A stretch of DNA of 57,133 nt, counting the filler, from Sphacelaria rigidula (Eukaryota): the NCBI GenBank assembly GCA_964200075.2. It is 3 parts of 3 records of this genome, joined end to end, with 100 filler letters (N's around TTAATTAATTAA, not from the genome) between each part and the next. Parts side by side here need not be neighbours in the genome. Positions count along the whole stretch, not along the records: positions 38,174 to 57,133 come from CAXNAA020000756.1; 2 more parts are not named here. One strand, written 5' to 3'. Position 1 is the stretch's first letter; the number at the start of each line of letters is the position of its first letter. A model generated the notes under the pieces. The model did not search any database, had not been told where the DNA came from, and saw nothing but the letters and a program-made list of their open reading frames with translations. A program made the translations under genes and the position numbers. Of this stretch, positions 1 through 57,133 are shown piece by piece.

Positions 1-3
1 GGG

Positions 4-69
4 CGTACTCATTTGTTGCTTACGTTAGCCGTTTGACCATTGATCACGCATCCCTTTCGAGACGGAGCA
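4..69 (+). repeat. Dispersed short repeat, copy 1 (copy 2 at 18868-18933)
   Basis: cgtactcatttgttgctt...catccctttcgagacggagca matches 18868-18933 at 62/66 positions by manual alignment. Both copies are followed by G-rich tracts. Confidence 0.85.
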
Positions 70-147
70 CGGGGGGGAAGGGGATGGGGGGGAGTCACGG
101 GAAAATGAGAAGAAATACTATACGCCCACCAGAAGACTAGTACTCAC

Positions 148-3100
148 CGGATATCATTCTCCACAGCATAGCCCCTCGCTTCCAATTCGTCCTTCCACCT
201 GCAGTACACAAAGTACAGCGTTTCGAATAGCAGCGGGGTTATACACTAACACCGGCAACGGCATTGCTATCCAATACACCATACACAACAAAACCATGCC
301 ATGATACTGGTTCTGTGCATTCGAAATGAGCTAGAGATACGGTACCTGTGCAAGCCTGGGTCAATACCTATCTTTCAACGGTGAGAAGCAGCAAAACAAT
401 GACTATGATAGTATCCCATGATCTAACTCACTTGTGGCGACGACAGTCGGATAGTCGGGTCAAACTGTCTACATTCAAATGTTCACGTGCACTTGACTTC
501 CGTTGTATTCTGCGAGCACCGAATTCTCGAGGATCTTTATCTTGGGGGGCGGACTTGAGTTTCGAGATATTTTGCCGGGGGGTTGATCACAGCACGGTGA
601 ATACCACCGCCACATGAAAATTTCATTACAGCACAGCACGCATCGCTTTCGTTCAGAAGATGCAGGCCAACATTTTTAATTCGCTAGGTTTCTAGGTGTC
701 GCAGTCAATCAAATCTCAAAAGTCCAACTGCGCATGAAGGAAAGTGAAATTTACCACAGTATTTGTAATGCTAGGGGCATCTCCGTATCTAACAAGGGAT
801 TCCGTATATCTTGAAATTGGCGCAACAAGCCCCTTTGTATTCAAGCCTCCTATTCCCCACACTTCATTCTAGCACGGTATCACGGACCACTCGAATCCAG
901 TTTACCCGGTGTTAAGTTTTGCATAACGGTGCAGTTCCGAGACCTTCTTGACCTGAACACGCAACCAGTATCTACTTGATTCTGTAATAGCTTGGTTATT
1001 TTATCAAACTCTGGGTGCCCTACAACTTACATTTCTCACCGCGGGTCAGGATGCTGGGGTACCCAACAGTTCAGTTCACGGATACCCTTACCAGGAAAAC
1101 CTTGAGCTTGGACGCCAAAACTATAATGCCTAGTGCCTCTATATTGCGTTTTCGCTGCACATTCTTTGGATTTACGCCAACTTTTCCCTCTGCCGGTCAC
1201 GGGAAAAAAGGAACACCGGGACGATGCCATTAGTCAAGCACCTGACGATGAGCCTCCATAGATATTCTCGGTCCTTGGCGTTCTTTTTCAGCTCCCTTAT
1301 CTCCTGGCCGAGCAGAGCCTCAATGTTCTCCTACACAGGAGTAGGCGTGACGTGTATGGCACGGTTGTGACAATCGCTTCAGTCTGGCAGGATCCCGGTT
1401 AAACGCCTGCTACAGGCCAAATATTGTAGAGCAACCTGGGACCGTGGGCGAAATGGATGAACAGCCGAAGACACGAATATGATATTTCGAGAGGATCCTT
1501 GCATGAGAGAATTCGCTGACGACAGGGATCACGCACCTGCGTCTGTACCATGCCCATCAACGCTTGTATCTTGCTTAGGGCGGTCGTCAGTTCAACTTGC
1601 TTCCCTCCTTGAATCGCCGCGTCCACCGAAACACCGCTCGAAGTCTCCCGCTTCGAACGACAGAATGCATGCGAGGGCAAAATAGATGGGACCTTGTCCT
1701 CGACGTTTCCGGCTCCCGATCTGTCCACGAGGAGCTGTTTGAGGTCGACGTGTTTCGCAGAAAGTGAACCCTGGCTCGTAAGTTTATGCAGTTTTCGTTC
1801 GGTGGGGCTGTTGCTGTCCGCGGATGGATCGCTGCGTGCTCTTCTTTCTTTCGCCCGACATCGATCCCCTGGCTGTTGATTTCCTACACTGGCGGGGACT
1901 GGAGCCACCTCGTTGACCCACCCAACGCTTGCTCCTGAAGTGGCGGCCGAAATAGGTCGTACTTGTTCATCTTCTCTTAATTTTTCACCGCAAACCTCCA
2001 CCCGTCCAAGAGTCTGCTGATTGCCTACATCCGACAAGGTGTGTTCACCCGAGACATCCGAGGTTGACGCTCGCGACTCCCCATCCTAGCCGCAAAACAG
2101 GGTGTGATCGGGAGGGCAAGAAGGTGGTCATGCGGCACACCCGTGAGCCATTGTCCATAGATTCTTCCACACAGAGGCACGAGATGCTAGGCAGCGAGCG
2201 ACTACGCGTGGACATTCAAGAGGGATCGAAAACACGATGTGCAAGAGCTATTACTGTCGACCGCAGGAGATCACGATGGAGGACCGACCGTGGGGTAAGG
2301 AAAACTCAGGCCTTCACCTGCAGCCGGTAAACCACCGATCCCAGGCGCTTGTTCTCTGCCAAAAGACACGCCACCAATTTTTCCACTGCCGCACTGAGGT
2401 CCTCTCCTGCCGCTCGGCCGCCGCGAAAACGCAACGAAATATCGCTCGCCACGTTGTCGCCTGTATCGCGACAGCTGTTGTTCGTCTCACCGGCAGATGG
2501 TTCCACGAGTGGTCCGAAAGCCGGGACAACAAAAGTCCTACTCAAGATATTCTCGTCCGTGAATCCATCTGCATCTTTGCCCTGTGTTTGGGGGCGATCA
2601 GCAGGTACTGGGGCAGCACTTGTACCGTAAGGTCCACTCGAGGAACGGTGGGCTCTTTCGATGTGGTCAATATGGAGAAGGAACAACAGTGACAACACGA
2701 GGCGAAGAAACAGCACCAAGTCAGGTGGATTCATGAAGAAAATGGCCCATGACACAAGCAGTATTTTGAGAACGAGTATATCTTGGGCGTTACGCCAGCG
2801 GGAGGGGCCTGCCCTCTGTACCGAGACATCAAGACTTTCAAGTCTGCCCCGAAGCAAACCGCAACCATGCACATGCTCACCTCCTGAGAGCCTTCTCGGT
2901 TTCCCGGAACTTGGATTCTGCTGACCGAAGCTGCTTGCCCAAGAGCAATACCTCCACCTCGAGCTCCTGCAGGCGAGGTATCACATTGGCCCATAAAGCC
3001 ATATTTCCATGAAACGGATCCACAGGGAGAAACACCGCACACGTGTTTGTGCCATAGTGTGTGCCATTGCAAGCAAAGGGCATCGGATGGGCGGTGCCCA

Positions 3101-4573
3101 CTGCAAGCACGGTGCAGCATACTTACTAGACAGAAAAGTGGAAGGAAATTTATTGTCAACACAAGATGATCGCAACAGGAACACAGCGAATGGCCTGCAC
3201 GCTATGATACGGATTGTGGTACTTCGACAGATGTTTCTGGACATTTTATCATCCATCACAGGTGCTTCTCACCTGCACTCTTCGCTGACAGATCCTTCGA
3301 AGCCTTTCTTCGCCTTGCGCCTTCAAGGACAGTTGTCGTACAACACGATTTGCCTCATGCTCAATCTCCGAAATACGCCTGGCCATTTGTTCTTTCTAGT
3401 GGCATCGAGTGAAACAGGACATTCGTGAAAAGACAACCGAGAACGGCACAGCGAAGGAGGGGTGGGCGCGTGCCGAGTACATGCAGCGGTCAAAGCGAGC
3501 ACCGCGCTTCTCGGAAGACGGCACCTGCGTACCCCACGATCTTTTTCTTCTGACCAAGATGTCACAACATTGAAGTACGAAATGAACATGCCGTTTCAAC
3601 ATGTTCTGGCGGAATAACAGACTCGCGCGCTATCTACAGCCCATGCAATGTTTGGCACAGTGATACGCGACACGGTAGACTCCGATTCCACCATACAACA
3701 TTTAATACACATCACGCTTACTTCGTGCTGTAAATCGCCGTGTCGAGAAATTTAATTCACGATCCAGCTGATGTGCAGACGTTCTCGAGTCCCCAGGTTA
3801 CACCACGCAGGCACACGTATTCACCTGGGTTTGGAATGCCTCACGCTCCAAGTGTCTTCCGTCGGCCATGAGCGCCAGCTCCTTCTCCAGTGAATCCACC
3901 TGTTGTGTTGTAAGGACGAATCAACGACCGGATCGGCGGTGGGCCCTACACCATCATGTTTTATTTTACAAATATAAATAGAACGGTACGTCGATTCGTT
4001 CTGCTACGAGCGCAGAAACAACTCAAGACGAGCAGCGGCGGGAAATTTATCCCTGATCAAAGTTTGCCAGCTTGTAGCGGGTGTCAATCGAATCCCCTCC
4101 TACACCATACGTGTTGCTATTCAGGCCTCTCGAAGAACTCATACTGGTAGCATCTAAATGATACGATGGCGTCGTCACCGTCGGTCTCGGAATAGTTTTC
4201 TCTTGCGTTCCTGTGGAGTGACACCTCCTTGGATTTTCAAACAAAAGTGTACTGCCGTAGGTTCGCCTCCTAGCAGAAAGAACAACGATGCTGAGTAGGG
4301 AAGAACATGCTTGTTATGGCAGATGGGTTAGGTGTCAGACGAGTAGAGGAATAAAGTCTTGACGACAGCCGTAGCTGTGTCAGCGACCAACTTTCAAACC
4401 AATCTGCAGTCGCGGTGCCTCACGGTGCCTCTCGGGCGGAGAGTGGCTGGCATTGTACCCACAATAATTCACGTGCGCTACTGACTGTAGTCCTTCCCCA
4501 CCTTGAGAACATACTTCGCTCGATCACCTTGCACCCAGCTTCCAACTAGCATTCCTTCCAACTCGGTTTCCAT
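148..4573 (-). CDS. Multi-exon gene for an uncharacterised coiled-coil-containing protein (3' end runs off the window)
   Basis: Hand-built exons with GT..AG boundaries and consistent phases: 4502-4573 (METELEGMLVGSWVQGDRAKYVLK), 3825-3899 (VDSLEKELALMADGRHLEREAFQTQ), 3273-3320 (AQGEERLRRICQRRVQ), 2881-2966 (ELEVEVLLLGKQLRSAESKFRETEKALR), 2318-2654, 1537-2085, 1242-1330 (ENIEALLGQEIRELKKNAKDREYLWRLIV), 148-198 (WKDELEARGYAVENDI). About 435 codons with no stop. E/K/L/R-rich helical segments flank a Ser/Gly-rich low-complexity middle. The start codon is tentative. Confidence 0.75.
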
Positions 4574-5625
4574 GGTCACATCACTCTCGGCAGCAGGGAC
4601 CGTAACGTGGATATATTTTTGATTCAAAATATAATAGCCCTAATACGTTGTGATCGCTGTCATAACCCAGTCAATCGATCCTTTCGCACAGCTGTCCTGT
4701 CCTGCCGTATCCAGGGGGCTTCGTCTGCAACTTCATCTTGCATGAGACTACGACGTGCAAATATCCCTCTACACGTACAACAGTGCAGTCAGTAAGGGTG
4801 ATGATATTGGATTGTTTCTATTCCATTTTTGGCTATTACGACCGCGGGTCTGAGCGAAGGGGATGATTTAATGTATAATTGCAACCCCAATCCTGATGCA
4901 AAGATGGAAACCAGACGGCTGTAAATAAAATCCAGCCGAATCGTTCACCGCTCGGCACTGCGGTGAAAGCAGCGGTTGGACTGCGCGATGGGAAAATCCA
5001 GGCGCCGGATCTCTCGTGATCCTGTGGAAGATGATGGGGAAGATTTCAATGCTGTAAAACAGCACAGCACAACAGGTGACAACACAGAACATGTTAAAAG
5101 TGCCACATGGTGCCGCTGAAAGTCTACCGTCCAGTGTCCTACAGTATAATCCAATCCGGACCGGGCACCTGTCCGCATGTTCTGTTTTGCGCTGTCTATC
5201 TGGGTTGTACAAGCTTTACATACATCTATTCATGGGCAGTAGAAACACGATGGTCTATCGTCGGAGGTCAGGCCTATGTCGACCGCATGCTTGTTTCGGT
5301 AGGACGGTGCGGGGCCAATAATGACAGGCCAAGTCCAAGATGCATGGCTTCTTCGAAGGTGTACCGACCAGATTTCCTATCTTGTGATCTGTATCGTCGG
5401 ATTCGTTTCTGAGTGGCGAGGCTCGCCGATTAAACAATACTGCCGCGCTGAACTGCTGTGTGCTGACCTCATCGTGACGCGTCACAGACGACCAAGATGC
5501 TGGGCTAGACACAAGTGAAAGGAAGATGGGAGACATGGTGTGGTGAGCTTGCTTGTCACGGTCCTTTTTTTCATGACATGCTTATAATAGTTGGAATGCA
5601 TATCTGCATTGATGCGGAAAATGGT

Positions 5626-5688
<63 letters not shown>
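5626..5688. repeat. (ACA)21 microsatellite
   Basis: Perfect trinucleotide run, directly visible. Confidence 0.97.
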
Positions 5689-7866
5689 GTACAGTGCGTG
5701 AACGATGGAACAATACGATATCACCGAGGCGGGTCAACTCAGAATCGGGTTCGCCGTCGAACAATCTATGGTTGACACACTTTGGAATTGCTGAACCCTA
5801 CGTATCGTGAACCTAACCCAAACTCAGGCTGTGTTTTATCAATTTGTTTTTGACTCGAAAACGTACGGTGGAATCCAATTTGCTTGTACCTGATACGTGC
5901 ACGGCATTCTTGTTCTCAACCACGTGAGAAAATTATAATAGTAGCGTCGACGAATCAGAAACGAGCGAATTCGATTCGACCGCACGTTTTCGACACCAAA
6001 ACAATTTGATAAGACACGACTTCAACCTGAACTCGAAACCCAAGGCAGACCGAGAACCGTCGGGCAAATCGGCCTTAGAGGGTGGCAGTAGGCGACGTGT
6101 GCCTCGCTGGCTCGAATGGACGCCGCACAACCGACGTCTTGAGCATAAACGCGTGCTGCACGCGTTGGCAAGCGCTCGAGACTGTTAACTCCCGACACAC
6201 GCTAATGCCAGCGTCCACACGAAACCGTGGGCGAAAACACCATGGATCGTTGGCGATTAGCTCCCGGAACTTTTATTCTCACGACGACTGACCTCTGACG
6301 TGGCCCCTTTCGATTTCCGAGCCCGAGAGGTCGAAACTGCGGTTGGAAACTTGAATCATGGGCGCCTACTTGAACAATTGCCATGTCTGCTGGTTGGGCT
6401 TCTGTTTTCGTTCGGAATACTTGTAAGTTTACTATATTCTTGGCGGAGAGGCGATACCTACATGAAAATATGGGATGGCACAAAGGCTGGTCCCGCTACT
6501 TGAGACCAAGATGTGTGTTCGGGGTGAACAACCCGAGCGGCAGAAAAACAAAGCACAATAAGCGGGTTCACTACTACCGTACGACGGCCCCGGAGTGCGC
6601 CGCGCGGTCCGATCGATCAATCAGGCACTTTCCATTTCATACTATTAAGCCTTTGACAGCGACCCCTCCGCAGGTGGACTGAGATGGACTATGCCATATT
6701 TAGGGTTCAAAACAGCTCTTTTCTCGCGACACAAAACGCCTTATCATAAACATACGCATGTTGAGCATCTATGTAGAAAATAGTCCCGGAGAACCCCTGA
6801 CCGGTATTGACCCTGCAGTCTATTGCGTACAGAGTCAGTGTGTGTGTCCTCCCTGGATACAACGGCAAGGAATAGTCAGCACGCCCTCGCTCCCCGCCGA
6901 CCTCAGTCTACTACATGCTGCCGGTGTCTCTGCTTAGTGTTCCACGACACTGCAGGCAGTGTGAAGCTACGCTGGCAACACATGAGGGATCAGGCAGGTG
7001 GCATAGACCACGAGCAGAGTGAAAAGCACGTTATCTGTGCCCATGTTATCTACGGTTGAATCGTCATAACTAAAGTGAGAAATACGGCCAAACAGCGAAG
7101 TAGTCAAGCAGTAGTTCACCACCTGTAGGGGAACAAAGTGACCATTTTGATAGCGGTGATTGGTCAGAATGATCACTCCGCTCCTCTCGGGCCTGTTTGG
7201 AAGTTTCCCATGGAAAATCACGAGACAGGAACGCACGGATCCACCCCTCTCATAAAAAAACCACCCCCCCCGCCCCCAGGAAACCCCCGGACGTCTCTGT
7301 ACTGTTAGCCTGTGAAACTGTTCCGAGGCGACGCTTGCTGTGTAAGGGTTACTACGTTTTCTGTCACACATCTGATACGCCCTCGGAGCGGCAGTTTGGG
7401 GAGGATCGATACAAGAAATCGACAAAAGTAAGGGGCACTTTCAAGGGGCTGCTTTTTTCAGACTATGCCATGTCCTTCGGGAAAATAACTTTCTCCCCGT
7501 GAAATGTTGCAGCAGATTTATCGACCAGGTCGAGCAATGGATCAATTCAAGACTGACTATATATTACTCCGAAAATCTAGCGTTGTGTTTGTTGTTTCTT
7601 TCGGAAGAGTCGGATTTTTCCGAAAAAATCGAAAAAGTCTGAAAAAAAGTGTCCTGTCAATAAAACCCCTCAGCTCTTGCTCGATCGACCTGGAATTCGA
7701 TCCGCGCGTTGCTGACACCAGGCCGAGAACAACAGTACCTGTTTCGACACCCAACCCGTTCCGTATCGTTCGGAAGATGTGCCCACAACAAATACGATAC
7801 ATTTGGGGAAACGCCTACAAAACCGTGAGGGATTTTTCACACCCTAGGGAGCCTACATCTCGTGGA

Positions 7867-8126
7867 TTTTCCGCTCGAGGTTTCGAGAGTCAGGGCCTCA
7901 GATTTGAGAAGAGGTGCGAATCAATCATCCAAAGGCCATGATAAGGGGATACTTTTCTTCTGATCAGAAATTGAGAGCGGATATACATTTCGAAAATTCA
8001 GTTCAGATAGATCCCAACTAGAGAAGGAACAAAATTAAGATCCCCTGATCATAGCCTTCAAGCGGTCGATCCGCCCCTCTGCTCAAGATTTCAGGTACTG
8101 CTGACTCTCAAACCTCGAGCGAAAAA
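7867..8126. repeat. Degenerate ~85-bp inverted repeat pair (MITE/foldback-like)
   Basis: 7867-7950 (ttttccgctcgaggtttcgagagtcag...aaggccatgataaggggat) aligns to the reverse complement of 8040-8126 (tttttcgctcgaggtttgagagtcag...aaggctatgatcaggggat). Spacer is ~90 bp. Confidence 0.7.
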
Positions 8127-10166
8127 CTACCCGTGACACTTCCTTGTCTCAAGTAGACCACCTGGTACCATCGATAACTAGGCATCGACAATGGCCACGG
8201 GGTTGTGGGTGGTGCAACACTTACTTCGGTATCGCCATTATTCACATGGTGTGCAACACATGTGCAATAGTGTCTGGATACTTCGTTGGTTTCGATCTGC
8301 TTCAGTGTGTACAGAAACCGTAGCTAACCGAATTTGGAAGCTGTCTGTGGAATTGCTCGCATTTTCGATGAACTCCTTGAAGCGCACACGTCCAACTGGC
8401 GTCTATCTACGCCTTCGCTATGAGCTATTCTCCACGCGGAACTATCAGCGGTCAGGTAATCCTCGGGTAATCGGAACAGTTAGCATGGGCGATGAAAGGG
8501 TTGATCCCTTTCCAGTCCGAGGCCGCCGATTGGGCGTCGGTAGGATGAACTTGTCGTGGTGGTCATACTGTCGATTTTTTGTGGAAAGACAACGCCTATT
8601 TAGAACCAGGCAGTTTGGGGAGGAATTAGGCGCGTGTCGTCATTCCGTGCACATGGTTGGTACTAGCAGCTCATTGGCCGTGACGTGTGGAGACGACTTC
8701 CATGAGCTGTGATCGCAGCCAGTAGGAAGATATGTCGTTGCGCATATTTGGAGATTGTTGCCCACCCATATATGCACATGCGTGGGGGGTCTGAAAATAC
8801 CAGGGTACACATGTCACTTGTATACTCCATTCCACTGCCCAAGGCAAAAGCGCGGTATCCCACATTCCGATCATGCTGCGATATTCCATGTCTGGCTTTC
8901 ACCCGTCAGGTACACCCCAGCTGTACGCCGACACTTGAAGGACAGCTATATCTGCGTAAATGGTATACTAGACATGAAAACACAACATAACAGCACATCA
9001 CATCGGGGACGGGGCACAATAGAAGGGAGGAATTAGCAAGCAAAAGAAAGACGCGAGGGGATGGTGGATGGTGGGTATTCCTGCCACCTCCGCCGTATTC
9101 AGTCCGGTACACATCTGGCATCTGGCTACACGTTCTGCCATCTCCCTCCTGCTCTCCTCGCCCGCTTTCAGCATCCAGAAGCCCGGGACAAATGCTATGG
9201 ACACTCTTCACGCCCCCGAGCTGACGAACAAACTGGGGCACTTATGAAGGCTGATCGTCACTGCCTAGTGGCGAATACCATGCAAATCCAACAACCGTAC
9301 CCTGTACAGTATCGCGAGATGGCTCATTGGCAGCACATTGTGTGGCGGAGAAGGTTAGCCTTTTGCGTACAGTACTTGCTTTTGAAGAATCCAATCGCCC
9401 GAAGTATCTCGGATGCCAGGTATGTTGTGGCATGATGTCATGGATGACCGAACAACAGCTCCCTCTCTTTAACCGACTTCCAACACGACGGCCAATGGAC
9501 ATAGTTGGCTCCACGCTTACCCCCACGTTACGATGGTTGGTGGACCTTCGCGTTGGAGCAGCAGCAGCCGCGTGTGCTGTCTGACCCTGTTGTACACGGC
9601 CACCGTATGCAGCATGTTCATGCCGCAGAACTATCCGGTTATCAACAGTTCTGCTGAGCGTTACGTTGTTTTTAGTCGAGGCGAACCTTCAGCGGCCTAA
9701 CTGATGGGAGTCAGTGTATTTAACGCCTTCTGCAGAGATAACGTATGTCGTTCTATGTGCATTTTGTATTTGTGTCTTGGCAGCTAGTCTGCGTTGCCAT
9801 GGCAATCGCCGTCGGTACTGCACCATGTATCGGCACCGTGCTACTATAGCACATTTCAGAGAGAACAGCTTATTTTTGAAGGAGCCGTGAAACTTGAGAC
9901 ATGTTGCGGGCTGCTTGAAAAAATCAATTGAAAGATTCCGAGGTGGTGTTTGTAGAGCAGAGATTGCTGGTTTTTTTTCATCAACCGACCACACCCGCAT
10001 CTTTTCGTAGTATGTGCACCACTAGTTGCTTCTGTCGTAACCATGACACTTGCATCGGGAGCTCTGTCGGTCCTAACCCTGGCACTCGCACTTGTGCTGT
10101 GATCTGATTATCGTCACCGTGCCTGCCGCATTGCGAGGCCACCGTGTCACTGACCAACGCGGCATT

Positions 10167-13100
10167 ATGGTTTGTCGCGTGCCCAGGGCTCCTTCGCTGC
10201 TAGTGGCGGCGGCGTTCGTGGCGATGGTGAGGCTGCTATCCGCCGGAACCACCTGTGTAGGAGATTGCGACGAAACGTACAACTACTGGGAGCCTCTCCA
10301 CTACATGCTCTACGGCTTCGGCTTCCAGACATGGTTCGTACTGTACTACTTACAGTGTACTCTACCTGCAGGCAACCCTTCGGGAGCAGATGTCTTTCAA
10401 AGGTCGAAAGCGTCCCTCTCGAATACGAACATTTGCCTGGAAGTGCGTGACGGGGGTCCTGTTGAGCGTATGCATTCCGAGATGGGACTTTTCGCTGGTC
10501 AATCATGATACCAACCATGAAAGGCTCACGACAGACCTCAAGAGCAGGCGTACTTTTTGCGAGAAAGATCCTGACCCTGAAGGAAGAGTTCGTGCGAGTT
10601 GTTCCGAATTATCTGTGACTACCCACACAAGTTCCCCCCCCCCTTTGGAAGTTGGTCGCATCTACCCCTTGGACGTGTTGCTGGTGGTATTATGATATCT
10701 TCATGAGCACTGTGCTTCCGGGCGCTACTTGGTGCACCCGGACGTGAGAGCATCGATGCTCCCTTCCCTGATTTTTTCTACAGCAGTTCCTACTCGCGTG
10801 TAACGCACACGTGTCTGCCACAATTCCGTCGCATAGTTTGTACTATACCGATATCTTGAGTGAATATAAAATACTCCATTTTGTTTTATTTTATTGTACG
10901 TAGTTATGTTCGGTTCCTATCCTTTCCTTCCCTGATGGTTTTGATTCGGGTTTTCGTTCCTCATCTGTCTCGGTTTTAGGTTCTCAGTTCACTTCTTTTG
11001 TGTGTTGTATGTACATATCGCTTTTCTTCAGCAATCGTTTTCGTTTTGTTTACCTCGGGTATATCTAACTTGTCACCACGGCTGGGACCCTCTGGAGTTA
11101 GTTAGTGTACGACAATCAATCAATTAACCAGTCAACTGCTTTCCCATCCTACCAAGTCTTGTCTGCAAGGTGCAAGGTAAGGACACGAGGAGGGCTACTT
11201 GCCCGCTTTGTCTACTACACCTGGATCCCGTGCTGACATTTAACCTAGTGCTAGTAAACAAGACTCTTTGGAATATACCGGTTCCATGTACTACTCTGTT
11301 TCAAATTTGGTTCTCGCGATCGGATGCTTGGTTGTGTGCTTGAACTACAATACCCCTCCCTCGGGTGCCACCTTCGGTCGGGTCGTGACTGCCTTCGTGC
11401 AGTCGAGTAGTGATACTTGTACCGCAACCGTCGTGTTCGTTTTACGCAGGGAATACGCCCCGAAGTACGCGCTTAGGAGCTACTTCTATCTTCTTCCGTC
11501 TATGAGTGCGGCCAGGGCGTCGCAAACGCTTCTGTCATTCTTTGGATTCGAGGACGACAAGCCGCAGGTTGGGAGTACTGTACCATAATTTGTGATTGGA
11601 ATGGTGCGCGGCGGGGCGGAGCGAGCTACGAATACTTACCTATTTTAGTGCTCTATCCGTGTCCGCATAGTCCTTGAATTTTTGAAAGATGGCGCCCGTT
11701 CGTGCAAAATACGACGTGGACTATGTTTCAGAGTGTACAGTTCACGCCGTACCTCATGGTACCGCTAGTGTACTTCAACCCCGTCCAAATCTCCGATACG
11801 TGCCATGCTAGGGGCAACTGTGAGAACATGCAAATTCATTTCAGTGATGAAAAAGCCGGCTGTCTTGCTATTCCAAATGCCCCCTCCTGCCCCTGACTCT
11901 GTACCTGTTGTTTTTTGTGGATCGACGCGTATCCGCATCCACCGCGGGGTCGGCGTAGGTTTGGCTTGGGGTGCGGTTGTTCCACGTGCTGTGCTGCACC
12001 ATGTGCGAGGTGCTCATGTATAGTGCTGTCAAAAACAAGATTGGCAGGTGAGGGGTAAAAAGTTATCGTTCGCGCGGTTCATGCTCGGGAATGTTGGGAG
12101 AGATAGAACCGGTGTTCTTGAGCTATCCACAGCACTCATATCGCATGCCCGGCGTGGAAAGCAGTACATGTGTTTGGTTGTACTAGCCATGGCTCGTCAG
12201 CCATTCGTTTGGGATGAAAGTCGGGAAGTGGACGCTGCAACGCACTTTCTCCGCGTCCCTGCAGTGGCGTAAAAGTCGCTGACGACAGGTACACAGCTCA
12301 GTATACTGTACCTTTCAGGTGGAAGATATGCTGCATCTATTTACGTGTGTCCTCATGCAACGTCACAGCCCTGTAGGTTTTCATTTAACCCGATGCAGCG
12401 TGGGTGTAGCACTCTAAGTTGCGTTGAGATGGTCAGTGGCTAACGGCGCCATTTCGATCTTTCGGAGGGGTTCTTGAACATGTGCGTGATGAATTTGGTC
12501 GTCCTCAGGTATGAAACTTCCCCTGACGCTCCTTCATCTATACGTATGCGTCTGCGTCTGCCATACTCTACGTTGCCAGGCGTGCAGGAGGTCTCTTCTT
12601 AATTTTGTCGGCTACCTCAGCAGGCATGTTCGTGGCTGCCCCGGCTCTCCTACCCTCCTCCTCGGCTATGGTACTGGTATTGCTTGCCATGGCCATGTGG
12701 ATTCACCAGCGTTTTGTACCCGCGGTGAGATGTAGCACTGCAGCTTCGTGTACTCCCTTGTGCCACGAGTATCACTTCTGTCAACCACTCGCTCCGACAA
12801 AATGGAACAGAACAGGAGGTTTGTTCTGCAAAGCTTCCTGGCATTCCGCGTTGCATTCAGTACTTACCCCCTCGCGCCTGTTCTAGAGGCAGCACAGGCA
12901 GATTTGTTTTTTTTATTGATCGTCGCATTTGAACTGACCCCCCAGTGATCCAGCTGTGATCACATGATGGACGTACCCGAGACAAGACAAAATTGAAGCG
13001 CTCGCTGAAGAAAAAATAAGAAACAGAAAAGGTAGAACAGAACAACAGATTAGACTGCAGGAAAAAAAAGGCAGGTAAATTCATAATCTACCGAAATGAT

Positions 13101-16100
13101 TTCGTTTTTGTTTTTTTCCCGACCCAATTTAATTATATTTCGACGGACGGTGAACGTGATCGCGACTGATCCGGGTGGCCTGAGCGAGGTTTGCCGAACA
13201 AAAAGGGATGGGTGTGTAGATTACTTTCAAGATTTTCCCCAACAACTGTTTCCGTGTTATCGCTCGTTCTCGTTCTCTGTGTTGCACAGTATGCCGATGA
13301 CTTTGCTGATAGCTTATCGCCCTGTGTACTGCCCCAAACCGTACCAGGTTTTGTTTTCCATGGTGTGCGTGTTCGGCACCGGCTGGCCGTTCGTGGGCAT
13401 AATCTTTGTGCCGATGCTGCTCAACTACGCATGGGTGAGGTTGTCGCAGGGGGCCTCGTTTGCGGAGGGACTCGGGGCTGCCACTGCGGCGGCGACGTGG
13501 GCTGTGGTTTGTGCTGCTGTGGTGGCGGGATTGGCGACCTTCACGGATAGTGCTTGGTACGGCCAGACGACATCTCCTACCTTGAACATAATGTGCGTTT
13601 TCGTGTTGATAATTTCGTGTTGATAAATGATCCTCTTGATAATTTCGTGTTGATAATTTCGTGTTGATAATTTCGTGTTGATAAATGATCCTCTTCAGAA
13701 TCGCAGAATGAAGCTGCAGTTTGTCCACACTCTCCAGACAAAAGTGTGGTACTAACGCATCGCTCTCTCCCTTTCCTCTGCGGTGTCGTCGACGCGGTCT
13801 TGAGGGAATATCGCACAAAACGGTGTCTTTCAATACAATAGATGCTCATATTTTTTCGTGCGTGCGTTACGGTGATATTATAATACATAAAAGGTTCCGC
13901 TCCGGGAGGTTGGTACGTGCCTCCCGGGGGTGACGCAAGTCGAAAATAAATGGTCAAGGGAGGCTGTTGTATTTCAATGTACAGTAGCGATCGTGGCTGT
14001 ACAAAACGTCCCACGTGTTATCGGATGGTGGTTCCGGATAAGGTTCACCAACTTGAGTAACACAGATGCGAAGGTTGTACAAATGCTGGGCGGCAATAAT
14101 TTCGACATGTGTGGTATATTTGTATTGATGCGACATGAGCTGAAGGCAATGTTGAACGCTGTTGTACGTTTGGTCGGGACAACCAGTCGAGGTGCCAGAG
14201 TGCGAAGTAGCTCGCTCTCGTGCCACAAAGACATGACAGCGGGAGGCATTTCCCGAAGAATTGGAATGTGTGGAACATTCTTGGCATCTTCTTTGTCACT
14301 TGGCAAGCTGGCGTGTATATTCTTTCAGTGCTTCGCTTTTTCTCCGCCCATGAGAGTTGCGATTTTTTTCTTTCAAGCCGGCCGAATTCTCACTGGGTCT
14401 TTTTCATCCGTCTTTTTTTCACCGGGCCATTTTTTTTAACGGGCATGTTCTTGCACTGCTGTCGTTTTTCGTTGCACATGAAAGTTTGCATTTCTCTGGA
14501 CATGAGAGTGGTGGTTCTTGTCTCAAACGATTGCACATCACCGCGCCTTTTTTTTTCAACAGGATGATTGTTTTTTGCGGCAAAACATTCCTGTGCTCCC
14601 GTGCTGCTGTGCCTTGTTCAAGTCGCCAATCGCCCATTGCACGGTCTTGTGTTTCCTGCCGACTAAGGCCAAGACAAGGTTCAATTGTTTTCAACTGCTT
14701 TGCTCTCATGTTCTCGTGACACTGGCGGCATAACCGGTGTGTTCGTGCTCCCAAATGAACGAGAACGCGACAAAGAGAAACACGGGGGAAAAACACCCCG
14801 CCAAGAGTAATCCAGTTTCAAGTTTTTCACAATCTTCAACAGGCTTTTGTGGTTCGGGTTCCTGTTTCAAATTTCCTACGGTCTTGAAAGGGCTTTTGTG
14901 GTTCGGGAATCGACACCCCGCGAAGAAGGGTCAGTTTGACCTACTTTCGGTGGCTAGAACACGCGCCACAGGTATCAGATGACACCCAAACCTGAACGGT
15001 AATGTACCGTGAGCCTTCTTAGTGCACTGCACAAGAAAGTGCGGGAAAAAATGCCTTGTCGCCAGAGGAAGCTCGGGAAAAGTAGTGAAAAATGTTAAAT
15101 GATTCACGTACATGTACACAAGCGACGTTTTTGCTTCCTCGCTGTTTTTCCTTATATTTCGCTGACTACATCAGAAAATATAATGTCTTGGACGCTGGCC
15201 AAGGGCGGGGCGACGAGCTGTACGGCGTGGAACCGGCGTCGTTCTACGTGAAGAATCTTTTCTTGAACACCACGGTGGCGTTCCCTTTGGCGATAGCACT
15301 GCCCTTCCTGTTCTCTTTGATCTACCCCCTGGCTGACAAGGTGCAATAGCTAAGATAATGTTGTAGACTTTGAGGTGATCTGAAGCCTCTTGGTAGTGGC
15401 TGGCATTCGACGAGGCACTGGTTACGAGTAGCTTTATCCAGGCACAAATAACACCCCCCTGGATTCGTAGGGATATGTCGTGAACGGCTCAGGTAGCGAC
15501 ATCACCATTCTACTCGCGCATAACTTGTCACCCGGACGACACGCAGGCTGCTCGAGTGGACTTGAGGCGAAAGCTCATGTTCTGCTCCCCAGGCCTGCTG
15601 TGGCTGGCGCTCATGTTCTCAAAGCCCCACAAGGTACGTTACTATGCGAACTTCGACCTCTACGCGCTTGTAGTGTATGTTCTCGTGTATATATTCGTTT
15701 GAAGATGCCGTGCGTGCGTCCGGATGGTGTTGTTCCGGTCGACGATTGGTCTATTGTTATGCTTCCCCAAACGGTCCGTCGTGTCCGCGGGTCTCAGCCT
15801 GGCCAGGAGGAACACTGCTACGCACGTAAAAATTCCCCCCCCCCCCCCCCTCCCCCACACACACGCACACACACACACACACACTGTCTTTCCTTATTCG
15901 CACTCGCTCGTTCTGAATGTGGTGTTCGGTACGACAGGAGGAGCGGTTCCTGTATCCTGCATATCCCTTCATATTCCTGGCGGCCGCATGCACGCTGGAC
16001 ATCGGTGTACAGGTATTGAGCATCTCAACACAATGGCATCGACGTTGTTTTCCATTGCTTGTCTGTCCTTTTGGATATTGTTGAAATGAGCCAGTGATGC

Positions 16101-17425
16101 CTACCATTTTCATCTATTCCTGCACCTCCTGTCCTTTGCTTGTTGCTCCCATGAAGCAAGTATTTCGCACCTCACTACCCCCATCAACTCATCGATTGGA
16201 CACTTTTATGCTGCTGGGGCAATTACGTGCGGTCGGCGTCTCTCGCGTGTTTTCCGTCATCCGTATTTGCACCCAGGCCGCAGAGGAAATTGTCACAAAA
16301 TTGCGTGGTGATGCAGCTTCCAGTATGAAGGTTTTACCGCAGGCAGCGGCCATGCTATGTGAGTACACGCGGTCGTCCGGCTCTTCATGTTCATCATGTA
16401 TGTTCGGGATATGCTACTTTTTGTTCAGCCGGGCTCAGGTTCAAGTTGATGCCTATAATAAGCCACTCTGACATATCTGTAGGCTCGTCACATCGTGGAA
16501 GTGCTGCTGCTGGTCTGTTATCTGGGTGTGGCAACTATGTCAATTTCGACCATGACTTGTAGCTTGGGCTTGTCGCAACGAATGATCAGCTCCTGTCGTG
16601 TGCCCTTGGGGTTTGATTGCTTGAGAAAATTGCGTGATACCTATTGCATGGTAACAGTACAGTGTCACGAGCTACTCGGAGTCCCGTGTCCCGGGTTTTA
16701 CCTCGCATGCCAACACTGCCTTTGCCCCACAGTCTCCTCACGCGCTGTATGGTATTTCGCGGGCAGGTGTGCTGTTCGCAGCGTCGCTAGGCATGTGCCG
16801 AACCGCAGCTGTGGTGAAATTTCACAACGCGCCCTGCAATATGTTCAAGTGAGTTATGCAACTTGGAGCTACTGATGGCTTCGCGCGTTGGGTTAAAATA
16901 AATACGCATCGTTTTTTGGCTAATTTCGCGGCTTGTAATAGTACAGCACACATGCCGTAGTAGTAAGTAGCGAAACGTGTGCTAGCCATGGATGCGTTCA
17001 GCGTAGCAGCACTCGGTTGCTAAGTAATGGCGCGGAATGCCACGCCCGACATACCCCCCGTCGCTTTGCCACATATCGCAGATCTGCCCTGTTCCAGCCG
17101 GAAAATGTCAATATTTGCGAGACGTACCCGGTTGACTCATGCGATGCTTGGTATCTAGCACGGAAAATGTGTCGACGAAAAAAACAGCTTCTTCCGTTCC
17201 TTTTACTTCTCTGGTTCCCCCGTACGTGTGTTTCGGCACAGGTTTTTGTACTACAAAGAACTCAAGCCGTACTGGGTCAATTCGGGTGCCATACTGAAGC
17301 CCCTGCGGTTGTGCATCGGAGGCGAGTGGCACCGATTCCCGAGCAGCTTCTACATCCCGCACGAGAAAGTAAAACTGAGTTTCTTGAGGTCCGACTTCCA
17401 CGGTCAGCTACCGCAGCCCTTCCCG
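10167..17425 (+). CDS. ALG9: Dol-P-Man-dependent alpha-1,2-mannosyltransferase ALG9 (GT22 family), 3'-incomplete
   Basis: Exons 10167-10333, 11450-11567, 11959-12047, 12580-12724, 13348-13592, 15175-15340, 15547-15633, 15938-16012, 16277-16358, 16767-16848, 17242-17425. All are GT..AG and phase-consistent, giving 480 codons. Diagnostic ALG9 motifs: DCDETYNYWEPLHY..GFQTWEYAPKYALRSY, GMF...LPSS..M, GWPF, LYGVEP..FY.KNL.LN, PHKEERFLYP.YP, C.GGEWHRFPSSF, F.GQLPQPF. No terminal exon or stop was found before the gap. Confidence 0.95.
10880..11132 (+). mobile_element. Retroposon (LINE/SINE) 3'-end remnant with degenerate (AATC)n tail, in ALG9 intron 1
   Basis: A T-rich stretch is followed by ttgtcaccacggctgggaccc...gtgtacgacaatcaatcaatt. 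The same motif recurs at 45425-45506 (minus) and 52436-52500 (plus). Short tandem-repeat tails are typical of non-LTR element 3' ends. The 5' boundary is approximate. Confidence 0.5.
13599..13696. repeat. 14-bp minisatellite (tttcgtgttgataa) with two interspersed atgatcctctt units, in ALG9 intron 5
   Basis: Five copies of tttcgtgttgataa start 6 nt after the exon-5 donor site. Confidence 0.9.
15835..15884. repeat. poly-C plus (CA)n simple repeat in ALG9 intron 7
   Basis: A C16 run followed by an imperfect (CA)n tract. Confidence 0.9.
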
Positions 17426-18867
17426 GTAAGTCATACTCGGGAGTTTATTCCTTTCACCGCACCTTTTACCCCCCCCTCCTTTCCCCGGACGAATCTCTGT
17501 TTTCGAGGGTTCTACTCGTACCATTATCTTTTTCGGTGCCTGCCTCCCACCATTAGGCATTGGAACAGCACCCCCCAGCTCTTCAATTTCCATCGAGTTC
17601 TGATGTCTCTTGCTGACTCATATTCTCACGTTCGATAGAGACAAGACAAGTAAATCAGTATAGTGTACAGTACTACATGGACTCGAATCCACGGATTCGC
17701 TCCAACTCCAGTGCTGACGTGCCACTATTGACTATCAACTACGGAGGCGCGGCGAACGAGAGAGTTACAGTCACAGGTTATGACCGTGTGTTGGTGGTAG
17801 CGCTAGATCTGTAACTTTTCATGCTGATTCCGCGAAGTTGGCGTAACTCTCAACAGGAAATAAGCCCGACGGCTGGTTGGTTGCTGTTTGTCTGCGTTAC
17901 ACCGAACGTACGCTGGCGGTCCAGTTTTTACTTTTTTCTCTGTCAACTCTGCAGTATGGGTGAGTGCGGGTAGTGCATTCTGGTGAGCACGGCTTTGACC
18001 CCTTGACCTCCAACCAGCATCGTTTCGGAACAGTTGACCGGCTAACGGTCCAGGAGTTTCATTGTTTTTGACCTCCAATCGTGAGCGATTGCTTCCCAGA
18101 TCAACAATCAGTGTTTCCAGATTTTTTCACGTCTGGCAACGGGTCTGAAGAGGGGCGGGGTAGCCATTTTGGTACTTTGATTGGTGGAATGATCCACGAA
18201 GTTCTCTACAAAGCGGCCAATATCGCCCACCTGGAGGTGATCAAGTATTTCACCGTTTGATGGTCAACAATAGAAACACACAAAGGAAGAGAGTGATTTT
18301 TGCTCTCCGCAATTTTTTCGCCACCTACCTGTCCGCCCTGGTGTTGTCAAGAGCTGCGCTTTGTTGTTCAATACTGAATGTGGATATATCAAGCGAGGGC
18401 ACTCTATCAATGTACTATCTGTCCCATTTAGCTGCCGATGAAAACATTCTGTCTGTACGGCACGCCGCACAGCAGCAGCGCCGTACTATAGAGTACAGTT
18501 GAGATGATATGGCATGCAGTGTACAACGTCGGCAAAATATCCCGGACGTGCGCTAACGACGCCGTGACAGTACGAAGACTGCTGCTAGAGCAAGGCGGAG
18601 TGTACTATGTTGCTTTGGTACATCGCAGCAGTAGTGGTATCCAGCATGCACTACTCGCTTACTTGTGCATGACAGTACGTATCGCCTACTCAGCATACCG
18701 GAAAGTATACCTACGTGGCTTGGCCAGGAAAGGATCAGGAGTCATGTGCTGGTTTTCATACAAACAGTCAACATCCACCTGTCCAGATGAATACGGGTGC
18801 TGGGCTACCCAAGAAAAATATATCTGAAGCCAAATTTGACCATGAGCAAAATCGGGCGATCTGGGGA

Positions 18868-18933
18868 CGTACTCATTTGTTGCTTGCCTTAGTCGTTTGA
18901 CCATTGACCACGCATCCCTTTCGAGACGGAGCA
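18868..18933 (+). repeat. Dispersed short repeat, copy 2, bracketed by 12-bp direct repeat ggcgatctgggg
   Basis: Matches 4-69. ggcgatctgggg occurs at 18855-18866 and 18934-18945. Confidence 0.85.
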
Positions 18934-18992
18934 GGCGATCTGGGGGGGTGGGGGGTGGGGGGGGGGTGGAGGTCAGTGTGCAGATTATGTAT

Positions 18993-19092
18993 NNNNNNNN
19001 NNNNNNNNNNNNNNNNNNNNNNNNNNNNNNNNNNNNTTAATTAATTAANNNNNNNNNNNNNNNNNNNNNNNNNNNNNNNNNNNNNNNNNNNN
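18993..19092. other. Artificial assembly linker/gap (N44-TTAATTAATTAA-N44)
   Basis: Exactly 100 bp. The central 12-mer gives stops in all six frames. Identical to 38074-38173. Confidence 0.97.
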
Positions 19093-21850
19093 TCCCGCGA
19101 CAGGCGACGCCGCGGGTGCGGGCTGGAATGTGAGGGCGCTGGGTATCTCGGATGGCTGTTCTGCGGCGGTGGGCGGTTGTGTGATACTCGGCGGGTTTGC
19201 ATCCACAGGCGACTCGGTACCAACTGGCGCCGGAACAGGGCCCAATGTCGATGCGTCTCCCACGACAGGCGACGCCGCGGGTGCGGGCTGGAATGTGAGG
19301 GCGCTGGGTATTTCTGCAGCGGTGGGCGGTCCTGTGATACTCGGCGGGTTTGCATCCACAGGCGACTCGGTACCAACTGGCGCCGAGACAGGGTCCAATG
19401 TTGATGTGTCTCCCGCGACAGGCGACGCTGCGGGTGCGGGCTGGGATGTGGGGACGGTAGGTACCTCGGATGGTTGTTCAGCAGCAGTGGGCGGTCCTGT
19501 GATACTCGGCGGGTTTGCATCCACAGGCGACTCGGTACCAACTGGCGCCGGGACAGGGTCCAATGTCGATGCGTCTCCCGCGACAGGCGACGCTGCAGGT
19601 GCGGGCTGGGGTGTGGGGGCGTCAGGTATCTCGAATGGTTGTTCAGCAGCAGTGGGCCGTTCTGTGGTACTCGGCGGGTTTGCATCGAGGGGTGCCTTGG
19701 TACCAACTGGCGCCGAGACAGGGTCTAATGTCGACCGACCCCTCGCGGCAGGTGATACAGCAGGTGCGGGCTGGGATGTGGGGGCGCTAGGTATCCCGGA
19801 TGGCTGCTCTGCAGCGGTGGGCGGTCCTGTGATACTCGGCGGGTTTCCATCCACAGGCGACTCGGTACCACCTGGCGCCGGGACAGGGCCCAATGTCGAT
19901 GCGTCTCCCGCGACAGGTGACGCCGCGGGTGCGGGCTGGGGTGTGGAGGCGCCGGGTATCTCGAATGGCTGTTCAGCAGCGGTGGGCGGTCCTGTGATAC
20001 TTGACGGGTTTGCATCCACAGGCGACTCGGTACCAACTGGCGCCGGGACCGGGCTCGATGTCGAAACGTCTCCCGGGACGGGTGACGCCGCGGGTGCGGG
20101 CTGGAATGTGGGAGCGCTAGGTACCTCGGACGACGGTTCTGCAGCGGTGGGCGGTCCTGTGACACTCAGCGGGTTTCCATCCACAGGCGACTCGGTACCA
20201 ACTGGCGCCGGAACAGGATCCAATGTCGATGCGTCTCCCGCGACAGGTGACGCCGCGGGTGCGGGCTGGGGTGTGGAGGCGCTAGGTATCTCGAGTGGCT
20301 GTTCAGCAGCGGTGGGCGGTCCTGTGATACTCGGCGGGTTTACATCGAGGGGCGACTCGGTACCAACTGGCGCCGGGACCGGGCTCGATGTCGATGCGTC
20401 TCCCGCGACAGGTGACGCCGCGGGTGCGGGCTGGGGTGTGGGAGCGCTAGGTACCTCGGACGGCGGTTCTGCAGCGGTGGGCGGCCCTGTGATACTCGGC
20501 GGGTTTGCATCGAGGGGCGACTCGGTCCCAACTGGCGCCGGGACAGGGCCCAATGTCGATGCGTCTCCCGCGACAGGTGACGCCGCAGGTGCGGGCTGCA
20601 GTGTTGGTGCGTTAGGTACCTCGGATGGCTGTTCAGCAGCGGTGGGCGGTTCTGTGACACCCGGCGGGTTTGCGTCGAGGGGTGCCTCGGTACCAACTGG
20701 CGCCGGGACAGGGCCCAATGTCGATGCGTCTCCCGCGACAGGTGACGCCGCGGGTGCGGGCTGGGGTGTGGAGGCGCTAGGTACCTCGGATGGCTGTTCA
20801 GCAGCGGTGGGCGGTTCTGTGACACCCGGCGGGTTTGCGTCGAGGGGTGCCTCGGTACCAACTAGCGCCGGGACAGGGCTCGATGTCGATGCGTCTCCCG
20901 CGACAGGGGACGCCGCGGGTGCGGGCTGGGGTGTGAGGACGGTAGGTACCTCGGACGACGGTCCTGCAGCGGTGGGCGGTTGTGTGAAACTCGGCGGGTT
21001 TGCATCCACAGGCGACCCGGTACCAACTGGCGCCGGAACAGGGCCCAACGTCGATGCGTCTCCCGCGACAGGTGACGCCGCGGGTGCTGGCTGGGATGTT
21101 GGTGCGTTAGGTACCTCGGATGGCTGTTCAGCAGCGGTAGGCGGTCCTGTGACACTCGGCGGGTTTGCATCCACAGGCGCCCCGGTACCAACTGGCGTTG
21201 AGACAGGGCCCAACGTCGATGCGTCACCCGCGACTGGTGACGCCGCAGGTGCGGGCTGGGATGTGGGGGCGTTAGGTACTTTTGATGGCTGTTCAGCAGC
21301 GGTGGGCGGTCCTGTGACACTTGGCGGGTTTGCATCCACGGGCGACTCGGTACCAACTGGCGCTGGGACAGGGCTCGATGTCGATGCGTCTCCCGGGACG
21401 GGTGACGCCGCGGGTGTGGGCTGGGGTGTAGGAGCGCTAGGTACCTCGGACGACGGTCCTGCAGCGGTGGGCGGTCCTGTGACACTCGGCGGGTTTGCAT
21501 CCACAGGCGACTCGGTACCAACTGGCGCCGGAACAGGATCCAATGTTGATGCGTCTCCCGCGACAGGTGAAGCCGCGGGTGCGGGCTGGGATGTTGGTGC
21601 GTTAGGTACCTCGAATGGCTGTTCTGCAGCGGTGGGCGGTTCTGTGATACTTGACGGGTTTGCATCCACAGGCGACTCGGTACCAACTGGCGCCGGGACA
21701 GGGCCCAACGTCGATGCGTCGCCCGCGACAGGTGACGCCGCGGGTGCGGGCTGGGGTGTGGGGGCGTCAGGTATCTCGGATGGCTGTTCAGCAGCGGTAG
21801 GCGGTCCTGTGATACTCGGCGGGTTTGCATCGAGGGGCGACTCGGTACCA
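19093..21850 (-). repeat. Coding tandem repeat A: 165 bp / 55 aa, about 16-17 copies
   Basis: Unit PVAGDASTLGPVPAPVGTESPVDANPPSITGPPTAAEQPSEVPSAPTPQPAPAAS. The ctcggtacca marker recurs every 165 bp (e.g. 19861, 20026, 20191), with in-frame length variation. Confidence 0.93.
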
Positions 21851-24800
21851 TCTGGCGGCGCCGTCATGCTCGGTGGGCTTGCGTTGACGGGCTGTGCGGT
21901 ATCGAATGGCGCTGTGAGAGGGCTCAACGTAGGCGTGTCCAAGTTGAAGGGTGTCGAAGGCTGGGGTGTCGCGGTGGTGGATCCTCTGGTGGGCTGTTCC
22001 AGATCGAAAGGAGGCAACGATTTCCCGGGTTCCGTGGTCGTTACCATGGGTGAAATTGAGGGCTCTGCCGGGGTTGAGGGAGCCGTTGTTGGCCCCGTCA
22101 TGGGGGTTATCGGCGTGTCCGTTGGTGTGGGTACGGCAGCGAAGGGAGACTGGAATTGTTGGTAGAACGTCCGCCACATCCCCATCGGCCAACACGAGAC
22201 ATGTATAACAACGGGTTTCGTTTCATGTCGTGTAGAGTGCCGCGTCCGACGGGCATTATTGTTGTGAACACGGTGGTATATCATGTGCCGACATGACGTT
22301 GGCGTCAGTGGCAACATGCCGGGCGGTGCACCGGCAATGGCGGGAGACAACACCGGTACACGCCGCGCGTGTGCACGTGGTAATGCGACACGTGTACCAC
22401 GATGATGGGAACAAAAGGTCGGATGGTGTGCCGTCGACGGAGGGAGGGAGGAGGGCATAAACACGCGAGTTTTGTGAGAATAGATGCAGCGTGATGTACC
22501 CGGGGTGTTAATGTGACATGACATCACTCACGTAAACATGTGCAAACTCATGCCGACGTGTTTGGGAAACGCGTCGTAGCGGTATTTCCGTCGAACATCG
22601 GCGCAAACGTGGGAAGACATGGCGCGGAGGTTGTGGGGGTGCGTGCGAGCTGGGCCAGCCTAGAGTATCTCAAGGTTGCAGGCCCGCTTTCATGTCAGTT
22701 CTGAGAGTGTAAATTTAAGATGGGGTTAGGAAAAATTCTAGGCATGATCATGTATGTACATCGAGACAAAAATAGTTTTTTCACAAATGCGGTAACAATC
22801 AAAATCCACACTTGAGTGCATGTGTAGAACTCATGGAAAAAATGTTTCCATCCGAATACATAGTTTTTACTGTAACCAAGCGATTCTCCGCACCAAATGT
22901 AAAAGTCCGACTCTCGGAATCGAGTTGACTACGGGTAATATCAAAGTTTGACCGGTCGAAGTCCGGATCAGTATTTTGCAGGTCATTTACGAGCCCACAT
23001 TTAGGTACTTGTGCTTGCAATTTCTTGAGGGAGGGGCATAATGAAAAAAATGGGACATGTTGATAAATTTGTTATTGAAGTAGAAATTACTTGTTCACGA
23101 AAACGCGTTCAACTCACCGAAACAAAATGAAACTCGACTTTTGTCGTTTCCAATACGAGCTGGGCCGGCCTCAAAACTAAAACTGCTTCCACCGAAAATG
23201 TCTTAACAACCGTGGCTACTGAAGTCGCCGTACTGGAAACATATTTCGAGCCAACATATCGCTGTGATAAGAAGATGGCCACGCGTGCGCTCCAACAGCT
23301 CTCGATGTACTTAATGAGGTTCATACAAACGAAAAGGCCGTGTGCCAAAAACATATCGAGTTCAGTACGGGGCGGAACCGTTGCCAGGGTGCAGGAAACA
23401 TTGGTGCGTTTCCCCGCAGACCCGCTTCTCCCTTGAAATCTTTGATTTCCGATTCGTCATTTTTATCCTGGATGTTGGATTTCCATCGTCGAAAACATGA
23501 GGACGTGAGGAGAGATGGGTTGATCCGTGTAGACCACGGACTCATCCCAAGGAGGTGTAGGGGACTAGGGTGTGAAAAAGAGTATGTGTGCCGAGTGTGA
23601 GAAACAAAGTATGGCACGTGCGAACATCTTCGTCACGTGTGGTAGTTCATGATGGGGCGATGAAGCATGTCGACGTCTGCGCAGTGTGAGATTACCCGCT
23701 GGGCCGGCGGTATCCGCATGCACGAATCCCACACTCCCACCAGGTGCGTTGTACTTTCTGTGCTACACGTAGCGCTACCTTGGCTGCCACAACTCCTTTC
23801 GGAACAATATCATTGTTGGAACCTCATCGTCACGTTCAAGATGTAGTGCGTCGAAAAACCGCATGTACTATCCTCTGCAGTGTATCATTTTATTCTTCAA
23901 CTCACGACTATTTTGCGCCGCGTTAGGCACCAGAAAGGTCCCGCAATGATACAGGTGCTCAAGAAGGCGTGGCAGCCAATGGAGTAAGTACCACATGTAG
24001 TACAAGAGGTACAACTCGCCTCGTGGGAGTGTGGGACGCGTGCACGCGAATACATACTATCGATCCAGCGGGTAGCCTCATGGTGCGCAGACATCCATGA
24101 TATTTCATCGTCCCTGCTGAATATTTAGGCACGTGTTGTACTCAACCCTGTGAGAACCAGGTGACGACTTTTTTCTTCTGTGAATCGGCATCGTTTTCAT
24201 TCAAATTCAAGTCAAATGATGCCGATTCACAAAAAAAAAAATCGTCACAGGGTATCCAAAGGGTCAACCCAGTATATTGTCGACAACATGTTTTTTTCGC
24301 CACTCCATGGGCACACGACTTCTTTTTTTCAAAACACTCCAAACCTCTCCCATCCTCAGCACGAGTCCGCAGTCTCAAAACGCCGGCTCATCTCTCCTGG
24401 CTTCGTCACGCCTTCGACGGTGCAAACCATATTTACGAAGAAAAAAGAGTGCGTTTGGGGGCAATCGAACCGAAGTACTCTTTGCCCTGACGGTGACAGT
24501 GTGACAATGCGGCCACCGTGGCGCTTTTTCCATGCGAGAACACTGAAACGACAATGCGTGGCTCAATTTTCCGGATTTCGGGGTGAAATGTCGACACCAG
24601 AGGCACCGCACTCAGGCCTACCCCACCCCTCCTTCGGCTTTTAGTTTCATATTTTCCTCGCTTACTTCAAGGGATTTGAGAATAGCCCAATATATTGGAC
24701 GGCTTAAAGTGAGGGTAAAAACATACAGCATATAAAGCCGAGAGAATGACGCGGTGGGCCCAAGTGTAGCTCCTCCGGTGTCCAAGTTTCACCCCGACAT

Positions 24801-27800
24801 TGGAAAACTTGACCCGCGCGTAGCCTGTGGACTGTTGCCACGGAGCCTTGATCGGCCGAGCTCGTATGCCCTCGCGAATCGCCACACCCGTTTTCAGATG
24901 TCAATAGTGAAAAAAAATCCGAGAAACTGATATCAGGGCCCAAAAAATCGCTCATATCTCACTAAAAAGTCCCCAAAACATGAACAAATAATGGAAGGAA
25001 ATGAAACATTTCAAGGAGCCGAAAAACATTCACCATGCCCTCGTAGGTCCTCATCCCAAATGATGAAGCACAATCTCATAATTGTAGCGCGAAACCACAT
25101 AACAAATCAATTTTACCATGGAATTTTGTGTACGACGTATCTCGAGATAAAAAGCAAACTAGGTGAAGGTGGGGATATCGATCGTTTCCCCGTGCTCCGT
25201 GTTTCCACCAACAATTGGCAACATTCGCTGTATTTATCGTTCGGGGTTTCCTATAGAGTTGAGTAGTTGAGTAGTTGAGAAGGGACCCTACCTCCGTACG
25301 GTATAGGAACTACTCGACATGGCGTTCATGAGAAATACGGTTCAACGGGATGCTTGGCTGGCCCAGCCAACACAAAGTTCATTCGGATGATGAGTACGCA
25401 CACCATGCAGGACGGATACGTGATCATGCTTCAAGCGTCGCTCAGCTTCACGCCGGTTCAGCGAAAATAGTTTTCATCACTACGGTGCACTCTCTGCAAT
25501 GATCTCGCGGTGACTCACCAGGGTGGCGCCTGAAGGCTGAGGTGCCAGTGACCCCTCCGTACTCGATCCCACACCGGATGGCTGGAAAGTAGCACAAGTG
25601 AAACGAAAGGAGCGGCATAGAAGGATGAGTCTTCATGCTAGCTTCGAAAAAGAAAAATACTCACCAACAGGCAAATAATTCATGACATGACAATGGAAGT
25701 GTCTCGCGGAGTTGCACAAGGCACTTTGTATCTACCCTTTAACCTATCTACTGCGTGTCAGAAGCTTGTACCCAGTCGAGATCACGCACCTCCGAACTAG
25801 GTTTAAACGATAATAGCTGCGGACTGGGCGTAGCACTCGGTTTAGAAGCTGGATCAAAGACAGGGACAGGGGTAGGTTGCCCGCTAGTCGTGAAGCTAGC
25901 CGGCGCGGATGTGGCGTCAGAACTTGGCTGTGCCGTGGGCACTGGCGCGGGGCCAGTAGTCACCGGGGATACAGGGTCAACTGCAGCTCTTGAGGTGGGC
26001 TCCACGGTAGGCTTTGCAATCGAATCTCCCGAAGGCGCCGGCGTCGACAACATCGGCGGCACAAGCCGCGGACTGGGCACGGTGGTTTGTTTGGGAGTCG
26101 AATCAGCAACAGGAACAGCGGTGGGTTCCCCACTGGCCGTAGACGTCGACTGCGCGGGTATGCCGTCCGAAGTTGGCGGTGCCGTGGGCGTGAACGCGGG
26201 GCTCAAAGTTACAGGAGATACGGGATCAACCGCGGCCCCCGAGGTGGGCTCAACGGTGGACTGTGAGATGGAGTCTACCGATGGCGCAGGTGTCGACGCC
26301 GTCGGGAATACCGGTCGCATGCTAGGCACAGTGGTTTGCTGGGAAGTGGGGTCAGCAGCGGGAACACGAGTGGGCTCCTCGCTAGCCGTAGACGTAGCCG
26401 GCGCGGATGTAACGTCCGAAGTTGGATGTACAGTCAGCGCCGGCGACGGGCCCCGAGTCACCGGAGATACGGAGCCACCTGTAGCTACATCGGTGGGCTC
26501 CACGCTGGGCTGTGTGATCGAATCTCCTGATGGTGCAGGTGTCGACGCCGTCGGGGGTACAGGTCGCGTGCTAGGCACAGTGGTCTGTTGGGAAGTCGGA
26601 TCAGCGACAGGAACAGCGGTGGGTTCCCCGTCAGCTGTAGCGCCAGCCGGCGCGGATGTGGCGTCCGAAGAAGGTTGTACCGTCAGCGCTGGCGAGGAGC
26701 TTGGAGTCACCGGGGATACGGGATCAACTGTAGCTCCTGTGGTGGGCTCCACGGTGGACTGTGAGATCGCATCTCCTAACGGCGCAGGTGTCGACGCCGT
26801 CGGGAATACAGGTCGAGTGCTAGGCACAGTGGTTTGTTGGGAAGTCGGGTCAGCGACGGGAACACGAGTGGGCTCCCCGCTAGCCGTAGACGTAGCCGGA
26901 GCGGATGTGGCGTCCGAAGTTGGTCGTACAGTCAGCGCTGGCGAGGAGCTTGGGGTCACCGGGGATACGGGGCCACGTGTGGCTTCATCGGTGGGCTCAA
27001 CGGTGGACTGTGAGATCGCATCTCCTGATGGAGTAGGCGTCGACGCCGTCGGGGATACAGCTCGCGTGCTAGGCACAGTGGTTTGTTTGAAAGTCCGATC
27101 AGCGACGGGAACGGGGGTAGGTTGCCCGCTAGCCGTAGACGTAGCCGGCGCGGGTGTGGCGTCCAGAGTTGGTTGTACAGTCAGCGCTGGCGAGGGGCCT
27201 GGGGTCACCGGGGATACGGGGTCAACTGTAGCTACAGCGCTGGGTTCAACGCTGGACTGAGTGATCGAACCTCCCGACGGTGCAGGCGTCGACCCCGTCG
27301 GTGAAACAAGCTGCGGACTGGGTACAGTGGTTTGTTGGAAAGCCGTATCAGCAAAGGGGACAGGGGTGGGTTGCCCGCTAGCCGTGGAGGCAGCCAACGC
27401 GGGGGTGGCATCAAAAGTTGGTTGTACAGTCAGCGTCGGCGCGGGGCCCGTAGTCACCGGAGATACGGGGTCAACTGTACCTACAGAGGTGGGCTCCACG
27501 GTGAGCTTTGAAATCGCATCTCCCGACGGCGCAGGTGTCGACGCCACCGGCGGCACGAGCACCGTGCTAGGCACAGTGGTTTGTGTGGGAGTCGGATCAG
27601 CGAACGGAACAGCGGTGGGCTCCCCGCTAGCAGCAGAGGCCACCGGCGCAGGTGTGGCATCAGAACTTGGTTGTACAGTCAGCGCAAGTGGGGGGCTCGG
27701 CGTCACCGAGGATACCGGGTCACGCGGAGCACTCGTTGTGGGCTCGACGCTAGGCGGTGAGATCGAATCTCCCGACGGCGCAGGTGTCGACGCCATCGCG

Positions 27801-30800
27801 AATACAGGTCGAGTGCTAGGCACAGTGGTTTGCTGGGAAGTCGGGTCAGCGACAGGAACACGAGTGGGCTTCCCGCTGGCCGTAGACGTAGCCGGCGCGG
27901 ATGTGGCGTCCGAAGTTGGTTGTACAGTCAGCGCCGGTGGGGGGCTTGGCGTCACAGGGGATACGGAGTCACGCGGAGCCCTCGTTGTGGGCTCGACGCT
28001 AGGCGGTGAGATCGAATCTCCCGATGGCGTAGGGGTCGACGCCGTCGGAGGTACAGATCGAGTGCTAGGCACAGTGGTTTGCTGGGAAGTGGGGTCAGCA
28101 GCGGGAACACGAGTGGGCTCCCCGCTGGCCGTAGACGTGGCCGGCGCGAATGTGGCGTCCGAAGTTGGTTGTACAGTCAGCGCCGGCGACGGGCTCTGAG
28201 TCACCTGAGATACGGGGCCACGTGGAGCTACATGGGTGGGCTCCACGGTGGACTGTGAGATCGAATCTCCCGACGGCGCCGGCGTCGACGCCGTCGGGAA
28301 TACAGGTCGCATGCTAGGCACAGTGGTTTGCTGGGAAGAGGGGTCAGCGGAGTGAACAAGGGTGGGCTCCCCGCTAGCCGTAGACGTAGCCGGCGCGGAT
28401 GTGACGTCCGAAGTTGGTTGTACCGCCGGCACTGGCGCGGGGCCTGGGGTTACCAGGGATACGGAGCCACCTGTAGCTACATCGGTGGGCTCCACGCTGG
28501 GCTGTGCGATCGAATCTCCTGATGGTGCAGGTGTCGACGCCGTCGGGGGTACAGGTCGCATGCTAGGCACAGTGGTCTGTTGGGAAGTCGGATCAGCAAC
28601 AGGAACAGCAGTGGGTTCCCCGTCAGCTGTAGCGCCAGTCGGCACGGGTGTGGTGCCCGAAGTTGGTTGTACCGTCAGCGCTGTCGAGGAGCTTGGAGTC
28701 ACCGGGGACACGGGGTCAACTGTAGCTCCTGTGGTGGGCTCCACGGTGGACTGTGAGGTCGAATCTCCCGATGGCGCAGGTGTCGACGCCGTCGGGAATA
28801 CAGGTCGAGTGGTAGGCACAGTGGTTTGCTGGGAAGTGGGGTCAGCAGCGGGAACACGAGTGGGCTCCCCGCTAGCCGTAGACGTAGCCGGAGCGGATGT
28901 GGCGTCCGAAGTTGGTTGTACAGTCAGCGCTGGCGACGGGCTTGGACCCACCGGCGATACGGGGTCAACTGCAACTACTGCGGTAGGCTCTACACTGGGC
29001 TGTGCGATCGAATCTCCTGATGGCGTGGGCGTCGACGCCGTCGGGGGTACAGGTCGCGTGCTAGGCACAGTGGTTTGTTGGGAAGTCGGATCAGCGGAGG
29101 GAACAGGGGTGGGTTGCCCGCTAGCCGTAGACGTAGCCGGCACGGGTGTGGTGCCCGAAGTTGGTTGTACCGTCAGCGCTGGCGAGGGGCCTGGAGTCAC
29201 CGGGGATACGCGGTCAACTGTGGCTCCCGCGGTGGGTTCAACGGTGGATTGTGAGGTCGAATCTCCCGACGGCGCAGGCGTCGACGCCGTCGGGGGTGCA
29301 GATCGCATGGTCGGGACAGTGGTTTGCTGGGAAATCGGATCACCGACGGGGACAGGGGTGGGCTCCCCGCTAGCCGTAGACGTAGCCGGCGCGGTCGTGG
29401 TTTCCGAAGTTGGTTGTACAGTCACGGCTAGCGAGGGGCTTGAAGTTAACGGGGTTACGGAGCCAAGGGTGGCTCCTGCGGTGGGCTCAACGGTGGACTG
29501 TGAGATAGAATCTCCCGACGGCGCAGGTGTCGACGCCACCGGGGGTGTAGATCGCGTGCTAGGCACAAGGGTTTGTTGGGGAGTCGGATCAGCGACGGGA
29601 ACGGGGGTTGGCTGCCCGCTAGCAGTAGAGGCAGCCGGCACGGATATGGCATCCGAAGTTGGTTGTACTGTCAGCGCTGGCGAGGGGCTTGGCGTCACCG
29701 GGGATACGGAGTCACGTGCAGCTGCTGTGGTGGGCTTGACGCTGGGCGGTGAGATTGAATCTCCCGTTGGGGCAAGTGTCAACCCTGCTGGGGGTGTAGG
29801 TCGCGTGCTAGGCACAGCAGTTTGTTGGGAAGCCAGATTAGCGGATGGAACAGGGGTGGGCTCCCGGCTGACCGTAGAGGCAGCTGGCGCGGGTGTGGCG
29901 TACGAAGTTGGCTGTGCCGTGGGCACTGCCGCGGGGCCCGGAGTCACCGGGGATACGGGGTCAACTGTGGCTCCTGCGGTGGGTTCGACGGTGGACTGTG
30001 AGATCGAATCTCCCGATGGCGCAGGTGTCGACGCCGTCGGGGGCACAATGCGCGGACTCGGTACAGTGGTTTGCTGGGAAGTCGGATCAGCAACGGGAGC
30101 AGAGGTGGGTTCCTGGCTGGCAGTGGGGGTGGAGTGCGCAAATGTGGGGTCAGAAGTTGGCTGTGCCATGGGAATCGGCGCGGGGCCCGGTGTCACCAGG
30201 GGTACGGGGTCAACGGTGGCTCCTGCGGTGGGCTCAACGGTGGACTGTGAGATCAAATCACCCGATGGCGCAGGTGTCGACGCCGTCGGGGGCACAAGCC
30301 GCGGACTGGGCGCAGCGGTTAGTTTGGAAGAAGTGTAAGCGGTGGGAACGGGGGTAGGTTTTGTGCTTGGTTCAAGAGGAGGCTGTGCGGAGATGGAGTC
30401 AGAAGTTGGCAGGACAGTGGGCGCTCGCGCGGGGTCCGGAGTCAATGCAGGTACGGGGCCAACGGTGACCCCTGAGTTGGGCTCTACGCTTGGCTGTATG
30501 ATCGAATCTCCCGATGGCGCAGGCGTCGTCACCGTCGGGGGCGCAAGCTGCGGGCTGAGTGTAACGGTTTGTTGAGAAGTCGGATCACCGATAGGAGCAG
30601 AGGAAGACTGTGCGGATGTGGCGTCAGGAGATGGCCCTGCTGTGGGCGCTGGTGCGGGACCAGGAGTCACTGCAGACACAGGGTCAGGGGTGGCTCCCAC
30701 GGTGGGCTGTGTGATCAAATCTCCCGATGGCACTGGCGTCATCATCGGGGGATTACGCTGCGGGCTGGGTGCAGCGGTTAGTTTGATAGTCGGACCAGTC

Positions 30801-33800
30801 ATGGGAAGAGGGGTGTATGTCATGCTTGGTACAAGGGGAGACTGTTCAGATGTGGAGTCTGGAGTTGGCTGTGCCGTGGTCGCTGGCTCTGGGCCCGGAG
30901 TCCCTGCAGTTACGGAGTCAAGCGTGGCTTCTACGGTTGGCTCTACAGTGGACAGGTCAATCGAATCGTCCGATGGTGCAGGGGTCGACTCTTTCGCTGG
31001 CAGGCGCGTGGACACGGCGCTGGGTTCCTGCGGTATGAGTCGTTTGATATGAAGGATGTAAGGGGTAACACTGAGAAGTTGATATGCGACAGAAAGGATT
31101 ATTGAAGTAGAACGCGAGAAGACGGTAGCCGACATCGATATATCGTGCGGAGTAATAATCACACCACCTGACCTCATTTCGAGGTTGACCTTCGAGAAGT
31201 ATCAACTCTTCTTGCCACATACCATCATCCTATGGACACACCTTCGATATTTCTTGCAAAACGTAGCCACCAGTGACGTGTACATCTCGAGACAAGTCAA
31301 AATATTTTCATATATACATGCCTACGGATACCACGTCGGGGTGTAAAAACAAATCAAGGTGGAGGAAGGGTAAGAGGTAGAATCCACCCGTTCGAATCTA
31401 GAGTGGGCGAGCTGATCACATTGTGACAAAGAGCGCGGAGTGAACTTGTCAAAGTCAAGCACAACGCCGAATTCTATTCGGACAAGCCCCAAATTTATAA
31501 GAACACGCATTTGCGCGACGTACTGCGTACTTCTGATTTATGGGCTCCGCAAACGTGATTTTGAAAGGGCACTTCGACTGCGAAGGTGGCTAGCGGACAA
31601 TACGTATCAAATGCTTTTTGCGGCGTCCCAGAAAGGTGTTATGTAGCCGCCGACCACGACAAGCATCGACGCATTACACGTTTCATCTGACAAGCACCAG
31701 TTGCTGGCAACATTTATATCCGCAGAACATACACTCGCCGATGTCGGACAATACTGACCGTTCTTGTTTGCACAAGCGTATACTGTCTGCATTTCATGTG
31801 TCATCTGTACCGTGCAGCCATGTAGGACGTACCACCATCTTGTGCAGGAACTGTACTGTATACAACACAGACGGTACAAGTCGTTCAAACGATACAGTGA
31901 CACATCGTCTGCACGGCCCGTAGCCTATACTAACGCTACAAAAGAGATCAAATACAGCACTGTACTGAACTGTACACAAAAAAACATTACTACTGCACAA
32001 CAGGGTAAACACCTCACGTTAACTATGAGCTGATTCCACACCACATGACGTTGTGCACTTGTGAACTACGGCGAAGTCTAACCCGAGACATGTGGTGGAA
32101 AGCTCAGGTGGATGATCGCATTCACATATCGATACCAACGCCTGCTGGCCACTGGATCGTGAGGCATGCCGTTGAGTCATACTCGTAGACTCATAGTTCT
32201 CGTTAGGGCGAGAACAAAAGAAACTGCTTCAACAAAAAAAGCGTTGTCCCCGCAATCCATTCGAGTAACAGATCTGTAAAAACTTCGCCGGAATTGCTTC
32301 TTTCAGTCTTGACTGGTGAACGTGGCTAAATTTATCCCCAGAAGGTGAACAAAACGGATTCCTTTGTCACGAGTTAGCCCACAGATTCATTATTCAGATC
32401 CATGGTCGCACAATAGGTGTCGGATTCTGGTTGCATGAAGCGTAATTAGTCGCACCTCTCACGGCACAGAGACGAATAAATTCTCCCAACAGCACCCAGT
32501 TAAGCCTCGTTGTCTTGACTATGGACGGCCGCGAGTCCCCCTCTGGGCGGAAATGTCTGTACAGCTAAACAAGCTGACCCACCGTGCCATGGACTCAACA
32601 CCGGGAGTCTATCCCGGTTCAAGTTTCGCCTTTCATGTGTGTTCTCAGGCTTGTGGGTTTGAGTGGGATTCGATTCGAGTTGCTGAAACGATTTTCGACC
32701 CCAGCGACATACAGTGTGAGGAAAAGTACGATGCAGTACAGGACAAGCCGCAATTGAGTTTAGCTAGTGCCCCCTTTCGGACACTGAATGCCACAAGTTG
32801 CTTTTGGGGAAGCTGGCGTTTCAGCAGTCAAACGCGTCTCCTGCCGTGGTTCCGGTTCCGCAACTTCACTCTGGCGAGAGTTCCACCTTCCGTATGTGCG
32901 GGGCACGTGTGTGCATCCGTGAGCGCATTTTTTGCGATACAACGGACCAGGTGTCGACGGTGTCTTGGCTGTAAATATTAGAAGGAGAAAAACTTGGTCG
33001 CGGCCTATTGAATCTACTTTGGCCACGACAGCTTCGTCAACCCTCAAAGCGCATCAATCGAGGACTATACGATCCTCGTCACGGGCCGAATCTAGCCCCG
33101 GAGGCATGGAGCAGCTTTTGAAACTCCGGCGGCAGCATGCAAAAATAGGTGAAAGTCTTGCTCCCGTGGCTCTACCTGATTGTGCAGCACTCAGTCCAAC
33201 ATTACTTCAAATCGCAAGCACGTGAACAACCCCTGATGAAATGAGGTAGACCCTGGATGGGAGGTCCGCTCGGCCAGTGGTGATCTTCAGGGGAAATTTA
33301 CGTCTCGAAATAAAGACGAGCGGGGTCCGCTTTTAGATTGACGGAAGCAATTTCTGCGCCGATCGTTGTTTTCTGGAAGTGAGGCGCCACTCAAGCGCGA
33401 TCATCGTTCGCGGGATGCACCCTTGACCAACAGCAAAGCAAATTACAGGTCAGCATTTGGGAAATAGTATCCAGAATCCATAACTTTCGCCGCTCGTGGT
33501 TCCATATTCAAAGTTCGAGTTCATTGAGGGTCAAAGTGCAGTTATCTCAAATCCTTGTACCCCGCCATACCTCGGTTGTTGACTGCGGTCCCACCAGCGG
33601 CTGCAACGTGGTAGGAGGGACCTGCGAGCAGATGCCAAAGTCAATAGCTTAGGTCTCACGCGATGTACACAGAGCATTCAGGGGGCGAAGTAGGTTTTGC
33701 GCTCGAACGGAGCTATGTCCTCTTTTTGTGACAAAATGAAAAATGTGCGTAAAAAAAAAAATGCGCCCACTTCACATTCCGGCGTCAGCAGTCATAACGA

Positions 33801-36800
33801 GGCAAAGCTCGACACGCTCCACATTTTTCACATAAGCATCACGCACGTCTTGTTTTCCTTTGATGATTTTCACAGCGCGCAGGGTTATTCAAATTGTTTT
33901 AAAAAGTCTGCAGCTATGAACTCGTTCGAGGGGTTGCCCACCGACTTGTGCCCACGACGTATGTACGGGAGGCAAACCATGCAGAATGGGGAAAAAACTG
34001 CACGAAGACGGCAAGGCTACGTTTCTGTGGTGCCATGAGTAGGACTGTCCTTCGCCACAAGCAACTTACAAATCGACAATTCCAGTGAGTCTGACGGTAT
34101 GATTTTGACCTGAGAAACAGATTTTCGTGTTTTGTGTCCTATAAAAACTGTTCATTGGCTGCTCAAAGCTGGCGGAAACTAAGGGAATTTGGGTCTCTCC
34201 GGAGCTTGGCTTGTGGGATTCGACCGTAAAGCTCCGATCTACACAACTCTCGATGAGTCTGACATGCGGAAGACATACCCAACTCACATATTGGGTTTGT
34301 TTGGACACAAAAAATATGGCGTAAAGTAGAATCAGGAATAAGCGATAAAATAACATGTGAACGTCGTTAGGAGGATCGGAAAACTGCTGCGAGTACCAAA
34401 AAATGATAATTCGGGCAAAACAGCAAGACGTCACACCCTGACAAAATAATACAGTGTCAGAAAGTTCATTGCGTACAGTATGGAATCTCTGTACACTTTT
34501 CTGACAATGCAATCTAGTGTTAAAGTCTACAGTACATAAAGTACGATGTGACGGCGTGACATGTACGGCGGTGCACACCATCCAGAGCTCATTGGGGGAA
34601 CTTCCTGTACTGTACTGCATGCACTGCGCGCAAGACTTTCGAGCATCTTGCTGCGCGCGCTCGTCGGCGGTTCCCACCGACAAATGGGAATCGACACCTT
34701 ACGAAGTGCATGAGTTTCAAGGTCATGTGACCGCGAATTCAGCAAACACGAGGCATCGTGGTAGCCAGAAAGAGCAACACACTTCGATGAGAAAGACTGT
34801 ACAGTATGCCAGCGTTTCTGCTCAATCATTTTGTATGTTCACATATACGGGGATCACGAAGATGCATCAATTCGGTAAGAAATGGTTGACGGTAACAGCT
34901 CGAAACAGTGAGTAATTCATTTTTACAAGGAAATATAAAAGTGCCGGGCGGACCGGCTTGGTCGTTCGTTTCATGCCGAGGAGAAAGTACTGTGCCGTGG
35001 CAATGGCGATCAAAGATTCATCGGCATGGGGGTCAAACTCGAACGGGGCGTCGAGGCTCATTCGCGGAGAATTAATTAATTGTCACCACTTCGTATGGGG
35101 TAAGGTTGAGTGGTACCAATTCGTTGCCAGATGAGATGTAGTTCAGCACACTTCGGTCGGATAACAACGGGACTTTCAGCATGGCTCCAGTGACGGCTCG
35201 ATTTCTTGCTCTAGTATTTCCAACACAAGGAGGCAATGTCATTCGCATCCTTGCCGCATTGCACCCACGGAATTCATTTTAGGGCATCATCTCTTATAAG
35301 CACATTCAGGGGAGAGGAGAGAAGTACGCACGCGGTCGGACGTCAGAGGGAGGGGCGCCTCCAATGAACCAGGCGATGGTTATCGCGCGCCTCTTCATGC
35401 CATTTTGAGGGCACGAACACGTTGTACTGTGGTACCGGGCACGTGCGATTGGAGCAGCGCATACTTGAGAGTTTCACAGACTCGACGTACGCAATGCTAT
35501 CAAAAATACCGGTCGGGTTTAGGCCGTGAAGCGGTTGTTTGTTGCACCTGACACCATCACCTGGTATGGAATGTACCCTGTACTGTTTTTTTCGGCAAAT
35601 GAAAACGTGAGACGATAGGGGACTCGTAATTAATGACTGCTCGTTTCAGTATATTTCTGGAGCCCCCATCATTTTGGGCCCCTCTTATCGAAGAGGATTT
35701 CCCTTTTTTCACGATCCCCTTTCGACGGGGGATTGCCCCCGTAACGACCAGTCCTGAGTCCTATCGAGAAGCAATTTTGTACAGATTGGGCCCCAGATCT
35801 GCACACAGGTCCAGAAATGTGGCAGGTCTGGATGTGGTCGTTAGTCCAAGGTATATGTAATGCTACAAACAAGACGCAACAAGGCGACGCAACAACTACA
35901 CACCCAGCCCCGGAAACACGCACAGACACCCACCACTCATGCGCACTAGTTTCACCACTAGCCCTTGCTAATCTACACACGACAGTCTTTGTTTGACGGA
36001 AATCTGTCCTGTATTGGACGAATGGCGGCCGCGTGCGTGTAAAAAGAAAAGACGTGTCGTTGTAGACCGTTTGAAAGGGTGTCCTGTGCGTGCGTCTCAC
36101 ACGAATATCATCTCTCAATGAATTCTGAACAGATTTGAGCAAGGTCACGCACAGCGTGCACAGCTGATGAGCAGGTACGGCTCGAGCTGTGTGTTTTTGG
36201 TTTACGGGGCCATCAAGCTCCTCACGTTCAGCTCTTTTTGTGTTGGCTTGGGTGGTGAGGCTTTGCATGTGCCCCTATGAACCGGACATGTATGTTCTCC
36301 TTCGAGGTGTCCGGAAATCCCCTTTTCAACAGAAGATTTTTTTTCGGGGGGGGGGGAGGATTGCAGCGACCAATCAGCGGTCGTTTTTCGAAAAGGAGAT
36401 TTCGAAAAAGGGTGAAATCCCCTTCGTTGAGACGGGCCCGTACAGGGTACTATCGACAACCAGCGCTGTGTACACATGCTGGATCCGGATCTTCCTCCGA
36501 AAAAATATTCGTGGGAAGGGAGTGCGACAAAAAACGGACGTAGAGATGCTCGAATGAGGTATCGAATGGATTTTACGACACCAGAGGGTGTCAAGTTACA
36601 AGTGGAGTAGTTGGGACAGCGAAATATGCATGACACTTTACAGTGCATCGTTACTTCACAAAATACAAACGAAGTCTGCAAGGTGAATGCGGTTACACAC
36701 GAGAACAACAAATACCGAGCAAGGAACGAAACACGTGATGGTCACCATGGGCGGAAGTGCTGGCGATGGTGTCTCAGGCTCGACTGGCGATAACGTCCGT

Positions 36801-38073
36801 ATGTCAGTTTCATCTCCAGATGGCGTTGGTGTTGACACTATCGACTGCGCACAGTATGAACGAAACGCAAGGGGACGACAGAATCGGACATTGAGCGAGC
36901 TGAGTCATGCACAGCGACTCGCGGGCTGGGCTAGGCGTAGATGAACAAAAGACAAGTCACTGGAGGTGGAGAACACCAACGAGATAACCCCCGCATCAAG
37001 AACTGAATTATTTCCTCACTTGGGATGCAGCACACTCAAAATCGACTGATCAATCCGAGCGTAGTTCTCGAAAGACGTTTGCGAACACAGGCACACACAA
37101 CGCATCGGTCATACCTCCGGGGGGGGCGTCAAGACAGGTTGGTCTACGCCCATGAGCGAAGGTGCTGGCGATGCCCTCGGAGCCGAAGTTGGATCCTCTG
37201 AGTCAGCTACCGTAGGTTTTGGAGACGACGCCGGAGCCGGCGTTGGATCCTCGGACTCGGCAGGTGTAGGTATTGGCGACTCCGCCGGAGCCGATGTTGA
37301 ATTTTCTGTCTCCGCTTCCGTAGGTTTCGGCGACGCTGCCGGAGCCGGCGATGGATCCTCAGACTCAGCAAGGGTAGGTTCTGGTGACGCCGCCGGACCC
37401 GGCGTCGGATCCTCAGACTCAGCCCCTGTGGGTTTCGGCGACACCGCCATAGATGGCGTTGGATTCTCGGAACCAACAAGCGTAGGTTCCGGTGACGCCA
37501 CCGGACCCGGCGTCGGGTCTTCGGGCTCACCAAGCGTTGGTTCCAGCGACGCCGCCGGAACCGGCGTTAGATCCTCAGACTCAGCTTCCGTAGGTTCCAG
37601 CGACGCCGCCGGAGCCGAAGTTGGGTCTTCGGACTGAGCTCTTGTGGGTTCCGGCGACGCCGCCGGAGCCAGCGTTGCATCTTCAAATTCAGCTTCCGTA
37701 GGTTTTCGTGACGCGGCCGGAGCCAGCGTTGGAATGTTGAAATCAGAGATTGAAGGTTTCGGCGACGCCGACGGAGCCGAAGTTGGGTCTTCGAACGCAC
37801 CAAGCGTGGGTTCCTGCGACGCCGCCGGAGCCGGCCTTGCATTCTCGGACTCGGCAGCTGTGGGTTCCGGCGACGCGGCCGGAGCCGGCGTTGTACCTTC
37901 AGAATCAGCCTGTGTAGGTTCTGGCGAAGTCGCCGGAGCCGAAGTTGGGTCTTCGAACGCACCAAGCGTGGGTTCCTGCGACGCCGCCGGAGCCGGCGTT
38001 GCATTCTCGGACTCGGCAGCTGTGGGTTCCGGCGACGCGGCCGGAGCCGGCGTTATACCTTCAGAATCAGCCT
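19093..38073 (-). CDS. Internal part of a giant Pro/Thr/Ser/Ala-rich mucin/adhesin-like repeat protein (both ends lost in gaps)
   Basis: Exons in transcription order: 37115-38073 (open at gap; donor GAG|gtatga), 36746-36844 (SIVSTPTPSGDET...PALPPM), 25790-31027 (5238 nt, cag|GAACCC...GAG|gtgcgt), 25519-25581 (PSGVGSSTEGSLAPQPSGATL), 19093-22149 (cag|TCTCCC..., open at gap). All junctions are phase 0 with canonical splice sites, giving ~9.4 kb of open frame. Additional small exons cannot be excluded. Confidence 0.75.
23634..24135. repeat. Degenerate ~190-bp inverted repeat pair in an intron
   Basis: 23634-23824 aligns with the reverse complement of 23936-24135. Shared blocks: cgatgaa, gtctgcgca, tacccgctgg, tcccacactcccac, ttggctgccac, tatcattg. 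Confidence 0.75.
24142..24267. mobile_element. Palindromic MITE with piggyBac-like ends (TCAA|CCCT...AGGG|TCAA)
   Basis: Arms gtgacgact...tgtgaatcggcatc (24161-24192) and gatgccgattcaca...atcgtcac (24218-24248) are near-perfect complements. Termini CCCT/AGGG are flanked by the identical 4-mer TCAA. Confidence 0.6.
25800..30750 (-). repeat. Coding tandem repeat B: 249 bp / 83 aa, about 19 copies with degenerate ends
   Basis: Unit TASTPAPSGDSISQSTVEPTAGATVDPVSPVTPGPSPALTVQPTSDATSAPATSTASGEPTRVPAADPTSQQTTVPSTRPVPP. The gtcgac marker occurs at 26292, 26541, 26790, 27039, 27288, 27537 (249-bp spacing). Confidence 0.93.
37150..38073 (-). repeat. Coding tandem repeat C: 54 bp / 18 aa, acidic, about 17 copies (truncated by gap)
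   Basis: Units such as SPEPTAAESENATPAPAA and SPEPTLAESEDPSPAPAA. Confidence 0.9.
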
Positions 38074-38173
38074 NNNNNNNNNNNNNNNNNNNNNNNNNNN
38101 NNNNNNNNNNNNNNNNNTTAATTAATTAANNNNNNNNNNNNNNNNNNNNNNNNNNNNNNNNNNNNNNNNNNNN
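38074..38173. other. Artificial assembly linker/gap (N44-TTAATTAATTAA-N44)
   Basis: Identical in structure to 18993-19092. Confidence 0.97.
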
Positions 38174-38234
38174 GTGGGGGTCGGCGGGGGGGGGGGGGGG
38201 GCCCCTCCTTTTTTTCGTTTCCGTGGTGGACCCC

Positions 38235-38268
<34 letters not shown>

Positions 38269-38328
38269 TCGCGCGCCCTACAGCTCACTCCCCGCCCCGT
38301 CACTCCTCCAACCACGTCTTAGAAAAAG

Positions 38329-38945
38329 ATGGCTCCCCCCAAAACCAACAACGCGAGAGGCGAGAGGGAAAGCTAAGTCTGCAGCAGAAGAACCATTTAT
38401 TGTCGGCAACTTGGCCCTCCTCGACAACGAAGCGAAAGCCTTCGCTACACTATCCGAGTACGACAAAGATGCCCTTATGTCGCTCGACGGCGATACTTTC
38501 CAAACCGTCGTCGAAGAAATGATAAATGACGAACAATCGCACTACAAGTCGCATTCTCCCATGAGGAGGAAGAAGCAGGAAGATAATGTTTACAAGCAAG
38601 TGGCCACGTTTCAGATCCAGGCGGATCACGACGGCTGCATCGTCTGCGGCAACTTGATCCTCACGTGGTTCAAGTTCAATTACCTGTGCTCCAAGGGGGA
38701 TCTGCACAAACAGCAGTGGCCGCTGCCCACCTAGTATTATACCCCAATTCGAAGTCTTGAGTGAGAACCTCCAGCGTTTGGTACCCATGAACAAGGATGA
38801 TCTGCATCCAGTATCATGCTCCCAAACGTACCTGACATGGGGGCAACACCCCCGTACAAACAGTAGCAATGCTAGCGGATCCTACGTTCTGACAGTCTGT
38901 GACAGTCTGGCAGCCAGCAGGGTGGTTATGGTAGTGTCCTCCTAG
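38329..38945 (+). pseudogene. Frameshifted protein-like ORF of unknown (possibly transposon) origin
   Basis: Removing one C from the C-run after the ATG at 38329 gives MAPPKPTTREARGKAKSAAEEPFIVGNLALLDNEAKAFATLSEYDKDALMSLDGDTFQTVVEEMINDEQ... The frame stops at 38734 and protein-like text seems to continue in another frame. No family recognised. Confidence 0.3.
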
Positions 38946-41900
38946 CGATATCAACTTACAGTGCTCTGGAGCAGAGCTTGCAGGTGAATATTTCGGCGAT
39001 GGCCTCAGCTGAAATTCGCCCAGATGTTGCCCCTGCATTATATATGGAAAATGTACCCAACCGTGGAGAAAACAAATCTACAGACAGTACGAGCACGATG
39101 TGGAAAGTCTACTGCGCAATATCGAGTGTGCTGTGTGTGTTGTCCCATAAATTCTAGACGCCGGTCTCCACCTTTCGGTATATGTGGGCGCACCAGCCGC
39201 GGCTGTGTTACCATACAGCTTCGCCCAAGATCCAGGCAGCTATTACAGCGGCGGAGGCGACCTTTCACTCCTGCGTGCGCCACCTGGGGCAAACGCACGC
39301 TGTAGCTGCAACACGCACAGCTGTATAAAATGTGACGTAGCAATATAGCGCGTGACGAGGAGGTTTATATCCCGCGTACACCTTGGGCCGTGATACAACG
39401 ACTGGACTCATGATGTGGCGAACTGCAGAGGACATCGCGAAATCAATGCAGGACAGGGATAGACCAAGGATTCAACGTTCTGCGGTGTACTTTGTCACCC
39501 TGCACCCTGCCATTGTGCAGTAAGCAGGTAGCACCGCCGCAGGCGTCACGCCGCGGTTTGTACGAGGCTCCACACCCAAAGGGTAATCTCTGCATTGAAA
39601 TTCAAAAAAACGAACTAAATTAAATTACACGGGCGGAGCGCGTTATTTTCGAGCAGCACGCGCGCTAGCGTTTCCGTGTTGCCGACACCGCGCCAGTGCG
39701 CTTGTGCACTACAGCGTTGTACTCTCCTGTGGTAGCCCGTCACGGTATTTCTCCTCATGTTTCATGACGCTTTATTCAAAAGCACGCAGAAGAAATGCCA
39801 GCGAGTCCATCGTTGTTGCACTTGGAAGGTATGGTGTACCAGTTTCTCGATTTAGTACTGCCGCATGCTCCGGGCCGTACGAAGTAGTATACCGTACCAG
39901 TTAAAAAACGGATATGCATGAAATAAACGCCACCGACATGCTCTGGTTATCATGAACTGTACTGTGTACGAGGCGCGGGGACCTTAGTTTTTGGCAAGGA
40001 ATGCAACGACGCAACCATACTGCAGTACAGATAGTTTTTCATGCAACACGTGGTTCGGACGAGACACAAAACAAAGCATTTACATGATAATACCTGGGCG
40101 TTTTGGTACTGAAACGAGTCCCTCAGTCCCTCCACTACCTACCGTAAGGAGATGAATACCACGTCTAAATATATAATACGTTACGGGCAGACCTTCATTT
40201 TAGAGTAGGGGGCCCAGCCGAGACCACTCCGGGTCCACCGCCGAAATCCGAGACGGCAACGTCCCAAACACCGAAATAAATTGAAATTGGAAGCGCCCTG
40301 GACACAGGGCAATCTATGAAATTAGAGTAGTGCACCGTTTTGGTGGGTTGAATCTTCAAGAGTTGCGAGCGTAGGAAGCCACACTATACGGCCGCGACAA
40401 CGATATGGCGGAGCACGTGGGAATCCCGTCGCCACATGTGGAAGCGTTGAAGAGCGACCCATATGCAATTCACGTTCAGCTGGAAAAGGTGGCTGAGAAG
40501 CACGGCCAGGACGCTGCCAGGCGTGTTGCTGAAAAGCTGCAAGAGCGGTTGGGGCGGCCCATTGCCCTCCGGCTTACACTGCCCCCCCCGCTCGCTCACC
40601 AAACGTCAACACAGTAACCGCGGCAAGTGAAATCGCTGCTAGGCACGCAGGATTATGTAGGAGACACCAGGCGGACGTGGTTCCAAGCGTCCAGACAGGC
40701 GTTATACTAGCAAACGATCGACATCCGACCGGGACAGCCTTTCGCAACCAGCTCAATCCAACTACGCCTACAGTCGGTCAAAACACTCCACTACAGTCCA
40801 GTATAACTGAAAAGCGATGTTACGGTCTTGCATGCCAGAAGACAGAAGGTATGCAATATCATTGCATGAAACCCCAACGCCGCCCACGAGGACAGACAGT
40901 CCAAACACGATAGCGCCAGCCGGAGGAGTAGTATACCTCACGCAGCACAAAGTACGGCTGTGCAACGTTCAGGCATGACCAACCCGCAGTATAGGGGTGG
41001 TGTCGTGGAACGTGCGGCACAAAGCACAGGGATGAGGTGTACCATAGGATCACAGCCTACAAAGTGACAGCCTGTATCGGATAGCCAAAGTAACGGCCCC
41101 CGCCTACGCTGCACCAGGAGTATGTATAGCGGCGGGGTACATGACATTCTCGTCGCCGTCATGGAATGATCGAACCGCAGTATGGTGCGGTATAAACGCG
41201 TGCGGCAGAAAACAGTAGCAACAACGTAATCGTGAGATTGAGAGTAGAGCGCGGATTGAGAGTGGCATTCATGATTCGCTTTGACTTAGCCAATTTTTCA
41301 TTTCGTGCGCGCTTTTCTTTGCCTCTATCCCTGCGGTGTGCTTACAGCTACACGTCGATATCCTACTCAGGGATAGCAAGGACCTCAGTGGCAAGGTACT
41401 ACAGAAAGAATATCGGGCCTCGTGAAGGGGGCATTTCGGAACTGAAATGGTTCATTCACTGATTGACCTCTTTTCACTCTCAATCGTATCCTCCACTCTC
41501 GATCTCACGAGAACATTGTTTAGCGTGCATGACATGAGTTTATCCTTGACATGCTCAAAAAATATCATGATCACGCGCAGTGCAGAGGAGTAGGTGAGCA
41601 CATTCCCACAGGGCCTGACGGTGACTGTCTGCGATACAGACAGTAGACGGGGGGATAAATGGGGTAAATGTGCCGTCGGTGTCGCCTTTGTTTTTGCACC
41701 TTAGGAGCAGGCTTGGTATGACGCCGTGCAAAGCATCTACTGCAGGTGCGGCGTGAAGATTGCTTCACGAAAGGTCAACCCTGCACTCTGGCCGGGGTTA
41801 GAAAGTACCGACGGGTCGAACAATTCGTCATAGCCGTAAAATAGAGAACCGTGGGACCTTCTTTTCTTCCACGTTCCATTCGGCACTGGTCTAAAAAACA

Positions 41901-43126
41901 CGCTTTGGGCAGATCGTTCTCCAAAAGCTGTAGAAAAACAATCATTTCTTGCCCGATAAAACGTCGAATGTAAATCGTCAATTTCCCATCAACGGTTCCA
42001 AAAGGGTTAACTATCAAATGGGAGATCTTTGATTGCCATGTGCTGATTGTGGGTCACTTGAGTCTACACCTCCTCACAGGATTTCTGTATTGTGCATGGC
42101 ACGGGCTTGATTGGAAAATTTCGATTTTGAAACCCTGAACTCTGTTTAGGTCGCTATGCTTGTGAAGATGAGTTGGAATGTGGTCCATGGAAATCCCGAG
42201 ACCATCCTGCACAGACGAAAGGTGTCGGGGCGTGCTGGTTTGATGGGACGGGATTCCTCGCCAGGATTTCGCCGAAATGTTTTACCCACGTCACTTGCAC
42301 TTGGTTTCGATGGTACGGGCCGATGACAAAAGATTGGAGTTTGGGCTCTGTGGGGAAAGAGATGTCACCCCCCCTGCCTCTCTGGGTCAGCTTGGATCGC
42401 TTTCTTTTTGGATAGCTGCCCCAAAGACACGTGAAACATTTCCAACTAGTTTTGAAACATTCATAATCTTTTCACTAAAAGGGAGTAGCCGTGTCTCCCC
42501 GGGTGCGCCTGGACTTGTGTCGAGGCATCCTTGTTGGTATTGAGCCATGTTTCGTTCCCCTCGCTCCGAAATTATGGTCTATTGCGTACACGTCCATCTC
42601 ACTGTGAAGGCCAGCTTGTAGGAAGCGCAACCCTGTTAATGCCGCTACTTTTGTGTGAATCAGGACATTAATTCACGAGAGAGTCGTGAGCCTACATAGG
42701 AAAACCCTTCTCCATCGCAACGTTGTGAAAGGCAAAATATATCGAACACCTGAGCATGGCAATACACCCTGTTTCGAGACGAAGCTGGACAGGATCACGC
42801 TGTGAACAGATCGTCCAATAGCAGTGCCATGGTTTCTTGTGGAGTCCCACTACTACAACCCACCTACTCCTGGCCAATACGTGGCATATTGGTGCTAAAG
42901 CACCATGTCATTGCCCTTACGATGACCATATCTCGACAAAACCATGGTGAAACGTAGCTTGGGATATCAAGACCTTATACCCTCATAAACTATTTCTCAT
43001 CAGGACGATGAAATAACCCTCACCAGCCGCCTCTTGTTCGAAAGTGCTGACGTTTCCCTTAGCGCACGCCAGCATACTCCCCGCGGAGTCTCGACGTCAA
43101 AACCGGCATATAAAAAACATCATCGA

Positions 43127-45049
43127 TTATCTGCCAGGCGTCCAAGAAGAGGGACCAGACGCTCCCAGCTCCAACTTCACATTTGACTTCTCCTCAGCAT
43201 CTGTAGCCTTCACGTCATCAAACGCGCCAATGAACCCAGGCATCGCTGCTGGCGAACGACATAGCCGTCCCGTACTCGAAACACAACCACTGATGCTGGG
43301 GCTGCCACCACTACCTACGCTCCACGAACTGTGCGAAGGGACAGTCTGCCTGCTATACTCTATTACCCCACCGACATCGTGTGCATCAGAAGGGACTGTC
43401 AGCTCTGACTTCAATTCTACCCGTAACCTTGCCGCTGGAGACACCTCGTCATCAAGCCCTGTGGGTAGCTGCCCCAAGAGCAACGGTGGTGTCGTACCAG
43501 CCCGCCTCGGACCTGGACACACTCTCCGGCGAGCACCAACACTGTGGCTCCCACCGGGAGCCGGCCATGCTGCGCGCTTGCGTTTTTTGTCTCGCACGTC
43601 AGCAACGCCGCCTCCACCGCTCTCCGTCGGGCCACGGCCGGAAGAGGCCACCCCAGTAGTGGGCTCTCCGGTATCGCTGACGTTGTGTGCGGTAGCATTC
43701 TGTGGGCAGGACTTTGCCTCATCAGGGCTGTGCCTCTCGAATAAATCCAACTTAGAAAATCCCTCTCTGCCTAGCCTTTGGGTGGTCACGTTTACCATAC
43801 TCACCCTGGCATGCTTGGCACAAAAATCCGCCTTCTTGCTTCCCGCTACACCAAAAGACGGACCCTTGGAACAGCCGTCGTTGCCGCACTTCTTACTCCT
43901 CACATTGACCATTCCCTTCCTGGCGTGCTTGGAGCAGAACTCCGCCTTCTTGCTTCCCACAACACCAAACCATGGTTGCTTGGAGCAGCCGTCGTTGCCG
44001 CACTTCTTACTCCTCACATCGACCATTCCCTCCCTGGCGTGCTTAGAGCAGAACTCCGCCTTCTTGCTTCCCACTACACCAAACCATGGTTGCTTGGAGC
44101 AGCCGTCGTTGCCGCACTTCTTACTCCTCACATCGACCATTTCCGCCGTGGCATGCTTGGAGCAAAACTCCGTCTTTTTGCTCCCCGCTATACCGAACAC
44201 CGGGGTTTTGGCGCAGCCGCCGTTGCCGCACTTCTTACTCTTTACATCGAGCATTCCCTTCCTGGCATGTTTGGAACAGAACTCTGCCTTCTTGCTTCCC
44301 GCTACACCAAACGATGGACGGCTGGAGCAGCCATCGTTGCCGCACTTCTTACTCACTACATCAATCATCCCCGCCGTGGCATGCTTGGCACAAAACTCCG
44401 CCTTCTTGCTTCCCGCTACACCGAACGACGGGATCTTAGCGCAGCCGTCGTTGCCGCACTTCTTAGTCCTCACATCGACCATTCCCTCCCTGGCGTGCTT
44501 AGAGCAGAACTCCGCCTTCTTGCTTCCCACTGCACCAAACCATGGTTGCTTCGAGCAGCCGTCGTTGCCGCACCTTTTATTCCTTACATCGACCATTTCC
44601 GCCGTGGCATGCTTGGCACAAAACTCCGCCTTCTTGCTCCCCGCTACACCAAACGATGGACGACTGGAGCAGCCGTTGTTGCCACATTTTTTTGTCACTA
44701 CATCAGTCATCCCCGCCGTGGCATGCTTGGAGCAGAACTCCGCCTTTTTGCTTCCCGCTACACCAAACCACGGGTACTTGGCGCAGCCGTCGCTGCCGCA
44801 CTTCTTACTCCTCACATCGACCATTCCCGCCGTGGCATGCGTGAAGCAGAACTCCGCCCTCTTGCTTCCCGCCACACCAAACGACGGTTGCTTGAAGCAG
44901 CCGCCGTTGTCGCACTTCTTCCTCATCACATCCACCATTCCCGCGCTGGCATGCTTGAAGCAGAACTCCGCCTTGTAGCCCTGTGAACCGTGCGTTGGGC
45001 GCTTGGAGCAGCCCTCGTTGCTGCATTTGCTTCTTGCCAAGTTGGCCAT
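43127..45049 (-). CDS. EsV-1-7 cysteine-rich repeat protein (11 tandem C-x4-C-x16-C-x2-H repeats), 640 aa, single exon
   Basis: ATG at 45049 (MANLARSKCSNEGC...). Repeat consensus KKCGNDGCSKQPSFGVAGSKKAEFCSKHATAGMVDVRS matches the EsV-1-7 motif, named after Ectocarpus siliculosus virus-1 ORF7 and expanded in brown algae. It is followed by a ~215-aa low-complexity tail and a TAA stop at 43127. Confidence 0.9.
   Translation of the reverse strand: MANLARSKCSNEGCSKRPTHGSQGYKAEFCFKHASAGMVDVMRKKCDNGGCFKQPSFGVAGSKRAEFCFTHATAGMVDVRSKKCGSDGCAKYPWFGVAGSKKAEFCSKHATAGMTDVVTKKCGNNGCSSRPSFGVAGSKKAEFCAKHATAEMVDVRNKRCGNDGCSKQPWFGAVGSKKAEFCSKHAREGMVDVRTKKCGNDGCAKIPSFGVAGSKKAEFCAKHATAGMIDVVSKKCGNDGCSSRPSFGVAGSKKAEFCSKHARKGMLDVKSKKCGNGGCAKTPVFGIAGSKKTEFCSKHATAEMVDVRSKKCGNDGCSKQPWFGVVGSKKAEFCSKHAREGMVDVRSKKCGNDGCSKQPWFGVVGSKKAEFCSKHARKGMVNVRSKKCGNDGCSKGPSFGVAGSKKADFCAKHARVSMVNVTTQRLGREGFSKLDLFERHSPDEAKSCPQNATAHNVSDTGEPTTGVASSGRGPTESGGGGVADVRDKKRKRAAWPAPGGSHSVGARRRVCPGPRRAGTTPPLLLGQLPTGLDDEVSPAARLRVELKSELTVPSDAHDVGGVIEYSRQTVPSHSSWSVGSGGSPSISGCVSSTGRLCRSPAAMPGFIGAFDDVKATDAEEKSNVKLELGASGPSSWTPGR
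43781..45031 (-). repeat. Coding tandem repeat: 114 bp / 38 aa EsV-1-7 units x11
   Basis: 1251 nt = one 37-aa unit plus ten 38-aa units, followed by a degenerate partial unit (QRLGREGFSK). Confidence 0.95.
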
Positions 45050-45424
45050 CAGCTTTCTCCTCGTGTGATATTTAAGAGCAAACTGCTCACAGTAGCACAG
45101 TTGACCAAGCGGGAGGGAGTTTGTATATAAGCTACTTGAGCTATTTCGTAGAACGAACGACATTCCTATTGCTGCACATGAACCGCAAGAACGGGAAATA
45201 CTCGCATCCACTTGAGTGACATTTCAATTAAACTGACCCACACAGCTGCAAACCTACTGCCCACCGTGATTTCAGGTGTTCCGACCTCTCTACACAATCA
45301 CAGCACGATTCAGAAGCGAAAGGGGCACTGGAAAAGTACCAAAGGAGAACGACCTTGTCCGAGAGAACGTTGGAAGCAAAATACCAACGCCACAGCGCGC
45401 CCACCGTAACAAAGAGCAAGAATG

Positions 45425-45600
45425 AGTTATTGATTGATCGATTGATTGGTCGTCACACTTTAACTCACGGCCCAGGGATCCAGTCGTGGTCACATGATAG
45501 ACGTACGAAACAAACCAAGACTGATACACTCGCTGGAGAAAAAAGAAGACAAAACAGAAAGGGTAGGACAGAACGATAGAGTAGACCGAGAATGAATAAA
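45425..45600 (-). mobile_element. Retroposon 3'-end remnant with (AATC)n tail upstream of the EsV-1-7 gene
   Basis: The reverse complement reads T-rich...gtacgtctatcatgtgaccacgactggatccc...gtgtgacgaccaatcaatcgatcaatcaat, homologous to 11049-11132 and 52436-52500. The far boundary is uncertain. Confidence 0.5.
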
Positions 45601-48600
45601 TACATGACGCATGCCAACATACAGAAGGCCTTACAGGTCAGATAGGACGAGCCAGCTGAGGAGTAGTTAGCAAGCTCAGCACTAGATAGCTTTGTCGGCG
45701 AAGTGAGTAACCGTGTTGCAACACCACGTACCTTATATACTCGGGTACGCACCCGTACGACCGCACTGTGGGGGGCAGTCGTGTTCGACACTCAACAGTA
45801 TCAGAAAATTGTACTTGCCGCATGATGGGGTCACAGCGATGCTCAAGCACCGAACAGGACAACTCGACGGCGGACGTATATTTCATGCGCCATATACATG
45901 ATCGCAGGAGCTCTGTGAACCTCTACATGGCATCGGATATTCATCTGTGTTTCATACACAGGAAATAGTGACGAAACAGAGGAGCATTTGAATGACTGCA
46001 TCAACGGTATAATCACATTTCCAAGGAAATTGTGCTGGGAGAACTTGATGGAATTAGCTACAGTTGCAAGACCCTGAAACCGCTGAACGAAATCCTACCT
46101 AGGCTGAGCGTGTTGTTGAGATGTGATCACTTTCCGGCCTTTGTGAAAGGTTCAGCACTTGCGCGGTGTACAGCGACTGCGCCCGATCGACGCACATTCG
46201 TGATACCTTCTCCAATCTGGTAAAACCTACCTATTATGAGACCAGAACTGAAATGGAACCTAGACAGTTGGCTTGAAATGCACCCATGTATACAAAACGT
46301 GTCGCTCTCGGTGTAACGACAACCTCAGTCCACATGATTTCATAGCCTGTCGCGACGCCACCATGGGAACAAAGATTCATGCATATACTACCGTCGGGAA
46401 CAGCTTCAACAAATTCGCGCAGGGGTCAAGAGGGGCCTGTGGGGCATGGGTAGGGCCGGCGTGTTATCCTTTGGGTTTCGGTGCAGGAAATGTATATGTG
46501 TGTTTCTTGCGCCGAGAAGGAACTATGTCGGACCCATTATGTGGAATCGGAACAACGCGCTACACACATCATTTTCGATCGGAACTCTCGAGGCACATTA
46601 CGTGGGGATGTGTTCTGCACCCGTTCTTCGATAAAACCACGAGGGAAACACATCTTCTCGCCTCATACGGCCCAGCGCAAAAGAGCGGCCGTCCCCCGAA
46701 AACCCGCAGTATCCTAGCTACTTAAACTAGATTTCGAGAGGTACATCCAGTTTTCTACATGCCCTTCGAATCGTTCCAACACCGGCATGAAATGCTGTTG
46801 CTCGGAACATCACGTAAAATCGAACTTGTTTCATGGCGAAATCATACATACCACTCGTGCTGAGGTTTACCGCAAACCGCACGCTCTGGACAACAGCACG
46901 TGCCCTGCCTCATCACAGAGGTCGCGGACAATGTCGCAATGAGCTCGACACGAGAGACCGCGCAGGTCCAAGACCAATCCGTTCGTTGGCGGAAGAGCAC
47001 TGAATAAAAGACAGTGGCATCGGATAGTGGGCTGGATGTGAGAAGGAAAACATGCGGAAAGAAAGACGGAAGCAACAGCCCCATTGTGGAAGAAACAAAA
47101 GCGTGCGTATGCGACAGCACACCAAAATGACCCTCGCCAACGCAGCCCTGATTAACTGCAATCGTTGTCTGAACCATTGACCACCAGAGTGAGCCATGTG
47201 TTGAGTCGGCATCACTTCCGCTTGAAATGTGCGTGCAAAGTCGATATCGCTTACCTTGACCGTCCAAAGGTCGGGCTCAAAAGCCCATACGGCGCTCGTT
47301 TGCTTCGTCTTGATCGATCTGGAAATATTAATTCCCTGAGAGAAACATGAGGTGCAAGGCATAAAGCGTTTGGCCGCTATTCAGTCGAGTCCGGTGTGCT
47401 TTATTCCACCGGAACGTAGCCGGTGTTGACGGAGTAGCAGCGATTTGGGTGGCTTTGAGAAAACGCTCGAGGGGAGTGTTGCTGCCCGTTTTATGTTGAT
47501 CATGGTCACGTCGAATATGAAAGGCCTTATTTCTTCACCATTTTGGCACCAGGAGAACCTGCCCATTGAACGGGTACAGTGGAATGCTCAAGACCTCCAC
47601 AGCAGTCTATCCCGTGTCTTGATGGAGGCTCTAAAATCTATCAAGTCTGCAAAGCCATTGCAGTGGGAGGCCATAGTATACCGGGTAGAGCATAGCATAT
47701 TCCGAAGTGTAGCTTTTTTGTGATCTCGTGTGGGCGGGTCGAAGCAGCTTGCAACAAAGCCTGGAACGAGCAAATTTTGATGAAATATCGATATCTCACG
47801 ATTCTCCTTGCATTGATTGTCGCACGAGTACCGTTCCCCGAGAGATCCAGAGATGACCGTACCCAAGGTGAACACAATGGCCGTTACACGTGTCTCTTCC
47901 CCGTGTCCGTTTTCCTGAACCTCGCGATGGTTATGGGAGGGTTGTGCCAAGTTCAAATATGGTCACGTGGCATCTACGCCATGTCTGTGTCTGGTTCGAT
48001 GATGGCCGTGTGGGACTTGTGCCCAGTCCAGAGATGACCGTGTCAGATTGATCTTCACACAGCTCATGATGCGTATTTTGAGCGACCATGCGTGTTTCCG
48101 TGCCTTCAGGATAATTAATTGCCATCCTTGGATGCACCTAGCTGTTCTCGGATACCTGTGATATGTTCCACAATAACAATCTAGGTCTGTCCTCGGCGCT
48201 GCTACCGCTGTCTAACAACCGCTGTTGATCGCGGTATCGAGATATTATTCACGGTGCCGGGCAAGTTTGCAAAATGCAGCAGTCATCGACCGCGGGACTT
48301 CGCGACGTCGTACTTCCCCTTCACAGCGTAGGGCGTACTGAGAACACCTTGTAACATGCCGTTCTAGCCCAACACCCCATGCCATCCTGCTCGAAGGGAC
48401 ATGTGCGATCCATACAACGAAAATAACGTGCGTGGGGATCCCATGCAACCTCAATTTTGAAGTGTTTATGATCCGGCATTTTGATCTTCTTGTTGCTTGA
48501 AATTTGTGACGGCGGCTTCGAGACAAGTACAAACATAAATTTCAAAACAGCAATACAAAGCAAAATTGTGTCGTCGTATTATAGATTTTTCGGCATATAC

Positions 48601-50849
48601 TTTGGATTCCCAACTTCTTTCTTCTGTTTTCGATTATTTCTCGTCTTTTTGTGAGAGAGGTTTCCATCACCAGTGGAATTATTCACGATCTCGTCAGTGT
48701 GAACTGATCATGGTGACAAGAGAATGATCGAGAATAATTTGGTCCTGGGTGCGGTGAGTCGTGTCGCTTATTTTTGGGAAAGGTCATTTTGCGAGCTCGT
48801 CATGTCAATTTCAACTCGGAATCTCAGAAACACGCGCTACCGCGGAGCCAGCGCTGTTTTAGGATGCGGTGGCACATCACGCTCGTCAGTCGTACCGTGA
48901 CTGATTTGCGATGGCTCATCAATTCTGAGTTTCTTCATGAGTGGACACAATGACTATCGAATTTGCGATATCCAACTGTTTGATCTAGAAGCGTACATGA
49001 ATGTGTACAGCACGCTTGTACGTACGGCATGCCAAGGACTGTGATAACTGGGGTAATGAGATTTCTGAATGCCGCGGTAACCACAAGTATTGAAACTCAA
49101 CGCAGTAGGACGCAGTCGTCCAGCCACGTACGACAAAGCAGTTTGTGGAGAAGCACACGCTGTGTTCCGAGCGGAACCAAAGAATTGACATGACACCTCA
49201 GCGATACATCGGATATCATGTACCGCACCATGCGACCATTGTTCTTGTCATCCAAACAAGAAATTTACCATCAAGTCACGACTCTACGGCAACACGCGCT
49301 AACCCGTTCAGGCCAGCCACCAAAATCGGTTGGTGCAGTGAATGGGTCTTATGCCGCTACCGCACCACAAACCGCACGTGTTGTGCTGTCACCCCACAGT
49401 GGGTGTCGGAACACCATACGTACAAGTCGCACCATGCGCGGTGGATTGTGTTGAGGGAATGTCCACCCCGCCGCGTTATCTTCCCACTCCAGACACATCA
49501 CCCCATAAATAGCTGAAACATATCCGTCAACGAGGGGTCACGTGAGCAGAGTTGCCACTCAGCCAAGAATGGGGTATAATCGAACACGAAGCCGACGAAG
49601 TAGCAAGGCCTGTTACAGGAGAAGCCCTACGTGTGTCGTTTGCGCGTGTACATGTTCCTGACCCGGATCAAGAATGATGGTGCAAGGTTCTCGCCCTTGC
49701 CGTCCCGGTGAACAATAGTCAGGTGATAGTTGTACCCGGTTCGGAGATGGTCATGGAAGACACGAGCCCAGGATACCGCACATCAACGTTTGAAAAACAC
49801 AATTGAATCATGAATCCTACGGAACACTCTAGAATGTCGCAGCGAAATTTCAAGCAAACCGCAAATAAAAACTAGGCCACACATATTGGACGTTACATCC
49901 GGGGAGACCTAGGTTCACGGAACGGAACCAGTCACGCCACCACCACAACCCCACAGTACAGATGGTCCACCTACGGCGATGACGGCGATAGTACAAGTGT
50001 TTCGTACAGTGCAGTGCAGTGCATCACTACAGTTTCGGACTGGACTGCGCTGTTTTAAATTTGTGTATCTGTGACGAAAGCGATGTGTCAGGCAAAAGGC
50101 GGCAGCTTCATCGGTTTTTCATCATGACACAACCTCAGCCAGGCCACGTTGGCTTTCTCCGCATATCGCTCAAACCCACCACTGCACCCAACGGAAACTT
50201 CCCGTACACCTACAAAACGTTCCTTCGCCCGAAACGTACTTCCCTCTCAGATGTACGTGAAACTTGACTTTAGTGTGCTCCCAACTTGATTCTTGTGCGC
50301 TTGAGCTGAAACCGATATTTGGGATCGTTTTGCCCAGTTACGCAATGAAATTTTGTGCAATCGTTCCTAGGACTACTTCGGGACAAGTCAAATTTGAATG
50401 TTCATTTTGAAAGCAATATATACCGACTTCTAGGAGTCTTCCAGGTGACCCCCTCTGAAGCTGAAGATCGGATAAATCTTCGAAATATTTTTCAACATCT
50501 GTTTTCCGTTCGTAGCCCCCATGTCTGCCAGACTGCCTAGTTTGAGGATAATCGGAGCTTTTTTTACGAACGTCACTAAGGAAAACGTCAAGAGGCCTCC
50601 TGGATCTTCCATACATACCATCAGCAGAAATCAGAAGACACCAAAACCCCTCATAACCGAATTATGACGTTTTTGGGGTATAATTCGATCCCATACAAAC
50701 CTTCTTCAAATCTGTGTTGTGCGTTGGGTTCACTTACAGCGCCACGGCAAAGGACGTGAGAAATAGGCGGCCCATGTCATACTGTTCGCTTGCTCGTGGG
50801 GATCACTGTGATATCAAAATTGTTTCTATCGGATCAGTTTTGCGTTTTG

Positions 50850-51190
50850 TAACTAGTGGGAAATAAAGTTTGGGCCTTCACCTTGAACCAGCCTGTACAT
50901 CTGGATAATTTTGAGTTTCTGATGAGACACAACGTGGTTGTTGTAGACACAGATTCGTCTGCAAACGGAGCTAGCGAAATAGATTCCACCGGAAGCAGAG
51001 GGACACGGTATCCCTCAACCAAACTTCGGTTCGGCTCGGCCCCCTTGTTTTCTGCAGTCCAATGACATAACATCCCACAGGCTGATGTTTTCGCAGGACC
51101 ACGGAATCGCGTCGAGCCTCGTTCGTTCTCGCTACGGACAGTGTACCAACGTTGTAGATCGCCACTGTGAGCTCCTCTACATGCAGCCTA
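50850..51190 (-). mobile_element. Decayed non-LTR retrotransposon (RTE-like) APE endonuclease N-terminus
   Basis: Minus-strand translation LTVAIYNVGTL...VVLRKHQPVGCYVIGLQKTRGPSRTE, then after a frameshift GYRV. This resembles the APE motifs 'L.vatyNvrtL' and 'DviglQEtR', but the catalytic Glu is replaced by Lys. No RT domain follows. Confidence 0.6.
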
Positions 51191-52249
51191 GCTCTAGCCT
51201 GGCCAATATTCACACGTTCTCTCTTTTTCTTCTCCCCTCCTCTGGGGCCTCATTCTCTCCATCCTACTTGCGAGTGTTCCTGTTTCGATAATATTTTCTT
51301 GGCACGTCGGTCATGGTGCTTGCGTTCCGTTTTGATGTTGCACGCAGGGTACCGCCCTGCCCGCGAGGGTCGGTAGCTTCGATCCGCCGAATCAGGTGTT
51401 TAGTCACACGTGCCTCATTTCCCTTAACTTGTTTTCCGTGACAGTGCCTCAGCGTCGGGGGCAGCACTGTACAGCTGTGGGGTTCAGTTGGGATCCCCGT
51501 ACAGAGAAAAACTTCGCAGTTGAAGGGTCTAGGTTTGAGTTCCAACACTGTCGACGTGTGCCCCTGCCCAGTTGGATCACCGCGGCCACAATACACAGAT
51601 TAGTCTGTAAGTCATGTCACTCTCTCCTACGCGTGGGTGTGTCGTTTGGTTGCTAGTCAGGATTCGCTTACCCCGACACAAACATCCCCCCAGTCGGGCG
51701 ACAGTCGGGGGTAGGGATAGAAGCAAGGCATCTAGGAATCGAGAAATGCGCGGAAGAGTACCAGGAGACGTGGCGACGCGAAAACGAAAACCAATTGCGA
51801 CCTCCGCCACAAGCGAGAGGCTGCTGCGGCGAGAGCAGCCATCGCTGACAAAACAACAACGGGTCGCAAGGAATCCAGACACGGAAACTGATCTACCCCC
51901 CATTTTTCTCATCGGCCGTCGACTTCTTCAAGCTGGAGTCTTGCGGTGATCCCGCTCGTGCCCTTGTACATTATCTGCATTACTCTCAGGTTATCATCGC
52001 TTTCGTGTTCGCCATCTTCTCTCTGTATCTTCCTCTTTGCACACCTTTTTCTTTTTCCATTCTTCATTTTCTCTTCATCTGTACCTCCCTCTCCTTGTTT
52101 ATGAATAGTACCAGTGTGATGCCTTGCTCCTGTCGGGCTCATGGGTGAGAGCTCATGCCTGCCTAGAATGGTCCGGTAGAGCTGAGCCGCAACGTGCTCC
52201 CACGACCTTTTTCCACTGAAGACAGGCTGCAGCGGCCAGTCAGTGCTAG

Positions 52250-52500
52250 TTCTAAATTTCGTCTCTCTATCCCCTGCCTCTTTTTCTTAGTTCTCCATGC
52301 CCAGTCATTCCTTTCCCTGCTTCGATGTGTTCGTACTTTTGTTCGTGTTTCTCTGCTGACTCCATTCGTTTCATGTTTTTTGTTCATTCACTCTTTTGCT
52401 TTTTCAGCGAGAAGTTTTCGTCCTGTTTGTCTCCGGTACGTCAACCTTGTGACTACGGCTGGGTCCTTCAGGGATCAGTCAATGTGCAGCACGCAATCCA
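52250..52500 (+). mobile_element. Retroposon 3'-end remnant (third copy)
   Basis: A T-rich stretch followed by gtacgtcaaccttgtgactacggctgggtcc...caatc, homologous to the copies at 11049 and 45425. Confidence 0.45.
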
Positions 52501-55500
52501 GGTGAAACACAAGGCCCAGAGAGAGAGCTCGGAGCCGTCAGCAAGAGCCGTGTGCGATGAAACCGCCGTGCTGAACATGTTGAGTTTAGCGACTGCTAAG
52601 GCCGCATCTTCTGTGTTCAAACACCTTGCGCATGATTGATGATTTCCCTGCATACACCATGTCAAAGAGAAGAATAAAACCAGAACACACAGCAAAGCCT
52701 ACTAGGGGTGTGAGCGCAACCGTGGCCTCACCGTAGACGATGGCTGCCAGCCAGCACTACTTGCACGCGCGTAAGCATGACGCCGACTTCTGCGCAGCGT
52801 GAGCTTTCTGCACTTGCCTCTGGGATGAGCACCCTGGGGAACGATTTCCGGGGTTTTGTGAATATACCGATTCCTGGTGTTTTGTGCTTGGAACGATTCA
52901 TGACAATTTGTCCGCCACATTCGGCTAAACACTCAGATATGGCCTCAACGGCGGTGTTGGTCGCAATTCACTGTGCATCGACTGCAAAAACTGCTCATGC
53001 TGTACCACACGCTGTATGTAGCACAAGAAGGCGTTATAGCCCGCTACTACAGCTCGTACACACAACTACCTTGTTTACTCCGCGCCGCGACAGCGACCAA
53101 CACAGCCGGCCGAGAGGCTGTCATGATGACAACCTGGAGACGACTCTTATCGACGGACAGGGACAAGTTGGGAGGTCGAACCTAGGACATACCCAAGTGT
53201 AGAGAAGCCAAACTTGTGTGTAGTGAGGTCATTGAAAACAACGGAGTAGTCCATGTAAACAGACTCGTCCTTTGGGCTACAAGTCTAGTTCCACGCAACA
53301 GTCAGCAGTCCAGTATCCGTGTGCACCTAGTGGCGCCCGCAGCTGTGGTAACATGATACCCGTACATTGACTGCGATGGGGGGGCAGGTTTTGAGTACCA
53401 ACCGCTTGCGATCTGCGCAGTAGTGTACCTCCATCGACGTGGGGGTTTCTACACCGCCTGGGGCTGACTTTTGTGGTGGCTGTTCGTGCTCATTGGGATC
53501 ATTCCTCTTCCCCGGATGGTTTTTCCTCTGTGCTGAAAACAATTGATACTTTGGAAAATGACGGCCTCAACCAGAGCACTGCGACTGGTGATATATATGA
53601 TAAAAACCAAGTTCTCAAGAACCTTCATACCATCGAAAAAGAACGGCACTGTACGGGCTGGTCCGGCCTAGAAGCGGATCTGTAGGTTGCAGGTCAGTAC
53701 CACCTCAATTTCGAGAGTGGTCTTTACACTTGGTGTGGAGAATGAAAAGCGTAAAAAAAATAAAAGCCTTCGTGACAGAAGGTTTCCCATCACTTGACGG
53801 AATTTGACCGAAAACTGGGTATTGATCATTGCCTTCAACTCATGAAAAAAACTTGATCTCCCAACGTATTGCTTTTATAATGACCTTTCATTCTTCATAC
53901 CAAACCTGAAAGTCCAACTGTCGAAATTGAGGTGAGGACAGGTGATCTAGAACCCGGGTCGGTCGATATTCGGAAGTATGTCACCTTCAGACTCAAGTTT
54001 GGTATCGGTGTGATGAAATTTCGTGTAGGATATCGCTGGGGCATAATGAACAAAAAGCAGGGACGAGTTGTTTTGCATTTTATTTCATGAGTTAAGGACG
54101 TTTGGGTATAGTAAAAGCCATTTCTTCACAAGAACGATCTCGACACATGAAAAATGAAGGCTCACTTTTTTTCTGTTTTCAGAACCGTATGCCCATGCAA
54201 TTCTTCATGGTCCACTTGAAATCATGATTCGGAAAGTTTAGCCAAGAAACTGAAATCAGGGCCAAAACCAATGTCTATTTCCCCTTGAAACGTCCTTGAA
54301 GGAAAAAAAGGAAGAAAATATATATTGACAGAAAAATGAGAATACATTATATAGAACCTCAAGACGATGACTTTTTTTTCATCAAGCCATCGAAATTCTT
54401 CATACGAAAGTTCAAAGCACAACCCCAAAACAACTGAGACGCGAAATCCATATTGGATGCATTTAGTATCATTCCTCATAATTTCTCGAGCCTAGTATGG
54501 AAAAATATGTCCGCCATGTGTCTCGAAATGTGGCGCATTAGGTAAAGGCCAGGGTATCAATCGTCTTCTCGTGCTTCAAGCAATTTTTCCACCAAGAGTC
54601 GCCATCACCCGCTGCATATATTGTTAGGTGTTTCAAATAGTCTTTAGTATGGATCTTACCCCCGGACGGTATAGAAATTACTCGACATGGTGTTCAATGA
54701 GAAAAGTATTGGCCCAGATGTTCGAGCAAATAGGCATCCTGCACTTGACTGGACGATGAATTAGATATGCGGATCATGGCCCAATTCGTGTGTGTCGATG
54801 AGATATTGCCGTGAGAGCTCAAACTCGTTTCTAGGGTGGACCTGCACGTGTGCCAGTATTGCGCCAAAAGAAGAAAAAGTAAATGTATGCGGATTTTTGC
54901 GTCCAACAGTCATCTTATAAACTATCACCTTCAAACATCTGCAACGTAAGTATAACTCACACGAGCGAGGAGCCCCTTGGGAAGTCCCTACGGCCCAACA
55001 CGCGACATACATTGAAAGCTTTGTCTAAGGCTGCATCGTCGGCGCACGTTGCAGGCTGAAAAAGTGATCATGCCCCGCGTTTGGTGGTGTGTTGCTCGGT
55101 AGGGGTGCCTTGCGGACCCCATGGTACGCCGATAGTTGGCGGCCACGGTTCGCGTTTCCGCCCGTCACCACGCCTAGGGTGTAGTATATGGAGTGTGCAA
55201 ACCGTCAGTAAAATAAGCACCTCAATTGCTATCAGCACAAGAACGGCATGATCGTTCGCATGAATCCTTGGCGGCGCAGTTGGTGGCTTTGAAATTTGAA
55301 AACTGTCTCGACCATTGTAAAGTGCGGTATTATTGCTGATGCAATGTACTGCCTGTACTGTCTGTACGGCATTTAGTGTAATACTCAGAGCTCGGAAGTG
55401 GTTTGTAAAACCATCGACAAGTAAAATGGTACATAATGGTTTCGTCGTCGAGCGGCGAAGCTGCGAGCCAACCCCCCCTCCCCCGCAGCGGGTGCCCCTC

Positions 55501-57133
55501 GAGGGCCCCGCTGAATGCGCCGTGCCAGAGGCACGTTTTTACGCGATTCGGCTTCAGTAGAGCTACAAAATACGTTGAATTTGGGCCAATTTTCAAGGGC
55601 TGTATGTGGCATAATACGTAGCCGGTAATGACTCTGAAGGCGGCAACGGTAAAATGGTCTGAAACGATTGCCCGAACTTTTGTATAACCATTTCCATCAT
55701 TCTCATGAAAATGATCATGGCCAGTTATAACTTGACTATTTCCGAGCTCTAGTAATACTGTAGTACAGTGCCCTTACCGTAGTACTGCGCGACCGCATCT
55801 GATATGCGGCGTAAACAGGGCGTTACCGCATCCCATGTTTACTTTGATACTTTCCTACAGTAAAATCCCAATTTTCAGAGCAACTTTCGTTGTGGATTTC
55901 TCGCGCGACTTTGCGTTCCCTCATGAAACTCTGCGCACGAGTCGGACGCAACATAGGCAACATTTCCGCCAAGCGCCGCACGATTGGGCCTCGCACAAAT
56001 TACGAACATTACCAGGAGGAATTTCGAGTAATGCCGTCGATGCGGCCTCGAAGCGGCTATCCCGCGGTCCAGACGTCGTGCACTAGAAGTGAACGCACAC
56101 ATGCACGCGCGGGTCCACTAAATTCGACATCTTGAGCGGCTGGGCGGCCGATGTGGTAGCAAACTGACACCGGTCTGTACTGCAACCCTTTATGGATCAT
56201 GACCGTCGGTAGTGTACCGATCGGCGTTCAGTCTTTAGAGATGCGCAGTTCATGACGTACGCCCGAACACGCGCTGTAGCCGCTGAAAGGCACTGAAACT
56301 TCGGCCATATGTTGTGCGAAACACAGCCAACAGTTCCCCTTTTTGCGCAACACTGGTGCTTGTCAGGGTCACATGAGATGATGGTGTATAACACCCCTCC
56401 CCGCGTTTTTCGATGATATCGCGTGATGACGTTTTCGGGACCGCGCCTTCAGAACGACCAATAAGGCTAGTTAGGAATGACGTGTCTAGCGTCTGCACGA
56501 AAGACTGGCTTCATATTGCTAAAAATCCACTTACGTATCCACAACGTTAGGAAGAAGGCCGAACGTTTCCAGTGGACCCGAAGCTTTGGTCGTATATCTA
56601 TGGTTGACGACATGACTGTTTGATTTTGGACTCGAAAAGGTTCTGAAAATGATATGATTTGGGGGAGGTGAGCAGTGCAGCCAGCTTGTCCAGAGCGTCT
56701 TTTGGTCGAAATCGGCGCCAGCGGCGTCGATTTCACGTTTGCCGACGCACGCTTTGCCTAGGGAAACTTATGCCCCCAGAGCACCTTGCGTTGGTGTACT
56801 TCCTACGTTTTACTGTAGCATGGCGACCCAAGATAAACTCGGGGAAATGGGGGCTGGATCTACATAAAATGCAAGTGAATGAAAAAAACGGAAGAGACAT
56901 CCCCGACCATTAAGGCCTACTCTTGCTTCAGAGGCATTTTTGTGGGCCCGGGGCAGGGTGCACACACAAACCTGGCGGTGACATCACTCCCGGCGACAGC
57001 TCCCCTCTAATCGAATATACTCACCCTCAAGTATGATATACATGGTTGATTGGATTTGCCTCGAGTAGCACTGTACCTCGGTTGAGGATCGGGTATAAAC
57101 GGTCAAGTGCAGGTACTGTTTGCGGCAGTTAAA

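Follow-up and report, generated by a model that had tools for sequence, protein, structure and literature searches.

An EsV-1-7 repeat array of Sphacelaria rigidula as a candidate polydactyl zinc-finger nucleic-acid binder

A gene of Sphacelaria rigidula that encodes eleven tandem EsV-1-7 repeats raises the question of what such arrays recognize, and through which of their residues. An earlier note on the window (the whole stretch of DNA analysed, 57,133 nucleotides) proposed a TALE-like reader with a code in the two residues that flank a fixed proline. The published passages that we found describe the EsV-1-7 repeat as a possible novel zinc finger of unknown function. They place EsV-1-7 proteins among the most amplified brown-algal families (2018 proteins in 31 genomes), report tandem-cluster expansion with stage-specific expression, and give the family as the largest orthogroup in a 2026 atlas. 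The gene is an ordinary member of this family. Our preferred reading, to which we give about even chances, is that its array is a polydactyl zinc-finger nucleic-acid binder, with DNA a likelier ligand than RNA.

Gene model, array and tail

The array is enclosed by a minus-strand ORF (43127..45211), within which we propose a single-exon CDS. Columns are numbered from the first Cys of each unit (position 1); column 9 precedes the fixed Pro and column 11 follows it. The features are listed below, with the residues at columns 9/11 and at columns 35-36 given for each unit.

45083..45085, minus strand: candidate 3' splice acceptor of a 5'-UTR intron, a CAG after a pyrimidine-rich stretch, identified from sequence
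43127..45049, minus strand: proposed CDS, single exon, 640 aa, based on the ORF and on the first ATG 3' of the acceptor-like CAG (45049); an 8-aa N-terminus, then 11 EsV-1-7 units, then a 215-aa tail
43775..45025, minus strand: array of 11 EsV-1-7 Cys3His units, C-x4-C-x16-C-x2-H, net charge +46
44915..45025, minus strand: unit 1 (37 aa, one residue short), R/T, MR
44801..44914, minus strand: unit 2, Q/S, RS
44687..44800, minus strand: unit 3, Y/W, VT
44573..44686, minus strand: unit 4, R/S, RN
44459..44572, minus strand: unit 5, recent duplicate of units 9 and 10, Q/W, RT
44345..44458, minus strand: unit 6, I/S, VS
44231..44344, minus strand: unit 7, R/S, KS
44117..44230, minus strand: unit 8, T/V, RS
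44003..44116, minus strand: unit 9, Q/W, RS
43889..44002, minus strand: unit 10, Q/W, RS
43775..43888, minus strand: unit 11, G/S, TT
43130..43774, minus strand: C-terminal tail of 215 aa, with 37-41% identity to the corresponding region in 10 S. rigidula EsV-1-7 proteins
43574..43588, minus strand: K-K-R-K-R within a conserved V-A-x-V-R-x-x-K-R-K-R-A block, from conservation in relatives
43403..43414, minus strand: L-K-S-E (M-K-V-E in relatives), a hydrophobic-K-x-E motif, from alignment with relatives
43169..43180, minus strand: V-K-L-E, a second hydrophobic-K-x-E motif, in a conserved S-N-V-K-L-E-L-G block near the C-terminus
43129..43127, minus strand: stop codon TAA, end of the proposed CDS
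42488..43126, minus strand: possible 3' UTR, from contigs of runs X6-X8 (guessed to be RNA)

Pfam family PF19114 (EsV_1_7_cys) matches the protein in 11 stretches with 550-551 bits (E about 1e-170; 1.4e-169), where the gathering score is 25 bits, and relatives occur in brown algae and Nucleocytoviricota. The EsV-1-7 identity first given to the array is thus secure. The gene shares its repeat, ligand pattern and tandem order with the other members of this family, which include Ectocarpus IMMEDIATE UPRIGHT and a gene of Ectocarpus siliculosus virus 1. Ten of the head-to-tail units have 38 aa and the first has 37 aa. TRF reports a period of 114 nt over the array, with 10.3 copies and 81% matches. 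All four ligands are present in 11/11 units, and the x15 spacing of unit 1 is due to a one-residue deletion. The array has 79 K+R and 33 D+E (pI 9.6), in keeping with the strongly basic character noticed earlier. Its location (previously given as 43781-45031), the SK, FK, AK and SS pairs ahead of the proline motif, and the entire series of Pro-flanking residues from R/T to G/S were also read correctly. A scan of all six frames found no further EsV-1-7 units elsewhere in the window, and none of five other large ORFs in the window has a Pfam match.

The CDS model is consistent with the alignment of the tail to the C-termini of 10 S. rigidula proteins. No Pfam family matched the tail. We take its K-K-R-K-R to be nuclear-localisation-signal-like, and L-K-S-E is presumably SUMO-consensus-like; the sense that we attach to V-K-L-E as a hydrophobic-K-x-E motif is likewise assumed. 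Relative to other EsV-1-7 proteins, the window protein is long in repeats (11 units, versus 4-9 in each of the 120 best homologues of 428) and has an unusual Trp at column 11 in four units. Its tail is common only to a Sphacelaria-type subfamily.

Contigs from three runs of one study, which are RNA only by guess, align to 44975..45084 and continue for about 205 letters that have no match in the segment used for the comparison. They provide a weak hint of a 5'-UTR intron at 45083..45085. At the other end of the gene, contigs of runs X6-X8 (1132-1194 letters) are collinear from 43681 to beyond 42600, and the X7 contig runs on for 112 letters past the end of the segment used for the comparison. 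The interval 45125..45427 is covered in run X1 and has no cover in X6-X8, again taken as RNA only by guess. Read joints inside the array and at 43185/43530 were set aside as repeat artefacts because their sides are of 20-23 letters and all but one also occur in X1. The sole joint without an X1 counterpart is 43846/43922, found in X7 only. Two plus-strand ORFs over the array (43044..44978 and 43778..44986) were rejected as antisense by-products of the repeat, given that the family match is in the minus frame only.

Variable columns in the window array and across the family

We computed per-column entropy and codon-level change, the comparison suggested in the earlier note. Among the 38 columns of the window array, entropy peaks at column 9 (2.30 bits, 11 units). 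The non-synonymous distance at this column is 0.69, versus array-wide values of 0.37 (synonymous) and 0.16 (non-synonymous), and pN outside the hot set is 0.12. The suggestion that the residues on both sides of the proline change radically therefore holds for column 9. Column 11 (1.68 bits, pN 0.42) is no more variable than columns 35 (1.87 bits), 29 (1.69 bits) and 36 (1.62 bits). The description of the scaffold as almost invariant was too strong, as columns 4, 7, 24, 28, 29, 35 and 36 vary too.

Recurrence of the same residue pairs had been likened to a small vocabulary, an interpretation that we do not retain. With codons 9 and 11 set aside, the DNA of the Q/W units (5, 9 and 10) is 3-6% divergent, compared with a mean of 19% for unlike units, so the recurrence of Q/W reflects descent. 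R/S recurs because R and S are the commonest family residues at columns 9 and 11. Unit 3 is closest to unit 6 (11% DNA divergence), but both of its hot codons are unlike those of unit 6.

The repeat census drew on the 120 best database homologues of 428 (E<=1e-3) and on 83 giant-virus loci retrieved with two of the homologues as queries. Named homologues are brown algae without exception, the nearest being from Sphacelaria, Ectocarpus, Pylaiella, Scytosiphon and Ascophyllum. The window protein and its own sub-arrays, used as queries, found no match in viral or metagenome contigs. Across the 71 arrays with at least five complete units, the mean within-array pairwise difference is 0.79 at column 9, 0.75 at column 36, 0.72 at column 35 and 0.63 at column 11. 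The top columns of the 25 named brown-algal arrays are 36 (0.78), 9 (0.77) and 35 (0.72), and column 11 is not hot there; its variability is comparable to that of columns 9, 35 and 36 in viral arrays.

Codons were compared in 13 arrays (the window array and 12 giant-virus loci, four near-duplicates having been dropped). Column 9 has pN above the array-wide pS in 13/13 arrays, column 11 in 12/13 and the set of columns 9, 11, 35 and 36 in 11/13, with the qualification that these within-array values compare paralogous units subject to gene conversion and that the viral arrays are not fully independent. Judged from these alignments, hot positions of between-unit change with pN above pS, column 9 above all, hold across the family. 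They are a real and apparently undescribed family-wide feature. The passages found in the EsV-1-7 literature other than the founding paper (Macaisne et al., 2017) mention neither hypervariable positions nor viral nuclease-like fusions and contain no reports of binding. No EsV-1-7 work was among the matches listed in a search for hypervariable, positive or diversifying selection.

The hot columns also share a composition. D+E occur in only 2 of 577 units at column 9, 1 at column 11, 4 at column 8, 13 at column 35 and 18 at column 36, compared with an overall fraction of 9.7% and counts of 301 at column 4 and 209 at column 29. Column 9 is K/R/H in 226 of the 577 units and N/Q in 164. Exclusion of acids from these columns points, indirectly, to DNA reading, and the basic charge of the array favours nucleic-acid binding. 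Both could instead stabilize a negatively charged Cys3His-zinc site.

Variability of this kind might arise if the hot columns were simply those loop positions that are under the weakest constraint in a structural zinc repeat, with no part in recognition, and the array a spacer or an unspecific binder of polyanions or chromatin. The family-wide entropy of column 9 (3.45 bits) is indeed equalled by that of columns 7 (3.48), 28 (3.40) and 25 (3.32). Change between homologues is also fast, in that hot residues differ in 48-59% of position-matched units of collinear homologues (65-83% identity) versus 25% overall, a turnover that could reflect an arms race or weak constraint as readily as divergence of targets. 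However, weak constraint alone is insufficient, because column 9 of the viral array L003 lies about ten-fold above synonymous divergence (corrected ratio 10.3) in units whose other positions are homogenised (pS 0.05, pN elsewhere 0.03, hot-set pN 0.38). The excess of pN at column 9 over synonymous divergence in every one of the 13 arrays also argues against loose loops, as does the fact that algal and viral arrays share their hot columns, which yet pass a strong filter against D and E. We consider this explanation decidedly unlikely.

The TALE-like reader, with two Pro-flanking residues as a small code and one unit per base, is the least probable of the explanations considered here. It finds its best case in four viral arrays (L003, L074, L072 and L071) with units that are near-identical except at columns 8/9, 11 and 35/36; in the last three, pN elsewhere is 0.06-0.09 versus 0.42-0.49 for the hot set. 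Column 9 is limited within each of the four to 3-5 residue types (among R, Q, I, L, K, N and H), and R/Q/H/I/K/N account for 428/577 units family-wide. However, columns 9 and 11 are uncoupled (no special signal, rank 118 of 703 column pairs by corrected mutual information), and 134 different pairs of residues occupy them among the 577 units. Column 11 is S/T/N in 405/577 units in addition to being quiet in the named brown-algal arrays, columns 35/36 are as hot, and the Q/W recurrence in the window is recent duplication. The predicted structure, which lacks a helical solenoid (pTM 0.46), and the zinc dependence are also unlike those of TALEs.

Predicted structure and comparison with known systems

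AlphaFold models four units with a pLDDT of 87 and a pTM of 0.46, and a single unit with a pLDDT of 85. The models consist of short strands and coil, with zero helices of at least 4 residues. The units are confident, but the array is predicted to be neither helical nor a rigid superhelix, contrary to what a TALE-like architecture implies. Invariant ligands and confident models suggest that the Cys3His set binds zinc. Zinc sites interlocked between adjacent units are unlikely, since the C-x4-C half opens the array and the C-x2-H half closes it, a single unit models well, and a single-unit protein (P0137) exists.

Foldseek searches of the PDB matched no solved DNA-binding fold (best E 0.42 for four units and 4.9 for one), and PDB searches by sequence returned chance flavivirus NS1 matches only (E at least 0.069). 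For the single unit, ArfGAP zinc fingers rank first (28 aligned columns, E 4.9-8.4, TMq 0.36-0.38). Other weak neighbours are the nsp13 zinc-binding domain, LIM, PHD and A20 ZF7, none of them significant. As all of these are protein-interaction or structural zinc modules, the array may be a scaffold that recognizes proteins or other ligands in the manner of LIM, PHD, A20 and MYM/FCS fingers. Its hot columns would make up a protein-binding surface that varies, possibly in virus-host conflict. The presence of the family in both giant viruses and algal hosts is consistent with such a role, as are the tandem-cluster expansion and stage-specific expression mentioned in the published passages and the arms-race-like combination of fast hot-residue turnover in collinear homologues with pN above pS. 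Against it, the structural matches are all non-significant, and at column 9 D/E are nearly absent and R/Q/N/K/H enriched, a pattern found more typically where nucleic acids are contacted. In addition, viral arrays fill a slot otherwise held by C2H2, C2HC or Bro-N domains ahead of the same module (see below), and a transposase has recruited the domain (PMC12477816). We regard a protein-recognition scaffold as unlikely, though it is the most probable of the alternatives to a nucleic-acid binder.

The array resembles C2H2 polydactyl arrays (e.g., KRAB-ZNF) in outline. C2H2 arrays consist of tandem autonomous zinc units joined by short conserved basic linkers, with few fast-diverging recognition positions. 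They undergo lineage-specific expansion in gene clusters, and give beads-on-a-string models without ligand. The window array is nevertheless not a member of this class. EsV-1-7 units are Cys3His and 38 aa long, with short strands and no recognition helix, and differ in spacing and ligands from the beta-beta-alpha pattern C-x2-4-C-x12-H-x3-5-H. The window protein has no match to zf-C2H2 at E<=10. Acidic residues are used at C2H2 recognition positions, but are nearly absent from the hot columns of EsV-1-7. Of the two systems to which the variable residues had been compared, C2H2 fingers remain apt in their logic of several hot positions per unit, whereas the TALE code does not, for want of coupling, in view of the 134 pairs and with columns 35/36 hot.

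The resemblance to TALEs is confined to some viral EsV-1-7 arrays that are near-identical bar a few fixed positions. TALE repeats have 33-35 aa and form a two-helix superhelix, unlike the helix-free EsV-1-7 models, and they vary only at two neighbouring residues, which come from a limited set, a pattern approached among EsV-1-7 arrays only in viral L003 and L074. EsV-1-7 units are zinc mini-domains with four to five hot columns and do not belong with TALE, PPR or PUF repeats. PPR motifs have hot positions early in the motif and at its very end, and EsV-1-7 units are similar in this respect. Two homologues match Zf_WRKY19 (PF24906) weakly over the C-x4-C-x-K-x-P half (summed 36 and 25.5 bits). 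The likeness to an ArfGAP/GATA-like treble clef is also weak, the ligand sets differ, and we transfer no function from it; in the ESM Atlas, one viral EsV-1-7 cluster has PF01412 (ArfGap) in 20% of its members.

Viral domain context and the proposed mode of binding

We identified a conserved C-terminal module of about 150 aa in 48 of the 120 best homologues. Seventy-four of 149 module representatives have at least two EsV-1-7 units, and 11 have at least three units of an 18-aa zinc repeat. Among 10 of the remaining 64 that were scanned, one C2HC finger (38.4 vs 26.3 bits) and one Bro-N (55 bits) are over threshold, and several of the 10 have sub-threshold zf-C2H2. The array in viral proteins appears to take the slot of C2H2/C2HC fingers or Bro-N, which points, indirectly, to DNA reading. 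The N-terminus of the Ectocarpus TcMar-2_Ec32 (Tc1/mariner) transposase also carries an EsV-1-7 domain (PMC12477816).

The signature of the module is R-P-D ... E-V-D-E-x-K-H, with P, E, D, E and H invariant in 58 sequences. Hjc resolvase matches P0185 with 19.6 bits (cut-off 21.1) and has E<0.1 in 4/58 members, REase_MTES_1575 reaches that E-value in 1/58, and an Atlas lead is PvuRts1I-like_N (score 0.87). Zero families in Pfam and PHROGs are over threshold for the module, and a PDB profile search returned no match. The module appears to be nuclease-like, an assignment that lies under every curated threshold. The viral relatives recall engineered zinc-finger nucleases and TALENs, and natural nucleases with modular DNA-binding domains, in that a finger array that varies is fused to a module that is constant, here one with a PD-(D/E)xK-like signature (a putative nuclease). 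In contrast, the window gene lacks the viral module and has a regulatory-looking tail in its place, so the domain-context argument extends to this gene by homology of the array only.

As a polydactyl nucleic-acid binder, the array would be a chain of eleven Cys3His mini-domains of 38 residues, each autonomous and zinc-binding, with short conserved basic linkers between them. Each unit would offer a small, non-acidic, fast-evolving contact patch composed of column 9 (mostly R/Q/H/I/K/N), its neighbours 8 and 11, and linker residues 35/36 before the first Cys of the next unit. Conserved lysines and arginines might grip the backbone. The subfamily-specific tail, with its K-R-K-R block and two hydrophobic-K-x-E motifs, may give a regulatory output. 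The logic would be that of C2H2 fingers, with several recognition residues per finger and quick turnover among paralogues, rather than the two residues per base of TALEs. We infer that the protein is nuclear, that its ligand is DNA and that contact is made through the hot columns.

A broader proposal, which we consider quite unlikely in its entirety, is that EsV-1-7 arrays add one more class to the modular DNA readers found in nature, and that they can be re-targeted. In this scheme a short base step would be read by each 38-residue zinc unit, mainly via column 9 (R/Q/I/N/K/H), with tuning by columns 8 and 11 and by linker residues 35/36 ahead of the unit. The arrays would serve giant viruses as a means to aim a PD-(D/E)xK nuclease, in a natural parallel to zinc-finger nucleases and TALENs. 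In brown algae they would have been domesticated and enlarged into a lineage-specific transcription-factor family, with IMM and the window gene among its members.

The defined fast-evolving, non-acidic positions and the occurrence of viral arrays in a DNA-binding-domain slot before a nuclease-like module lead from a 'cysteine-rich motif of unknown function' to a concrete hypothesis, that of a new polydactyl zinc-finger DNA reader. The EsV-1-7 family includes the developmental regulator IMM. If true, the hypothesis would supply a missing transcription-factor class for brown-algal development, account for a very large giant-virus gene family, and possibly provide a new compact DNA-targeting scaffold. 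The giant-virus EsV-1-7 family comprises 5821 clusters at 50% identity and is selfish-looking.

The array and its protein

The window gene is an ordinary member of the known EsV-1-7 family. In the parts of the sources covered here, the EsV-1-7 domain is described as a possible novel or uncharacterised zinc-finger class of unknown function, and the family as 2018 proteins in 31 genomes, often in tandem gene arrays, including IMMEDIATE UPRIGHT (IMM) and of probable viral origin (bioRxiv 10.1101/2024.02.19.579948, 10.64898/2026.04.27.720984; PMC7457493, PMC12993054, PMC12477816). Those parts, like the literature searches made on the family, yielded no mention of position-specific hypervariability, residue-level selection or nuclease fusions. 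The gene features are:

43127..45211, minus strand: ORF carrying the array
45085..45083, minus strand: CAG that, with a pyrimidine tract, forms a candidate acceptor
45049, minus strand: first ATG downstream of the candidate acceptor
45025..43775, minus strand: 11 head-to-tail units, from translation
43129..43127, minus strand: stop codon TAA

The resulting protein has 640 residues. Its first unit has 37 residues and the other ten have 38 (Tandem Repeats Finder: period 114 nt, 10.3 copies, 81% matches). Pfam PF19114 (EsV-1-7 cysteine-rich motif) matches the protein over 11 stretches (550 bits, E=1.4e-169), and a six-frame scan with a profile built from the units identified no extra units elsewhere in the window. 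All units carry the ligand set C1, C6, C23 and H26 (C-x4-C-x16-C-x2-H), with columns counted from the first Cys. Also invariant are G5, P10, G13, F22, A27, M31 and V34 (11/11 units), and F12 is present in 10/11. The residues that the earlier note listed on either side of the fixed Pro (X-P-X), and at the two positions preceding X-P-X, match the translation exactly, and the units are strongly basic, as it stated (K+R 79 vs D+E 33, net +46, pI 9.6). Two antisense ORFs run through the array on the plus strand (43044-44978, 644 aa; 43778-44986, 402 aa). These have no family match and are a product of the repeat's periodic absence of stop codons.

The 215-residue tail is genuine coding sequence; it has 37-41% identity (E 1e-22 to 6e-30) to ten Sphacelaria rigidula EsV-1-7 proteins, aligned at their C-termini. 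Three blocks are conserved in the alignment: V-A-x-V-R-x-x-K-R-K-R-A, which we take to be nuclear-localisation-like, M-K-V-E, and S-N-V-K-L-E-L-G. The K-x-E motifs of the tail are presumably SUMO-consensus-like.

Nine public sequencing runs contain the stretch; none is recorded as RNA, and for three, all from a single study, RNA is only a guess. Contigs of these three are collinear from ~42488 to 43681 and then onward through the array. Contigs placed on 44975..45084 bear ~205 extra letters without a place on the stretch, a weak hint compatible with a 5'-UTR intron. In run X1, a short segment at 45428-45528, ~400 nt upstream of the gene, reaches a summed contig depth of 38145 vs ~67 alongside; it probably represents a dispersed repeat or a piece of a transposon.

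Variable columns and their residues

Hypervariability had been proposed on both sides of the Pro. In the window array this holds for column 9, the residue before Pro, which has the top entropy of the 38 columns (2.30 bits); column 11 (1.68 bits) is matched by columns 35 (1.87), 29 (1.69) and 36 (1.62). Array-wide codon distances are 0.37 (synonymous) and 0.16 (non-synonymous); by column, the non-synonymous distance is 0.69 at 9, 0.46 at 35, and 0.42 at both 11 and 29. The small recurring vocabulary of X-P-X pairs is otherwise explained. Q/W units 5, 9 and 10 are recent duplicates: they differ by only 3-6% in DNA (codons 9 and 11 excluded), where unlike units average 19%. The two R/S units, 17% apart in DNA, carry the commonest family residues at both columns (R in 142/577 units at column 9, S in 291/577 at column 11). 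Units 3 (Y/W) and 6 (I/S) are mutual nearest relatives (11% divergence) and differ at both codons 9 and 11.

A database search returned 428 homologues at E<=1e-3. The best 120 of the 428, among which all named homologues are brown algae (33-60% identity), gave 812 unit rows; a limit of two gaps per row left 579, which comprise 577 distinct units. Column 9 is the most variable within arrays but not in the pooled alignment, where its entropy (3.45 bits) is not above that of columns 7, 28 and 25, and column 11 is middling (2.71 bits). For the 71 arrays that have five or more complete units, the mean within-array pairwise difference by column is 0.79 (9), 0.75 (36), 0.72 (35), 0.63 (11) and 0.62 (7). 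Column 36 leads in 25 arrays of named brown algae, followed by 9 and 35, and in just 13 of these is column 11 above its own array's mean; the order in 66 other arrays is 9, 11, 36, 35. Hypervariable positions are real and family-wide, but the hot set consists of column 9 and columns 35/36, joined by 11 mainly in viral arrays.

Units matched by position in ten collinear homologue pairs (65-83% identity) differ most at column 36 (0.59), 11 (0.55), 25 (0.52), and 9 and 7 (0.48 each), vs 0.25 overall. Thus, the hot residues turn over fast and are not conserved unit identities. Columns 9 and 11 are uncoupled (corrected mutual information rank 118/703 pairs) and form 134 distinct pairs in the 577 units, which argues against a paired code at these columns.

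Acidic residues by column in the 577 distinct units
Column: units with D or E
9: 2/577
11: 1/577
8: 4/577
24: 10/577
35: 13/577
36: 18/577
4: 301/577
21: 253/577
29: 209/577

The hot columns are variable yet filtered. The D+E fraction over all columns is 9.7%, and viral units are alike in their scarcity of acidic residues (2/129 at column 9, 1/129 at column 11). Of the 577 units, 428 have R, Q, H, I, K or N at column 9, and 405 have S, T or N at column 11. Mere weak constraint at the hot columns, one of the main rival explanations, has to be weighed against this filter and against codon distances in giant-virus arrays.

With homologues P0017 and P0079 as queries we identified 83 giant-virus contig loci, which hold 16 arrays of five or more complete units (121 units altogether). 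Their pooled within-array non-synonymous distance peaks at column 9 (0.53), ahead of 11 (0.51), 36 (0.50), 35 (0.48) and 24 (0.46) (overall: synonymous 0.38, non-synonymous 0.22). Removal of near-duplicates (L076, L081, L073, L075) and addition of the window left 13 arrays. The non-synonymous distance (pN) exceeds the array's own synonymous distance (pS) in 13/13 at column 9, 12/13 at column 11 and 11/13 for the four-column hot set (9, 11, 35, 36), all being uncorrected Nei-Gojobori proportions among paralogous units open to gene conversion, with ancestry common to the viral arrays. Units of viral locus L003 are near-identical in DNA (pS 0.05), with pN 0.38 in the hot set and 0.03 elsewhere; in L074, L072 and L071 pN is 0.42-0.49 vs 0.06-0.09. 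Units of these four extreme arrays differ essentially at 8/9, 11, 35/36 and sometimes 2-4, and in this they look TALE-like. A strict TALE-like code is a further main rival explanation.

Predicted fold and candidate function

A TALE is a superhelical solenoid, whereas the EsV-1-7 array is predicted to be zinc-finger units arranged as beads on a string. The AlphaFold2 model of units 4-7 (128 aligned sequences, pLDDT 87.4) is largely coil, interrupted by short strands (columns 12-14, 22 and 31-33), and predicts no rigid superhelix, as its pTM is low (0.46); a TALE-like solenoid is disfavoured. A single unit (150 aligned units) gave pLDDT 85.2. Just before the first strand, variable columns 9 and 11 alternate with the fixed P10 and the aromatic column 12, which suggests that 9 and 11 may be directed away from the core. 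Foldseek identified no significant PDB fold match for the four-unit model (best: nsp13 zinc-binding domain, E 0.42, and LIM/PHD domains) or the one-unit model (best: ArfGAP fingers, E 4.9, and A20 ZF7), and a PDB sequence search gave chance matches only. Pfam gives Zf_WRKY19 and CoV_NSP13_ZBD as weak neighbours.

The best-supported mechanism, to which we give an even chance, is a polydactyl DNA-binding array. Each unit would bind DNA through a few non-acidic recognition positions, and in the window protein the array would be coupled to a nuclear regulatory tail. The main rival on the nature of the ligand is a protein-recognition scaffold, and the evidence that tells most on this choice comes from domain arrangements in viral relatives.

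A C-terminal module in relatives, and other repeats

A conserved C-terminal module of ~150 residues is present in 48/120 best homologues, none from a named alga; the window protein is without it. Invariant residues mark two of its blocks, R-P-D ... E-V-D-E-x-K-H and R-F-N-P-D, and its family comprises 5821 clusters at 50% identity (E<=1e-3). No curated family matches the module above threshold. Hjc (archaeal Holliday-junction resolvase) reaches 19.6 bits in homologue P0185, below the 21.1 cut-off, and E<0.1 in 4/58 members; REase_MTES_1575 matches once and RE_AspBHI_N in 12/58. Since all these are sub-threshold and a PDB profile search was blank, we term the module nuclease-like, short of a nuclease assignment. 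ESM Atlas gave a PvuRts1I-like nuclease domain (0.87), as a lead only.

Two or more EsV-1-7 units precede the module in 74 of the 149 best representatives, and three or more units of another, 18-residue zinc repeat do so in 11; the other 64 have neither. Of ten of the 64 that were scanned, one carries a C2HC finger above threshold (38.4 bits), another a Bro-N domain (55 bits, E 1.3e-14), and four give sub-threshold zf-C2H2 matches, accompanied in one of these four by a single EsV-1-7 unit. Both Bro-N and C2H2-type fingers bind DNA. By domain order, the EsV-1-7 array fills the same slot before the module as these do. High copy number, together with N-terminal domain swaps, suggests that the module represents a selfish, homing-endonuclease-like gene class in Nucleocytoviricota.

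The module family is very large and unannotated. The module is nearly always C-terminal (alignment of 58 viral loci; proteins P0122-P0270), with a small zinc ribbon before it that has a zf-A20 score in two proteins. In giant-virus proteins at L039:730-2058 and L053:628-2061, and also in L014 and L022, it stands behind arrays of the 18-residue repeat (C-x2-C-G-G-x3-C-x-H-...). The 12 units of L039 are near-identical apart from residues 7-9 and 14-15 and the final residue, which is of 5 types. A constant scaffold with few variable positions recurs here in a second repeat family.

Other repeats in the window are:

19045-22527, minus strand: ORF of 1160 aa; 165-nt (55-aa) repeat, 15.4 copies, 87% matches, at 19312-21857
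25748-31177, minus strand: ORF of 1809 aa; 249-nt (83-aa) repeat, 17.9 copies, 79% matches, at 25880-30330
37160-38073: GC-rich 54/162-nt tandem repeat immediately preceding an N stretch

The first ORF lies at 55-67% GC and extends into an N stretch; its product, rich in Pro/Ala/Ser/Thr (P 23%) and without a Pfam family, resembles a secreted or wall protein of the mucin or extensin kind. The second, a further large low-complexity repeat protein ~3 kb away, is Pro/Thr/Ser-rich (P 20%, T 17%, S 15%), also with no Pfam family. Four N runs of 44 (176 in total; 18993-19036, 19049-19092, 38074-38117, 38130-38173) lie within the inter-record filler as two pairs, each adjoining a tandem repeat.
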